A program made the position numbers and the translations under genes. The notes below the pieces were generated by a model. It saw only the letters and a list, made by a program, of their open reading frames with translations, made no database searches and was not told the origin of the DNA. A DNA stretch of 64,000 nt from Bugula neritina (taxonomy: Eukaryota > Animalia > Bryozoa), in NCBI GenBank assembly GCA_964035545.1, contig OZ037772.1, forward strand, positions 5,150,233 through 5,214,232, written 5' to 3'. Every line of letters begins with the position of its first letter. Positions within the stretch are counted from its first letter, which is position 1. Of the stretch, positions 1 through 64,000 are shown piece by piece.

Positions 1-443
1 ATCTCAGGCTAATGTAACTGAACAACTTTATATATCTGTCATAAGTCATAGTCTTGGCAGTAGTCCAGGTCTAATATTCACAATGATTGTTTAAAACTGC
101 ACATTACTGTGGGTTGGAATTTGTTAAAACACCGTGTATCTCTATTGCAGCTTTATATCTAATGATAAACAGTACATAGCAGTCTGCACAGCTAGGGTAT
201 TGAAGATTGCAGTTAAAATTTTGAGAAGACGGAATATGAATATATCACAGAAGCAGTAATGACATCATCAAGAGCAGTTCTGAAGCTGGAGCTGTTGGCC
301 TAGCATATATATATAGTGTGAGTAAATCATTCTGAGTCAACAGCTCAACTATAACTGCAATTGATAGAGAGAAAGGCACTCTACGTAGATGTCACTGTAG
401 CTGTCAATTTCAATGTAGATGTCTTTGCAACTTGAACCACTTT

Positions 444-518
444 GCCCCCCACTGATTGCAAGTAGGCGTGCTAACCATTACACCACATGGACTATAACTG
501 GGTAATCTCAACATCCAG
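444..518 (-). mobile_element. SINE family 1, internally deleted
   Basis: gtggtgtaatggttagcacgcctacttgcaa on the minus strand. Confidence 0.65.
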
Positions 519-705
519 TAATAATGACACATGTCAATATTACTGTAAATGTAAAGTCACTGTAGATGTCAATGCCAGTGTAGATGTTATTAATAACATG
601 CTAATGTGAATATCAGTATAAATGTAGATATAAATGCATACAAAAACTATTTAGTTTAAATCATATAATTGTAATGTATATCCTAATATATAGGCAGTAG
701 TAAGT

Positions 706-801
706 ACTGTAGTGTTAGATGTAAAAACTAGTCGCTGTGGTGTAATGGTTAGCACGCCTGCTTGCATGTTAGAGGATTCAGGTTCGAATCCCAGTGAAGG
801 C
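706..801 (+). mobile_element. tRNA-like short repeat (SINE family 1)
   Basis: A box TGGTGTAATGG and B box GGTTCGAATCC. Confidence 0.75.
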
Positions 802-1676
802 AATTTTTTTTATAAGTACATATTATATGAAAATACAGACTTGAGAATGAAAAGGCTATTAGAAAATACAAACAGTTGCTGACCTTAGCCCAAAGTTGGC
901 TAGTTGCCAAAGCTATAGATGAGTCTTTTAAACAAACAGGTGAACAGCATGTAAAACAAGTGGAATAGCCACTCCGTACACCTACACAAGCATCTTCAGT
1001 TACGTAATCTAAATATCTTTAGCAATCAACCTAACTAGAAATGACTATAATGCAATTTTTATTGTCTTTAGAAGCTAAATCATCATTAATTCTGCAATAT
1101 AAATGGCCAGTGATACACTGAGTTGAGTAATTAGCCAAGATAGCAGTCAGTTACAGGAAGACCAATTAAACAGCAGAGAACCAGGTAAAATATTCATTCA
1201 TAATACAAAAACTTGGTTTATCGCCAGACATTGCATCAGCCAAGTCTAGCTGCGGTGATAAGAAAGCAATCTGCAGCTAACAAACAAATGAGATAGAAAA
1301 AACTTATCATTTAAACACTATAATAGCAATTTTCAAACACAATATTGACTTCAAACTCACCAGCTGTTATAAATACTGTTTACTCGGCAGCGAGACTTTA
1401 GAAATACACCTTTCTGAGAGTCAGCATGCAAATGAAGTGTTGAAACCCCAAATGATGCAGTTGTTGATATTTATAATATTGGAAATGTAGCCATGTATTA
1501 TTGATTACGTAGTTTGGAATATTTCCAAGTACACTCGTGATGGTGATTGAAGTAACTATACTTAGCATGCATAATGCAGTGTAAGTGCCTAATAAGACTG
1601 TATATTTAGCTTACATCATCATCCTTACATCACACGAGGATGATTATTTTACTCTTGATAAAAAAACTTACACAAG

Positions 1677-1862
1677 TTTACAGTCACCATCCCTGTGAGA
1701 AAACCCCTGGTGGAATTTATAGTTTCTTGTTAAATCAGATTAGGCACAGGAGCAATTATGACTAGATGCTCTTCCTAACATCACCAATAGCTTTTGTCGG
1801 GCTGAGCCCATGACTTCGTGTTTATTAGGCAAGCCCTTTAACCCCTAGATCACAGCTGCTCC
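1677..1862 (-). mobile_element. tRNA-derived SINE, family 2 (Meta-domain-like core)
   Basis: Minus strand shows a tRNA-like head, then GGTGATGTTAGGAAGAGCATCTAGTCATAATTGCTCC; a second copy lies at 8340-8507. Confidence 0.65.
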
Positions 1863-2571
1863 TTGTTTTATGCTTAAGATAATTATTGGAATATATCTAA
1901 TATTTGTTAAGGATGTTGTGAGTTGTAAGATCTGCCAGTTTTTGTCCTGAATTAACAAAAGAGAATTAGTCTCATTTATGAGTAAAACATTTTCATAGTT
2001 TCTAACAGAAAAAGTTTTGGCTTTTTTTCCTTAAAAATATCGTTTATCAAATGCAGTTTTGAAGGTGAAAATTATTGAATATTCCTGCAGATGCAGACTT
2101 TATATTCAGTCAATTCATCAAGACAATAAAACAGTTGGAATATCCATTTAGAATATAAACTGAAATGCCTGCACATTACCAAACAACTTTAGGCACACTC
2201 GGTGAATAAATTCTGATAAGAAACCAGTTTCAGGGACACACTGAAAATAAATAACTCAATAAAATGGTGTCTAGCCAAATCAACGTCACCTGGTTTTTAG
2301 CAAAATGACCTTTCAGCAATGGGCAGTTAGTAAAGAGACAACTCAAAACCGCAAAACTAAAATCTGATAAGTCCAAGGTAGCTTTTTGGGAGAGTGAGCA
2401 AATTTTGACGTTAACTATTTAAAAAAGAAAAACTTGTTTTAGTGACATTGTTAAAAGATTTTAATGCCTTAAACCCTTCTTACTAAGTAAATATTAATTA
2501 TTTTGATTATGTAAGCTTCTTCGTATAATAAAACAATTTTAAAATAACAGAAATATATTTATTAAAGTATA

Positions 2572-2965
2572 TATGAGTCGGTTTACTTCATTTAGTACAC
2601 ACCAGCAAATTATGACCTAACATTAAAGTTTGCTAAAAATCAATTGAAATTTACTATACATGACAGAAAAGGCTGGGAGGGGATTCCCCAACATTAAAGC
2701 ACAGGTCATTGTCATATGCACTTAATATTATATATGTTCAACCGTTACGAAAAACCGTAACGGTCCGTAACCAAAACTAGCTGGATAGTTAGGGAAAAAC
2801 CTGGGAAATGAAGCGAAATTAAAAAGAACTTTGATTATCTAGATGTATTTATTGGTGTTTTACTAGTTTTGGCCAAAAAACCATGTTCATTACCAGCTAA
2901 ATTGTGAAAAATAGCCAAAAACTGAAGATATCGAGTGTGTACTAAATTAAGTAAAATGGCCCATA
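2572..2965. mobile_element. MITE with ~30-bp TIRs in TA context (fragments also at ~10977-11076 and ~13480-13565)
   Basis: tatgagtcggtttacttcatttagtacacac versus reverse complement tatgggccattttacttaatttagtacacac. Confidence 0.7.
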
Positions 2966-5900
2966 TACGTATAGCTGCATGACATTATAAAAACCAGTAA
3001 CAAATTACAGGTAAAAAGCTAAGTTACCTCAATAAATTATTGAGTTGAAAGGATAGAAAGTTATAGCCAAAGTTTATAAAAGCCTGAAACTTACACTACT
3101 GCTGAAATAAACTTTTTTTTCAAAATAAGGCTATCTCCAACTTATCAGTCTTTGGTTTTTTATTTTCAAGTTGTTCTTTTGCTAACTGACTTTCAAATTA
3201 TTTAGATGACATTTTCGAAAGGTTGATGATTCTAGGTTGTCACGTAAATAAACAAAGAGGGCTAACTCAAATGCCAAATAAATGTTTTAAGTAGAATACT
3301 GTGCAATGGCAATGAGATCAAGTGCGTGAAAATGTCTGAAAGCCATGCAGGCATGGTTAAGTCATTACCAGTTCTACGTAGGCATCAGCCATGTTTAAAA
3401 AGTTTACTTGTAGTCATCCAGTTGAAACGTTTCTATAAAAAGTATATTTTCAATTCTGATCTTATAGAATGCTACACATGCAGTTGCATTTCAACAATGA
3501 TTACGATTTGGAAAACCAATTATTTTGTTTGAATATATTTGTTTTACTATTAAACCATAGACTCTATCTTTATCTTAAATATACATTCAAGTTTTAAGTT
3601 ACTATTAAAGTAATTAGGTCAAAGTGACAGCAAAGAAATTAAAGTTAACTACTTGTTTATATATATTAATAATTTTAAAGCGATTAAAACAAGTTAAAAA
3701 TAGTTTTAGATTTCTTATTTGCTGCCTTACCGGCTCGAGTTCCTCATATTCTATGATTTGCGGAGTGGGTATGTACGTATGATGCACCATAATCTAGAAA
3801 ATCTTCACTATTAATTCTCAGTCTGACTATGATGTTAGAGATCTTCCCAGTATGCGGCATTTTCAGCTTTTAACACAAGAGCATTGCAGGTAGAGTAACT
3901 TATGTAATCACTGGCTATACTCTATCAAAACGTAATAAAACTCCAACTAATAAAAGGCGATTTATAGTCAGCAGTGGAGGCAGCGGTAGGTGTGTGCCTC
4001 TTACGGTGTGAGTTGATAGCTTCAGCAGCAATGCTGTCTTAACTAATTAGCTGAGTAAAGAGGCAGTAACCTGGCTAGATTCAGCCTGCGTTATCTAGTT
4101 TTAATTAAGCTGTTAGAGCTGCACAGCTTTCATGAAACTATAACCACCTCTAACAGGTGTAACTCTTTTAGTTCTGAAAGGGTTGGCTCAGCTCTACAGC
4201 GTCTAAAGGTGCATTGATTATCTCCATTGTTATCATAGGATTCCTTAAGGCTTGGGAAATTAATTATTGTTGGGAGTTAACCAATAAGGTTTCTACAATT
4301 ATACACAAGTTAGCCTTAGCTCTTTAAGTTTGACTACACAAGTTAGCTTCAGTTCATCAAAATATCCTTGTACACAGTAAAGTTCATCTATAGCTAAAGG
4401 TCACCAAAGCTTGACTGTAAACACAAGATAGCATCAGTATAACCAATCTAGCATTATGTTAGTGCAAAATACATCACCGATTTTATACTATAACTTCCAA
4501 TTTTATATGCAAGCATCATTTTAGTCAATCTGCTAGCATCTAGCCATTCCATTAATCAGATAACAAATATTTTTTTAAATTTGTAATGAAATTAATGTCT
4601 TTAATTATCTGTTTTAAATCCTATAAGTAAACAAAATTGATATTTTCTCCTTTTTATTGCCCTAGCTGTTCTATTTTCTTTAAATTATTGCAATTCAACA
4701 GTGTTTTTGGTTAGAAGAATCGTTAAAAGAAAAACTGCTTTGTTTAAATAAAAAAGCCCATTTTCAACATAAATTTGTTTGTATTGAAAAACTCTTTCTT
4801 AATATTGATACAATTTATCAATAGTTTTACTAAAATAATCATGGCAGACAGAGTGTGTAGGAATTTTGGCTATTAGCCCAAGTACTGCTCTTTGCCTCCC
4901 ACTCCCTGTTCAGTTGCTATTATAGGTATGCAATGCATCATTTAGAATCTTGAATGACTTAAGTAGATTGTTAAGAAGCTATTAACTGCTTTTTTGTACA
5001 ACAATATAACATTTTTATGTGTTTATCTGTAACCTGAATGAGTATCTAGGCTTACTAACTATATTTTTAAAGAGTTTTGACACTTTAGAGAAACTTTTGT
5101 TTTTGGAAATTTAAATATATATGTTTTATATTAACGATCATCATATTTTTTTCCCGCTGAAAACAAAAAAGTGTATATGAAAAGTAAAGAAGCTGGTGTA
5201 ATGGAATATTCAAAGTCTTACAAAATATGTTTTTAGATGTAAAAATAATGCATTATCACTGGAATATGATAGACAAAGTTTCACAATAGCTGATGTAGAC
5301 TTTGCATATAGTTTAATAAAGCAGCAGCTGCTGTTAATTCTTTGATGTTAAATTTTGGGAATATCCAATATAGTACCAGTGCTAGGATGTTAATTAGACA
5401 TCAAGTAGGATGCAAATGATGTCTAAACTGTATGTACGCAACTCAAAACATTTACCCCCTTATATATATACATTTATTCTGTAGATTTGTATTATATTTG
5501 TAGTATATTATTCTATAGGTACCAAAGAAATTTTGTTTAAAGCATATTTTGCATTATTTTAAAAGCTTACGAAGTAGTAACACATGCATACAAATAGTCC
5601 AGCATAATTCTAACTCCTAGCATTGACTTCTAAGTACTATATTAACTATTGTTTATGAATCATGTAACTGGATAAGTGAGCAATGTGTTAGTCATTAGAG
5701 CAAATGCCAAAAGTTAGTTCATTAGAACAATGCCTGCTGTGAATTGGGCAAGCTAAACGGCCCAGAAAATGGTTTGCAAATGTCAAAGTATTAGAATATA
5801 ATGATTAGATACTGCATATACACTGTACCTTCACACATACACAGGGGAGCTAATAGCAGGTGTTTCGTTGAGAGAGAATAACTCCATATATATTTGAAAT

Positions 5901-6129
5901 AGCGTTAGGTTATATGAACAATGTTGTGTTGATACTAGATGTGAAAGCAAATTGTAAGCAACATGTAATGCATAAATTAGTCTTAGTATAAATAAAGTAT
6001 ACTTCTTTAAATAACATTATTATCTTTTTTTAGGATTATGAAACACTTTGTATGAATTAAATAAACAATATTTTTTTGTAGTTTGCATTACATACTGAAT
6101 TCTCCCTTATATAACAGTGCATAACCTTT

Positions 6130-6625
6130 CCCCCAATACACACTCCTTCTTTCCCTCTCATGTTATACACCCCTCATCTCTACATTATACACTCCTTATC
6201 TCCTTCTCATAGTATATACCCCCCTTTTCCATATTATATACCCCTTAAATTATCCCCCCCCCTTATATTATACACTTCTTATCCCCTCATGCATAGTATA
6301 TACACCACACATCTCCTTCTCATATTATACACTCCTTCTTTCCCTGTCACAGTATACGTCCCTTGTCTCCCCTCATATGATAACACCCTTACCCTCTCTC
6401 ATATTATACACCCCTTAGCCCCTCTCATATTTTACACCCCTTAGCCCCTCTCATATTATACACCCCCTAGCCCCTCTCATATTATACACCCCTTGGTCCC
6501 CCTCATATTATACACCCCTTAGCCCCTCTCATATTTTACACCCCTTAGCCCCTCTCATATTATACACCCCTTAGCCCCTCTCATATTATACACCCCTTAG
6601 CCCCTCTCATATTATACACCCCCCC
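6130..6625. repeat. 26-bp minisatellite (tattatacaccccttagcccctctca)
   Basis: Near-perfect units at ~6400-6620, degenerate toward the left. Confidence 0.9.
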
Positions 6626-8339
6626 CATCATTCCCCCCTTCTCAATATAGCAACGCATACAATAGCTTTGATCCCACAAACAGCAGCAATACAAAGTACC
6701 TAAATAAAAGCTAACCTTCAAGCTAACCAAGTACAATTTTTCTGCATTATTTTTTTCAACAACAACTACGATTATGCGTATATCAAATTGATTGTACTAT
6801 AAGTTGGTTTGATAAAAAGTGATTTGGAAGAAATACTTACAACTGTTAGCGAAGTTACAGATGACTAGAGAATATGAGATCTGAGTCAGAATAGCCTGTG
6901 GTACTAGTAATAGAGATGTAGGCGCGTTATATTTGGTCTTTACGGAAGGGTAATTTGATATGCATATATGAACGTCTGCTAGCTCAGTCTATGTATCGCC
7001 TTTGCAATGCTCTCTGGTAAAATATAAGTGTCAAGATAAAACAATAATACAACAATATATAATAATATAATAGCTCATATTATATGATATAATATAACAA
7101 TGGTGCTGGTGACAGAATGATACTGATGAAGGGCTACCTATATGTCCTATATTTTACTGTTTGTTGAACTTTTTTCATTTAAAAGGAAAGACAACTCCCC
7201 AGAGCAAATTTTATGCTTTGCTTGTTGACTAATAATAAAATGTGGAGATATGTTTTGTAGTCATGCAGTAGCTTTTAAGCTTAAACATTGTGATATATAC
7301 AAAACCCTGAGGCAAAGTCATATAGACTCGGCATTGCTATATATTTGCCGATAATTACCCACAAAGCACTGTCCGATAGCCAACTACATTGATTCTCTAT
7401 AAAGAAAAAAATAAGCTCCTTGCCAATTTAGTCCTGAACAGCTATATTATTCTTCTTAGTCCACTTCAGCAAACTTGAATTTTAGTCAAATATGCCGTAC
7501 AATACTTTGTTTAGCATATATAATTGAATGACAAAGTTGGAATATATTTTGAATTAATAATTATCTCTATATATAATAGAATTATTTCCTTCAAAGCTAG
7601 GATATTGCCACCATCATTGATACAATATAGAATATTAGATTTAAGTTTTAAATATGAATCAATTAGAGATTGCAATTTTAGCCCACATGCATTCAACCCA
7701 GTTTGTGTTTGTGTTTTTAATAGTGCAGTAGAAAACTCTTAGAAGTTGCTTTCCCTGAATGTATTCGACTTTTATTTAAATTTTACCAAATTGGAAAACT
7801 ACATTGTTGGGAATATTATGTTATCACTCTGACATTCTACACCAAGTAAACGAAATTAAAGCTTATACTGAAAGTTACGTTGATTTTCACACTTTTCGAA
7901 GACAGGCCAAATGTGTCTCAGTTATTGCATATACAAGTAATTCAATTGCCCAGCTACTCTTGTACAGAATAATTGAATTAAGTCAGCATATTATCCACTT
8001 ACTAGCTGCTGTTAACTGTAATTACAGCATCTAATTAGTAAACTGACTACTATATAGAGCCCCCAATACCCCCTTTCTGATTAATTGGCAGCATACCAGC
8101 CTGCTGCCAGATCGTAAAGGTCAGTGCACGTGTTACGTGAATTACACCTTCATTAACGTGTGTGCATTGCATCAGCCTTTGAACCATTGCGATATGGCAG
8201 ACAGCAATATACTGCATACCAGGGGAACATAACGCTATTCTTTATAGTCAAGTTACTTTGCTTCAAACTTCAAACTTCTAAGATGCCATATTTTTAGAAG
8301 TGTGGATAATAATTATTATATATAATAAAATCGTGCAAG

Positions 8340-8507
8340 TTTATAGTCACCTTCCCTGTGAGAAACCCCTGATTTGTTAAATCTGGCTAAGGACTTATTC
8401 AGATGTGGCACAAAAGCAATTGTGACTTAGTGCTCTTCCCAACATCACCAGTGGCCTTTGTCAGGTCCAAACCTATGACTTATGCTTATAGCTAAGCAAG
8501 CGCTTAA
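8340..8507 (-). mobile_element. SINE family 2, second copy
   Basis: Colinear with 1677-1850. Confidence 0.65.
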
Positions 8508-9020
8508 TAATTATATAATATAATGATAATAATAATAAAACCAGTTTTTGCAATGATTGGGTACTGCAGGTGATCAACTCAGGACAAATTATGATGCGAA
8601 ATTACTACAACATTAGCCTGGGAGTTACAATTTTCAAATAGCGGAGTTTCTTAGCCAACTTAAAGCCCTAAATAAATCAGGATTACCTAAAAACCTGGGC
8701 TATACCTTAAAAAACTCTTTTACAATTACACACAACTTTGTGATTCATTCAGGATAATAAAAGGTGCTAATTATTTTGCTGTTTGTAGTACTGGATGTAT
8801 TTAACATGCAAACAGTTACTATAATATACCAACTAATAGAGCACCAAGGAGGGAGTGGAATGATTTATATTTTACCAGGTGAATATTAAACTTATCAGAT
8901 AACTCCAATAACTAGTAAATATTTCATAGATTATTCATCACCTGAGAACAAAGAAGCAGCACGTGAAAATGTTAGAATTATAATTCTATTTTAAATTTAG
9001 ATGCTATTTTAGCTAAACAA

Positions 9021-9116
9021 TGTGGTGTTGAGATTTCCCATGGTAACCCCTGTAGTGTGATAGTTAGCAAGCTAACTTGCAAGCTAAAGTCTGTGGCTTC
9101 ATTTCTAGTGAGGCAG
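9021..9116 (+). mobile_element. SINE family 1, diverged
   Basis: cccctgtagtgtgatagttagc..cttgcaagc. Confidence 0.55.
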
Positions 9117-9739
9117 AAGTTTTAAAAATAATATTATACACTACACTCTTACAGACTACACTCTGTTTAAACAGTAAATCATAAATTTAGCGTAATTTTA
9201 CAATCACAACTATAATTTGATCTACTATTTTAGCTAAACATTGCATGTATTCTCAATCTGTACCGTATGCTAAAGCAAACTTCTGTACAATAAAATTATT
9301 GATAAAATATGAATTATAATCTTACAAGTTTCTACTTTGTCTTTTCGAACATAAATTTTAATGCTTTGTGTCATTTGAAAGAGTTTCTCTTTGTGATACT
9401 CTACGCTATAAGCTTGTTCACCAAAAAGTAGGGCATTGCAGAAATCCCCCTCCCTATCTCAAGTCCAATCAATATTACTGAGAATTCTCAGTCTTACAGA
9501 GATAAGCGTCAGTGCCTATGGGAAATCAATGTTTGAGTTGAATAATGCTTATTGGCTGGTTGTCTGCTGCAGCTGCTCAGGAAAACAACTATTTGTTTAC
9601 TACAAGTTGTGATAAATAGATGACTGTATGAACAAATATTAGTCATACTCAGTGTCAAGGTCAAATGACTTCTAGTTAAGCATATCTTTACCAAGCAGTA
9701 CTGTGTACTTACAGCAATGGTTATAGTGTTGTGTATGGA

Positions 9740-10130
9740 TTAGAGTGTAGTGTGTAGTCTGTAGAGTGTAGTCTGTAGAGTGTAGTGTGTAGTGTGTAAT
9801 GTGTAGAGTGTAGTATAGTGTGTAGTGTAGTGTGCAGTGTGTAGAGTGTATAGTGCTTAGAGTGTAGTGTGTAATGTGTAGTGTGTAGAGTGTATATAGT
9901 GTGTAATCCGTAGAGTGTAGTGTGTAGAATGTAGAGTGTAGTCTGTAAAGTGTAGTCTGTAGAGTGTATATAGTGTGTAATCCGTAGAGTGTAGTGTGTA
10001 GAATGTAGTGTGTAGTCTGTAGAGTGGAGTGTAGTGTGTAGAGTGTAGAGTGTATATATAGTGTAGTATGTAGTGTGTAGAGTGCATTGTGTAGTCTGTA
10101 GAGCGTGTAGAGTGTAGTGTTTAGAGTGTG
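9740..10130. repeat. Compound ~7-bp microsatellite (agtgtgt / agagtgt / agtctgt)
   Basis: Direct inspection. Confidence 0.9.
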
Positions 10131-10249
10131 ATAGTTCTTATTGTATAGAAAATTTCTAACCAAGAACAGAAATGCTTTACAATGTACTGCACTATCACAA
10201 AAAGCACCAGCAATACTATATACATAGTAATCTATACATTATATAGTAA

Positions 10250-10425
10250 CTTGCACTATAATATTATAATATAATATAGTATACTATATTATATTATAAT
10301 ATAGTATACTATATTATATTATATTATAATATAATATAGTATACTATATTATATTATAATATAATATAGCATACTATATTATATTACAATATTATAGTGC
10401 AAGTATATACACTATAATATAATAT
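10250..10425. repeat. AT-rich ~30-bp tandem repeat
   Basis: atattataatataatatagtatactatatt units. Confidence 0.8.
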
Positions 10426-11195
10426 ACAACAATATGACAGAAGTATACCCACTGTATGCTAATCCATGCTGCCTGGAATGTTGTCCAATTTCTACATCAA
10501 ATGCTGCCGTCTTCTAAGTCATCAATAGAGTCTGACTGAAGCAACAGTCAATAAACTAGCAGCACTTCACACTACTAAACTAAGTATTGATGTTGTGAAT
10601 AACATTAGCTGCTTAGGGGTCATTAGAACGAGATGTAGCTATTGCTGGTCATTAGACAGCTTAGCTTGAGTTCTGTGCAGTAAGATCTGAGGCTAGATAT
10701 TCCACAGGCAGTATAGTAATGTGAATGTAGTTACACAACTTTGTTGTCTACCATCAAAGGAGAGGCTTTCCAATACCCCATAGCAATTAGGTATTACAAT
10801 TAATGTATGCAGTGTCACGTGACTAGCAGCAGAAGGTTAGCTAAGTGCATTGAACTGGTTTGAACCAGAGCTGTTTGAAGGAGTTAGTTTAGTCTATAAT
10901 TAGTTATTCCTGAATATTCAGCGTGTCTGGGTATTACAGCATAATATAAATAATTAAACACCACCAATATATGATAATGGGTTATTTTACTTAATTTAGT
11001 ACAAACTATGAATCACCATATGCATTAGCAGCTAAACTGTGAAAAATAGCTAAAATCTAGATACAGTGTATAGTAAAGGGGCCTTAGTTCAAAACTACCA
11101 ACATGTTTAAATAAAAAACTAGGTTTACAGTAAATGTGAGCTCTTAAGTTTCAAATATTTTATACAATTATGTACAATATTTCAAACTTCTAAAT

Positions 11196-11330
11196 CAGGG
11201 CTGTCCAACAGGCGGCCCCAAGGCCGGTTGTGCCCCCCCCCTTCCCCTGCCTACATTTATGTACATGGCCCTCAAAGGTATAATGCCAAAATTATCTTTT
11301 ACAGTATTCATTAATCAGAGTGAAAAACCA
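11196..11330 (+). mobile_element. hAT MITE left-end fragment
   Basis: CAGGGCTGTCCAACAGGCGGCCC.. matches the 41857 family. Confidence 0.75.
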
Positions 11331-11734
11331 CTGCGTAAGGTTGTGTGACATGCTGTTTGACACACTGTGACATGCTGTGAGTCACATAGCGTGACACACT
11401 GATAGGTAGTGTGCCATGCTATGTGACACTCAGTGACAGGTTACCACTCACCTGTATGATGTAGGTAGTAACTAGAGAAGGTGGATCCTGACAGAAGATG
11501 TCTATTCTGTAGTTGCCAACACTTGGCATTCTGATGTTATACCTCACTGTACCTTCAAACGCCTGTCAACATATGGCATGACATGACAGGTGGTTATACA
11601 TAGATATAAAAAGATGTTTGACCAAACTTCTTGATTAAAATGATTTTGACAAAACAATTGAGTAAAATTTAAGCATTTCTAAAACCATTCATATAAAAGC
11701 AAGTCAAGCAACCAGCTAAATTATAAAATTTAGG

Positions 11735-11770
11735 TTGCAAGCAGGCGTGCTAACCATTACACCACTGGGA
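11735..11770 (-). mobile_element. SINE family 1 fragment next to a poly-G run
   Basis: ttgcaagcaggcgtgctaaccattacacca. Confidence 0.6.
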
Positions 11771-12065
11771 CTACGGGGGGGGGGGGGGGGGGGGGGGGGG
11801 GGTTTCCAACAAAATAAAAAACTATTGGTAATTACCTCCATCATGACACACTTCTCCAGAGGCACTCCCCCTAAACTCTTAACAACAGTTCCACTTTTCT
11901 CACATGTCATATTCTTTCCTCCTTATACCCGAGACGTATATAACTTCTTCTCCTAAAAGACCAGCCGACAAAAGCTGAGTTCATGTTAACTGAATTAGTA
12001 TTCAGAGCTGGGAGTTTCAGAGAAACTGGGCTAAGCTCTGAATGACCTGAGACTAGCGTCTAAAC

Positions 12066-12385
12066 CAGGGCTGTCCAACAGACAGCCCAGGGCCGAATGT
12101 GGCCCCCCAGCCTATGTTTATGTGAACCTCAAAGGCTTAAAACTAAAAATGTTTTTCAAAGTATACATGAAACAAAGTGAAAAACCACCTTTTAAATGTC
12201 TTATTTCTACACATGCTACAAAACAAGCAGCCTGCATCAACTATTGGGACTTTATTGTGTAATGGTTCATAAGAATTTGAAACAAGTTAATTTAAACGAT
12301 GCCAATGCTGAGGCTCCCAGCTCAAGTTTAAGTTTCCAATGAGGTCCTCGCCACAAAATATTCCCTTTCAGTGGCTCAGAAAAGG
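12066..12385 (+). mobile_element. hAT MITE, same family, right TIR lost
   Basis: Colinear with 41857-42180. Confidence 0.8.
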
Positions 12386-13785
12386 TTCTAAATGATTGGG
12401 AAGACAACCTCCCTAAAGCTGACACATGGGTTATACTGAATAGTATACAAAGGTAGAAAACTCTGGATTTGCAAGCCAGTAGTACGTTTTACATTCTACC
12501 AGAGAATATAATATTATATAAAAAGACTACCAAAAAAGTAAAGTATGTTCAGACCATGCACGCAGTAATTTGGAGTGGTACAGTATTATATTAAACCTAA
12601 GCAGTCAGGGCTATCCAAAGTAGGTGTTCAATAGTATTTTAGAGTTGTGCCCACATATCGTGAAATATCACAAGAATAAATAACTCCGAAATATGTCCAA
12701 ATTCACCATAAAAGATTCGTTTTCAGTAATTTTTTCTGTTTTCAGTTATTTATAACAATAATATTATAGCTCTGAAAGTTTGCATTATGTTTCAAGTTCA
12801 TTTTAATTCAAGGAATTTATCTTAGCTGAATATTGCATTGACATTGAAAGATTTCACGAAAACAGTGATATATATTTTTTATTATTAAAACAGCTTTAAA
12901 AATAAATTTCAAAAGCCAAAAACTTTGCACTCAAAGCAAAGAAAATCTACAAAATAATAAAGATTTTCATAATGTGTAGTAATAATTTGATTTGTATAGA
13001 TTAATATTCAAAAATAGATTTAACAATATTTGGCGTTGAATTAGAAACAACACAAAGAAAATGCAGGAAGATTGCCTGGTAAAAGTAAAATAGAGAACTA
13101 CTTAGTAAAATGAGCTCAGGGCACGGAGTTGACAGAACGTAAATAAAGCATACACTGAACAAATGACAAAAATGTAAGAATTTAGTGGCAAGCAAGGCTT
13201 TTATAAAAATCTTTGACTTTTCACATTCTAGCCTGCAGTGACACATGCAAAGACAAAGTCCAAAACATCAAGTTCCAATAACATATAAATGTTAACTTGA
13301 CTAGTAGAGTGCTAGCCTTCTAATCCATAATGAAATACGGCAGTCAGAGAGAAATACCTAGTTGACTGAAAATTCAGTTAAAAGTCAATTACATAATAAA
13401 TTAAGATAGAATAGTGGCTATCATCCTATAAACTTGCAGCAGACAGACCAGCTGCATGTGGGGGATTACTCCCACTGTATATGGGTCATTTTACTTAATT
13501 TAATACACACTGGATATCTCCGGTTTTTAGCTACTTTTGATTGCAGACCGTTACGAAAAAACCGCATATCACACAGAGTCTGATACAGGGGTGCAGCTTG
13601 GTAGAGCTTGGGAGTGTTTCTTTCCAGATACTGCAGCGGACTTCTAATAAACGTACCAGTTAGAATGATGAGATTCTCTCAGTCAAGATACAGGATGTGG
13701 CGACAGCCCCTTCTCCACTCCACTCTGTAACAAAGAAGATGAAACTGAGGCTAGTGAAACAGTTGAGCAAGAGAAGATGTGTTAA

Positions 13786-14104
13786 GCCTAGGGCCACATT
13801 GAAATCACAAGTAGCAAAGATGTCCACTGTAGCGTCAGTGATGCGTGATAAATAAAGCTTTCGATTTTAAATCGCACTCGCTTTCAATAAAACGCAATTT
13901 ACTGGAATGTAGCACTAAAATAAAGAAATTGGGCTCGCTGAATTACTACCAGCCAATTAGGTGACGAAGACAGAGACGATTCGCACTTGCGTTGAGAATG
14001 CTGAGCGACAAGCGCGAATGTTTTCTCAACGCGTACAGTGGACACCTTTGCTACTTGTGATTTCAATTTTCGCATGCGAAAATATGCACTGTGTGGCCCT
14101 AGGC
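13786..14104. mobile_element. PIF/Harbinger-type MITE, second copy in opposite orientation
   Basis: Reverse complement of 38972-39314 with a deletion in one TIR; TSD TAA. Confidence 0.9.
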
Positions 14105-15514
14105 TAACAGGGAAAATAAACAGAAACCTAAAAATTCTAGTTAACTTACACTTACTGTATCATCCTCCTTCCTAGCAGTGACGTTCAAGAGAAGAGGTAA
14201 TCCATATGTATCTGTCAGTTAGGGGAGCCTCACCTCTAGTCACATGACTTCTATACTCATAAATTCTGACCACCAAGTCATCATTAATGTAGCTTCTCAA
14301 CCCTGCAATGGTTCCCACTCTATGAACCGTATCAACTGTAAAATTTTGATTAGTTCGAATTATCAGCTATCACCAAAATCTCACAGGACTCAGCTGACAT
14401 AAACTGTAATATAAACTGTTTGATATATATTATACTGCATAAGGATAATATATATACTATATACATAATTGCTTGTGTATTCAATTGAAGAAATACACTC
14501 ATTGTGACAAGACAGTCAAAGCAAAGACACAAGGTGAATAAAGATTCATTAAAAGTTACGCAAACCACAAGGGGCAGATTCATTATTAAATACAAAACCT
14601 TTTACTACACGATGATATATAATAGCATAGCTTACAACTGTGTTACTTCAGGAATATAACGAACTCAAACTCAGCTGTCTTCTTCACTGAACTATCCATC
14701 GTGTGATATGGTTAGCGTGTTCTCAAGGGTCAAAAGGTTAAAAAGTCTATTAAAAGAAGAATATGGTGAATATCAGGTGGATGGATGGAGGAAAGCACAT
14801 GGTCTACACATCACTACTTGCACAGCCTGTCAACAGTAGAGGCAAAAAGTGTCAATAATACTTCCAAAATCAGGATTTATGAAAAATCAGTGAACAGTTG
14901 CCAATAATATCCTGAGAGTATTATGAATTATAGAAAAACTAACAAAAATTGTGGGCTGTAAGTATGCCGATGCCGTTAGCGGCGTAGCAAAATAGAGTGC
15001 TTAGGTACACAGCAGGGGTCAAGGATTTTTCCTCGTGTTGCGCTGCAAAACAAAAAGCTCTTCCCATTTGTGCGAGAGTGTTCTATTGAGAACGTTTATA
15101 TCAGCTAGTGCTATTGGAGAGTTTAGCAAAATTGGTTTTCTTGTCATTGTATTCTGGGTGAATACGGTGATTTGCTGGGCAAATCACGAGTGGAAATTGG
15201 AGTGACTAAGGGGCGGTTTGGAGGTCTCGGTGACAGTTTGGGGCTGTCGATATATTATAAGTTACAGTTATTCTTCGTTATTTGTTTTGAGTTTGACCTT
15301 TATTTTAATTTGCACCTGCAGGTGACAAGCTATTTCGGCTTCATTACTTTTGTTATTATAGTTCTTATTTTTATTTTACTGTCAGTAATAATGTGATATA
15401 ATCATAATATAACTGATGTTTCTTACTGTTACTTATAAGTAGTTAGTAAGTTTGTGCATTCTGGTTCTTAGTCGAGTAGTTTATTACTCATACTTGTTGA
15501 CTGTAGAGAACGGA

Positions 15515-17279
15515 ATGTCACGGCCAGAGATGAAAAGTGAAGGTGAGGACTCTCCTGGGGAGAGTTCGGCAGTTGGTGGTGCATCCAACCTTGGCCGGCC
15601 ATCATCTGTGAGAACCGGGCTTGTAGCTCCAGTTCTGTTGGATGCGAGGGTCTTGGCTAGCGTCCTTAATCAGGCAAAAGGCCCGATTCTGTCGAGGATT
15701 CGACAAGCCACGTCCCAGTTTACTGGTGATGGCAGTGTGGACGTCACTGCATAGATCAAAAAGTTTGAAGGACTCTGCAAGGTGGAGCAGATTGCCCCAA
15801 CAGAAATTCTTATTTACATGTTGGGTGGCAATGCTGCTAGCGTCTACAGCAGGATGCGTGTGGGCGAGGTATCCCAGTGGGATGTAGTGAAAGCGGCCTT
15901 GTCGCCCGAGTATGCCATGCCCAGGCAGGAAGCATGGCGTAGGTTCATTACCTGCCGTATGGAAGACGGGGAGACGGTTGATGTGTACCTGGACCGCTTG
16001 GAGCGGTTTGCTGGCCGGGTCGGCATGACCTGCAATGAACTGAGTTTTTGAGCTCAATTTTATAAAGGCTTGCCGGTCTCTGTTTACGAGTGGGCAGTAA
16101 CCCTCGAAAGTGCCTACACGGCCGTCTTTGGGTCAGTGTTGGCACGTGAGGAAGAGTGGTCTCGCGTAGGGCTGTTGCACACCGTTTTAGGTCTAGGCTA
16201 CAGTCGAGGGTAGTCGCTGCTGCTTTTGGAAGAGCGCAGCAGCAGTCAGGTGACAGTTCTTGCTATTGGTGTGGGGGTGCACACCGGGTAAAGGATTGCA
16301 CCGAGAGCAGGCGGGCCTCTTTCGACAGACGGCCCGTGGGGAACTCTTCTGTGAAAAGAGCTGGATGCTTCCGGTGCAGAGGCATTGATCACCAGATCCG
16401 GGACTGCCGGAAACCGCCTGCAGTGGCTGCGGGGCTGGAAGGTAACCAGCCGGGTTTTCAGGCAGAGGATGCAACTTGGGGCGCCGCATTTTCCAACATG
16501 GATACCACAGTTTAGGCGTTAACCGCCGAGGGCCTTGCTCTTCATCGTTGAGCGAGGTTCTGAGCAGTGCATGTGTCCCGCGGGATAGCTTGGCCCTATC
16601 TAGGGCAATTAGTAGGACTACCACAAGTAGCCGTATGCCCGTCATTCAGGCCGGGCTGAACGGCTGCTGTTTCTCAAGTCTTGTTGACACTGGAAGCGAG
16701 CAGACTCTGGTAAGTCTGTGGGTGGTTGGTGGGAAATGCCTCAAAGCAGGACGGCCGTCATTAACGGCTGATGGTAGTGCCTCTCATGTGGAGGGCACTT
16801 GCCAAGTTACCGTTGGGTTGCAGGGACACTGCTTCAGTGTATCGGCTCCTGTCATGAGCAAGTTGGGAAACTTTGGCATTGATTGCCTCATTGGTGGTGA
16901 GGCCATCGATCATATGGGAGGTGTGACTGTCAGGAAAGGCGATACTCAGTTATCTGGAGGAAGCAGAGTTCATGTGGGTGCTGTGACTTTCCTCGACAGA
17001 AAGTTGCCAGCCCAGGCCTGGCTTGTGGGGCTACGACAGCAGCCAATAATAGTTGTGGCAGTAACTGGGGGTCGCTGCGAGTGGAGGATCCTGACTTTGT
17101 GGCTAAGTTCGACAATGGTCGATGGACCATCAGCTGGCAGTGGACTGGTGAATCTCCATCAAAGCTCTAAACTTGTGTGTCAGAGTACAGGTGTACTCAG
17201 GCGCCTCAGATTCATGAACGCTACTGCGCAGAGCTGGAGAGCTGGATTTTCAAGGGTTGGTTGAAGCGATGGGAAGGCT
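15515..17279 (+). pseudogene. Degenerate, 3'-truncated Ty3/Gypsy gag-protease
   Basis: Capsid-like gag with in-frame stops (15752, 16049) and a frameshift near 16150. Two zinc knuckles (CYWCGGAHRVKDC, CFRCRGIDHQIRDC) and an aspartic protease motif LVDTGS. Ends before RT. A possible 5' LTR starts near 14957 (TG), but no partner LTR is seen. Confidence 0.85.
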
Positions 17280-17828
17280 ATGGCTATGACTAAAATGAGC
17301 TTGAAAACTTCAGCAGCTGTAGTTCTTGAGGTTAATAGATAGTTACTTAGCTATTACCAAATATTAATGTACTTTTTTGCCACTTTATGGTGAATAGCTG
17401 TACTGTATCCTATAATATATTTTTTCTACATTTGGTTATTTTATATTAAAGTTGAATAATTTCGTATGATACAGGATCATTGCTATAGTACCACTCCCGA
17501 TGCTTCGAAGCAAAGAGTAAGTTTTTTGGAAGAAAAGGTTAGCCAATTACAGAGGCAAGCTAGCAAGTCAACCAGACATGCCAAAAGATAAAAAATGAAG
17601 CTTGCAGAATGCATCAAGCTGGTCAAAGAAAAAAAGCTCAATCAATGATGAATTGGAAGAAAAGTTGAAAGGTTTCGCTGGTATGATTTACAATTTAATA
17701 GCATCTTGACATTTTTAGTCGAAACTCTGTCTTAAGTTGATATTACCATACATATGTTTCTGGTGGCCTAATCACTTCACTCCGTGGCAGATACTCAGAA
17801 AGTCAGCAAAAATTTGCACTAATGCTAC

Positions 17829-18122
17829 TGTAGTGAAATTAGTGCTAGTTTGCTAAGCTATTTTAGCTACACTAAGAAAAGCTTTCCACAGCACAGCCAG
17901 TGCTAACTCTGGCACTTGGCAATAGTTAGTGCTAGTGAACTGGTGTAATTTTAAGAAAGCAAAATAAGTAAGTTATTTACATTAATTATATTGTTTCCTT
18001 TTTTTGTTTATTGTTTATTTATGTTTATCCTGATCATGTAAGTTTGAATTGTAATAATTGTAGTCTTGACGATGTCAACCAGATGTCAATAGAAGTATAA
18101 TAAAACATAATAAAGAACATCA
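17829..18122 (+). repeat. BEL/Pao 5' LTR
   Basis: TG...CA; matches 23880-24164; right end approximate. Confidence 0.85.
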
Positions 18123-19265
18123 GTGAAGAGTTAATGCTCAACTCTAAGCCTAGTTCACTACAGTCAAGATTATTCGTAACCAAGTCAAGATTTTCTTATT
18201 GAGTCAAGTCAAGATAATTCCCAAAGTCAAGTCAAAGATAATTAAGAAGAATAATAAAGATCTGCTGGACCAGTAGAGATTTTTGGAGTTGGAATTGTCC
18301 ATACATACAGATAAGCTGATGTGGGCATAAAGTAGATGAATTCCAGTGATACATCCAAAAGAGAAGTCTCACAGGCCAGCTAAGTCAAAGTGTTATTCAA
18401 ATATGTTCAGTTATGATGATGCATACAAATGCAGCTATAAGGGAATGGAACATTCAAGAAGTTCATTTGATGATGTGTGTATGAATTGATTAGAGTTAAT
18501 AGTTTCTACATCAAGCTGGAACATTGGATTTAGCTTTTTGTCACAAATTTGTCACCATATGTGTTTTGTCATAATATTTTTCTATATGCAAGAAATTAAG
18601 TTTTGCTATTGTTATTTGTTATAGTGCAGGCTAAGTTGTAAAAAGCTTTGTCTGCAAATCTCATTGACTTGGGTGCTTTAAAATCCAAGTCAAATCATTG
18701 CTAGTATAGGTATCTGTGCCAGCATTTTGTCAAAGCCCTCCAGAAAGCTTTCCAGTCTCAAACATAAAACAGCATTTCCTTGTTACTCTGTCATTGTCAT
18801 AATATGTTGTCTAATTGCTGTCATCTATCTAGTGGTATTATTATACAAATTGGTGATTTAGCACATTTTGGTTATTTTTAACATTTGTGGTGCATGAACA
18901 CAAAGCACTGTAGATTGTCATTTGGAGACAACACTTGTATATGTCATTGATATTTGTATGTGAGACATAGGTTATGTTGTAAACAATTGTGTAGGTTGTT
19001 TGATTATAAATGCACTCAGTACTAGTTTGTTCACTTTCAGATCTAAAGCTAAACTTTATATATTGATAAATTGTTTTTTTTTGTGTTGTATCTGACAATA
19101 TTTATTGTGATAATTCTCTATGTGTTAGCATCATTTTGATAAATTTGTCAATCTCTATGGATTACGTATAACTTTTAGTAATAATTGTTAATTGATTACA
19201 CTTAATTATATAAGATGAGTGATTTATACATGGAAGTGTTAAACTGCATGTCGGTGAAACAACTC

Positions 19266-19311
19266 CGTGGTGAGTCGGAAACGCTGGACCTTTTCCAGCG
19301 GCTAATAGTGC
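19266..19311 (+). ncRNA. 3' part of an HDV-like self-cleaving ribozyme (R2 5' UTR), 5'-truncated
   Basis: Reads CGTGGT (L3/P3) - GAGTC (P1 3') - GG (P1.1) - hairpin CGCTGGA-ccttt-TCCAGCG (P4) - GCTAA (J4/2) - TAGTGC (P2 3'), upstream of the R2 ORF. Confidence 0.6.
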
Positions 19312-21561
19312 ATAACCTCAGTTCGCTTTTTATTTTTATTTTTAGAACCGAGGTTTTTTCATTCCAGAGGACATGCCGCCAAAAACTAGGCGTAATGAAA
19401 CCCCCACTGGGGCTTCTACCTCTGTGGACTCAGATGTGTGCCGACTGCAGCAGTGTGGCAACAGCAGTTGTTCTACCAGAACGAACAGGAACATAGCGAC
19501 CAATTTTGTCGTAGTTCCAAAATATTCAGATTGGGGCGTTGACAGACCTTTCATCTGTCAAGTATGCACCTTCTACCAGTGCACCCCATGTGGTTCAGCT
19601 TACAGCTCCCTGCGTGGACTCTCTCTACATTTGAGGAGATCCCACGAGGAACGTTACCATCAGGGAGAGGCTGAAAGAGAGGTGAGGAAACTGAGATGGG
19701 ACGATGGAATGTTAATAAGACTGGCTAGGGAGGAGGTGAAGCTTCGGCAGCAAGGAGTACGGCACATCAATCAGGAATTGCAGAAATGCTTTCCTGAGTA
19801 CAGTATTGAATCGATCAAGGGGCAGAGAAACAAGAAGGTAAGGTATTCTCAGCTACTGGCTGAAGAGTACGCGAAAGCCGACAACGTGCCAGAAACGCAA
19901 CCAGCCGTAGACTCACTAAATCCCAATGCCAAAGAGGAACTAGTTGCCATCAGGAACCATGTGGATCTCTCCCTCATTTTTGGTGAAGAGGTCATAGACG
20001 TGAATGCCGTCTTAGACCAGGATGTGCTCGACACATCGCTGGAGAGGCTCTTTCCGGCAGTTCGGAAAACAAACTCGGGTGGTGCCAACAGGCAGGATGC
20101 AGACCTTGGGGATCCCTCGGTGACTCTCACGAGTCGCCGCAGACGTCGACGTCTCTATAAACGAGTACAGAGGATGTTCTGCCGGGACCCCAAGCGTCTG
20201 ATGAGTGGTATACTTCAGGAAAGCCTTGATGTCAAGGACTCTATTCCTCAAAGTGCTGAGGAGTTTTGGACCGAGCTGCTGGGAAGGGAATCTCCAGTCG
20301 ATGTGCCGGAGTACAATGATCCCCACGTCAGACTGGACGGCCTTATGGGCCCCATCTCGGAAGAAGAGGTAGTTAAATATCTCTCTCGGAAGAGTAGTGG
20401 GGCACCGGGGCCGGACGGCCTGACGTGGCGGATGCTCAAGAACAATAAAGAAAAGGAACTCACATCTCTTTTTAACCTCTGGTTGTACCTAGGTTCTGTT
20501 CCTTCCAGAATTTGTGAGGGAAGGACCACCCTCATACCGAAAGCCCCAGGTACTACTGATCCTAGCCAGTACAGGCCCATTACGGTGGGTTCTGTCCTCT
20601 TGCGGCTGTATCATAGTATCTTGGGGGAGGTTGGAAAGTTCGCTACCAATCTCCCAATGCCAGAAAGGGTTTCGGCAGGGTGATGGTATTTACTTTAATT
20701 CCATACTCCTGCAGAAATGCATTAGTGACGCCAGATCTAAATGTCGAAACCTCCGACTCGCATTTCTGGATATGCGCAAAGCCTTTGACAGCGTTGGGCA
20801 CGGTGCACTATGGACGGCTTGTAGGCGACTGGGTGTCCCTGAGCATCTAGTGGAGTACTTCTCGAAATTTTACTCAATGAGTAGTACAAAGCTGGTGCTC
20901 GGGGACACATTGTCTAGTAGTATTACATCTAAAAGAGGGATCAAGCAAGGCGATCCCATGTCAGTGCACCTGTTCAACGCTGTTATCGATCTTTGCGTAC
21001 AAAAACTTAATTGTAACATTGGGTACAGGATTGGTGACGAGAGGGTCACGTATATGGCTTTTGCCGACGATATTATTCTTTTTTCCGAAAGCAAGGAGGG
21101 CCTGAGTGTCAATGCTGAGCTCCTAATTAGTGAGCTAGGGAAAGCAGGGTTTCAAGCAAACCCTAGTAAGAGTGCTACAATTAGCATTGGTGCGAGAAAG
21201 GGGAAGTGGTTCTCGGACAGCAAGACGTTTTTGAAGGTAGACGGGGTCGAGGTACCGGCTGTGTCCATCACGGATACATACCGGTATCTTGGCGCCCAGG
21301 TAGGTGTGAAGTTAGAGGGATCAAACCCTAGGAAAGAAATCACCCATCGGATTAGAGAGGCTGTCCCGAGCACCACTTAAACCTCAGCAAAGACTTTTTC
21401 TTTTGAGGGAGCACTTTTTGCCTAAGTTTTTCCACCAATTGGTACTACTTGAGCCATCTTCCAAAACGCTGAGTGGATTGGATTACCAAGTACGCTCAGC
21501 GGTAAAGAAATGGCTCAAAGTCAAGCAGCAATGTCCAAGCGCGTTTTTATACGCCAGCATC
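19266..21561 (+). mobile_element. R2-clade non-LTR retrotransposon, 5' part (ribozyme remnant, Zn finger, Myb, RT), with two frameshifts
   Basis: CCHH finger CTPCGSAYSSLRGLSLHLRRSH and Myb-like WDDGMLIRLAREE..INQEL..ESIKGQR. RT motifs APGPDG, YRPITV, QKGF, LDMRKAFDSVGH, GIKQGDPMS, MAFADD, then APLKPQQR. Frameshifts near 20625 and 21345. Ends at FLYASIKD. Confidence 0.92.
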
Positions 21562-23655
21562 AAGGACAAACTAAATCGCTATGGGATGCCAGCAACTGGC
21601 GACAAAGAAGAGTTAAAGCATCGCCTACTCAAAAAGTTTGAAAGTCATCAAACACAGGTGGACAAAAGTACAAATGATAAGTGTAAGGTAGAAGTAAGTT
21701 CACAAAAAGACACACCTTCAAATACCAAACATGAAGACTCAGTGCAGCACAATGATTTCAACTCTCGTGACCACAGAAAGGCTGCAAAGGCAAGAAGAAA
21801 AGCTGAAATACGAAAACTGCTGGGTGAGATGGACAGATCTAGTGATGAGGACTCATCAGGTCACAAAAAGGAAAATTACCACTTGCAAGAAGCTTGTGTT
21901 CATGGAAGTCCAATGATGTTTGAGAGGTTACCAGCACCTACCCCGCCTGTATTTAATGGCAACGTACTTGAATATCATGATTGGAAGGTAGCATTTGATG
22001 GATTGATTGGTCATCTCCCTTTACAACCAAGCCAGAAGTTCTACTACCTAAAGCAGTATTTGAGTGGTAGAGCACTCAATGCTGTAAGCAGTTTTCTTTT
22101 AATAAACACAGAGAAGGCATACATGAAAGCACGAAATCTCCTAGACAAGAGATATGGAGATCCTTATTTACTCAGTAGAGAGATTCAAACAAAGTTGAGA
22201 GCTTGGCCAAAAATAGCTACAAGAAACACCGAGGGACTACGTGACTTTTCTGACTTCTTAACCAAATGCCTCACAATGAAAAATGAAACAAAATCCTTAA
22301 ACTATCTTGACAGTGTTTTTGAAATCTTAGAGTTAACTCGGAAACTCCCAGAATGGGTCATAAACAAAAGGAATGACAAGGCCTATGAATATAGAGAAGA
22401 AAATGGAGAACATCCTGATTTTAACAAGTTCGTAAAATTTTTGCGCATGGAGTCAGATAAGGCATGTATTTCTGTGTATTCGTTAGCAGCAGTGAGACAA
22501 ACTACTGAATCTAATAAAAGGAGGGATATTTATACCAAGGCAATACCAGAAAGAAAGTCTATGATGATGAACAACATTTTTGATGAGAAAACCACACATT
22601 TAACCAGGAAACGTGAAAAGTGTGTTATTTATTCAAAGAAGCATCCTACAGTATTACACCAAGAGGACCAGTGGAAGAAACCTGAAAATACTATATGTTA
22701 TGAAGATGAATCTCCAACAAAAGAAGTGGTGGCTGCTCAAGATATTCTACGGACTGTAGACCAAGACTTTAAGTACGTAGATAATCAGTCTTCAACAGTT
22801 TTTGGACAAGTTGGCAACGTATCACAAGATGACATGAAGTGTATGAATATTGAAAAAGAAAACGTAAAGCAAAATGTATCTAGTTGCTTGTCCATGAAAG
22901 ACGACATTGAGCCATCGCATGAAAGTAAAATAACAGTATTTACCCGAAAAGAGGTAAAGTTTCAAAAATTTGTAGATCCAGCTATTCAGGACCTGTATGA
23001 TTTTGCTGATGCAAATTGGTTGGGATGCATCTCAAGGAAGTTTAGAGGAAATTCACATCAAGGAAATGAAGAAAGGAGAAATTCATTCCATCTTTTAAGG
23101 GCCAAAGCACGTACAACACCATCGATGATTACCACTGTATCTCGCTTAGAGTTGAAAATAGCAACTCATTTGAGCAAATTAGTTAGACCTGAACAAGTGT
23201 TTGCGTACAATAGTTTTAAGATAGAACTAGAATATATAGCAAATAAAACTTGGCCATCTCAAGCATTAGTCTCAAATGACATTCAACAAGTAAAGAATCG
23301 CACCAACATGTTTCAATTGACACATGTCTCAACTAGAAATAGTCTAGCTCAGTTACAACTTATGGAACTAACGTTTGAAAAACATGAACAGTCAACCTCG
23401 TTTCATAGACCAACATGTCTCTGCTCTATAACAGAAGATCGCTCATCTCCTACATGTTTAGCAAGCTATGAATCTATGGCAGACTATGCAATGAAGTCAA
23501 GGTATAATGATGCCTTGCAGTTAAAAGGACTAGCAATCGCGAAGTTTGTAGAATGGTTTACAGGGTTCACAATGTTTCACTTAACACTTTATGCTTGCAA
23601 ACTAATACTTAGGAAAATACTTAGACGCTATAAACAAGATATGGCAGGTGACTAA
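21562..23655 (+). CDS. BEL/Pao SAP-gag plus eroded pol ORF, 3' part (its first 17 codons are at 19215-19265)
   Basis: Joining 19215-19265 to 21562 gives MSVKQL|KDKLNRYGMPATGDKEELKHRL, a SAP-motif pattern, followed by Pao gag; the reconstituted ORF is 714 aa without stops. Confidence 0.75.
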   Translation, partial: KDKLNRYGMPATGDKEELKHRLLKKFESHQTQVDKSTNDKCKVEVSSQKDTPSNTKHEDSVQHNDFNSRDHRKAAKARRKAEIRKLLGEMDRSSDEDSSGHKKENYHLQEACVHGSPMMFERLPAPTPPVFNGNVLEYHDWKVAFDGLIGHLPLQPSQKFYYLKQYLSGRALNAVSSFLLINTEKAYMKARNLLDKRYGDPYLLSREIQTKLRAWPKIATRNTEGLRDFSDFLTKCLTMKNETKSLNYLDSVFEILELTRKLPEWVINKRNDKAYEYREENGEHPDFNKFVKFLRMESDKACISVYSLAAVRQTTESNKRRDIYTKAIPERKSMMMNNIFDEKTTHLTRKREKCVIYSKKHPTVLHQEDQWKKPENTICYEDESPTKEVVAAQDILRTVDQDFKYVDNQSSTVFGQVGNVSQDDMKCMNIEKENVKQNVSSCLSMKDDIEPSHESKITVFTRKEVKFQKFVDPAIQDLYDFADANWLGCISRKFRGNSHQGNEERRNSFHLLRAKARTTPSMITTVSRLELKIATHLSKLVRPEQVFAYNSFKIELEYIANKTWPSQALVSNDIQQVKNRTNMFQLTHVSTRNSLAQLQLMELTFEKHEQSTSFHRPTCLCSITEDRSSPTCLASYESMADYAMKSRYNDALQLKGLAIAKFVEWFTGFTMFHLTLYACKLILRKILRRYKQDMAGD

Positions 23656-23879
23656 AGATAAAACGGAACCAAACTAAGACAGTCGTCGTAAGGGGCGAAC
23701 TTTCACTTAGGATTAGCTCTATGTATAATTGTATTTAAATGCTATTCCTTAGTTTTTTTTGTTAAGTATGTTGTTATATGTATTTATATGTTTGTTTTGT
23801 GTCATTTTTGGTTAACGATTCACTAAAAATCTAAGCTGTTATCAAATGTTTGAGAAATCGGAGCGATTTCTGGGGGGTG

Positions 23880-24164
23880 TGTAGTGAAATTAGTGCTAGT
23901 TTGCTAAGCTATTTTAGCTACACTAAGACAAGCTTTCTACAGCACAGCCAGTGCTAACTCTGGCACTTGGCAATAGTTGGTGCTAGTGAACTGGTGTAAT
24001 TTTAGGAAAGCAAAATAAGTAAGTTATTTACATTAATTATATTGTTTCCTTTTTTTGTTTATTGTTTATTTATGTTTATCCTGATCATGTAAGTTTGAAT
24101 TGCAATAATTGTAGTCTTGACGATGTCAACCAGATGTCAATAGAAGTATAATAAAACATAATAA
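23880..24164 (+). repeat. BEL/Pao 3' LTR (right end truncated)
   Basis: Near-identical to 17829-18113; preceded by a polypurine tract. Confidence 0.85.
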
Positions 24165-24188
24165 TCCTTAAATATTGACTACATCATG

Positions 24189-27081
24189 TGACAACGATTA
24201 ATGTTTTATAGATGGATGGAAAATGTTGACTGTAAGCCTGGTATAAATAGGACTGTTGTTGACACTTTAGTAGCAAAGAAGAGTAGCCAACAACTTTACA
24301 CTTAGTAGGTTGGGTTATACTTCGAAATATGTTTAGATTACTCCAAATTACATTTATTTTCAAATGAGCAAAATAATTTGAGATGTATGCTGCAACGGAA
24401 AACCTTATGTAAACCCTATAAATTTTCAGTGTTTTGTATTTACTCAATTGTTGTTTGACCTTTGATGCCACGAGTATCCGGCAAATGCTGAGCTTTGACC
24501 CAAGATCCAAAACAATGCTAGGCTATTGCGACCTGAGTTTAGGCCCCGAAGAAGACGGGCAGGTAGCAACTGAAGTTAGGGTGTTTTTGCCGACAGGCTT
24601 AAGGGGATCATGGAAGGCTCCAGTGGCATATTTATTTACCTCAAGTTTGTGCTCAAAAACCCTTCAACAGCTACTTCTTCACACTTCAGCATCTTCATTC
24701 GCATGCTTTTTCAGTTGATTGCGTGACTATGAATGGGCATGCTTTAAATCTTGCGGTCTGTAAGGGTTTGGGGGCAAAAATAAACTTGGATAAAGATGTT
24801 CAATCATTCTTTTTTGTTAATGATGGGAAAATCTTCATTTTACTCAACTCTTGTTATATGATCAAACGGGTACGAAACATGTTACGTGCTCTTGGGACTA
24901 TTCAAAGTGAAAACGGTCAGAATCAGTGGACTTACATTGACACACTCCACAGCAAGCAGGGTGAGATTGGGCTGAGATTGGGTAATAAGATTACTGCGCA
25001 ACATGTCATTTCTTCCTTTTAAATTTACTTATTGAAATATACCATGACTTACTCTAGCAACACATTGATACAAAAAGATATTGCAATGCACAAACTAAAT
25101 TTCAGGCAATGTAGCAACAAAAATGTACTGTTTAGAGGCCAATAATAAAGGCGTGGGTAATTATTAGTTTAAAAGTTATTACAACAGTATTTATATTATA
25201 ACATTAGATAATCACAAGTACTGTTGGTGCATGTTATTGCAATATAATATTATTTTTTGCTTATTCTGCATTTCTATTTTAACCACTTTAAGTTTTCGAA
25301 TTTTCCTCAGATCAACTGATACTAGTAACTGATTAGGCTGTAAGCTGCTAGTCAACCTTTGGCTAAGCAATGACTTCCTATAAGTGTTAATCCTGACCAT
25401 TTTCTCCAGGTAACACCTACCAATACCCGAAGATTTTAGTTGCACAAAAATTACACTTATTTTGATGTTGGCCTGGTAATTGACTGCTTTTCAGTATTTT
25501 TATATCCAAATAAATGGCACGTGATTAAAAACAAACTTTGTTTGTCAAATTGTTGCCGGGCCTTCAGGCAAACACAGAGAAGCAGAGGCCAAAAAAACAG
25601 CAAAAGGGGCACCTCCTGGCAAATCAAAAAATGCAAAAAGCAAAGAACCAGTCATAGGGTAATCACTAACCTACGGAAGGAAAAGATGATAAATACGACC
25701 GATGGAAAAGGCCTAGCTGATCCTGATAAGGTACCACAAGCACACCGATGGACACGAGAGCCAACAAGAATATTGAGCGGACGGGATTATATTAGAATTA
25801 ATCACCTAAGATATAAAACACTAGTAACCAACTCGCTAAGGAATAGAATAAATAAAGGTGTTTCGGCTTTTTGCCCAGTATGTATCAACACCCCACACAC
25901 ACTCAGTCACATATTACAAACATGCCCACGATCACACGTGTACACAGGCACAACACCATAGTAGAATATTTATGTAACAGGTTAGAAAAACATGGGTATG
26001 GGGTGCTTTCGGAGCCACATATCAGAGACGCATCAGGGTTGCTCAAACCAGACATAGTGTACTGGCACGAAGCCTCAGACGAGGTGAAGGTGCTAGACAT
26101 AGCCATCGTGTCTGATCATGTGGCTTGCAAAAGAAGTAAGTCAAAAGAAGAAGGTGTCGATAGCAGGATTCATCATGAATTGGAGGGGAGCAATATGCGA
26201 GAAAAGTGCGAAATTCTGTAAGGATTTCATCAGTATAAGAGAGCTACCAATACTGTCATTGCGAACAATGCAGTATGGAGTTTATATCTACGACATGTGG
26301 AATAAATCGACAGTGACATTGAATGAGATCGAGGAGATTGACTTGTAGGACAATTTACATTGTCATATATTTTCTAAAATTTTTCAGTTATTACCCCTGA
26401 AAGACAGGCCGGTAAAAATCCCTTTTTTTCAAAAGCCCTTCAGCCATGGGTTGACATCAAAATGGTTTAATGAACCTGTTCCTTCCCTCGGATAGAGGGA
26501 AGACAGGCGTTTAATTTTAAGCCAAAGTTCATGAAAGTTGTGGCAAGAAGGGCAAAACTAAGTTTGCCATTTGCAGGTGCTTGAGAGATCATTCTGCTCG
26601 GCATTATCTCAACAATAAGTGTTACAGGTGCGGGTGGAAGGGTCATACGGTCAAGGACTGCAGATTATTTTATTGTATTTGGTGCTGTGCTACTGCAGAA
26701 CACAAAACCTGACTGCAGCTACACACCTTTTAGTTTTAAGCGAAAAGCTTTAGACAGTGTTTGACTCTCAAGACCCATTACCAAAAGTAGCCCATACCAG
26801 AATTTAGATTATGTTAGTGTTGCTTTCGGTAATGTAGGAATGTCATCGAGTTACGTACATATATGCATTGAGGCTTCAAACGAAGTTGTTTGAGATATCA
26901 AATTACAATGTTGCAAATGAATTTGAAATAGCATATTAAGAAATATGTACGCAACAAAAAGGCTATGTCGGTTGATCGGATATATGAAAAATTCAACATT
27001 TAAAGGAACAATTGAGAATGCTAGGTAGTGAAGTTGATCTACCGCAAAAGATTTACAAAACCGAATTAGGACAATGTGGTC
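24189..27081 (+). repeat. Mosaic segmental duplication, copy A
   Basis: Colinear with and highly similar to 28672-31062. Confidence 0.9.
25660..26520 (+). mobile_element. R2-clade 3' fragment, copy A (CCHC + restriction-like endonuclease + 3' UTR)
   Basis: NTTDGKGL; CPVC..TLSHILQTC; RHNTIV; EPHI..LKPDIV..VLDIAIVSD; has an internal deletion relative to copy B; stop at 26348. Confidence 0.85.
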
Positions 27082-28671
27082 AACCATCACACAATGATCC
27101 TATATTTTGAATTTTGCGTTTTAGCCACCTAATCAACTTGTAAAAACGCGAATAAATAGTATTAAGTCCAAATTAGGCTTTTTACAGCCAATGAGCACTT
27201 GATAATATTCATGCAGTTCTGGCCCATGGAACGTAATGAATTGTACATACAACTTCTTTATCTCACTTCCGAAATACTGTCAGAAACCTTACCCTTGTCT
27301 ATGTATGTATAAGCATATATATGCTAACTTTTTTACTACAATTTAAGGTTGTTTATGTTTTCAGATGTTCAACAATTGTTAGAACTCCTTGAGCAGTATG
27401 CCCTGCAGCCTCAAAGAGCACCAACGTATTTAGAGGCTAGCTCGGTTAAATGGGACAAAATCCGATCAATTCTTCATAGGAATACAATTACTAGCATGGA
27501 AACTAGGAAACTCTTGATTAGTAGGTAGTTTTTGGTAACTTTTATTTTAATTAACCAGCCATCACCAATTTTAGGTGTTGTTACTATTATTTTGCATTTT
27601 TTATACCCAACAATTTATAATGTGTTGTTTTAAGCTAAAACACTGTTTTAGCTTGTAATCTATGTTTTAGGTGAAAGGCCGTCTCTACTTCCATCAACTT
27701 GCCAATTGTGTAACAATACGATGGTTGAAAAATTTGTAGCTTATACCCTCAAGGTCATCTCTATCAATGATAAATTATTCAAGTTGTCCCATCAAATTCT
27801 AAAAAAATATTTGGTTCGTTCGTGTTTCAAATAATCGCTAGTATTTTATATTATATTTAGGTGAAGTGAAATTATTGGTCATCTATGTTTATTCAGTCAG
27901 TTGTCAATTATGCATTAATCTGTTACATGATAACTTCTAGAGTATACATATAATTTCTTAACATTTTTGCCTTATTTAGCTATTGTTATAATCTGCTTCA
28001 CACAAGTTCATATGTTGACACTATCTTTTTTCTAGGGCGCACTGAGACAGTGATTCCCCTTATTGTGAGCTATGCTCATGGACACTTGTTCAAGTGAGTG
28101 AAAATTTTCCTAAACTCAGGCTGTGGCCACGAACTCCCCAAGGGAAAGTATTTGTGAAATTCAGTTATTTGTTACACATCAGCACCTTACAGCACTATTC
28201 TCCAACTTTAAGCATGAAACGCTTGTTCTCTAGTCTAAAGTTTTTGGCAGTATTGGATGGCAGGGTTAATGTTATTAGTTTTTACTGCTTTCGAACACAT
28301 TTGTTCATTTACTATTTGTCCACTGTTAAAATGTAGCATTCATTTATAAGCTTTTTATAATCGTAAAATTGCATGCTAAAAGAAGTTAGCATAATTCATT
28401 ACTCCCCTGCACAGTTTTACTCGATGTGGAAGCTCCCTTATTAATAGTGAAATATGGCTTGATTACTTTGTATTTTTTCTCCTCTGAAAAGGTAATGAAT
28501 TAATTATGTTGACAGCCTGAAAGTGATGATAAAGAAAAACAGCCAATGCAATTATAAACATGAAGCTTTTACATGAATAGCTTATAAAACTCTATTTAAC
28601 GATTTTTAAGTAAGCCGTCTAGTCACCAAAGTCATGATCAAATAGCAATATATCTACTAGTGGCTATCAAC

Positions 28672-31062
28672 TGACAACGATTAATGTTTTATAGATGGAT
28701 GGAAAATGTTGACTGTAAGCCTGGTAGAAATAGGGCTGTTGTTGACACTTTAGTGGCAAAGAAGAGTAACCAACAACTTTACACTTAGTAGGTTGTGTTA
28801 TACTTTGGAATATGTTGAGATTACTCTAAATTACATTTATTTTCAAATGAGCAAAAGAATTTGAGATTTATGCTGCAACGGGAAACGTTAGGGGCAAAAA
28901 TAAACTTAGATAAAGGTGTTCAATCATTCTTTTTTGTTAACAATGAAAAAAATCTTCATTTTACTCAACTCTTGTTATATGATCAGACTGGTACAAAACA
29001 TGTTACATGCTCTTAGGACTATTCAAAGTGAGGACAGTCTCATTCACATTGATACAAAAATATATTGCAATGCACAAACCAAATTTCAGGCAATGTAGCA
29101 ACAAAAATGTACTGTTTAGAGGCCAATAATAAAGGCGTGGGTAATTATTAGTTTAAAAGTTATGACAACAGTATTTATATTATAACATTAGATAATCACA
29201 AGTACTGTTAGTGCATGTTATTGCAATATATTATTTTTTGCTTATTCTGTAATTCTATTTTAATCACTTTAAGTTCTCAAATTATCCTCAGATCAACTGA
29301 TACTAGTAACTGATTAGGCTGTAAGCTGCTAGTCAACCCTTGGCTTAGCAATGACTTCTTATAAGTGTTAATCCTGACCATTTTCTCCAGGTAACACCTA
29401 CCAATATCCGAAGATTTTAGTTGCACAAAAATTACACTTATTTTGATGTTGGCCTGGTAATTGACTGCTTTTCAGTATTTTCATATCCAAATAAATGGCA
29501 TGTGATTAAAAACATAAACTTTGTTTGTCAAATTGTTGCCGGGCCTTCAGGCAAACACAGAAGCCGAGGCCAAAGAAACAGCAAAAGGGGCACCCCCTGG
29601 CAAGTCAAAAAATGCAAAAAGCAAAGAACCAGTCATAGGGTAATCACTAACCTATGGAAGGAAAAGATGATAAATACGACCGATGGAAAAGGCCTAGCTG
29701 AGCATGATAAGGTACCACAAGCACACCGATGGACACGAGAGCCAACAAGAATATTGAGCGGACGGGATTATATTAGAATTAATCACCCAAGATATAAAAC
29801 TAGTAACCAACTCGCTAAGGAATAGAATAAATAAAGGTGTTTCGGCTTTTTACCCAGTATGTATCAACACCCCACACACACTCAGTCACATATTACAACG
29901 ATCACACGGACCACGTGTACACAGGCACAACACCATAGTAGAATATTTATGTAACAGGTTAGAAAAACAAGGGTATGGGGTGCTTTCGGAGCCACATATC
30001 AGAGACGCATCAGGGTTGCTCAAACCAGACATAGTGTACTGGCACGAAGCCTCAGATGAGGTGAAGGTGCTAGACATAGCCATCGTCTCTGATCATGTGG
30101 CTCTGGAAGTACCCTATAAAGGCAAAGTGGATAAGTACAACGTGGAAAAGGTATGGAAATTTGCAAAAGAAGTAAGTCAAAAGAAGGTGTCGATAGCAGT
30201 ATTCATCATGAATTGGAGGGGAGCAATATGCGAGAAAAGTACGAAATTCTGTAAGGATTTCATCAGTATAAGAGAGCTACCAATACTGTCATTGCGAACA
30301 ATGCAGTATGGAGTTTATATCTACGACATGTGGAATAAATCGACAGTGACATTGAATGAGATCGAGGAGATTGACTGGTAGGACAATTTACAATGTCATA
30401 TATTTTCTAAAATTTTTCAGTTATTACCCCTGAAAGACAGGCGGGTAAAAATCCCTTTTTTTTCAAAAGCCCCTCAGCCATGGGTTGACATCAAAATGGT
30501 TTAATGAACCTGTTCCTTCCTTTGGATAGAGGGAAGACAGGCGTTTAATTTTAAGCCAAAGTTCATGAAATTTGTGGCAAGAAGGGCAAAACTAAGTTTG
30601 TCATTTGCAGGTGCTTGAGAGATCATTCTGCTTGGCATTATCTCAACAATAAGTGTTGCAGGTGCAGGTGGAAGGGTCATACGGTCAAGGACTGCAGATT
30701 ATTTTATTGTATTTGGTGCTGTGCTACTGCAGAACACAAAACCTGACTGCAGCTACACACGTAGTTTTAGGCGAAAAGCTTTAGACAGTGTTTGACTCTC
30801 AAAACCCATTACCAGAAGTAGCCTATACCAGAATTTAGATTATGTTAGTGTTGCCTTCGGTAATGTAGGAATGCATTGAGGCCTCAAACGAAGTTGTTTA
30901 AGATGCCAAATTACAAAGTTGCAAATGAAAATAACCTATGTACACAACAAAAGGCTATGTGGGTTGTTCGGATAGATGAAAAATTCAACATATAGAGAAC
31001 GCTAGATAGTGAAGTTGATCTACCGCAAAAAATTTACAGAAACGAATGAGGACAATGTGGTC
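28672..31062 (+). repeat. Mosaic segmental duplication, copy B
   Basis: Same start (tgacaacgattaatg) and end (ggacaatgtggtc) as copy A; lacks parts of the P-transposase segment. Confidence 0.9.
29640..30550 (+). mobile_element. R2-clade 3' fragment, copy B
   Basis: Same motifs, and it retains the KGKVDKY endonuclease segment; stop at 30381. Confidence 0.85.
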
Positions 31063-32074
31063 CACACAACAGCCAAGGAAAAATACAGTGTTGAAAAATC
31101 CATTTAATTATGTGCTAGGAACCATGTTCCACTCAGAATCATTTCAGCAAACTTAAAACAAGTATGCAGGGTAAAGTTATTTTTTCTAGGCTAACAGTTC
31201 ACCAGTAGAAAAATGGTGAAAGAGCTATGGAGCAGTCAGTTTACTGTCAGAGCTGTGAAGAGGCCCTTACAAAGCTTGATTTAAATAATGGTGTGACGTG
31301 AATAAGCATTTGAACTGATGCCAGGAGACATAAAATTATTGGCACTAGGTGGGAAGGGATTTTTATAGCAGAAGAGAAATCAAATTTGGTTAATTGTATT
31401 ATAGATTGTTTAAAAAAGTTTCATGGGCTAGGTTTACAAAAAGCTAGTGAGCTTAAAACTGGCAATAACTAACTGCCTTGTTCGGCCACACTTAGAATAT
31501 GCTGGTAACGCAGTCTTGAAGCACTGCCAGGAAATGAGAAAGCAGAATAGCTGTGTTAGCATTTTTAAACATTCATATACTTAAACACATATGCTATGAA
31601 AATATAGCTAAACTACCTCAATATCAATCATTCTCACAAAAACCATCGTCACCGAACTATATTAAACAGGCAAATTAAATTTCTTTTATCAAATGAATAT
31701 GAAATGTGGATTAATACATGCCCTTTAATTTTTTAATTCAATTTTTTATTCAACTTTAATGCATCTATTGCATTTGCAACAATTTTGCTCAAACAAATGT
31801 ATCTAAATAAATCCAGATTATAGCCTTTTAGCTGTTGGCATTTGGGGTTTTGTGTTTCAGTTTTGTTATTTTGGTCATTTTACATATAGCTCAAAATCTT
31901 CAGTTTTAGCTATGTTTTACGATTTAGCTGCTAATGTATGGAGTGCCAAGTTTATAGCCATTATTCTTTCTTATATGCTCACAGACCAGTTTTATTGGTC
32001 GATAATTTGCTCTCATACTCTTATTTCTTTCTCTTTTACGCTCATTATTCAGTCCGATATGTCCATTATACATC

Positions 32075-33397
32075 CCCAGATTTGCTGATATTTTGAGATT
32101 TCAGAACTTCCAGCTGAGTTTTTGGCATGCTGATTAGGTTGAGGTGTTAATAACAATTAATTTTCTAAAATTCACCATTAAAACTATTTTTTGAGCCCTA
32201 AAGGATAGTACAAATCTTGCCACAGTATCACTCAAGGACACCCGCTGATATTTGTCATATGGAACAAGTGACAGCTGGTCACAGTTCCCTTCTAGACTAC
32301 TATAGATTGCAAGTGATGGCAAACTTTTAGGGTTCTCAATCTTCTGCTGCAACCTGTCATGGTCTTTGACAAGTCTTTGATGGTGCTCTCTCTCCACTGC
32401 CATATGCTAGATCACATTGTCAAAATATTTTCAGCTGCAAAAATAGATTTAAACATTTTACATTGATTTTGAATAATGTTGCTTCACTTATTGCTCTGAA
32501 AGCAATAAAATTTAATGACTACCGCCATCGATATTTTTTCAGTCTGTGCAAAGTCCAACATCAAAATTTTGCATTGATAATTGCTTGTTGCCAATTGCTT
32601 GTTGCGAATTGCTTGTTGCCAATTACTTGTTGCCAACTACTTGCTAATTTGTTTTATGATTTTGTTGTTGGACAACTGCAAGTGTTCTTCTGGACCTTTC
32701 AGACGTTTCAGTTCTTTCTAGGAAGTCTCCAGCTTATACTCCTGTCATCAACAAAGTCATTCTGCACTTTTTCCTAAACAGAAATCAATCTATACTGCTG
32801 CATTCTTCATGAGAAGCATTAAACAGTACATTGTTTTAAACCAAGCTCTCCGCTCTTGAAGTCTCCCCTGATTTGCTGATATTTTGAGATCACAAAGCTT
32901 CCAGCTGAGTCTTCAGCATACTGATGAGGTGGAGGTGTTCATAACAATTAATTTTCTAAAATTCATTATTGAAACTATTTCTTGAGCCTTAAAGGACACT
33001 ACAAATCTGGTCACAGCATCACTCATTATGCATTCTATAAATCAAATTACAAACAAATCAATATCTAATAATTACGGTGACAGTCAACGTCTCAAATATT
33101 TTCACTATGCCGCTCTTAAATTAAGGTTTCCACTCTGGGAGCCTCCCCTGATTTGATGGTATTTTTAAGTATCAGGATTTCCAGCTGGATCTTCGGCAAG
33201 CTGATCAGGTTGAGGTGCTCAAAACAATTAATTTTCTAAAATTTATTATTGAAACTAATACTTGAGCCTTAAAGGATACTACAAATCTGGCCGCAGTATC
33301 ACTCATTATGCATTCTATAAATCAAATAGCAAACAAATCAATATCTAATAATTATGGTGACATTGTAACATCTCAAATATTTTCACTATGCCGCTCT
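32075..33397. repeat. Three diverged copies of a 160-280-bp unit (~32075, ~32866, ~33146)
   Basis: Shared cttccagctg..acaattaattttctaaaatt..ttgagcc.taaagga..tacaaatct..atcactca. Confidence 0.8.
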
Positions 33398-35214
33398 TCA
33401 ATCTGTGATCCACACAACAAACAAGGGAAATTATACAGACAGCATTAGCAACAACTGTTTACTTCTGTGTTAAGAAAATTGACCGCCAACACTGGGTAAC
33501 AGCAGACACCCACCGCACGATCAACAGAGCGTTTGGCGAGCCGGACAACCTCTAGTGGCACAAATATAATATGTAGAAGAACAATTGAGGAAGCCAGAAT
33601 GAAACTGATCTTCTGCAAAAAAATTACAGAAAAAAATGAGCACAATGTGGACCACATAACAAACAAGGGAAATTATACAGACAGCATTGGTAGCAACTGT
33701 TTACTTCTGTGCTAAGAAAACTGCTAAAGGTAACAAAATAAATTTGATAAAGAAAGAAATAAAGAACCAATTAAGTTTGTAATGAACTATACACAAACCG
33801 CTGCAGGGCTATGCAGACCTTTGAATTGTAGACCAAGTTAGATTAACAAAAAACTGCTTGCATAATAATGGCTGAGCAAAGTATTTTAGACATGACGAGT
33901 CATGAATTAAAATGCAGTTCATCTCCACAACCAGCTAATAATTATGCTGTAAATAATAGACCAGTCAAGGCAATCAACCTTTCTACCTTAGTATTGAAAG
34001 CAAAATTAGCTTAAATTTACTCTGTGTGCTTCGAGAAATGAAGAGATCGAAGCAGTAGATGAATTACTGAGCTCATTACAAACTGGCAACTTATCAACAG
34101 TTTAAAGCTTGGACCAACTTGAATTAAATGCTCAGATCAAAGCAGATATCTATGTAAAACTAAACACGCTGTCTGAAAACACAGCAGAAAATAATAGTTC
34201 ATTGCAGTTTGAAATAATGGGGAGCACTCCGTTTTTCCCCCCGATGCGAAAGGATAGGCTATGGTAAATTGTATTATAGATTGTTTAAAAAAGTTTCATG
34301 GGCTAGGTTTACAAAAAACCAGTGAGCTTGCAACTGGCAATAACTTGCTATGGGTACTGTTAGATTGCTGTTATATTCAACTAAAACCATTAAAAACATC
34401 AAACCAAAACTCCTTTCCTAGTGAGTAGGCAATAAAGGTAGCTACTATTTTACCTGACTCGTTGATTGCATATAGAAAATAAAACGGTCAATGTGCTCAT
34501 GTGACAAACGAATGTCATTTACAGCATTAAATTACAATAAACAAAAAAATCACTATCAATTTACTTTATACCTTTGATGATTTTAATTACTTACTTTGTA
34601 ATATTAGCTTTTGGTTGAATAGTAAAAATACCACCAACTACTTTATTCATTGTAATATATTCATACACATTTGAATTACTGCACTTAAAATAAATTTTAA
34701 TTCTAAATTACAGCTGCTGACAACTTAAAACATGTTTTACACACTATAAAGCCTGAGTTATATGCTGTGATTTCCTTCTACTCTATAGAAAACTTGGATT
34801 CAATAGACTCTTCCATAACAAAATGGTCACGAAGTTGCCTTTTTGCTATGCCAAAACAGGAAAAAAGTTGATAACATCGCACCAATGATTCTTGAAATCA
34901 TAAACTAATGCTGATGATTGCGATGCCCTGTTGATGTCCACCATCAACCGACATAGAGAGTATTTCACAAACAAGTAGTGGCATAATGGTGTAGAAAACA
35001 TAATAAATATTTTTGCCAAACGTTTTAATTGCACTGTAATTCTGAATGCTGTGAAAGGCTTTATTTAAAAACGAACGAATCAAAGCTTGAAAAAAAAACA
35101 AATCACTGTTAACAGAACAAGTTTTCAATTTCGGCAAACTCGCTCTGATATTTACTGTAACTGCAACGGTCAAAGTCAGTGTAAAGTGACAAAGCTTCAA
35201 GGAAACGAAAAAGA

Positions 35215-35706
35215 TACTCTACTACTCTATTCTATACTCTACTACTCTATTCTATACTCTACTAATCCACATTCATACATACAATACAGTACATTGCATA
35301 CAATATCTTTATATTTATGTAGAAAACTGTGAATTGCTAAAAGAAGAATGCAACACTTTGCAGACCATAGAAGTAGGTTTTGTTACAATTGTAATTTGCT
35401 AATATGTATTAACAATATATATATCATAGTTATATATTTCTACCACTCTATTCTATACTCTACTACTCTATTCTATACTCTACTACTCTATTCTATACTC
35501 TACTACTCTATTCTATACTCTACTACTCTATTCTATACTCTACTAATCCACATTCATACATACATACAATACAGTACATTGCATACAATATCTTTATATT
35601 TATGTAGAAAACTATGAATTGCTAAAAGAAGAATGCAACACTTTGCAGACCATAGAAGTAGGTTTTGTTACAATTGTAATTTGCTAATATGTATTAACAA
35701 TATATG
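35215..35706. repeat. Tandem duplication (offset 285 bp) containing a 20-bp ctactactctattctatact array
   Basis: Identical blocks at 35348 and 35633. Confidence 0.85.
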
Positions 35707-35709
35707 TTT

Positions 35710-36170
35710 TGTCAGCGATCGGGAGGAGGGAATGGCTATATTTGAGACATTTGATATCTCCATTGATGACTTCCAATATGGAGACCTCATCACCAAGTTT
35801 AAAGCACACTTCGAAAATTGAGAAAATAAAACCATTTTGAGGCACCGATTTTTGAATTCAAGACAACAGCAGGGAGAGGAACTCTCAGTGTTTACACAGC
35901 CTGTCATTAAACACTCCCATTCCTGTAAGTTGGCTGACCACCGGGAAGACATGGCAGCACATGTCGTGATCAATGAGATAAAAGGAGAAAAATTGAAAAC
36001 AAAGTTGCTTCAGATTCTGGACAAAAATTACAGCTATATGTGCAAAATTTGAGTTGGCCAAGAAGACTTTGGAGGAACTAGGAAAAAAAGGGAGAAGGTT
36101 AAAAAGTGAAGTGTCACGAGCCAAGGAGGTGAGAAGAAGATATTCGAAATGCAACAATACGAAACCTAAC
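35710..36170 (+). pseudogene. Gypsy (K02A2.6-like) gag fragment
   Basis: YGDLITKFKAHFE*..LRHRFLNSRQQQGEELSVF..CKL..EKLKTKLLQ pattern, with stops. Confidence 0.65.
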
Positions 36171-38971
36171 TTTGGATCATGCCCAATCTCCGTTCGTTCT
36201 CCCGAGCACCTTTTCTATTTCATTGTTATTTATTTACAATTCAAGCACACATAACTCTTCAGTATACACTTCAACTATGATTATCAGTATCAGCATGGCT
36301 ACCAGAAAATAATTAAGATACTTAAGAAAATACTTGATTTGGTCACTGAGTCTGACACTAGTATCAGTACTCTAGTTTTAAATCCTAAATAGTAATACTA
36401 ATAATAAAACTAATTAGTAAATACTAAATAAACTTAATAAGTAATTGTAAAAAGTATCAATTCTAAATTAACTAATATCATTTTTATGTAGGCTATTCAT
36501 TACTTAGTTTACCTCTATAAAATTTAATCATAACGCATCAGCACTGATGGAAAATCTGACAGTAACAGTCTAACACTAAGAGTAAGTCAGTAAGATTGAG
36601 TGACTAACACTAAAATACTTACTCTAAGTCTGACACTATGACTATTAGTATTTGTATCAGTGTGAGTATCACTATGTGACTATCACTATGAGTATCAGTA
36701 TGACTATGACTATGAGTGATACTGATGCCATTGGCATTAGTATAACTATAAGTATTACTATCACTCTATGACTAGGAAGCAGCAGCAGCACTGCCACTAA
36801 CTGTAAGTGCAAAACCAACATTAACCAGCTTATGAATTGAAAAGTTACACAGCGATACTTAGTCTTACACTTACAGTTACACCGACAGTGAGTCCGAACG
36901 GTGAGTGTCAGTGTGACTCAGTTTGAGTTTCACTTTCAGAGCGAGATTGAGATTACTGATTTACTTTTAGATTAAAGTGATTACCGTTAGGGCGTTACGG
37001 ACCTCAACTTGGGATAAAGTAAAGCAAATTGAAATTCCATTTGAACAAGTGATGACAAAGTTGACTTTGTTATAGTATAAGTATAATGCATCTATTAATT
37101 GCCGTTACTGACTGTCACTATCAGCGTGGGTGAAAACGAATGTCTGCGTGCTTGGGCTGAACTGACACTATAATACTGTTTCTACTGTTGCGCGAAAACA
37201 TGCGTAATTTCATTGGTTGTGAGTAGAACGAGAATAATTAGATGCACCGTATGGTTCAGGGTCACCAATCTAATGTGCACCTTTTGAAAAGAGAGCTGCA
37301 CTATTTGACTTTGATGTTGGTGCTGCATCTAGTAATTTTATCAATAACAGTTGGCTAGACGCCGCACCAAGTCAATTTTTTTCAATACCCGATTGAGTAG
37401 CAGAGGGTAACCTACAAAGCAACTTTCGCCAAATAAAAACAAAACGCGAGTAAAAAAGTTGAAGGAATGATAACTTCTTGCATTGATCAATGACTCGCCA
37501 AGCATAATTCCGCAGCTGCATTTTTTATCAAACAGAATGTACCACTTTCGGATATCAAAAGCATCTATATAATATGTCTATAGTAAAAAATCACTTCAGT
37601 ATCTCTGAAGCTTTAATAATTATTCCATTATTATTTACCATTCACAAAAGCATGCAACTATGCATTTTCAGCTAATGCATTGATTGATTATAGCAAATTC
37701 AATTATTTTACCAACAAAAGATTTTCATATCAAGATAACAATATAGTAACTATATTATGCTTAAGCTATAGAATATCTCAAAGCCTGTAGTATGCATGCT
37801 AATCAATTTCAAATCCTATTACTGCCTGAAGTTGCTGTATACACTATAATATTACACTAAAAGAATATAATATGATAAAACCTGCCAAAAAGTTAGGCTA
37901 AAAATACTATAGGCATGTTTATATTATTTTAGTTATGTTTCCAACCCAAACTTCAAACCACTGGCTAGTAACAGAGCCTATGTAGTGGATTAAATTACAG
38001 GTAATATAGCTGTAGCATTTAAAACAACTCTTTATTGATTAAATTGACAAGGAGTTGGTTTATACACTTGTCTAAATTGTTATCAATGGCTGTGAATTAA
38101 GATTCAGGTTCTTATTGAGGATGATAAATATACACACTTATAGAAAAAGCTCATATGCCTGCTGCAGGGATCTCTTGTCCCACTCTATTATATTATATTA
38201 CTTCTTATTGCCTGTATAATTTTGTGCTGGGTAAAAATAGTCTTGTCAGCTTTTTGAAGATAAAAACCTATGAGTCTGACTCAAAACAATTGGTTTTTAT
38301 ATAGCATGAAGCTGTAAAAAGCAGAGTATTGGCATGTATAAATCGAAAATACTTCACAATTTGCGTAAACATTATACAAGAACTTTGTCTGACCACACAC
38401 TTGTGATAATCACACGGAATCGTCTGTTTGACACGAAAACCCAAACGTACTCAATCAAATTTGAGGGAATTCAAACGAAATCCTCTTTGCTCATGGGTGC
38501 ACCCAACGAAGACGATGGACGAAAAAGTGCAATTAATGATGAGCACCATTTGATTGGTCAATAGAATTTTAGTAACGGTAATTATTTCATTTTTACCTTT
38601 GTTTTTGTGCTGTTTGGCAATTTTCTGCTATGAAGGCCAAGCCTTTATAGTTCTAATGTTTTATTATAGTAACTGTAAAACATCTAGCAATATTATAGCT
38701 TATCCAGGAAAGCACTGCTTCTATAAAACTTCGACAGTGGTATTTATATATGTATGTTAATATTATATGATACAATTATTCTAAATAAGCATAAACATCA
38801 TAAGTGAATCACTAGCATAAGGAAAGGCAGTATAAAATAATAATTATAATGATGAATCAAAAGCTGACATCACAACAGTAAATATAAACATGTTTACTTA
38901 ATAGCAAGCACATGACACAACTTATCTAATTTATAACTCTCTTTAAACCCCAATTAGTAAAGCCTCGCTTA

Positions 38972-39314
38972 GCCTAGGGCCACACGGTGCATATTTTCGC
39001 ATGCGAAAATTGAAATCACAAGTAGCAAAGGTGTCCACTGTGCGCGTTGAGAAAACCTTCGCACTTGTCGCTCTGCATTTTCAACGCAAGTGCGAATCGT
39101 CTCTGTCGTCGTCACCTAATTGGCTGGTAGTTATTCAGCGAGCCCAATTTCTTTATTTAATGCTATATTCCAGTAAATTGCGTTTTATTGAAAGCGAGTG
39201 CGATTTAAAAATGAAAGCTTTATTTATCACGCATCACTGACGCTACAGTGGACACCTTTGCTACACGTGATTTTAATTTTCTCATGCGAAAATACGCACA
39301 GTGTGGCCCTAGGC
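38972..39314. mobile_element. PIF/Harbinger-type MITE with ~70-bp TIRs
   Basis: GCCTAGGGCCACAC..GTGTGGCCCTAGGC; 3-bp TSD TTA. Confidence 0.9.
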
Positions 39315-40317
39315 TTAAGGAGGGATCAATGCAGTAATGGAGAAGGTGACATCTTGAACTCTCAATTTATGACCTAAATATTCCTTAGGAAACTCAACTA
39401 AATCATGCTACTGGTATGTGTTTGTTGTTGATCCTAAGTACATATGAGGAATTTGTCTTTGTTTACTAAAATATTCCAAATAAGCCAATTACAAGATTGA
39501 CCTTGTTTTATTATATCTGGTCAGTCTATTATATTGCCTATTGTGTTGTAATATTATATATTTTTTCGATTAGTATAGCATACTATAATATTTTATTCTA
39601 CTGTATTGAGTTACCTATATATCACTACATTAAATGCACGTGTTAGTACACTTGTGCTTACTATGAAATTTACACACTGCCAAACATTTGATACCGATGC
39701 CAAGTTTGCTTCTATACTTCAGCCAAGTTCATTAGCTGCAGGACATAATATTGACAGTTTTGATCGACCTATTTTCGTTCTGCATTTTGACACGCATCAC
39801 TGCCTATTGTATTGAATTGCGCAAGAGTAGAGGCATGTAGATTGTATAATCTAGCCTATATATACTCAGTTAGTTTATCGCAAGCCAAGGCAGTTTCATT
39901 TTGGCTATTGTGCTTGCTTAGTGATAAACTGCGTCAGTCTAAGAGCCTATGTTATTTTACTTGTCAACTAAACTAAAGGACTTTGAATCATTCGCGGAGG
40001 GTGGGTATGAATAGCTCAGTGAATAAGCAGACGTGATTCTGAATAAGCTGGGATATTTCCAGAAAAGAATGTATCTCTGATCAGGAGTTTAAGCCTTCCA
40101 GGAGCCCATTTTCAGTCAAACTTGAAGTTTCTTTAGGTAAGTAGAATATTATGCTATTTGTGGCTTAGTATGAGCTCTGTAAACCCGATTGTCTAAACTC
40201 TTAGTATATCAATGTCTTCAGCTAGCTCTGAGCTCTAAGCCAAGGAGTAAGAGCCATGCTTCTCTGTGAAACTAATTATCTCTCTATCTGTGAGAGGGTG
40301 TCTGAAACACCCTCTCT

Positions 40318-40414
40318 GTACTGTTGAATTTACCCAGTAGCCCCTGTGGTGTAATAGTAGGTATTGCGCCTGTTTGCAAGCCAGGGGTTTCGGGTTAGAA
40401 TCCCAGCGGAGGGC
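40318..40414 (+). mobile_element. SINE family 1
   Basis: Leader tgttgaatttacccagt plus tRNA-like body. Confidence 0.75.
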
Positions 40415-40548
40415 AAAATTATTTTATAAGCTATTTTGGCCTTTAGTGAAGTGTAGTAGTACTCCGAGGGAGTTGAGAGGCCAGGGGGAGCCTGAGGACT
40501 GAAGGCTAGTAGTAGATAGGCCAGTGGAGTTCAGAGAACTGGGTGGAA

Positions 40549-40646
40549 TGTAGTGTTGAGTTCACCCAGTGACCGCTCCCCCCCCCCCCCAGTGGTGTAC
40601 TCCTACTTGCAAGCCGTAGGTCTCAGGTTCGAATCCCAGTGAGCGC
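40549..40646 (+). mobile_element. SINE family 1, with a poly-C expansion
   Basis: Leader gtagtgttgagttcacccagt; B box GGTTCGAATCC. Confidence 0.65.
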
Positions 40647-41394
40647 TAAATTACTTCATACTCTCCGATAATTTAGACTTCTATCTGAAGAGATGGGTCT
40701 AAGTGGAAGTGTGACCCTCGTTTAACAAAAAATTCTTTCAAACAAATGACTATTGTAAATCTATGCGTCAGGTCTTGTTATAGCTGGTATAGCTCTGCAG
40801 CATTTCATTTTATATCCACCACTTTCTGTCCTATCTTTTATCCACCACTTTCTAAACCTGTTGTGAGGTCGAAGGTGTATCGTCCAAGTCAAATGTTTGA
40901 CCCCTAAGGTTTCAAGGTCACTGCTAGACAGCAAGTTATCAGTTCATCAGTTGATTATAATATATCTCATAGCATATATAATATACTACCAGTATTATCT
41001 ATTATATATCTCATAGCATATATGATATACTATCAGTATGCTACTATTATATTCTGCTATGTCTACTAGAGTTAGCAGGCTACTATACAAGTAATATAAT
41101 ATATATGCTATCAAATCTACTATAATATAGCATACATAGTATCATTACATATTGTAATATACTATATATACTACTATATATACTACCTATACTATCAATT
41201 TTATACTACATCTACTAGCTATAGTATACTATCAGTATCATAATAATATGTATTATACTATAACATCTGCCAGTAGATATAGGAATTAAAGCATACAATA
41301 TCATTCAACCAGGAACTATATTATATCAACATTGAAATCATATTATGTGTTGCCAAAAACTCTATCTTTTGGCACAAGTATCACCTTACTAAAA

Positions 41395-41735
41395 CTATAC
41401 TACTGTGCTATGCTACTGTAACTGCTATAACTATACTATGCTATGCTACTACCACTACTATAATAACTATACTATACTACTGTGCTATACTACTGTAACT
41501 GCTATAACTATACTATGCTATGCTACTACCACTACTATAACTATACTATATTACTATGTGTGCTACTGTAACTGCTATAACTATAATACGCTATGCTATT
41601 GTAACTATACTACAACTAAACTATAATATGCTGCTGTAATTACTATAAGTATATTTTTACTATGCTACTGTAACTGCTATATAACTGTCCTAGATGCTAC
41701 TACAATTACTATAATATAACTATACTGTGTTATAA
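41395..41735. repeat. Low-complexity (actat / gctac) satellite
   Basis: Direct inspection. Confidence 0.8.
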
Positions 41736-41856
41736 CTCTGTGAGTTTAGAGTTTGGCCAACAATGTCTATATACGATTTCTGCCCTCAGTTACCCCGTTG
41801 CTCTGTGCTGCATCTAACAATATTTTTAGCTAGTTACTGCATCCTCGGACTTAGAG

Positions 41857-42197
41857 CAGGGCTGTTCAACAGGCTGCCCTAGGGCTGGATGTGGCCCCCA
41901 GCCTACATTTATGTGGCCCTCGAAGGCATAAAGCTAAAATAATTTTTCAAGGTGTACATGAATTAAAGTGAAAAGCCACCTTTTAAATGCCTAATTTATA
42001 CAAATAAAACAAAAAATGCAGCCGGCAGTTACTATTGGGACTTAATTGTGTAATGATTCATAAAGTTTTGGAATAAAGTAGTTTGAAAAAATTGCTGATT
42101 CTGTGGCCCCCAGCACAAGCTGAAGCTTACAATGTGGCCCTTACCATGACATATTCCATTCCTGTGGCCCTCGGTCTGAAAAAGTTGGACACCCCTG
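41857..42197 (+). mobile_element. Complete hAT (Charlie-like) MITE
   Basis: TIRs CAGGGCTGTTCAAC / CAGGGGTGTCCAAC, perfect 8-bp TSD ACTTAGAG, subterminal TGGCCC motifs. Confidence 0.92.
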
Positions 42198-42330
42198 ACT
42201 TAGAGCCTCAATGTAGAGCTTGAATTCTACTGGAAAAAAAGCACTTCTTTACTATAAACCAAATGAACCATAAAGAAGTTTTGGCTATGATTATCTTATG
42301 CAACAGCTTGAATCTTCTATTGTTTTTCAG

Positions 42331-42390
42331 GTCTCTTTGCTGAGCAAACAACCGTACGACCGTACCACCATACCTAGAGATCAGTGTTTG
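42331..42390 (+). other. Candidate 5'-UTR exon of the ankyrin gene
   Basis: tgtttttcAG acceptor and tg|GTAAGT donor bracket 60 nt. The ATG exon has its own acceptor (46395-46396), so upstream exon(s) are expected. Another strong donor lies at 40137. Confidence 0.3.
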
Positions 42391-45300
42391 GTAAGTGAGA
42401 GCTCTATTCCTATACTATTAGTTTTCCATTTTACTCTGACATGCAGAGTTGTCTTCTTTCTTTATCTGTGAAACAAACAGATATTAAACTTAGAAGTGTA
42501 TTGGTTTGTTAACTCTTGTTCTATCACATGTCAGTGGCAGGTGCTATAAATGGGAATTCTGACACCTGCTAGCACTTGTTACACCAGTTTATTGAGTCTA
42601 TTGGGTATTGATCATGGAAAATATTTTATATTATAATTATATAGAAAGGTGGAAGCAATGTTGATAAGCAGAAATTTCAAAACCTATCTGGTAAAAAAAG
42701 AATTTATAAGTGTTCCCTCCGTATCTCACTGAGCTACGGTCCTAAAACCTCAATTCCTGACATAGTAGAACACTATATTTAACTCATGGTTCAGTTAGAT
42801 TCGGCCATTTTGTCCCTATCTACACACACATGCCACAAAAACAGGGGGGGGGGGTACAAGCCCTCTCCTGACCTATGGATTTTTATGTGAACTATATCCG
42901 CTCGACGTAGAAGGAGCACTGTACTGTGCTATGCTCCCTTATTTTTTGCTTAAGCAAATGACAAGTAAAAGCTGTTAGATTCGTTAAACAAGTTACCAAG
43001 TGACTGTAGGCCTACTATTGCTTGGTAACATGGCCAACACAAAGTCTTACGACTTAGAGCTATATGCACACAATTCTTTGATAATGTTTCTTATCAGTTG
43101 CTCCGCTTGGCTAATATTTAATTTATCAGCTGTCTTTCAGTTTGCTTATACGAACACTATCTTGATTCTTAACAAATTCCACAAACTTAAAGAGTCTTAT
43201 AAACTGAAACTGTGAGATATTGCTGTTTTAACAGCATATAATGGCATTGGTGTGCATATATTAGATATTCACCTGGCTGGTTGTTATCAAAGTTTAATTA
43301 ATCAGTTTAAAATTCAATTTCTTTATTTTAACAATATGTTGCTGGCCAGCCTATCACTGCGTTTCCATGACTGCACATAATGCGAATGAATGCTTCGTAC
43401 GGATTATTTGTGGTTTGTGGTTTGCATTAACTTATAGTTGTGGTTTCATCCGATGTAACTGTTTCCATTAGCCGAATGAAAAAATCCATTCGCATAATGC
43501 GATAATGGAAACGCAGTGTTTGTCTTTGATTTAGGTTCTACTATAGTCACTTTGAACTGCCAGTAGCTTTCTTCAACTTGATGTTTATATTTGATACAGT
43601 GAACTGCTCTGTTATGTAACCTACATGACAACCAACAGGACATTTTGTTTATTAGCTGTAATTTTAGGAAATAATCTATAAGTTGGGGGGGTAACTGAGT
43701 GCCCTAACTTCGAGTTCAAGAACTCCAACTACTGCCCACATTCACCCTCAATTCACAGCTGCTTATAGACCAATTCTAACTTTAGTAGCCAAACCCAGTA
43801 ATGTAGGATTTTTAACTCTACTTCAAATAGTATAGATCCTAAAATTTAAAGTATAAAGAGTATATATAGAGTATATATAAGTATATAAAAAGTATATATA
43901 AAGAGTATATAAGCTTAAATCGGCATCATTGTCAGCAACCCAACGTAATCTTTGACCCTTTATTCATGTGTCATGACATCTCTAGCGTTTTATAAATTTA
44001 TTACCTCATAAATGTTTTTGCCATCTACATACATAACATGTGCCTTATAGTCTTGGTGATATGAACTATAACATGGGAGTTATCACCCCTGGCACCAGTT
44101 ATACACATAGTTATAGTATAAATAACAGATGTACAACGATTGATTATTGGACATGAAGGAATTTCTAATAACTTGCTTCAAAGGCAAAAAGCATTTACTG
44201 CTTGTAGCCCAAGTATATTTACAGGAAACTATGTTGTTTGTAAGCAGGCTTTTGAGCAGAATTAAAAGCTAAAGGAACATAGCTGATATCTTTCCTCTAT
44301 ATAGGCAGTAATCTTTGGCTGGTAAATCATAAACTGGCTTAAGGGAGATAACTCTGTGCTTTCAAATTAATTACGCACCCGGTATACAATGCAGCACTTG
44401 AAAATTTTTGTTTTTTTATCATCAATCCTATAAAGCAATTTGACATAATTTATAATATATCACGAACTACACACTGTCTAACATTCAGCAGAAACTAACC
44501 ACTACAAATGATTTCCTCCTGCTTTGCAGCAATTCACAAGCAACACTAGTGTTTGCATGTGTATAACCTGGCAGGTATCTTATCTGTAGCCAGATGCCTC
44601 ATTTCTCAGTAGTCCTTTCAAGTAAAGGGTTAAAGGGCACATATTATAAAGCATTTGGGAGCAGTAGTTCAGAGGTTAAGATAGCCTAACTTTTTTATTA
44701 CGTCTTGGCTTGGGGCATGGGTTGGAATTCTTGGGAGAACATAACTTCTTTTACTAGATTTCTAATCTAGAACACAAGCTAGCTTTTCTAAATTTCTCCA
44801 TTACCAGACCAACTTCGGAATATATATTACACTGCTTTCAAGTTGCCATGCAACACATTGTGTAGTTGGTAGTATATATAAGAAGTAATAAGAGATTGGC
44901 ATTGTTTGAAGATCAAAAGGAAAAATGTCCTATTCTCTGATAAAACCAGTACTTTTGTAAGTTGACTTTAATGTAAGTGGAAATTATAAATACAATTTGC
45001 TCAGGACAATAGTCGACAAATTATTGACAAGAATATATGAAGAGAATTTATATCTGCTATTACTAATAAGGCTTTCATAATATATTAAGAGAATAATATA
45101 TTGTTGTGAATTTACCTATCCACTAATTACTGGGTATTTAGAGCTAATGTAATACTGCCAAGTTTCGAGTAAGAAAGAGTTTATTTAAGCCAAAAGATAA
45201 GCAAATAACTAACTACTCCACAAGTAAGAAAAACACTACATAATTATGGATAGCAGAGCACAACCTATCTAATTCAATGCCACTATCCAACTGCGCTTAT

Positions 45301-46414
45301 TCAAATGCAGTTATCCAACTGCACTTATTCAACTGCGCTTATTCAAGTGCGCTGTCAATCAACGCTAATTAGCCAGCCTCAGTTATATCGTAAGCTGCTA
45401 TTCATTGTCTGAGAGTTAGTAGACGAAGTACTAGGCTAGATGTACGACCCCTCTAGTATACTTGGAATACTAGAGAGAGATAGGCTTGGAATTGTCTGTT
45501 CGATATACCAGAGGATAACTCCATGTCCTCTTACAATATGTATGTTATTCCCTTGTCATTATTGTCTTACTCAGTAAGATCATGAGTATTTATCTTTGGT
45601 TTCCAAAAGTAATGGAATGTTTATTGTTCTATTATAAGACGATTACCTTATAAATATCACATTATTTAGTAACACCTTAGCTTTAGAAGAAATTTACCTA
45701 TAGTTACCCTGTTTAAAGTGACTACTCCATTCCATATTGAAAGTATTATCAACATTTTCAAAGCCACTCAAGGTGGGTGGATAGAGGGGGCGTATCCATG
45801 ATAAGCCTTAATTTATCAAAGATATGACGAGGTAGCTTATATATTCAGGTGTACTAAATTATGTAACTAAAATAACCCAATCTCTAACTACATTTCCATG
45901 CCTCATGCCATGTGCGAATAGATTTTTTATTTGATGTTTGGAAGCAGTTGCATCGAAGGAAAAGGTTTTTCCCACCATTCAGATTCATAGAATACCATGG
46001 AAACGTAGTGTACAATTAAACTCTATAGCTACTGTCATTGATTGCATTAGCAAAATGTATATATATATCTGAGTAGCGGTGAGACATATAGGAAAGATTT
46101 ACTCGCACTTTTGTCCAACTGAATGCTAGGATAATGTATGTGTCAGAAATAAAAAGAGTTAAATCGCTCACATTTGTGAAATTAAAGTATTCAATCAACG
46201 TCTGTTAGTTTTTTAGACTTACTTTAAACCCTTTTGTCTTATATATTTCTTATATTAGAGTTTTGTCTTGTCATAGGTGCTAGCGTTTTTTGTGTTAGTG
46301 TATGCTGATTGCACTTGTAAATCAGGGTAAAGAAAGCTTTAGTTTTTGTGACAGTAGAGTATAAATCATTCAACAATGTTAACTTGTTTCTTTTAGATCT
46401 CAGCAGGAAGTCTG

Positions 46415-46708
46415 ATGGCCATCACCAGTGACAAAGACACATTAAAAGAGTGTCTTCTGAAAAAAGACACAAACGGATTCGAAAAGGCGTTGGAGGATAT
46501 TCCGGATGGGGAGCTAAGAGAGTTTCTGTTACAAGACGCCTGGACAGATCTCTTTAACCAGACTCACATTGGTCTCTTCAGCCTAGTTATTTTATGCAAA
46601 GGTTGGCAATCTTTCTGTTATATTTAACAGCAGGTTTATGTTATAGAATCTCTAACACACTTCACTTATGCAGTACTAAAATATTCAACTATATTCAATA
46701 TATGTTAC

Positions 46709-46799
<91 letters not shown>

Positions 46800-49700
46800 T
46801 AGTTTCTGTATTCTGGTGTGTGTGTGTGTGCGTGCGTGCGTGCACGCGAGCGTGCGTGTGTGTGTTAACTGTTATTTGTGTTTATATCTTATTTTGATGA
46901 TCTTTTATTTGCTCTTATCAATATTTCTGAGCCTTTACAAAATTGCTTTTATCAACAATGCTCTTTCTGTTAGATGCGGAATGGGAGAAAATATTCGAAC
47001 AAGTAATAGTTAAACTCTCAGCAGCTGACTGCGTTTCGATTTTGGAAACAGTTGACTCCAACGGAAACAACATCTTACATTATCTCAACAAACATCAACT
47101 GACCTCTACTGCAAATTTGCTATTAGACAACCTTTCAAAGGAAGTGAAATTTCATTTGATGACAAAACAAAATAAAGATGGAAATACGCCTTTACACTCA
47201 GCTGTAGAAGGAAACAATGTCATTTGGGTTAGAACATATGTCGAGGTGTTAAAAAGCTCCGAACCAGAAGATTTAGAAGTAATTTCTGAGATGGTCAATA
47301 ACAATGGATACAGCCCTCTGCATCTGGCAGTGAGCCAAAGCACACCAGATGTGGTGAAACAATTACTCAGCGATATGACACCATGTCAACGAAAAAAGAC
47401 CATTAAAAAATGTCGTGTTAAAGAATACCAGGAGCTGTGTGCTGACTTAGGTCAGTTTGAGTACATAAATAGAAGGTATAAAGAAAATTCTTTACACTTG
47501 GCAATCAAAAGCAAGCAAGAGAAAATTATCCAAGTCTTGCTGCAAGGTCTCCTATCGAAAGATCTACTCAGCATCATCATGGAGAGAAACTCAGATGGCG
47601 AAACAGCCGTTCATTTAGCAGTAAAGGACGGTTCTTATGAGATGTTGATGTTGATGCTAAAGCCTTTAGAATTAGGTGATCTTTTGGAAGCCCTTGATGA
47701 AAAGGAACGGCTCACCAATGAAAATGTCTTACAATTAATTATTAGAAGAGAAAGAATGGAGATGTTAACACTTTTGATTGAAGTTTTATCTAAAAGTACA
47801 GCTGCACTAACTAACTTTGAAATGCAAAGCTGGCCCAAAAATATTTGTATTGCAGCGTTACGCACAGCAATTGCATTCTCAAATCAAGAGGCATTTGAAA
47901 GTTTATTGAAAGTTGTGAAAAGTATAACAAACTGTTTGACCATTGAAAGGATTGGGGATGAACAAGAAAATCTGCTTCAGTATGTTGTGAGATATGGTAA
48001 TGAAGAGTTACTTGAATCGCTGAAAGGAGTTTTAGATGTAAAAGGGTGGAGTGATGCCTTGTTGTACTGTGACAGGGCAAAAAACAATGCCCTTCAACTT
48101 TCCATTGTCCATGCTAAATTAAAAGCATTACGTTATATGCAAGACACCACTAGTTCAGATCATGAAACTTGGGAAAAGGCTCTCTTTCAACAGAACTCTC
48201 GCCAAAATAACATTTTACATGAAGCCGCAAAGTTTGGCAACTTTGAAATTTTTGAAAAATTTCTGAAGTCATTAGGTGAAGAAAAGCAATTGGAAATTAT
48301 TTCCCAACTAAATCGGACCCAAGAAACAGTACTGCATATAGCTGTGCAACATAGAAACCCAGCAATAGTTGAAAAACTGTTGGACATTTTGAGCAAGGAC
48401 CCTGAGCAGCTCAAAAAAATATATACTTCATCAAACCCAAATACTATCCTACATCTAGCAGTAAGTATTAAGCATGAAAAGATTTCATGTTTTCTACTAG
48501 AAAATCTTTCATCAATTTTGGAAGCAAATTCTGAAGAGATTTTAGAAATTTTAGGCACCGTTAATAAAAGTGGAAACACTGTTCTTCAAGCGGCTGTAGA
48601 AACTGGTTCCACAAAAATCATTGAAAAAATTCTAAAAATACTAAGCCCTAAAACTTGCGAGCAATTACTAACACACTCAAATAAAAACGGGAAAAATGCT
48701 CTCCATTTAGCAGTAATGACAAAAAAGCCAAGTATTTTGAATTTGCTTTTAAACAGTTGTTCATTGATTGAGCGAAAGAAGTTACTAAACCAAGAAGATC
48801 ATGAGAGCTTTACTCCTAGGTCATTAGCCATAAAGTTCCAAATGATAGAGGTTGTTAGCGCTATACTTTACGCGTTGCACAATGAGGAGGTTTCACCTGA
48901 GCACAATGCCCTTCAGGAGGCAATTGGCAGTGCTGACAAAAAAGCATTTATTGAAATTCTGAAGGAGACGTCTCCCCACTTAAGCTCAGATCTCAATGCG
49001 GAAGATCCCTTGATGCACTTGGCCATACAATCAGGCAACCTCCAAATGCTAAAGGTTTTATTGAAGTTTCCAATTCAGAAATATTCTGGACACTCTCAGT
49101 CAAGTATACCATTTGCAGAGCAGGAAAACTCAGATGGTGAAAATGCTATATTTGTGGCAACTCGCCTAAAAAGTGATGAAGCATTGCGATTGCTGCTTGT
49201 CAACCGAATGCCATCTCTTGTTTTCTCTAGGAATAAAAAAGAAGACACTGCATGTCATATTGCAGCTGAGAAAGATGATGTTGAAAGACTGAACATTATA
49301 TTATCATCCCTTGATGCTAACTTAAAGCTCAGAGCGTTAAAGCTATGTAACACTGATAAAAAAAATGTTCTGTGCTCTGCTGTCGGTAGTGGTGGACTAG
49401 AGTGTCTTAAGTACATCATCCGAACAGTTCCTTCAGCACAGGGTTTGGAAGACTTAATTGTAGACCCTAGAGGCACTAGTGCCCTCAAGCTAGCTGAAAA
49501 ATTACATCACAATGAAGCTTTGAGAGAACTTAGTGGCCATGTTAGAGCTCAAAAAGTGCAATACAGTGATCTGGTACCTAAAATTCAACCTGGCAATGAA
49601 CAAGAGGTGGCAGATTTTCTCAAAACTCTGAACGTATCTGAAATGACAAATGTACTTGGGGAAGAAGACGAAAATAAAAGCAATGTTCTGCATGTTGCTG

Positions 49701-52700
49701 CTCAAGTTGGCAATGCAAAAATGATGAGTTTGCTAATTGAAAAGCTTCCAGCAAAACAACAAGTAGAGTTTCTTCAAAAGGCTAATGCCAAAGGTTTCAC
49801 TCCTTTCCAACTAGCCGTGGAACAACAAAATGAATCAGTTGTAAAAGCAATGTTGGAGTTGGCTGCAAAGCACAGTAGCAATGTATTGCTGAAATCCTTC
49901 TTTAATTGTTTACCATCAAATAATCAAAAGAAAATTCTCATGGCCACACCTGAAAGCAAAAGTTTTTTGTTTTACCTTTTAGCTTTGAAAAAAGTCAATG
50001 CGATTGGAATGCTGATAAAAATGTTGCCAGAAAAGGAACGAGTGGATGTCATTTTTCAAACAGATCTAAAGAGATATTCTCTGTTACATCATGCTGTGAA
50101 GCAAGAGAATGCCGATGCTTTAGATAAGTTAATCGAGCTAGTGAAACCAGATGATTGGGAACAGTTTATTACTGAGCAGTCGAACTACCGTGAAAATTTG
50201 ATTGTCATGGCTGTGAAGTTGCCTCAAACCGGCATGATAAGCAAAATTCTGAAACCTCTGCCACAGAATCAGAGAGTTAAAGCTATTTTATCCACATCAA
50301 GTAGGGAGGTAGATGTCATGAAATGCATTATTGAAAACACGAAAATGCTGGAATCATTGCTAATGGAAGCTGCAGAAAGCAAAAAAGGGCAAATCACCGA
50401 CTTATTTGTTCCGTGTGAGTACAAGCATCAAGCAATTGAGCAAGCTTTTTATATGTCGGTGAAGTACCAATGTGCGGAGATGGTGAAAGCTCTGCTAGAT
50501 CTTATGGATCTTGATCAAAGAAGAGAAGTAATTGCTGATCGACAAAATAAAAAAGGAAACAGCATTTTTCACATTTTATCTAGTTCTAAAAATTTGGAAA
50601 TGATCAGGATGTTGCTTGAGTCGCTCTCACAATTACCACAAAGACAAAAACTTGGAGTCATTTGTTCAGCCAACAAATATGGATACAACTCAGTTTCTTT
50701 AGCGGTGGATAAAGACATAGGAGCTTTGCTTGAGTTGCTCAAGAAGAGCGCGCCATTACCATCAGACTTACGGGAGAAAATTGAAAATGAAATTGAACGA
50801 CCCGTTGTAAAAGAAGAAAGCAATTCCACTTCTGAGGAACTGCTAAGCTTTCTGGATGATAGGCAAAAGACAAGTTTATTGATCCAGCAACTCCGTTTTC
50901 GTGCCGTCGAAACTAAGAAAGACAGCTTTCTAAAAGTAACAGGATGGTGTTCCTCTTTTGCTGAAGATTGTTCAGCTTTGCAATCCTTTTCTATTCCCCA
51001 TCGAAACCTGATGCATATTGCACTCAAAATAAATTCAATGAAGAGCGATGAAGCAGATAATCAGGTAAAACGTTTTGAATTAGTGTTGGAGCAGTTGAAC
51101 ACTAGCGAGATCGAACATATGCTTACACAAAAAGATGGCGATGGATTTTACGCTCTGGAACTATCTGTTATACATCTTAACCATCGCGTGCTGTCTCAGA
51201 TTTTTGCAAAAGTAAGCCCAAGATGCATTGTACAGGTTCTTACACAGCGTAATATTCGCCAAGTCAGCATTCTTGAGATTGCAGAAGAATTGCACCGGGA
51301 TGTGAAAACTGTGTTCCAAGATATTCCTACTGAGAAACAGTGGGACGTCAAAGTCCTCCTTTTACAGAAAGCTATAGAGTTAGAAAACAGCTCCCTCCTG
51401 GAATTGATGTGCACCAACTTTGAGGAAACAGTAGTTGGTGAGCTTCCTATGCTAAAAGAGAACTTTAGTATGTCTCAATCACAGATAAGTCTGTTGAACA
51501 CCGTGAGCGATACATACGTAATACCCGCTCCTCAGCTTAAAGCTAAATGCTACGCTGTTTTAATTTATGAATCCAGTTTTGAAAATGAAAAAACCTGCAT
51601 TTACCAGCTATTAAAAGACATGGGATTTGAGACAGCATGTTGCAAATGGGACAAAAAAGATGATAGAACCGGGATATTTGATAACATGGCTATCGATGTA
51701 TGGAAACCATGCTCATTGCTACTGATGTTTGTGTTGGGAGACAGAATAGCTGGAAGTGATAAAGTTGCGCTACAAACTCTGGAGGCTTTACACTCGTGTC
51801 CTGAAACCCCAATAGTAAGTATTGAAAATGTAACTAAGTTTGTAACCATAAAAATGCTTTTACCCCAATGCTAATATCATTTAAGTTGGACTTCCAAAAT
51901 AGTTATTCCAGCTAAGAAAAAACATTTTGCCACTTGATTCAGGATTAAATTTTCCTAAAAAGTATTCTATTATCTGCATAACTAAATTTAGCTAGCTTAT
52001 TAAGAATATCAAACTTTTTATTATGAGACTTTCCAAATTATATTCAATAAATTTAGTTATACAATTGCAGCAACAAACACACTAAAATTAAACAAGTAAC
52101 TCGGATTAAAAAAACTGATTCTAATATTAAAGCTTAATAAATTTCAGTAGTTAGCAATACTCTAGTTTCAGCAACAAAACTATGCGAAGCAAAACGTTTC
52201 AGTTTCTCAAAATTTTAAGTGCACTAATAACTTTTGTAAAACACTTTTTAATGTATAATATAATGAAATATATAGCATAAGCAAGTAGTAAAATGTTTGG
52301 TATATGTTGTAATAAAAACACTGTTGATTTGTGATCTTTTGTAGGTGTTTTTCTATGAGGCATCGAATTTGGAGACTGAAAGAAAAATAATTTCTAAGAG
52401 AAAGCATTCAGCTCTGATTGGTGCTAAAGCTAGTCAACAGACTGATGGAACCTTTCTAAGACAAGTAGTTCAAGAACTCAAAGCTTCTCAGGACAAAGAT
52501 ATTGTGAAATTGGGTTTGCAAGTTGCTCAGCGGTTGGGTGAACCTGTGGAATACTGGTCCTGGCTGCTAAAGACGCCAAGTCTGCCTTCTTCATTTGGCG
52601 TCGAAGGTAATTTTAAATACACCTTGCTCATGCATTGTGATGGAGTGTTTTGCTGATGGTGTATGGTGTAAGCTTTAAAAACTTGAAATTGTATGATAAA

Positions 52701-55049
52701 TGAATTAGCATATTATATTGCGCCTATAATATATAATTAGCAGATGTAATTTAAAGTTATTGCTATTCAAAATTAATTCTGTTTTCAATTTCAGAGGCAG
52801 AGGGCGAGTTTTCGAGTGACAGTTGTTCCGAGATGACAGATGACAGTTCTGAGTTTGATTGGCAACCTATACCATCTGAAGTCTACCAAAATATTTCCGA
52901 GTATGTTCAGTCTTTTTAAAGAAAGTAGATTATGTCTAATACATATATAATTGCCTTAAAATTTGTTTTTATAGAGAAGTATATTGTTGTCGCTGTATAA
53001 ATAATGTTTAAATTATTATCTATTTTCTTTCTCAGTTGAACAGTACTCTATTTTTCGTTTACTCCTGTAGAATCTGCTCAAGACACAATGTGAAAAACTT
53101 TGCGCTCACACAAGACCCTGGTAACTGGCAAAATATAGTAATCGGTGTTGAAAACAAAACAGAAGACTTAGAAAAGGACTTTAATAAGTTGAACAATGAC
53201 TTTGCATCAGAAAACATTGGCTTTACTATTACAGTTGAAACCAGTGGTTCCCACCTTTACACTAAGTTCCACGCACCTGCAAACTTAAAACGTGAAAAAT
53301 GGGAAAACCCAAATTGGGTTAATGCTAGTAGTGATTCGGCATGTGAATTGTTTGTTCAAGCTGTTGAAAGGAGGAGAGTGGCACCAGAAAATTCAGTTTA
53401 TTCAGTTGGCCCTGCCCACGTGGTAATTGATGAGGAGATGCATGAAGAATTTTCCAATGCTGGCCAAATTGAAAATGCTAGACGAGGTGTAGAACAATTT
53501 ACCACCAACCACCGCTGTGTCTTACATCAGCAAGATGATGGTGACAGACTAGACATTGGATATCCGCCATTGATGTGCTATCGGCTTTATTGCTGGGTCA
53601 AGGAAAATATTGACATCAACGATAACGATTCGTGTCCAGATTGTCGGGAATTCGGAAGGAGGATCAACCAGCTACGTATAGAAACACAATACATAGAAAC
53701 GTCAAAAATGCACCAGGAAATTAATGGAAAAGGAAATTTTGATGAAATCAGGCTATGCACTCACCTCATAATGAACGACATGATGTTCCTACCGTTAGCC
53801 AGAGATAATGCTCATGAGTTAAGTAGAGAATTACACTATAATAACATTTATAAAGTTAGCACAATAGGTGAACTTCGTAGCTTACGAGGGAAGACAATAA
53901 AAGTTAATAACTACAAAGGCCGCATAAGTGAGATATTTGTGAAGTATCGCCGCAGTGCTGAAGGTCACAACAACATTTTCGGATTCCATGTTCAATTCAC
54001 AATTACAACTGATGAGTAAGCATATTTACTTGTTCATTTTTAATCAATTTTGAATTAATTGCATTTAGCAAAATATGTCTTAAATTTATATATTAAGCCA
54101 AAAACTTTTCAGTAACAGCAGAATTGCACTTACAGTTGTTGAATATTGTATATAACAATTGAAAACTTAAATTTTTTAATAGGTCAAACCTAACTAATAA
54201 CAATTAGGTAACATTATTCTATCAATGTACTTATTTCTTTCTTGTCACTTTTCCTGTAAAAGCTTGAGAACTGAAAGACGTAATTGGAAAACTGAAAGAC
54301 GTAATTTGAGAACTTTGGTAAAACTCTCTAAAGAGACAAACATTGACATAGGGTCTCGGAACTGGACTAATCAAATGGCTCATTTTCTACAACATATTTG
54401 AACATATAGTAGGGGGCTATAGATATGAGGTTTATTTGAAAGCAATGTAGCTGTTAGCTGTGTGAAGAAAATTATGTTTTCACTAAACTCAAAAACCTTA
54501 GAATTCTATTCAATGTTAGAAATTAAAAATACATAAAATGATAAATAGCCTAAACATTTCAAGCAGTTAAATCAAAAACAAAAAATGTTATCTGAGTATT
54601 TAATTTAAAATATAGAAGTATAGTTTTTGTCTTTTCTAAGTGATTTTTCAGAATTTGGTGCACGGTTTCAATCAATAAAATTGTAATACAACATGAATTT
54701 CCTTAAATAAAGCCAGTGCAGTTTTTGAGTCAGAGTCTGTATGAATTTTCAAACACCCGAGTGTTACAGTACATGATATAATTATAAGTAATGAAACTGT
54801 TATTTCAGCTCATTGGAAAGAGGGGACTGTGGTCGTATTCTCTACCTCAAAGCTAAAAATCCTGAAACAGAAAAGGCAGAATGGCAACCATTGGGCATGT
54901 ATGTGGGAATGAATGAACTGACGCAAAACTTGAAAAGCAAAATTTACCGTGCTGTTTTGCTACACCAAACGTTCAGAGAAATGGAGGAAGATTATCCACA
55001 TCATATTAATGAAGTCCGTCTTTTTGGTGGTAGAAGACATAGACAGTGA
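46415..55049 (+). CDS. Multi-exon gene (~2193 aa): ankyrin-repeat array + pseudo-caspase domain + acidic linker + chymotrypsin-fold (Cys-nucleophile) protease domain. Exons 46415-46601, 46974-51814, 52345-52606, 52795-52900, 53071-54015, 54809-55049
   Basis: All 5 introns are GT..AG with matching phases (1,0,1,2,2). The joined CDS is 6582 nt, open from ATG to TGA. Many ankyrin motifs (GNTPLHSAV, GYSPLHLAV, GETAVHLAV, ETVLHIAV, GKNALHLAV, GFTPFQLAV). Caspase-like motif order at 51542-52590. Protease motifs PAH / NDMMFL / GDCG / LGMYVG in exons 5-6. Confidence 0.85.
46714..46865. repeat. (TA)n then (TG)n/(CGTG)n microsatellites in the first coding intron
   Basis: Direct inspection. Confidence 0.95.
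46974..51814 (+). CDS. Giant 4841-bp exon encoding the ankyrin array and first half of the caspase-like domain
   Basis: 1643-aa ORF without stops; acceptor ctgttAG at 46972-46973, donor GTaagt at 51815. Confidence 0.92.
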
Positions 55050-56249
55050 AAATCACATATCTAAATTTACTCATTTGGTTGGTTTAGTTGAAAATATGAA
55101 TCATGAGAACTACATTTTAGTGTCTCCTTTTTGCTATTTTTGCTATTAAATTTAGATTAACTTCATGTAACATCTATGATTATTTTAATGAACTCTGCGA
55201 CTTATTTTTACAGTAAGATAAATTATGCAAATAGCATCAGTTCCTTCTTACATGACATGACATTGTGAAACCAGTTTTTCAGCTTAAACTTAAAGTGCTA
55301 ACTCCGAGTTGATCAAAAACCTACAATATTTTACTTTGAAGTACATTTCATTTTAAATCATCATATTATTGTGATAGATTTCCTCATGAGGTATACATAT
55401 GTGTGAGTGTGTATGCATTCTCTTATGTTTGTGTGTTAAATATGTTACAACACCAAGTTTCAATGTAGTTGACAGAAAACATTGTAGTTTTTTTATTATA
55501 TGGATGTTATCTATACTATACTAATCTTTAAGTACTAGAAGTACCATTTTAATCTTTAGAATTGAATTAATATATTATATGTTTGTAATTTCACAGTTTT
55601 CATAAAAAGTTTGATTCAACATTTGATTTCAATTGTTAACAGAATGCTGTGCTGGTAATATTCACTATTGTACTAGATTTGTATAATAATATATGCTTTT
55701 ATTGCATCATTTGATTTTTTCTCACCAATTGTTTGAAATTCTTTACACTACAAAATGCTTAGATTATTAAATAAAATGTTGTGTAATGCGCTACAAGTGT
55801 GGTTTTATTTTGGTTTCTCAAACGGTAATCAATCACTGTCTGGTTTAAGTCGCTTTTGTATGTATGGATCTTCTCATCAGCTTTAGTGAAAAATGTATTA
55901 GCAAGCTCCAAAACCCCATTTCTTGCATACTCTAGTATCTTCTCTCTACCATCATTCTTCCTGCCCACTGACTTTCCTCCATATCATCTTTCAAAGCCCT
56001 CTAGTCTATTTGTTCCAACATGTCCATTCAAATCACCCGCCAGTATCAGTTTTTCGGAAGCCGGGATGCGTGTAGTGATTCCTTCCAGTTGGTTCCAGAA
56101 TCGCTGCTTCTCCTCTTCACAACCTTGTTGGGTTGCATACACGGTCACTATGTCGTATGTCTTTTCAGGTGTTACTAATTTTGCTGCCATTATTCTACCA
56201 GACACTCTGTCAGTCACCATTACTTTATCTTTCCACTCCTTAGGCATAT

Positions 56250-56598
56250 TGTAATGGGATTACGTAGTATAACAATGGGGTTGTCCCCTCTTGTATGGGA
56301 ATACTTATAAAGTATGTTCTACTATCCAATCAGAGGGACCGGAAGGCAAGGTTCCGGTCAAGTGACTGTTCGCGGGTTAGCCAGCAGAAACCATGTGTTG
56401 TTGAGAGCAAGGACTCGTAGTAGTAACATGTGTTTGTAATTGATCAGTGTTGTATAATCGTTTGATGTGGTGTTATAATTATGTTTATCGAATTAAATAA
56501 AGGTTATCGTACGCAAGCCAGACTATTGATTGCTAGTTAAATTGACACTAAAATACGCATACAATCCACGCTTGATAATTGCGCTAAAACTCACAACA
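56250..56598 (+). repeat. Gypsy 5' LTR
   Basis: About 8 substitutions and 2 single-base indels versus 61075-61421 (manual count). Confidence 0.95.
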
Positions 56599-56599
56599 G

Positions 56600-56617
56600 T
56601 GGTGGCAGCGGTGGGAT
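56600..56617 (+). promoter_or_regulatory. Primer-binding site, complementary to a tRNA-Leu 3' end
   Basis: Reverse complement is ATCCCACCGCTGCCACCA. Confidence 0.8.
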
Positions 56618-56633
56618 CTTTGCGTATATCAAG

Positions 56634-57555
56634 ATGACAGAAAGAGGCACAAAGCTACCCATTCGGAGGAATGAAGGTGAGGAAGATAACGTTGCTATAC
56701 CTATAGAACCAGAAGTGAGAGTGCATAAGGAATGTTATGAAAAGAAGTACCGGCTGAGGGTGCCCACCTTCTCAGGTGAGGAGTCGGTGGAGCAATTCGT
56801 TCAGGAATTCCAAGATGTAATGGCCGCCCAGAATAGCATTGCTCAAGCTCAGGATGGCACTGTCAGACAAAGCCAAGCCATACGGAGTGGGACCAGACAT
56901 CGACGGGATCTTTGCTTCCCTGCGGGCCCGTTTTGGTATCTCCGCTGTAGATGCACGGGCCCGTCTCCAAAGACTGCGGCGTAATCCTCACACGCCGCTA
57001 CAAGAGCACGCTACCACGGTCATGAGACTGGTGCAGATCGCGTTCCGCGATCTGCCTCAAGTAAACCGTGAGAGGTACACTTATGATGCCTTCGTGCAAT
57101 CCATCAACAACTTGGGACTCCATCACCAACTCCTGGCGAGGGGAGTCACCACGGTCGAAGGTGCACTCGCAGAAGGAGAGGCTTACCTTCTGGCGAGTCA
57201 GCTGCACCGGAACCGTGTGACTTCTCGTCAGGTAGACATGGAGCCCTCCGCTGCTCCTACCGCTCCCAACGCGAAAACTCCAGCGGTGGCCAAGGTGACG
57301 CAGATGACGGTAGCATCGAAGGTCGCACAAATGACCGACATGCTAGCCGAACTGGTCTCCGCCTTGGCTCCTCTCAGCCAGTTAGACACTACCCATGAGC
57401 TAGACGGGCCACAGGTACAGTCACCTGGTAGAGGACACCCCTCTTGCTGGGAGTGCGAAAGACCAGGACACTTCCAGAAACATTGTCCCCGAATTCAACC
57501 AGGGTTAAACTACGACGGCCCGCAAATGCTCCCACATCCGGCGGGCCGCCGATAA
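56634..57555 (+). pseudogene. Gypsy gag (frameshift near 56835)
   Basis: VPTFSGEESVEQFVQEF, capsid-like helices, CCHC knuckle. Confidence 0.85.
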
Positions 57556-57839
57556 ATTCCCAAGGGAGGACACAGTGGCATCCGCCACGCCGGACGTCTG
57601 TCCGACACCTCGCGGAACGGCCACCAGGACGGCAAGCAGGCTGTACAAGCCGCTCTCCGCCGGTGTTCTCAATGCCACTCTGCAACAGGTTCAACAAACG
57701 ACGGACTGCAGAGTCTGCGAGGGGAAAGGCCCAAACACCGCCACATCCTCGACAGCTGGTCCCCAGTCGTCGTCAGAAACCTAACCCCTCCACCAGGGCG
57801 AGGGAGATGAGGTCACCCAAGATACCACTACATCCCCAC

Positions 57840-59658
57840 GAGAGCAGCCTGTTTCTACGAGGACAGATAGCCGGCAAGCCTGCCAAATTCCTGTTAGACA
57901 CGGGCTGCACCACCAACCACCATTCTTCGACACATTCAGCGCTCAGATCTGAAGCAGGTTGGGACCGTACAAAGGCGATCATGGCACTCTGGCAGACGGG
58001 TTGTGCATCCCCTTCTACGGTATTATTGAACTCCCTGGGAGCGTCTGTGACCAGACCATCCAGGAGAGGTTCATCGTCGGACAGCTCCAAGAGGACGCCA
58101 TCCTTGGGATGCCATTCTTACAACGACACGGATGTCGCATCGATTTTGGTAAATCTGCGATGTTTATGGGCGGCAGGGAGCTCGCCTGTGTCGATAAGTT
58201 TGGCCATCCTCTAACGGGAGAAGAGCCGGTAGTACGTACCTGTACTATGCCCGGCCACTCCAGGGGCGCCGTCCACCGCCAGGTAGACGGTGACCTTACC
58301 TCCAGGACGGAAGTTGTAGAGAGCGCGCACCCAAGCGTCCCACCTGCCCGCAGCTCTAACCAGCTGACACGGAGAGGAAAGATCTCAGTGCCATGCCTCC
58401 ACTCCCCCTCGGAGACGGTGAACCTACCACCCACCTCTCCACCGAGCTGTACTCCTTCTGTTCAAGAAGGTAACAGCAGGCCATCGGGGGAAACCGCGCT
58501 GAGAAGTCTTCTAGAGAGCCTGTCTCTAGGGCAGAGGACTGCCTCACCCCACGCCCCGCACAGCCCGGAGACTCGTGGGGGAGAATCAGACGGTTGTGTA
58601 GATAACAAGAAGCGCCAAGAGACGGCCACGTTACTACACAAAACCGAGGCTGCACCTCACCTTGGGGACCCTGACATGCCCCCAGAGATGGCACAGGACC
58701 TCCACGCCGAACCCGTCTCAATCAATAGCGTCAAGGAGCTACGACACCTACAAGAACATCTTCCGGGAGTGGTAGCCGACGTCTATCAAATAAAACGGGA
58801 AGGGCGACGACCCAGTGACAAACAGCGGAAGCTGGGCTGCGCCAAGTGGCAGCTGTACTGCCGACATTGGAACGCACTGCAAATCAGGGCCGGATGGTCT
58901 ATTGACCATATCTTTGGCCGCTAACCACTACCAGCCAGACCAAGAGAGGACCCTCTGTCCTGCCGCCATCCGCCGGGCATTGATAGAAGAGGTACACCAA
59001 CAGGCTCACGGGGGAGCCCAACAGGTGCTCACCAAACTACAACTCTGGTGGTATTGGCCTAACATGGAGCGTGAAGTACGGCGCAGAATTAGGCAGTGCC
59101 GAGTCTGCCGGGCCAGTAAACACGGCCGCCCTCCTAAGAAGGGGGGGGCGGCGAAGGCAAAATGCAGAGAGGCCCGGGCAGACGGAGACTGCTGACCTGG
59201 TCGACAAAACGCCCAGGATGCAACCCAAAGTTGTGGCGAGGCAGGAAAAGCCACACCCGTTCAGGGAAGTGCGCTCATCGCCTTCAGCGTCCAAGCTGCC
59301 GCCACCATTTCCTAGGTCAGAAACCGACCTGGAAGTGCAAAACCCCCCCACGGGAGAGGCTCTGTACGGAGATGCTGGGGAAGCTCCATTTGTCACAAAC
59401 TGGCTGGAAGCACCACCCAGGAGACGTGACCGTCCACGGGTGAGTAAACCGCCTTGGTTGGGGACGACACCCCGAAAACGGTGTTCTAGGCAAACCCCCG
59501 CGTACCTCAAGGACTTACCACGTGCCGTTCAGGGCGCGGTCAAACGTCCTAACAGGTACCTACGGGGAAGAAGGCAAAACATGGGAGTTATGAACACCAC
59601 GGGAATATCAACTTTTGCCTCGGCGGAATCTCAAAAGAGCTTAATACGCCGGAAGTAA
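57840..59658 (+). pseudogene. Gypsy pol remnant: protease, integrase Zn-binding domain and C-terminal tail
   Basis: FLLDTGC..DAILGMPFL and HHCC motifs; several frameshifts; no YxDD motif. Confidence 0.8.
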
Positions 59659-59893
59659 TAAGTCCTAGCCACGTTTCACAACCACGCTGCTCGCTCTTCT
59701 ATCGCATTGATACAGCTCTGAGTAGACGTACGTAGAAATCATAAACATACCACTCTCGTTCACAATGGCTTGCCAAGAATCGAGAGGTGAGTTAGTTATG
59801 TTTTTGGTACGAGGACTAAACTGTATTAATCAGCTTTACTGTAACAGAATAAGCTGGAGACTCGGTAATAATTTTTAGTGGTGGAAACTCACA

Positions 59894-60793
59894 TTGACTC
59901 TAAGACTGAACAGTCTGTCACAGCAGTGTGTGTTTTCGATCAACTATTCGTTAACTGAGTCTCACGAGTATCTAATTGAGTTAAGTACCCACCAGGCTGT
60001 ATACGCCGGTCGTACTCAGTGTACCCTCTTTACGCTGTTATACTCTTACAGATCACACTCAATCGACCAACTTCGGGTCACAAGATCTACCCCCCTCTCC
60101 TCCTTGGATAACGGACCGAAAACAGACAACGAACTGCCCGTGGCACTGCGCCGAAGACATAAATGGGTGTCACGACGGACGGAGCGACAAATTGAAGAAG
60201 CCTGGGGACCAATTGGCTCACAACGAACCTGCCACGTGTGTTATGAGGAGCTTCCCTCACACCAAGGACTGCGGCTGCATGTGAATGTACACTTCTTACT
60301 ACGCTTCTGTCCGTGCGGATTTCACGACGTATACCCATACCTTATCGTGGCACATATGATGGACTGTTTCGCAGGCAAAGGCTATGTAGTGGACGCGGAC
60401 AATTACGATCAATACCTAGAAGCGGTCAAACCAGTGGTTAAGAAGGCTTTAACCTGGGCCGCATTATCCTCCGGGTTTTATACAATGCTAACAGCCGCCC
60501 GTCAGAAATCCCCTATGGTAAAAACGGTCGCTGCAATCATACCCCGGCCAGACAACACCCCCATGGAAGCATCAGATTCTCCAGGAGAAGCGACGCCAAC
60601 TCCAACCAGGCCTAACCGACTAGCAACCGTCGAGGTAGGACTCCTACGACTGCAGGATGAATTTACCCAATTGGCCCCCGACTTACTCAGCACTACAATG
60701 AGCCTTAGTGAACTGAAGGGCTCAGTGGGATGCCTTAAGCGTAGACTACGTGCACGGCAAGCACGACACTGGACTCAGTCCCTGCAAAACTAG
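59894..60793 (+). CDS. Extra Gypsy ORF: Zn-finger-like region + coiled coil (start uncertain)
   Basis: 299-codon open frame between pol and the 3' LTR; CHVC..LRLHVNVH..CPCG..H..C; C-terminal heptads. Confidence 0.65.
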   Translation: MTLRLNSLSQQCVFSINYSLTESHEYLIELSTHQAVYAGRTQCTLFTLLYSYRSHSIDQLRVTRSTPLSSLDNGPKTDNELPVALRRRHKWVSRRTERQIEEAWGPIGSQRTCHVCYEELPSHQGLRLHVNVHFLLRFCPCGFHDVYPYLIVAHMMDCFAGKGYVVDADNYDQYLEAVKPVVKKALTWAALSSGFYTMLTAARQKSPMVKTVAAIIPRPDNTPMEASDSPGEATPTPTRPNRLATVEVGLLRLQDEFTQLAPDLLSTTMSLSELKGSVGCLKRRLRARQARHWTQSLQN

Positions 60794-61074
60794 GAGCTGG
60801 AAGTTGACAATTCTACCCCGCATATCCTCAGGGTACTACATTGTGATCGTGTAAATGCTTGATCTGCCAACAACCGATCTGTGTGACGATCCAGGTCTCT
60901 CTCTCTGTAGCTGGCCAGCTGTGTGTCGGCCGTCTGGTTATCTTACTTATATATATGTCGTACGTTTGATATTTCTCTTCTTTTTCTTTGTGGATTTTCC
61001 TTACCTATGTCATTTTTGCATTATTATACTATTTTGCTTTATCAGAAAGTAGGGCTTTCTGCTGGTGGGGGTGG

Positions 61075-61421
61075 TGTAATGGGATTACGTAGTATAATAA
61101 TGGGGTCGTCCCCTCTTTATGGGAATACTTATAAACTATGTTCTACTATCCAATCAGAGGGTTCGGAAGGCAAGGTTCCGGTCAAGTGACTGTTCGCGGG
61201 TTAGCCAGCAGAAACCATGTGTTGTTGAGAGCAAGAACTCGTAGTAGTAACATGTGTTTGTAATTGATCAGTGTTGTATAATCGTTTGATGTGGTGTTAT
61301 AATTATGTTTATCGAATTAAATAAAGGTTATCGTACGCAAGCCAGACTATTGATTGCTAGTTAAATTGACACTAAATACGCATACAATTCACGCTTGATA
61401 ATTGTGCTAAAACTCACAACA
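61075..61421 (+). repeat. Gypsy 3' LTR
   Basis: Follows the PPT and is followed by TSD ATAT. Confidence 0.95.
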
Positions 61422-61849
61422 ATATTGCAACTCCATTTCTCGATCTTCCACCTCCACTATAATATAGTTTAGAACCAATTCCAATGTTTCTCACCTTCCT
61501 CCTAATTTACTATCTGTCCATCACATTTCCTGGAATGCATAGTATGTGTATTTTTCTTCTATTCGTCATATCTGCTACCCCTCTACTTTTCCCGTTAGGG
61601 TCCCTATATAAATTGAGGGATGCCAGTCTCAACTTTGTTTGACTCGCTGATTTTCTTTTCACAGCGTCAATGCATGAGTGCCGCTGTGCATCGCTTCCGG
61701 GGTATACCAAGACATTAACTGTCTCTGTTCTGACTGTCTCCGGCATAATTGTTTTATTATTTATGCTCTTCCTGAGTTCTAACTTCTGTGTTTACTCGCG
61801 GGCATGAGACCGGCTGTCTGCTCCGCTAGTTTGCTGAGTCTTTAGGCCA

Positions 61850-62160
61850 CATGTCAATATTATTTATATTATGTTAATGTTGTCTATATTATGTCAATAT
61901 TATTTATATTACGCGAATATTATCTATCTATATTATGTAAATATCATCTATGTTATATAAATATTATTTATATTATGTTAATGATATCTATATTATGTTA
62001 TTTATTATCTATATTATGTTGATATTATCTATACTATGTGGATATTATCTATATTATGTAGATGTTATCCATGTTATAAAGATGTTAAATTACACTATTG
62101 CAATATTAAATATTTTATTATTATATTATATTATACAATTAGTATTATACTATCTTGAAC
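61850..62160. repeat. ~20-bp AT-rich tandem repeat (tattatctatattatgttaa)
   Basis: Direct inspection. Confidence 0.8.
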
Positions 62161-62790
62161 TAAAATAAGCATCACCCCTGTCTGTAAATTAAAATTCAAT
62201 TGTTAACAGAACGTTGTGTTATTGCTATTCACTATTGAACTAGATTTGCATAACAATATTTTTACAAGCTTTGCGTCATCATTGTTTAGAAAATTTCTCT
62301 AAATGACATTTCCTTTGATAAATAATTTTTTAATTAAATAAAATGTTGTATAATGCACTACACACGTGGTTTTATGTTGGTTTCTCTTGTGCTCATACAC
62401 CATAGTGAGTCTAATTCAACATCAATCTGTAAGTCTCATCATATGTAGTATATATAATATATAGCCATGGTAAACCATATTATTTGCCTTTTTAATTTAA
62501 CTCTTCAGTTTTTCTGCAATTTACTAAACGGAAATGTATATATTATAGATGTTGCATGTGCACTTTAAATGAGTGGCACACATATTGATAAGCTAGTCCA
62601 CTAGTTAAATTGTCACTATATTATACAGCAGTACTACTAAAGATAAAGATGAAAGTAACCTTTTGATTATAGTGATTATAGATTCAGTGAGTATGGATAG
62701 TGGGTGGTTTGATTTTGCATCCACAATTCTGAACTGCAGTGTTAGGTATAATATTTATTAACCTCACAGTTTTGTTATTGTAAAATAATT

Positions 62791-62862
62791 GCCCCTATCG
62801 GGATTCGAACCACAGACCTCCGGCTTGCAAGCAGGCGCGCTAACCAATTACGCTACAGGGGC
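62791..62862 (-). mobile_element. SINE family 1 / tRNA pseudogene (best-preserved cloverleaf)
   Basis: Acceptor stem GCCCCTG/TAGGGGC and D arm pair; anticodon and T stems are imperfect. Confidence 0.7.
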
Positions 62863-63866
62863 TTCGGGATTCCAACCAACAGGCATTGACCTTAAATGCT
62901 ATTTTTAATTATTTTCATTTTTGACGAGTTTATTATAGCTTTGGCCAAGTCAAAAACTATGACCATGTTTATTAGTCACATTTGGTTTAGAATTCAAGGT
63001 CTTAGCACACTTATAGGTTTCTATTTTTATGTCAAATAGGCTGTGGTTTTACTTTATATAAGAATCTCACCGCATTATTGTATGAGAGAATTTCTTGTGT
63101 GCATGATATTTGCTGCCTATCTTGCATTAGATGTACTTCCAAAGATGCAAAATGTAATGTTGCGCCTGGTAGTCTTGACGTAATGACTTGGTAACATTTA
63201 CAATTTCCAACTCAATAAAAGCATAATTTGTCTTATCTTATTTTTTTCAAAGTTTTATCTGAGCAAAGTAAATTTTCATTCATGTTCAGCATTTCATTAA
63301 TTCATTGACTCAATAGAGAACGAAAATTTCAAGAATGCAACAGGCATAATCACTGTTTACTATAAATTTTGTAACAATTTGGAAAAGAATATTAATAAAT
63401 AATTATCATCCAATAATCCTGTCCAATAAATTTTCTGTCATATGGGCTGTGATTTTATTCTATTAATAGTAGCTGTCCTCATGCATTAAAGAAAAAGTCC
63501 ATGCAGTATAATGTAAAGTATGAATCTACGCTATGTACTCATTATTCTCTTTTCTTGATATGATATGGTAGTACTGTGATGTTCTTTATGCTTCATTTGC
63601 TATGCTATCAATTACCACAGGTTGTAGGTTGGCTTCATTAGATTTGAGAGTGTACTGGTTTCAAAAAGCGTGTGTATTGTTGACCACTGAAGACATTAGT
63701 GACGTAAACCGTTGGGTTTATATAAAATAGTTTTAAAGTTGGTTTTGGAAAATAGCTGCCCGAGTAAGAGCTGCGCCATGCAAAATACAGAAAAGCATTA
63801 AATGGCTAAATTAGCTATAAAACTTCAATTAAAGTTGTAATGGTGTGTCTTTGCTGTTTATATATT

Positions 63867-63961
63867 ACTGTAGTGTTGAGTTTACCCAGTGGCCTCTGTG
63901 GTGTAATGGTAGCACACTTGCTTGCAAGCCAGAAGACTTGGGTTCGATTCCCAGTGGGGGC
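63867..63961 (+). mobile_element. SINE family 1
   Basis: Leader plus A/B boxes plus aattattttac tail. Confidence 0.75.
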
Positions 63962-64000
63962 AATTATTTTACAATTACTCTATGTAACAAAAGCTTTAGG

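Follow-up and report, generated by a model that had tools for sequence, protein, structure and literature searches.

A giant ankyrin-repeat gene of the bryozoan Bugula neritina carries, ahead of its C-terminal protease, a domain of ca. 185 residues, and the locus raises the question of which fold this domain comes from and whether it could still be an enzyme. The original prediction described it as a compact pseudo-caspase and proposed a cFLIP-like scaffold or decoy. Pseudo-caspases such as cFLIP illustrate how a protease domain that has lost its activity can take over as the chief regulator of an active one, and the cell death and immune machinery of bryozoans is almost unstudied. All positions given here refer to the window, that is, the whole stretch of 64,000 nucleotides analyzed (contig OZ037772.1, positions 5,150,233 to 5,214,232).

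Gene and exon structure

The gene extends over positions 46415-55049 and would encode ca. 2,200 amino acids, arranged as an ankyrin array, the caspase-like domain, an acidic linker, and a chymotrypsin-fold cysteine protease. The exon list below and the numbering of intron 2 are those of a gene model built from the sequence alone.

46415..46601, + strand: exon 1, with the ATG (Met) at 46415 and 62 codons plus 1 base (phase 1)
46974..51814, + strand: giant exon 2, ankyrin-repeat array plus a degenerate repeat/linker up to 51541, followed from 51542 by part 1 of the domain
51815..52344, + strand: intron 2, phase 0, GTAAGT donor at 51815, acceptor TTTTGTAG ending at 52344
52345..52606, + strand: exon 3, containing part 2 of the domain (52345..52590)
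52795..52900, + strand: acidic linker exon, rich in Ser, Asp, and Glu
53071..55049, + strand: C-terminal protease exons, chymotrypsin-fold cysteine protease

The donor GT at 46602, after exon 1, matches in phase the acceptor at 46973, and no coding exon was seen 5' of exon 1 within positions 36000-46400. Splice sites were canonical, with compatible phases, at all junctions up to the protease exons. Across the gene, the GC content of exons (0.39 to 0.44) differed clearly from that of introns (0.25 to 0.27). Intron 2 itself had a GC content of 0.25 and 15 to 19 stops in each of its frames, and the exons around it (GC content of 0.39 to 0.42) were stop-free in the coding frame. In the giant exon, Pfam recognized ankyrin families only, namely, Ank_2 (2e-65, 13 stretches) together with Ank, Ank_3, Ank_4, and Ank_5, and an open frame of 1,624 codons without a stop continues from there into the caspase-like domain. 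The prediction that intron 2 splits this domain was borne out: the interruption at 51815-52344 is a canonical GT..AG intron of phase 0, the second in the gene model, and falls immediately ahead of strand 4.

Layout of the domain

Read in one frame, the two exon pieces give the following succession of elements, named after the caspase strands and helices to which they would correspond.

51542..51814, + strand: domain part 1, strand 1 to helix 3 (AVLIYESSF, LLKDMGFET, LLLMFVLGD, RIAGSD, CPETPI)
51548-51580, + strand: CYAVLIYESSF
51608-51631, + strand: LLKDMGFE
51710-51742, + strand: CSLLLMFVLGD
51797-51814, + strand: CPETPI
52345..52590, + strand: domain part 2, starting with strand 4 (VFFYEAS), a short charged linker, and strand 5 (SALIG)
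within 52345..52590, + strand: end of domain part 2, with helix 4 (GTFLRQVVQEL), helix 5 (DIVKLGLQV), and strand 6 (WSWLLKT)
52345-52365, + strand: VFFYEAS
52447-52479, + strand: GTFLRQVVQEL
52498-52524, + strand: DIVKLGLQV
52558-52584, + strand: SWLLKTPSL

All the strings on which the pseudo-caspase had been proposed, including ALIG, were found in the translation of this single reading frame. The sheet of the caspase-hemoglobinase fold has the order 2-1-3-4-5-6, with the last strand antiparallel. When aligned with caspases by MAFFT, AVLIYESSF paired with ALIINNxxF, LLLMFVL with VLMSH, RIAGSD with vlYGtD, and VFFYEAS with VVIVVAC, while GTFLRQ..DIVKLGLQV, covering helices 4 and 5, fell on GTWFIR..DVSELFRIV. 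Fitting the domain to a caspase takes four or five deletions, against almost none for a TIR layout drawn by eye. An intron position in common with caspases or TIRs was considered and rejected: the domain is split just before strand 4, and the caspases and TIRs of the same genome are split, in model positions, after ca. 49 and ca. 130 and after ca. 76, respectively.

Searches of public libraries and structures

Public resources returned very little. Neither exon piece matched the Pfam family Peptidase_C14 (PF00656), even at an E value of 10, and the locus was absent among the 150 genome-wide C14 matches listed. Scans of each piece with NCBIfam and PADLOC gave nothing relevant (a PADLOC match to E1-E2, with an E value of 0.014 and 11.6 bits, was judged to be noise), and there was no match for either piece among PDB sequences at an E value of 10. 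A phmmer search of part 1 against 1.84 billion representative proteins produced only two matches, both translated tandem repeats; a word search over the domain region of the giant exon found no relative among 243 candidates, and tblastn against plasmids found nothing. Within the genome itself, no paralog was found of either exon piece or of the 318 amino acids preceding the domain. The same word search started from an intronless pseudo-caspase (L025) recovered only the small bryozoan family of that protein, and started from the ankyrin region, it recovered only generic ankyrin proteins, none of them with a caspase. AlphaFold single-sequence models of the separate exon pieces were poor (pLDDT of 42 and 57).

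Comparison with the caspases of the same genome

The genome contains at least 177 caspase exon matches, and profiles were built from exons of this same genome. The exon-A HMM scored 5.2 bits on part 1, a value reached by 3 of 2,000 shuffles and by none of 701 real-protein decoys. On part 2, the p10 HMMs gave 4.2 to 4.8 bits, reached by 4 of 2,000 shuffles and 3 to 7 of the 701 decoys. The empirical p values are ca. 0.0015 for part 1 and 0.002 to 0.01 for part 2. These supporting scores are just 4 to 5 bits. Comparison of the pieces with the caspase profiles by hhalign gave P values of 0.0011 (part 1, exon A) and 0.011 (part 2, p10). Both matches were collinear with the caspase order, and none of the crossed combinations of profile and piece gave anything. 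The middle of the domain, from helix 2 to helix 3, had no significant match to the exon-B profile. Pairwise z-scores with caspases were 4.7 to 5.5, little higher than the noise level of 3.6 from noncollinear TIR exons, and comparisons with single caspases and TIRs by phmmer and Smith-Waterman were noise except for three p10 exons and the subfamily described below. The caspase resemblance is weak, significant against own-genome profiles only and not against Pfam, but above chance. The proposed caspase order of strands and helices would hold where the collinear profile matches and the MAFFT alignment cover it, and it found no significant support in Pfam or in the part corresponding to exon B. 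In terms of homology detection, the domain is a hard case, missed by all public profiles and caught by those of an expanded family in the same genome.

A heptapeptide also linked the domain to caspases. LLKDMGF (51608..51628, + strand) is identical to the helix-1/strand-2 motif in exon A of five caspase loci (L031, L037, L038, L043, and L047), and it was the sole 7-mer in common among 2,083 open reading frames, where shuffles average 0.02. A degenerate DNA pattern for it occurs at 16 sites in the 216-Mb genome, compared with 1 for the reversed control. The other 15 sites read LLKDMGF (11 sites) or LFKDMGF (4 sites); at least 10 of the 15 are immediately followed downstream by an exon-B match listed for Peptidase_C14, and the remaining ones fall within that same cluster of caspases on C1. 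Given that L.xLGF is also present at the helix-strand junction of some TIR domains of this genome (e.g., KLKSLGF in L050), the heptapeptide may partly reflect a common structural habit.

The sequences most closely related to this ankyrin array are found at C2:30.51-30.55 Mb and C9:9.32 Mb, with caspase exon matches ca. 3 kb downstream of them. Acidic linker exons comparable to the one found here precede protease domains in multidomain caspases and in one paralog. The C-terminal protease exon has three paralogs in the genome, all of them short genes, with no ankyrin open reading frame or alpha/beta domain upstream in their lists of open reading frames.

Catalytic residues and loops

At the position of the His in SHG, the domain has FVLGD (51728..51742, + strand), where, depending on the register, a Leu or a Gly takes the place of the His (MAFFT addfragments sets LLLMFVL on VTVLMSH), and there is no His residue anywhere within 51710-51790. 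The caspase Q-A-C is replaced by E-A-S (52357..52365, + strand), that is, Cys by Ser and Gln by Glu (VFFYEASNLE on VVIVVACRSG). As for the pocket that accommodates Asp at P1, the Arg-bearing loop after strand 1 is gone through a deletion of 14 residues, and a short KASQQTD stands in place of the GYxSWR loop. The replacements of SHG by LGD and of QAC by EAS had been predicted along with shortened loops, and the alignment agrees in each respect, giving Ser for Cys and no His and deleting the active-site loops. Under the best alignment, both catalytic residues are lost and the loops of the substrate groove are deleted, so that the domain is probably a scaffold rather than an enzyme.

Alternative readings

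Taken together, these data make it fairly probable that the domain descends from Peptidase C14 within this bryozoan lineage and that it is a dead copy, without its groove loops, placed between the ankyrin array and the linker and protease. Caspase descent is the best-supported reading because a lineage-specific heptapeptide recurs in the equivalent position and the profile matches, two of them and independent of each other, are collinear, with no TIR signal. A divergent TIR, or another flavodoxin-like domain, would make the segment an oligomerization or NAD-cleaving signaling module between the array and the protease, and the caspase-like motifs would then stem from the nearly identical strand order (2-1-3-4-5) of both folds. 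Strands A to D of a TIR can be laid out by eye without deletions (YAVLIYES, KWDKKDDRTG, IFDNMAIDVWKPC, LLLMFVLG, S..V..Q, and PIVFFYE), LGF is found at the same junction in some own-genome TIRs, and in the Atlas language-model feature search, the 10 best named matches of part 1 were all TIR_2, TIR, or SEFIR clusters (0.88 to 0.90; recognition 3112). However, 4 to 10% of shuffled proteins matched that score, one-third of the shuffles likewise gave 10 concordant matches, the features in common numbered 147, where true family members usually have at least 170, and part 2 had no TIR match in that search. Own-genome TIR profiles gave no signal on either of the two pieces (HMM p of 0.25 and 0.91; hhalign P of 0.29 and 0.54), and the locus was in none of the genome-wide candidates for Pfam TIR or TIR_2 (44 for TIR_2, listed to an E value of 10). 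Besides, in the alignment made by eye to own-genome TIRs, the Glu site (S-x-x-C-x-x-E) is occupied by Gln, with a Glu three residues on, and a TIR ends after helix E, leaving the additional C-terminal helix and strand unexplained. We consider this origin decidedly unlikely.

Somewhat less unlikely, although still improbable, is an alpha/beta domain peculiar to this lineage and not traceable to any known family, whose caspase matches would be due to chance and general helix-strand habits. The absence of homologs among the 1.84 billion proteins, the empty word search, and the lack of own-genome paralogs would fit such an origin, as would the fact that every family-level score fell below curated thresholds. 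Against it, two independent pieces each match the corresponding part of a caspase, in the correct order, and nothing else; the 7-mer is identical, at the homologous position, to one found in a subfamily of this genome's caspases, and the ankyrin array belongs to a family that otherwise bears caspase domains. That the segment is not a functional part of a protein at all, being either a decaying exon pair or a misjoined gene model, is very improbable given the 1,624-codon open frame, the canonical and phase-compatible splice sites, the contrast in GC content between exons and introns, and the stop-free coding frames.

Proposed mechanism

If the domain is a dead caspase, it would retain the core of a caspase, down to the final strand, which in caspases forms the dimer interface, and it might serve as a nonenzymatic platform for pairing. 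One possible partner is another molecule of the same protein, in which case two C-terminal proteases would be brought into proximity. Another is one of the numerous live caspases, in the manner of the cFLIP pseudo-caspase and caspase-8. Binding of a target or ligand would fall to the ankyrin array. More tentatively, and on balance doubtfully, the gene may belong to a modular one-chain family in Bugula, composed of sensor, platform, and effector, in which sensor and platform (ankyrin array and dead caspase) are kept and the protease is exchangeable; here, a live caspase would have been exchanged for a chymotrypsin-fold cysteine protease, controlled by a platform of an unrelated fold. If true, a very large ankyrin array, a caspase-derived platform, and a protease with another fold would be combined on one chain, the caspase pairing surface would be reusable as a general proximity switch, and the gene would be a natural case of effector swapping inside a sensor-protease family.

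Comparison with known systems

TIR domains (Pfam TIR and TIR_2) would resemble the Bugula domain in their three-layer alpha/beta architecture, similar size, order of the first five strands, and hydrophobic pattern. The Bugula domain differs from them in that it gave no TIR profile signal, would continue at its C terminus with a further helix and strand, and, in the alignment by eye, lacks a Glu where the catalytic one would be expected. The caspases of the LLKDMGF subfamily (C1:33.8-35.1 Mb) have the identical heptapeptide and are similar to it in strand 1 (ALIINNxxF) and in helices 4 and 5 (GTWFIR...RDVxxLFxIV). In contrast, they retain SHG, a live Cys (HACSG), and an Arg-bearing loop 14 amino acids longer than in the dead domain, their introns follow exon A and the Cys motif, and their N-terminal region differs from that of the ankyrin gene.

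No sequence similarity of the Bugula domain to cFLIP was detected, and the likeness is one of kind. As is probable for the Bugula domain, the long form cFLIP-L (CFLAR) is caspase derived and devoid of the catalytic Cys and His, and in cFLIP such a domain has been kept as a nonenzymatic partner and regulator of a protease. cFLIP-L begins with two death effector domains, whereas the Bugula gene has an ankyrin array of ca. 1,600 amino acids in that place, and Pfam gave no death effector domain in the giant exon, only Ank families. The caspase-like domain of cFLIP-L is full-sized, with its loops, and that of Bugula is ca. 70 to 80 amino acids shorter, with the groove loops deleted. cFLIP forms heterodimers with caspase-8 (PMC7864959, PMC11994107). 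The partner of cFLIP-L is a separate chain, whereas the protease that accompanies the Bugula domain has a chymotrypsin fold and lies on the same chain. Of the pseudo-caspase first proposed, the descent from caspases is the part that is best supported, and the cFLIP-like label would hold by analogy only, the same-chain partner being a chymotrypsin-fold protease and not a caspase.

Gene model and exon structure

An open frame of 1,624 codons (46943-51814) encodes an array of ankyrin repeats (Pfam Ank_2, 2e-65, 13 stretches), and the candidate domain (51542-51814 plus 52345-52590, ca. 185 aa) starts at the 3' end of this frame. The DNA is eukaryotic, with a GC content in the window of 0.39 to 0.44 in exons versus 0.25 to 0.27 in introns. 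Canonical GT..AG sites and matching phases gave the following gene model.

Features of the gene (window positions)
46415-46601: exon, Met at its start
46974-51814: exon, ankyrin array, then the first part of the domain (exon-1 piece)
51815-52344: intron splitting the domain, GTAAGT start, TTTTGTAG end, phase 0
52345-52606: exon, second part of the domain (exon-2 piece)
52795-52900: exon, acidic Ser/Asp/Glu-rich linker
53071 to about 54017: exon, encoding with the next a chymotrypsin-fold cysteine protease
ending at 55049: exon, remainder of the protease

All eight strings quoted in the original prediction were found in the translation where claimed, and the split of the domain by an intron was borne out, with 15 to 19 stops in each frame of 51815-52344. 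Within the first intron of the gene, a long stretch of (TA)n is succeeded by (GT)n and by simple repeats rich in GC (46715-46870).

Database searches and genomic context

The spliced model was searched exon by exon. Pfam, NCBIfam, and PADLOC returned nothing relevant for either domain piece, even at an E value of 10, no PDB sequence matched them, and a word search across the domain region gave none among 243 candidates. When the exon-1 piece was run with phmmer against the full set of 1.84 billion representatives, two matches were obtained, both translated tandem repeats. AlphaFold models of the pieces, made singly, had pLDDT values of 42 and 57, too low for a fold search. Within the genome (216.00 Mb, nine chromosomal pseudomolecules [PMC11480708]), neither piece had a paralog.

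The C-terminal protease exon had three paralogs, all short genes, and the ORF lists upstream of them held neither an ankyrin ORF nor an alpha/beta domain. One paralog has an LTR retrotransposon inserted beside it (gag, protease, reverse transcriptase, and integrase-like proteins); this block (L013:190-6272) is GC rich (0.47 to 0.55) with long ORFs, as are two in the window (16000-23700 and 56000-60800). Among the closest relatives of the ankyrin array (25 to 30% identity, E values of 1e-9 to 1e-14) are long ORFs at C2:30.51-30.55 Mb and C9:9.32 Mb (large genome pieces), which are followed ca. 3 kb downstream by caspase exon matches. An exon for an acidic Ser/Asp/Glu-rich linker comes before the protease in the studied gene and in one paralog, and before the caspase domains of multidomain caspases. 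In this genome, such exons stand ahead of proteases with two unrelated folds, one chymotrypsin-like and the other that of caspases, and an aromatic residue follows the acidic run (window 52795-52900; L014:7135-7335; loci L031, L036, L043, and L047).

Caspase signal in the domain

At least 177 Peptidase_C14 exon matches were found in the genome (a lower bound, with 150 of 300 candidates scored), which is a very large caspase expansion, along with about 30 to 40 TIR or TIR_2 exon matches. Caspase clusters lie at C1:32.8-35.5 Mb, on C6, at C7:7.58-7.71 Mb, and at C8:4.82-5.04 Mb, one cluster being 110 to 330 kb upstream of the window. From a set of such loci we built four kinds of profile: caspase exon A (Pfam model positions 1 to 49), caspase exon B (positions 46 to 130, with the SHG and Cys motifs), p10 (the small-subunit part), and TIR. 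The exon A profile scored 5.2 bits against the exon-1 piece, a value reached by 3 of 2,000 shuffles and 0 of 701 real-protein windows, and the p10 profiles scored 4.2 to 4.8 bits against the exon-2 piece (4 of 2,000 shuffles; 3 to 7 of 701 decoys). The same pairs gave hhalign P values of 0.0011 and 0.011, respectively; these deciding scores are small, and the profiles were self-built from one genome. Crossed profile and piece combinations and the exon B profile gave no signal on the domain pieces.

One caspase subfamily (L031, L037, L038, L043, and L047) has, as its helix-1/strand-2 motif, exactly the heptapeptide LLKDMGF of the domain (51608-51628). LLKDMGF is also the sole 7-mer common to the domain and 118,557 ORF residues from the comparison loci (mean of 0.02 in shuffles). 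A degenerate DNA pattern, also allowing Phe at the second position, found 16 genomic sites including that of the domain, versus 1 for the reversed control. The other 15 read LLKDMGF (11) or LFKDMGF (4); at least 10 lie just upstream of the caspase exon B matches listed, and the remaining 5 fall within the same C1 caspase cluster. Since some TIRs of this genome also have an L.xLGF junction (KLKSLGF, L050), the match may partly reflect a common structural habit. Caspases of this subfamily (L031, L035, L028, and L037) have long non-ankyrin ORFs upstream of exon A (e.g., ...VKKNGANVYQDGIYTQLVHDY...) and then an acidic linker exon, which may represent another multidomain caspase architecture.

When each piece was added to the family alignments with MAFFT, AVLIYESSF was placed on ALIINNxxF (strand 1), IYQLLKDMGFET on the helix-1/strand-2 junction, RIAGSD on vlYGtD, GTFLRQVVQEL on GTWFIRxLV (helix 4), and DIVKLGLQV on RDVxELFRIV (helix 5); by eye, WSWLLKT takes the position of the SxLTK strand 6. 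LLLMFVL lies over VTVLMSH, so that the His is absent, and VFFYEASNLE over VVIVVACRSG, with Cys replaced by Ser and Gln by Glu. A 14-residue deletion removes the loop with the P1-binding Arg, and two further loops are missing, GYxSWR and the long one preceding the last strand. The predicted loss of SHG and QAC with shortened loops therefore holds in this alignment, the middle part of which is without statistical support. Core caspase elements appear to be retained, with all groove-forming loops cut.

Alternative readings

TIR and caspase folds share a three-layer alpha/beta layout in which strands one to five follow an identical order; a terminal helix and a sixth, antiparallel strand are extra in the caspase fold. 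By eye, the domain sequence is compatible with both. A divergent TIR-like domain would agree with the Atlas feature search of the exon-1 piece, whose ten best named matches were all TIR clusters (0.88 to 0.90). However, a score of 0.9 was attained by 4 to 10% of shuffled proteins, ten concordant matches also occurred in one third of shuffles, only 147 features were shared, and the exon-2 piece had no match. Moreover, the own-genome TIR profile was without signal (hhalign P values of 0.29 and 0.54), and none of the 44 candidates of the Pfam TIR_2 model genome-wide, to an E value of 10, lay at the domain locus. We regard this reading as quite unlikely. An orphan alpha/beta domain matching caspases by chance has a somewhat better, still small, likelihood, and a nonfunctional segment is highly improbable.

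The sequence comparisons favor a caspase-derived pseudo-protease as the probable identity of the domain. Since it falls outside the curated Peptidase_C14 membership criteria, we class it as putatively caspase-derived, not as a caspase.

Other caspase-like and TIR loci

An intronless caspase-3-like gene (L025:1486-2520; G000:C4:5000994-5001812, minus strand) has its catalytic Cys changed to Ser (KPKF.FFDAS.G) and retains the His (STH). The best named relative in the L025 search was a protein of the bryozoan Watersipora subatra. The Ser, His, GKPKF, and SWRRN..GCWFSR are invariant in seven sequences (48 to 97% identity), the W. subatra protein among them, which points to a pseudo-caspase conserved in bryozoans or, possibly, to a caspase with a serine nucleophile.

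A small contig (L052 and L053; G000:C17:1451-11433) has long ORFs free of introns, with one frame uninterrupted over 1,550 aa. These ORFs combine a TIR_2 domain at the N terminus with a motif resembling that of P-loop NTPases (GASGAGKS). The contig looks bacterial and may therefore be of symbiont or contaminant, not animal, origin.

Comparison with cFLIP

With the catalytic dyad and the groove lost while the core and last strand appear to remain, the probably caspase-derived domain would most plausibly act as a platform for pairing. Its partner could be a second copy of itself, which would bring together two C-terminal proteases, or a live caspase, in the way that cFLIP pairs with caspase-8. 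The original prediction had proposed a cFLIP-like scaffold or decoy. The studied gene is not a member of the cFLIP family: Pfam found ankyrin families and no death effector domain in its long exon, the protease it is coupled to is a different one, and the domain showed no detectable sequence similarity to cFLIP.

Follow-up and report, generated by a model that had tools for sequence, protein, structure and literature searches.

Gene structure at the locus

The window, by which we mean the entire 64,000-nucleotide stretch of DNA analysed, carries on its forward strand six exons that splice into one open frame of 2,207 amino acids. Exon 1 (46415-46601), recognized as an ORF, opens with an ATG start and supplies 62 codons and one further nucleotide; its N-terminus does not resemble a signal peptide. 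A GT donor at 46602 and a phase-1 join to 46932 leave the frame open, and from these two features we infer the exon 1-2 junction (46601>46932). Exon 2 (46932-51814) encodes an ankyrin-repeat array of ~1,600 residues, with residues 1-500 of its ORF matching Pfam Ank_2 at 102.7 bits (E 1.6e-29), and then enters an alpha/beta module that continues through exon 3 (52345-52606). Exon 4 (52795-52900) encodes a linker that is acidic and rich in serine. The initial annotation had named the module encoded by exons 2 and 3 a pseudo-caspase. The module (51416-52606), including its part at the C-terminal end of exon 2, has no Pfam match, and its closest Atlas feature clusters are TIR_2 (0.89), which we treat only as a lead.

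The protease (residues ~1814-2207) begins with exon 5 (53071-54015), which covers a small alpha/beta N-subdomain, the entire barrel 1 and the first half of barrel 2. Its open frame already starts at 53036, upstream of the splice acceptor at 53071; the domain start of 53071 that had been proposed from the letters alone is thus a true acceptor, since the joint 52900>53071 occurs in contigs from a sister organism. The protease is then interrupted by a phase-2 intron (54016-54808, GTAAGC...TTTCAG) located 7 codons 5′ of the nucleophile, with identical position and phase in all five paralogues inspected in detail. Exon 6 (54809-55049) supplies the motif RGDCGRILY, the last barrel-2 strands (PLGMYVG and IYRAVLL) and a C-terminal helix (FREMEEDYPHH) before a TGA stop at 55047. 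In the orthologue, exon 5 extends 15 nt further at its donor end than in the window.

Evidence for splicing comes from Logan contigs of the sister organism, at ~92% nucleotide identity to the window, in runs that are "RNA-like" (the run type is a guess). Single contigs from runs X1 and X2 (1,641 and 1,611 nt) extend from 51532 in the ankyrin exon over three GT..AG joints to 54015. The donor at 51814 is thereby backed by spliced contigs, with the joints 51814>52345 and 52606>52795 (both GT..AG) seen in contigs of runs X1-X4. The remaining joint, 54015>54809, is present in contigs of X1 and X3. All junctions covered by these intron-less contigs, which reach from the 3′ part of the ankyrin exon into exon 6, are GT..AG. 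Comparison of the window gene with its orthologue in the sister organism gives a dN/dS of 0.42 at a dS of 0.166, suggesting that the gene is under constraint, though a fairly relaxed one. Furthermore, no viral genes lie near the protease exons in the window. The protease exons belong to a cellular, intron-containing gene.

Fold of the protease domain

The sequence of the C-terminal domain is not recognized by standard profiles. No Pfam model matches the family, as represented by the Watersipora homologue P0017 and the window's exon translations; specifically, Trypsin (PF00089) and Trypsin_2 (PF13365) give no match to the homologue or the exon translations at E up to 10. Searches of PDB sequences with single sequences and with a 26-member profile returned either nothing or spurious ribosomal and tRNA-ligase matches. 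Nal1_C (PF25819, cut-off 26.1 bits) is likewise absent from P0017 and the exon translations at E up to 10. The same HMM run against the six-frame translated genome at E up to 1 found no match, a weak test given that control genomes were silent too.

Structure prediction, which the initial annotation had suggested as a check, returned a chymotrypsin (clan PA) fold from two AlphaFold models. The first, an AF2 model of P0017:66-452 (pLDDT 77, pTM 0.73), represents the full domain through a homologue that is 25-32% identical to the window. MAFFT on mixed exon pieces puts the GDCG hairpin onto the exon-5 I-x-I-G...G-x-L hairpin, even with extra anchor rows; the exon sets were therefore kept apart (A2/A3 and A4), so that the C-terminal third of this model is covered by two sequences only. 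In Foldseek searches against the PDB, the model matches the factor B protease domain, NAL1 and senecavirus 3C, each with probability 1.0. With VIA, 939 of 999 chains reach Z >=8, in keeping with the two six-stranded beta-barrels, active site between them, that characterise MEROPS clan PA, and the matches listed are PA proteases throughout. NAL1 (8hau_B) leads with Z 15.0 over 223 residues (rmsd 4.4), 3 Z units over every other VIA match, followed by HtrA1 (12.3), SGPB and alpha-lytic protease (~12), and FAM111A and DegS (11.6). After the GDCG turn, the model continues with three strands and a helix, the arrangement known from chymotrypsin.

The second model covers the window's own exon 5 (pLDDT 82.3), and its best 50 VIA matches are all PA-clan proteases. 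The matched ranges of DegS (55-196), HtrA1 (182-323) and SARS-CoV-2 Mpro (14-139) each stop 5-6 residues before the nucleophile. We also predicted the exon-5 and exon-6 products as split chains without alignments (pLDDT 38-59), obtaining a score of 0.57 against 0.00 for the best control, which counts as "weak support". Of 78 solved complexes, 51 reach the mark for this test, as do 2 of 108 mismatches; scores <=0.60 are rare among the solved complexes (5 of 78), yet all 4 passing mismatches fall in this range. Contact agreement in these runs was at least 47%, with a partner pLDDT of at least 57. Together, the two models predict that the window domain has the chymotrypsin (clan PA) fold.

Predicted catalytic residues and a candidate zinc site

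The motifs singled out by the initial annotation (YSVGPAHVV, NDMMFLPL, RGKTIKV..GRI, RGDCGRILY and PLGMYVG) all lie on the + strand where it had placed them. The predicted catalytic His is encoded by CAC at 53417-53419 (H1929 of the 2,207-aa product, in YSVGPAHVV) and the predicted catalytic Asp by GAC at 53777-53779 (D2049, in IMNDMMFLPL), the latter at the start of a beta-strand in both models. The nucleophile codon, TGT at 54828-54830 (C2135), sits within GGG GAC TGT GGT (54822-54833), which encodes the GDCG turn and conforms to the G-x-C-G of picornain 3C-like proteases (MEROPS C3, C4 and C30). These three residues correspond to H125, D209 and C305 of the homologue model. They occur in the order typical of clan PA, each in its canonical element (after a strand, at a strand start and in a G-D-x-G turn), with secondary-structure surroundings matching those of TAAH, DIALL and GDSG. 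The spacing from Asp to nucleophile is 96 residues, compared with 94 in NAL1, whose triad is H234/D291/S385 (PMC12012508).

Conservation across the family singles out the same positions. His and Asp are invariant in 26 of 26 sequences in one alignment and 37 of 37 in the exon-5-type set, while the nucleophile column of 21 exon-6-type sequences contains Cys or Ser only, followed by an invariant Gly. Because the triad columns behave in this way and both models adopt a chymotrypsin fold, the motif set is far beyond chance, and the observation itself is confirmed. The AF2 fold matches and conserved positions support a predicted His-Asp-Cys triad in trypsin order within the window's protease domain, upholding the earlier proposal of a cellular chymotrypsin-fold domain of this kind.

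Between His and Asp lies a candidate structural zinc site (53633-53764, + strand), composed of C2001 and C2004 in CPDC (codons at 53633 and 53642) and C2042 and H2044 in LCTH (53756 and 53762), with a window-specific helical insert separating the two pairs. Metal binding by this Cys/His-rich segment had been suggested at the outset; the motifs HRCVLH and CYRLYC, named in support, are not conserved, while a CxxC...CxH set that includes CPDC is. By column, conservation reaches 21/21 for C2001, 20/22 for C2004, 25/25 for C2042 and 22/26 for H2044. The loop falls below pLDDT 50 in the homologue model. This conserved set directly before the Asp strand suggests a structural zinc. Among chymotrypsin-fold proteases, enterovirus 2A and HCV NS3 have zinc sets of the Cys3-His type, and the nucleophile of 2A is also Cys. 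In 2A and NS3, however, two of the zinc ligands lie after the nucleophile, in barrel 2, whereas in the window protein all four candidate ligands belong to barrel 1, after the His and before the Asp.

Nucleophile identity within the family

The initial annotation had raised two possibilities, that the Cys is a substitution private to this gene and that it stems from an erroneous base call. Both are rejected: the orthologue in the sister organism (L030/L031) retains TGT, 13 intact paralogues in the same genome carry Cys with a TGY codon in every case, and Cys is found in Watersipora, where P0017 has GDCG. The metagenome member L050 also carries TGT. Five intact paralogues have Ser instead, encoded by AGY; one example is the gene at contig 3, 21.647 Mb. 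Family members use one of three codon types for the nucleophile, TGY for Cys and AGY or TCT for Ser, and the Ser-type members branch first in a tree with midpoint rooting. As the Cys state is common to the Bugula-like and Watersipora lineages, it is old and maintained. Inside the family, the nucleophile has changed between Ser and Cys through single-base steps.

With at least 18 intact copies in this genome and further members in Bugula neritina, Watersipora and metagenomes, the family is expanded in cheilostome bryozoans. Most members look stand-alone, such as P0017 (452 aa) and P0032 (597 aa); a paralogue at 12.338-12.346 Mb is a candidate ankyrin fusion. When the 452-aa homologue and the family profile served as queries for homologous proteins, only 2-3 proteins and no annotated full-length orthologue were recovered, and a query with the end of the ankyrin exon gave no match. 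One further candidate, P0008, was discarded as an LRR protein with a spurious match on 'LFLNDMQF'.

Relationship to known proteases

The best structural match, rice NAL1 (Nal1_C; Z 15.0, 223-238 residues, 13-14% identity), is, like the window family, an intracellular, non-secreted PA-clan protease with an additional N-terminal region. Language-model and shape neighbours of the family in Atlas also carry Nal1_C. NAL1, itself a hexameric cage, differs in having a Ser385 nucleophile and neither a CCCH cluster nor an ankyrin fusion. In human FAM111A (Z 11.6, 186 residues), a trypsin-like PA-clan protease likewise forms the C-terminal part of a larger intracellular protein; FAM111A is an antiviral restriction and replication factor, implicated in cell-intrinsic defence. 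It differs in its nucleophile (Ser541) and unrelated N-terminal parts, and has no sequence-detectable homology to the family. HtrA/DegS, SGPB and alpha-lytic protease share the two-barrel core (163-181 residues, rmsd 3.1-3.5, Z 11.6-12.4). They are Ser enzymes, however, that carry PDZ domains or pro-regions and are either secreted or located in the periplasm, and they have no sequence-level match to the family. Among PA proteases, the modelled structure places the family closest to the intracellular NAL1/HtrA/FAM111A type.

With the viral PA(C) enzymes (picornavirus 3C, potyvirus NIa/TEV and coronavirus 3CL/Mpro), the family shares the chymotrypsin fold, Cys in G-x-C-G, a His base and the reducing environment of the cytosol. 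The window family differs in being encoded by spliced animal genes, in its acid residue, an Asp that never varies and lies in a trypsin-like NDxALL strand, and in lying structurally nearer to cellular enzymes. The strand corresponding to the G-x-H strand of 3C reads PLGMYVG, and the S1 histidine of 3C is absent from this column in 21 sequences. No adjacent helicase or RdRp, as in a viral polyprotein, accompanies the domain; it is encoded at the 3′ end of a host gene whose six exons are spliced and also specify an ankyrin array. The description of the domain as 3C-like thus holds for its chemistry but not for its ancestry or for that strand, as PLGMYVG is a general PA-clan strand without the 3C His and viral structures match no better than cellular ones.

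Proposed function and alternative explanations

We consider it probable that the locus encodes a six-exon, 2,207-residue cytosolic protein ending in a clan-PA Cys endopeptidase of a family expanded in cheilostomes, with a zinc site that is itself probable. Its domains would be ordered as ankyrin array, small alpha/beta module, acidic linker and C-terminal protease. The domain is presumably catalytic: the thiol of the GDCG turn (Cys2135), activated by the His1929-Asp2049 pair, would attack the substrate carbonyl, and the backbone NH groups of Gly2133 and Cys2135 would bind the oxyanion, an arrangement known from the viral 3C/NIa/3CL proteases and, for a Ser nucleophile, from trypsin. The CxxC...CxH cluster before the Asp strand would probably hold a structural zinc. 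Going by the architecture and the gene-family expansion only, the window protein may be an intracellular sensor-effector protease, in which a protease effector would be tethered to an ankyrin solenoid that binds ligands or targets, acting in intracellular signalling or in innate immunity or allorecognition.

The domain could alternatively be a pseudo-protease that has kept the chymotrypsin fold but is catalytically dead and functions in binding or scaffolding, as do many invertebrate serine-protease homologues. The dN/dS of 0.42 fits this idea, as does the adjoining alpha/beta module without Pfam match, which may itself be a degenerate enzyme domain. Moreover, nucleophile exchange in TEV protease costs ~10^4-fold in activity (PMC4576821), and an enzyme that has switched recently could therefore be inactive. 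Against this, loss of triad residues is usual in dead homologues, whereas all 37 sequences compared retain His and Asp; the nucleophile site, between G-D and G, tolerates nothing but the two residues capable of catalysis; and the Cys state is old and maintained in the Bugula-like and Watersipora lineages. We therefore regard loss of activity as unlikely. Chance likeness of short motifs within a domain of another fold, to which the absence of Pfam and PDB sequence matches would lend itself, is extremely unlikely given that two independent AF2 models return PA-clan proteases only and that, across the family, His and Asp are invariant and the nucleophile is Cys or Ser.

The remaining alternatives concern the origin and extent of the gene. 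A 3C/3CL-like Cys protease captured from an RNA virus could have gained introns and host domains later, in line with the fact that the PA-clan cysteine proteases described previously are all viral (PMC4576821). Foldseek also matches picorna-like polyproteins (E 4e-6 to 1e-3), and SARS-CoV-2 Mpro is level with DegS for the truncated exon-5 model. Viral structures nonetheless reach a TMq of only 0.25-0.33, against 0.41 for NAL1, which stands 3 Z units clear of all other matches, and the closest Atlas shapes are mollusc proteins, including one cluster with Nal1_C. The early branching of Ser-type members, the conserved phase-2 intron, the absence of viral genes nearby and the missing 3C S1 histidine also weigh against capture, making it very unlikely; on balance, nothing points to viral ancestry, and "3C-like" describes chemistry only. 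It is barely credible that the protease exons form a separate gene, with the ankyrin join an artefact of neighbouring ORFs read together. Such a separation would agree with the stand-alone appearance of most family members (P0017 and P0032) and with an exon 1-2 junction that is inferred only, but the X1 and X2 contigs cross three joints from 51532 to 54015, X3 connects 54015 to 54809, and the six-exon frame is open.

Returning to a cytosolic Cys endopeptidase as the preferred reading, the accepted view is that cellular clan-PA proteases use Ser and that Cys versions occur in viruses only (PMC4576821). In the literature searched, we found no described cellular PA-clan cysteine protease, an absence there rather than proof. 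A broader reading is tentative, with the balance tilting slightly against it: this may be the first cell-encoded chymotrypsin-fold cysteine protease family, active with either nucleophile and preserving the TCN-Ser/TGY-Cys/AGY-Ser single-step path in living genes, with several members tethered to fast-evolving ankyrin arrays as sensor-effectors of innate immunity or allorecognition in a colonial animal. Brenner reportedly put forward that path in 1988 to account for the existence of two classes of codon for the serine of serine proteases, and relatives with TGT, AGY and TCT codons bear on his two-serines argument. The Ser-bearing sister genes make a nucleophile switch visible inside one animal gene family, and the 13 intact Cys and five Ser paralogues of one genome are natural matched pairs bearing on how an active site tolerates nucleophile exchange. 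An uncharacterised protease family without a Pfam model, and with a probable zinc site, would thereby join the intracellular NAL1/FAM111A-like group. The ankyrin fusion of some members suggests a new sensor-effector design. This architecture recurs: 3 kb upstream of a second paralogue lies an ankyrin ORF of 789 aa.

A chymotrypsin-fold domain encoded by two exons

The window DNA is AT-rich and eukaryotic, and is placed in contig 8 of a 216-Mb genome. It contains two plus-strand open reading frames (53036–54019 and 54813–55049), in which every motif behind the initial annotation's protease domain can be read in place. These include the predicted catalytic His (CAC, 53417), Asp (GAC, 53777) and the nucleophile turn GGG GAC TGT GGT (54822–54833), followed by a stop codon at 55047. 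A donor, GTAAGC, directly follows 54015 and an acceptor, TTTCAG, directly precedes 54809, so that the phase-2 join of exons 5 and 6 reads ...TITTDDSLERGDCGRILY....

Splicing was assessed with Logan contigs from four sister-organism runs, presumably of RNA and yielding contigs without introns, aligned to 51000–55200 at ~92% nucleotide identity. These contigs display plus-strand GT..AG joints at 51814>52345, 52606>52795, 52900>53071 and 54015>54809, with single 1.6 kb contigs spanning the ankyrin exon to exon 5 and a further contig bridging exons 5 and 6. The joint at 52900>53071 shows that exon 5 begins at 53071, as originally annotated. Joining an inferred exon 1 (46415–46601, plus strand) to the second-exon acceptor at 46932 gives six exons with GT..AG at every border and 2,207 codons in an uninterrupted frame. 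Pfam ankyrin models match residues 1–500 of exon 2 (E 1.6e-29), and the product's N-terminus does not, by inspection, have the appearance of a signal peptide.

Pfam and PDB sequence searches detected no match to the protease domain. Predicted structures bear out the proposed chymotrypsin fold. For P0017, the Watersipora homologue, an AlphaFold2 model of residues 66–452 (26-row alignment; pLDDT 77, pTM 0.73) was matched by Foldseek to serine-protease domains in the PDB (factor B, rice NARROW LEAF 1 [NAL1]) and to a 3C protease, all with probability 1.0. Upon VIA re-alignment, NAL1 is the closest structural match (Z 15.0, 223 residues, rmsd 4.4, 14% identity), followed by HtrA1 (12.3), Streptomyces and alpha-lytic proteases (~12), and FAM111A and DegS (11.6). 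In the model, the predicted catalytic His begins a short helix following a strand, the Asp opens a strand, and GDCG lies in a turn preceding three strands and a C-terminal helix, the chymotrypsin layout. The spacing from Asp to nucleophile is 96 residues, compared with 94 in NAL1, whose triad is H234/D291/S385 (PMC12012508). The apparent link to NAL1 is structural only: searches with the Nal1_C HMM (PF25819) gave no hit in the homologue or, as a weaker test, in the six-frame genome.

Exon 5 of the window gene, modeled alone (37-row alignment, pLDDT 82.3), likewise has PA proteases as all of its best 50 structural matches. These stop 5–6 residues short of each nucleophile (DegS at 196, HtrA1 at 323, Mpro at 139), coinciding with the end of the exon itself. 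In a split-chain test, the exon 5 and exon 6 products scored 0.57 against 0.00 for the best control, a weakly supportive result. Separately, the exon 5 tail (~53890–54000; I-K-V-N-N-Y-K-G-R-I...F-G-F-H-V-Q-F) resembles the nucleophile hairpin at the head of exon 6 (54809–54910; G-D-C-G-R-I-L-Y...P-L-G-M-Y-V-G), and MAFFT repeatedly superposes the two; judged from sequence, this likeness could stem from an internal repeat in barrel 2.

Predicted cysteine and serine nucleophiles in one family

phmmer, run exhaustively against 1.84 billion representatives, returned 23 proteins (1 spurious), nearly all exon-sized ORFs from assemblies. Among them are P0017, an uncharacterised, full-length Watersipora subatra protein of 452 aa with AGDCGC, and two Bugula neritina hypothetical proteins, P0032 (KAF6039761.1, PGHSGS) and P0018. 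About 20 copies turned up when the window's own genome was searched in six frames, and we classified them by reading exon by exon: 13 intact Cys copies (GDCG in 12, GHCG in 1; TGY in all), 5 Ser copies (GDSG in three, GQSG, and a divergent SDSGAPV; AGY wherever read) and 3 decayed copies. All 37 exon-5-type sequences keep His, Asp and one Arg unchanged; in exon-6-type sequences (n = 21), the nucleophile position is only C or S, and the following Gly is invariant. The five paralogues examined closely all have a phase-2 intron placed a few codons ahead of the nucleophile.

The initial annotation had raised the concern that TGT, one base from a Ser codon, might be private to this sequence or a miscalled base. 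Retention of TGT in the sister-organism orthologue and of Cys across intact paralogues excludes both. Cys is conserved in many members, including the Watersipora protein, but not in the five Ser copies. The GDCG turn was read directly at L002, L036 and L040/L041, whereas the GHCG paralogue (contig 6, 10.833 Mb) indicates variation at the position corresponding to chymotrypsin Asp194. Cys-type copies also form a tandem cluster on contig 8 at 8.81–8.86 Mb (L022/L040, L023/L041, L026/L044), some of them decayed, with the GDCG turn lost in L026/L044; the locus L025/L043 (contig 1, 14.04 Mb) lacks an intact exon 5 in L043.

Of four additional members taken from other assemblies, three have GDSG (codons AGC, AGT and TCT) and one has GDCG (TGT). 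TCN-Ser, TGY-Cys and AGY-Ser, each one base from the next, thus co-occur in one family. Maximum-likelihood trees built from 19 and from 24 full domains, midpoint-rooted and with several long branches, have the Ser lineages branching first and a single group that contains every one of the 16 Cys rows (Watersipora included), with two AGY-Ser rows nested inside it. The TCT and AGT sequences (ENA metagenome assemblies; L048 2463–2474 and L051 1684–1695) are sisters (97/92). The difference between TCT and AGT requires two base changes, via Cys or Thr. The best tree has three changes of state, with fewer forced by well-supported branches alone.

Cellular PA proteases are described as using serine, with both serine and cysteine kinds present among viruses, in a paper that also reports a ~10^4-fold cost of exchanging Cys for Ser in TEV protease (PMC4576821). 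We did not find a cellular exception described in the literature searched, which is not proof that none exists.

Probable cysteine chemistry, with no sign of viral ancestry

The domain was originally described as having a 3C-like triad, with its downstream strand compared to the 3C Gx(H)xG signature. The predicted chemistry fits this description, through GDCG and its Cys. The strand does not: PLGMYVG lacks a histidine and is a general PA strand, and the GxH motif that follows the nucleophile in 3C proteases has no counterpart in this family. Predicted structures of viral proteins resemble the domain to the generic degree that cellular ones do (viral best E 4e-6, TMq <=0.33, versus 0.41 for NAL1), and the closest ESM Atlas shapes are mollusc hypothetical proteins, one cluster being partly annotated with Nal1_C. 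Because viral matches fall below NAL1, the nearest shapes are of this kind and the histidine is missing, "3C-like" is a description of chemistry, not of ancestry. The domain is most likely an active thiol endopeptidase, in which the His-Asp pair would activate the GDCG thiol for attack on the substrate carbonyl.

The Cys/His-rich segment between His and Asp had also been proposed to bind metal through motifs including HRCVLH and CYRLYC, neither of which is conserved. A different set is: C-(P)-x2-5-C, then C-x-H four residues ahead of the Asp (21/21, 20/22, 25/25 and 22/26 by column). The corresponding window residues are C2001, C2004, C2042 and H2044, with a window-specific helical hairpin in between, and their pattern suggests that they may bind zinc. 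The loop has pLDDT <50 in the P0017 model, as would be expected of a site requiring metal.

Protein context and constraint

The ankyrin array is followed, ahead of the protease, by an alpha/beta module (51416–51814, continued at 52345–52606, plus strand) with no Pfam match at E up to 10. A pseudo-caspase reading of 51542–52590 found no Pfam support. By features, the closest named Atlas clusters are all TIR_2/TIR/SEFIR (0.86–0.89, under the 0.9 line), which weakly points to a TIR-like rather than caspase-like module, as a lead only. An Ank-TIR-protease architecture, if true, would alter how the entire protein is interpreted.

At a second paralogue, a 789-residue, highly homogenised ankyrin ORF (L046 2929–5298; contig 8, 12,338,428–12,340,797; Ank_2 E 4e-85) lies 3 kb upstream of the Cys-protease copy. 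The ORF's units are near-identical and 48 residues long, and at its N-terminus it is similar to exon 1 of the window gene.

Relative to the orthologue, exons 5–6 show dS 0.166, dN 0.070 and dN/dS 0.42, with substitutions concentrated outside the catalytic motifs. The orthologue (L030, 2830–2852) also has 15 extra coding nt relative to window 54005–54016, placing GEGSIR in place of D through a longer exon end immediately upstream of the conserved phase-2 donor, so that the length of the linker preceding the nucleophile turn differs among close relatives.

From the 1,600-residue ankyrin solenoid, the second ankyrin-linked paralogue, the lineage-specific expansion with decayed copies and the moderate dN/dS, we infer that the protein may act as a sensor-effector in intracellular signalling or defence, a role these features fit. 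The reducing cytosol would suit a Cys nucleophile. Signalling or defence systems of this kind repeatedly employ trypsin-like peptidases as effectors (PMC8195603).

Just 3′ of the gene (55759–57555) are retroelement ORFs, comprising a minus-strand endonuclease/RT-like fragment and a plus-strand gag-like ORF with a CCHC knuckle, and GC content rises from 0.30 to 0.55 across 56000–60000. The ankyrin exons of both ankyrin-linked paralogues adjoin long (TA/ATAT)n microsatellites, at 46700–46800 (intron 1) and L046 5319–5750; in ORFs these translate as IYIYIY.
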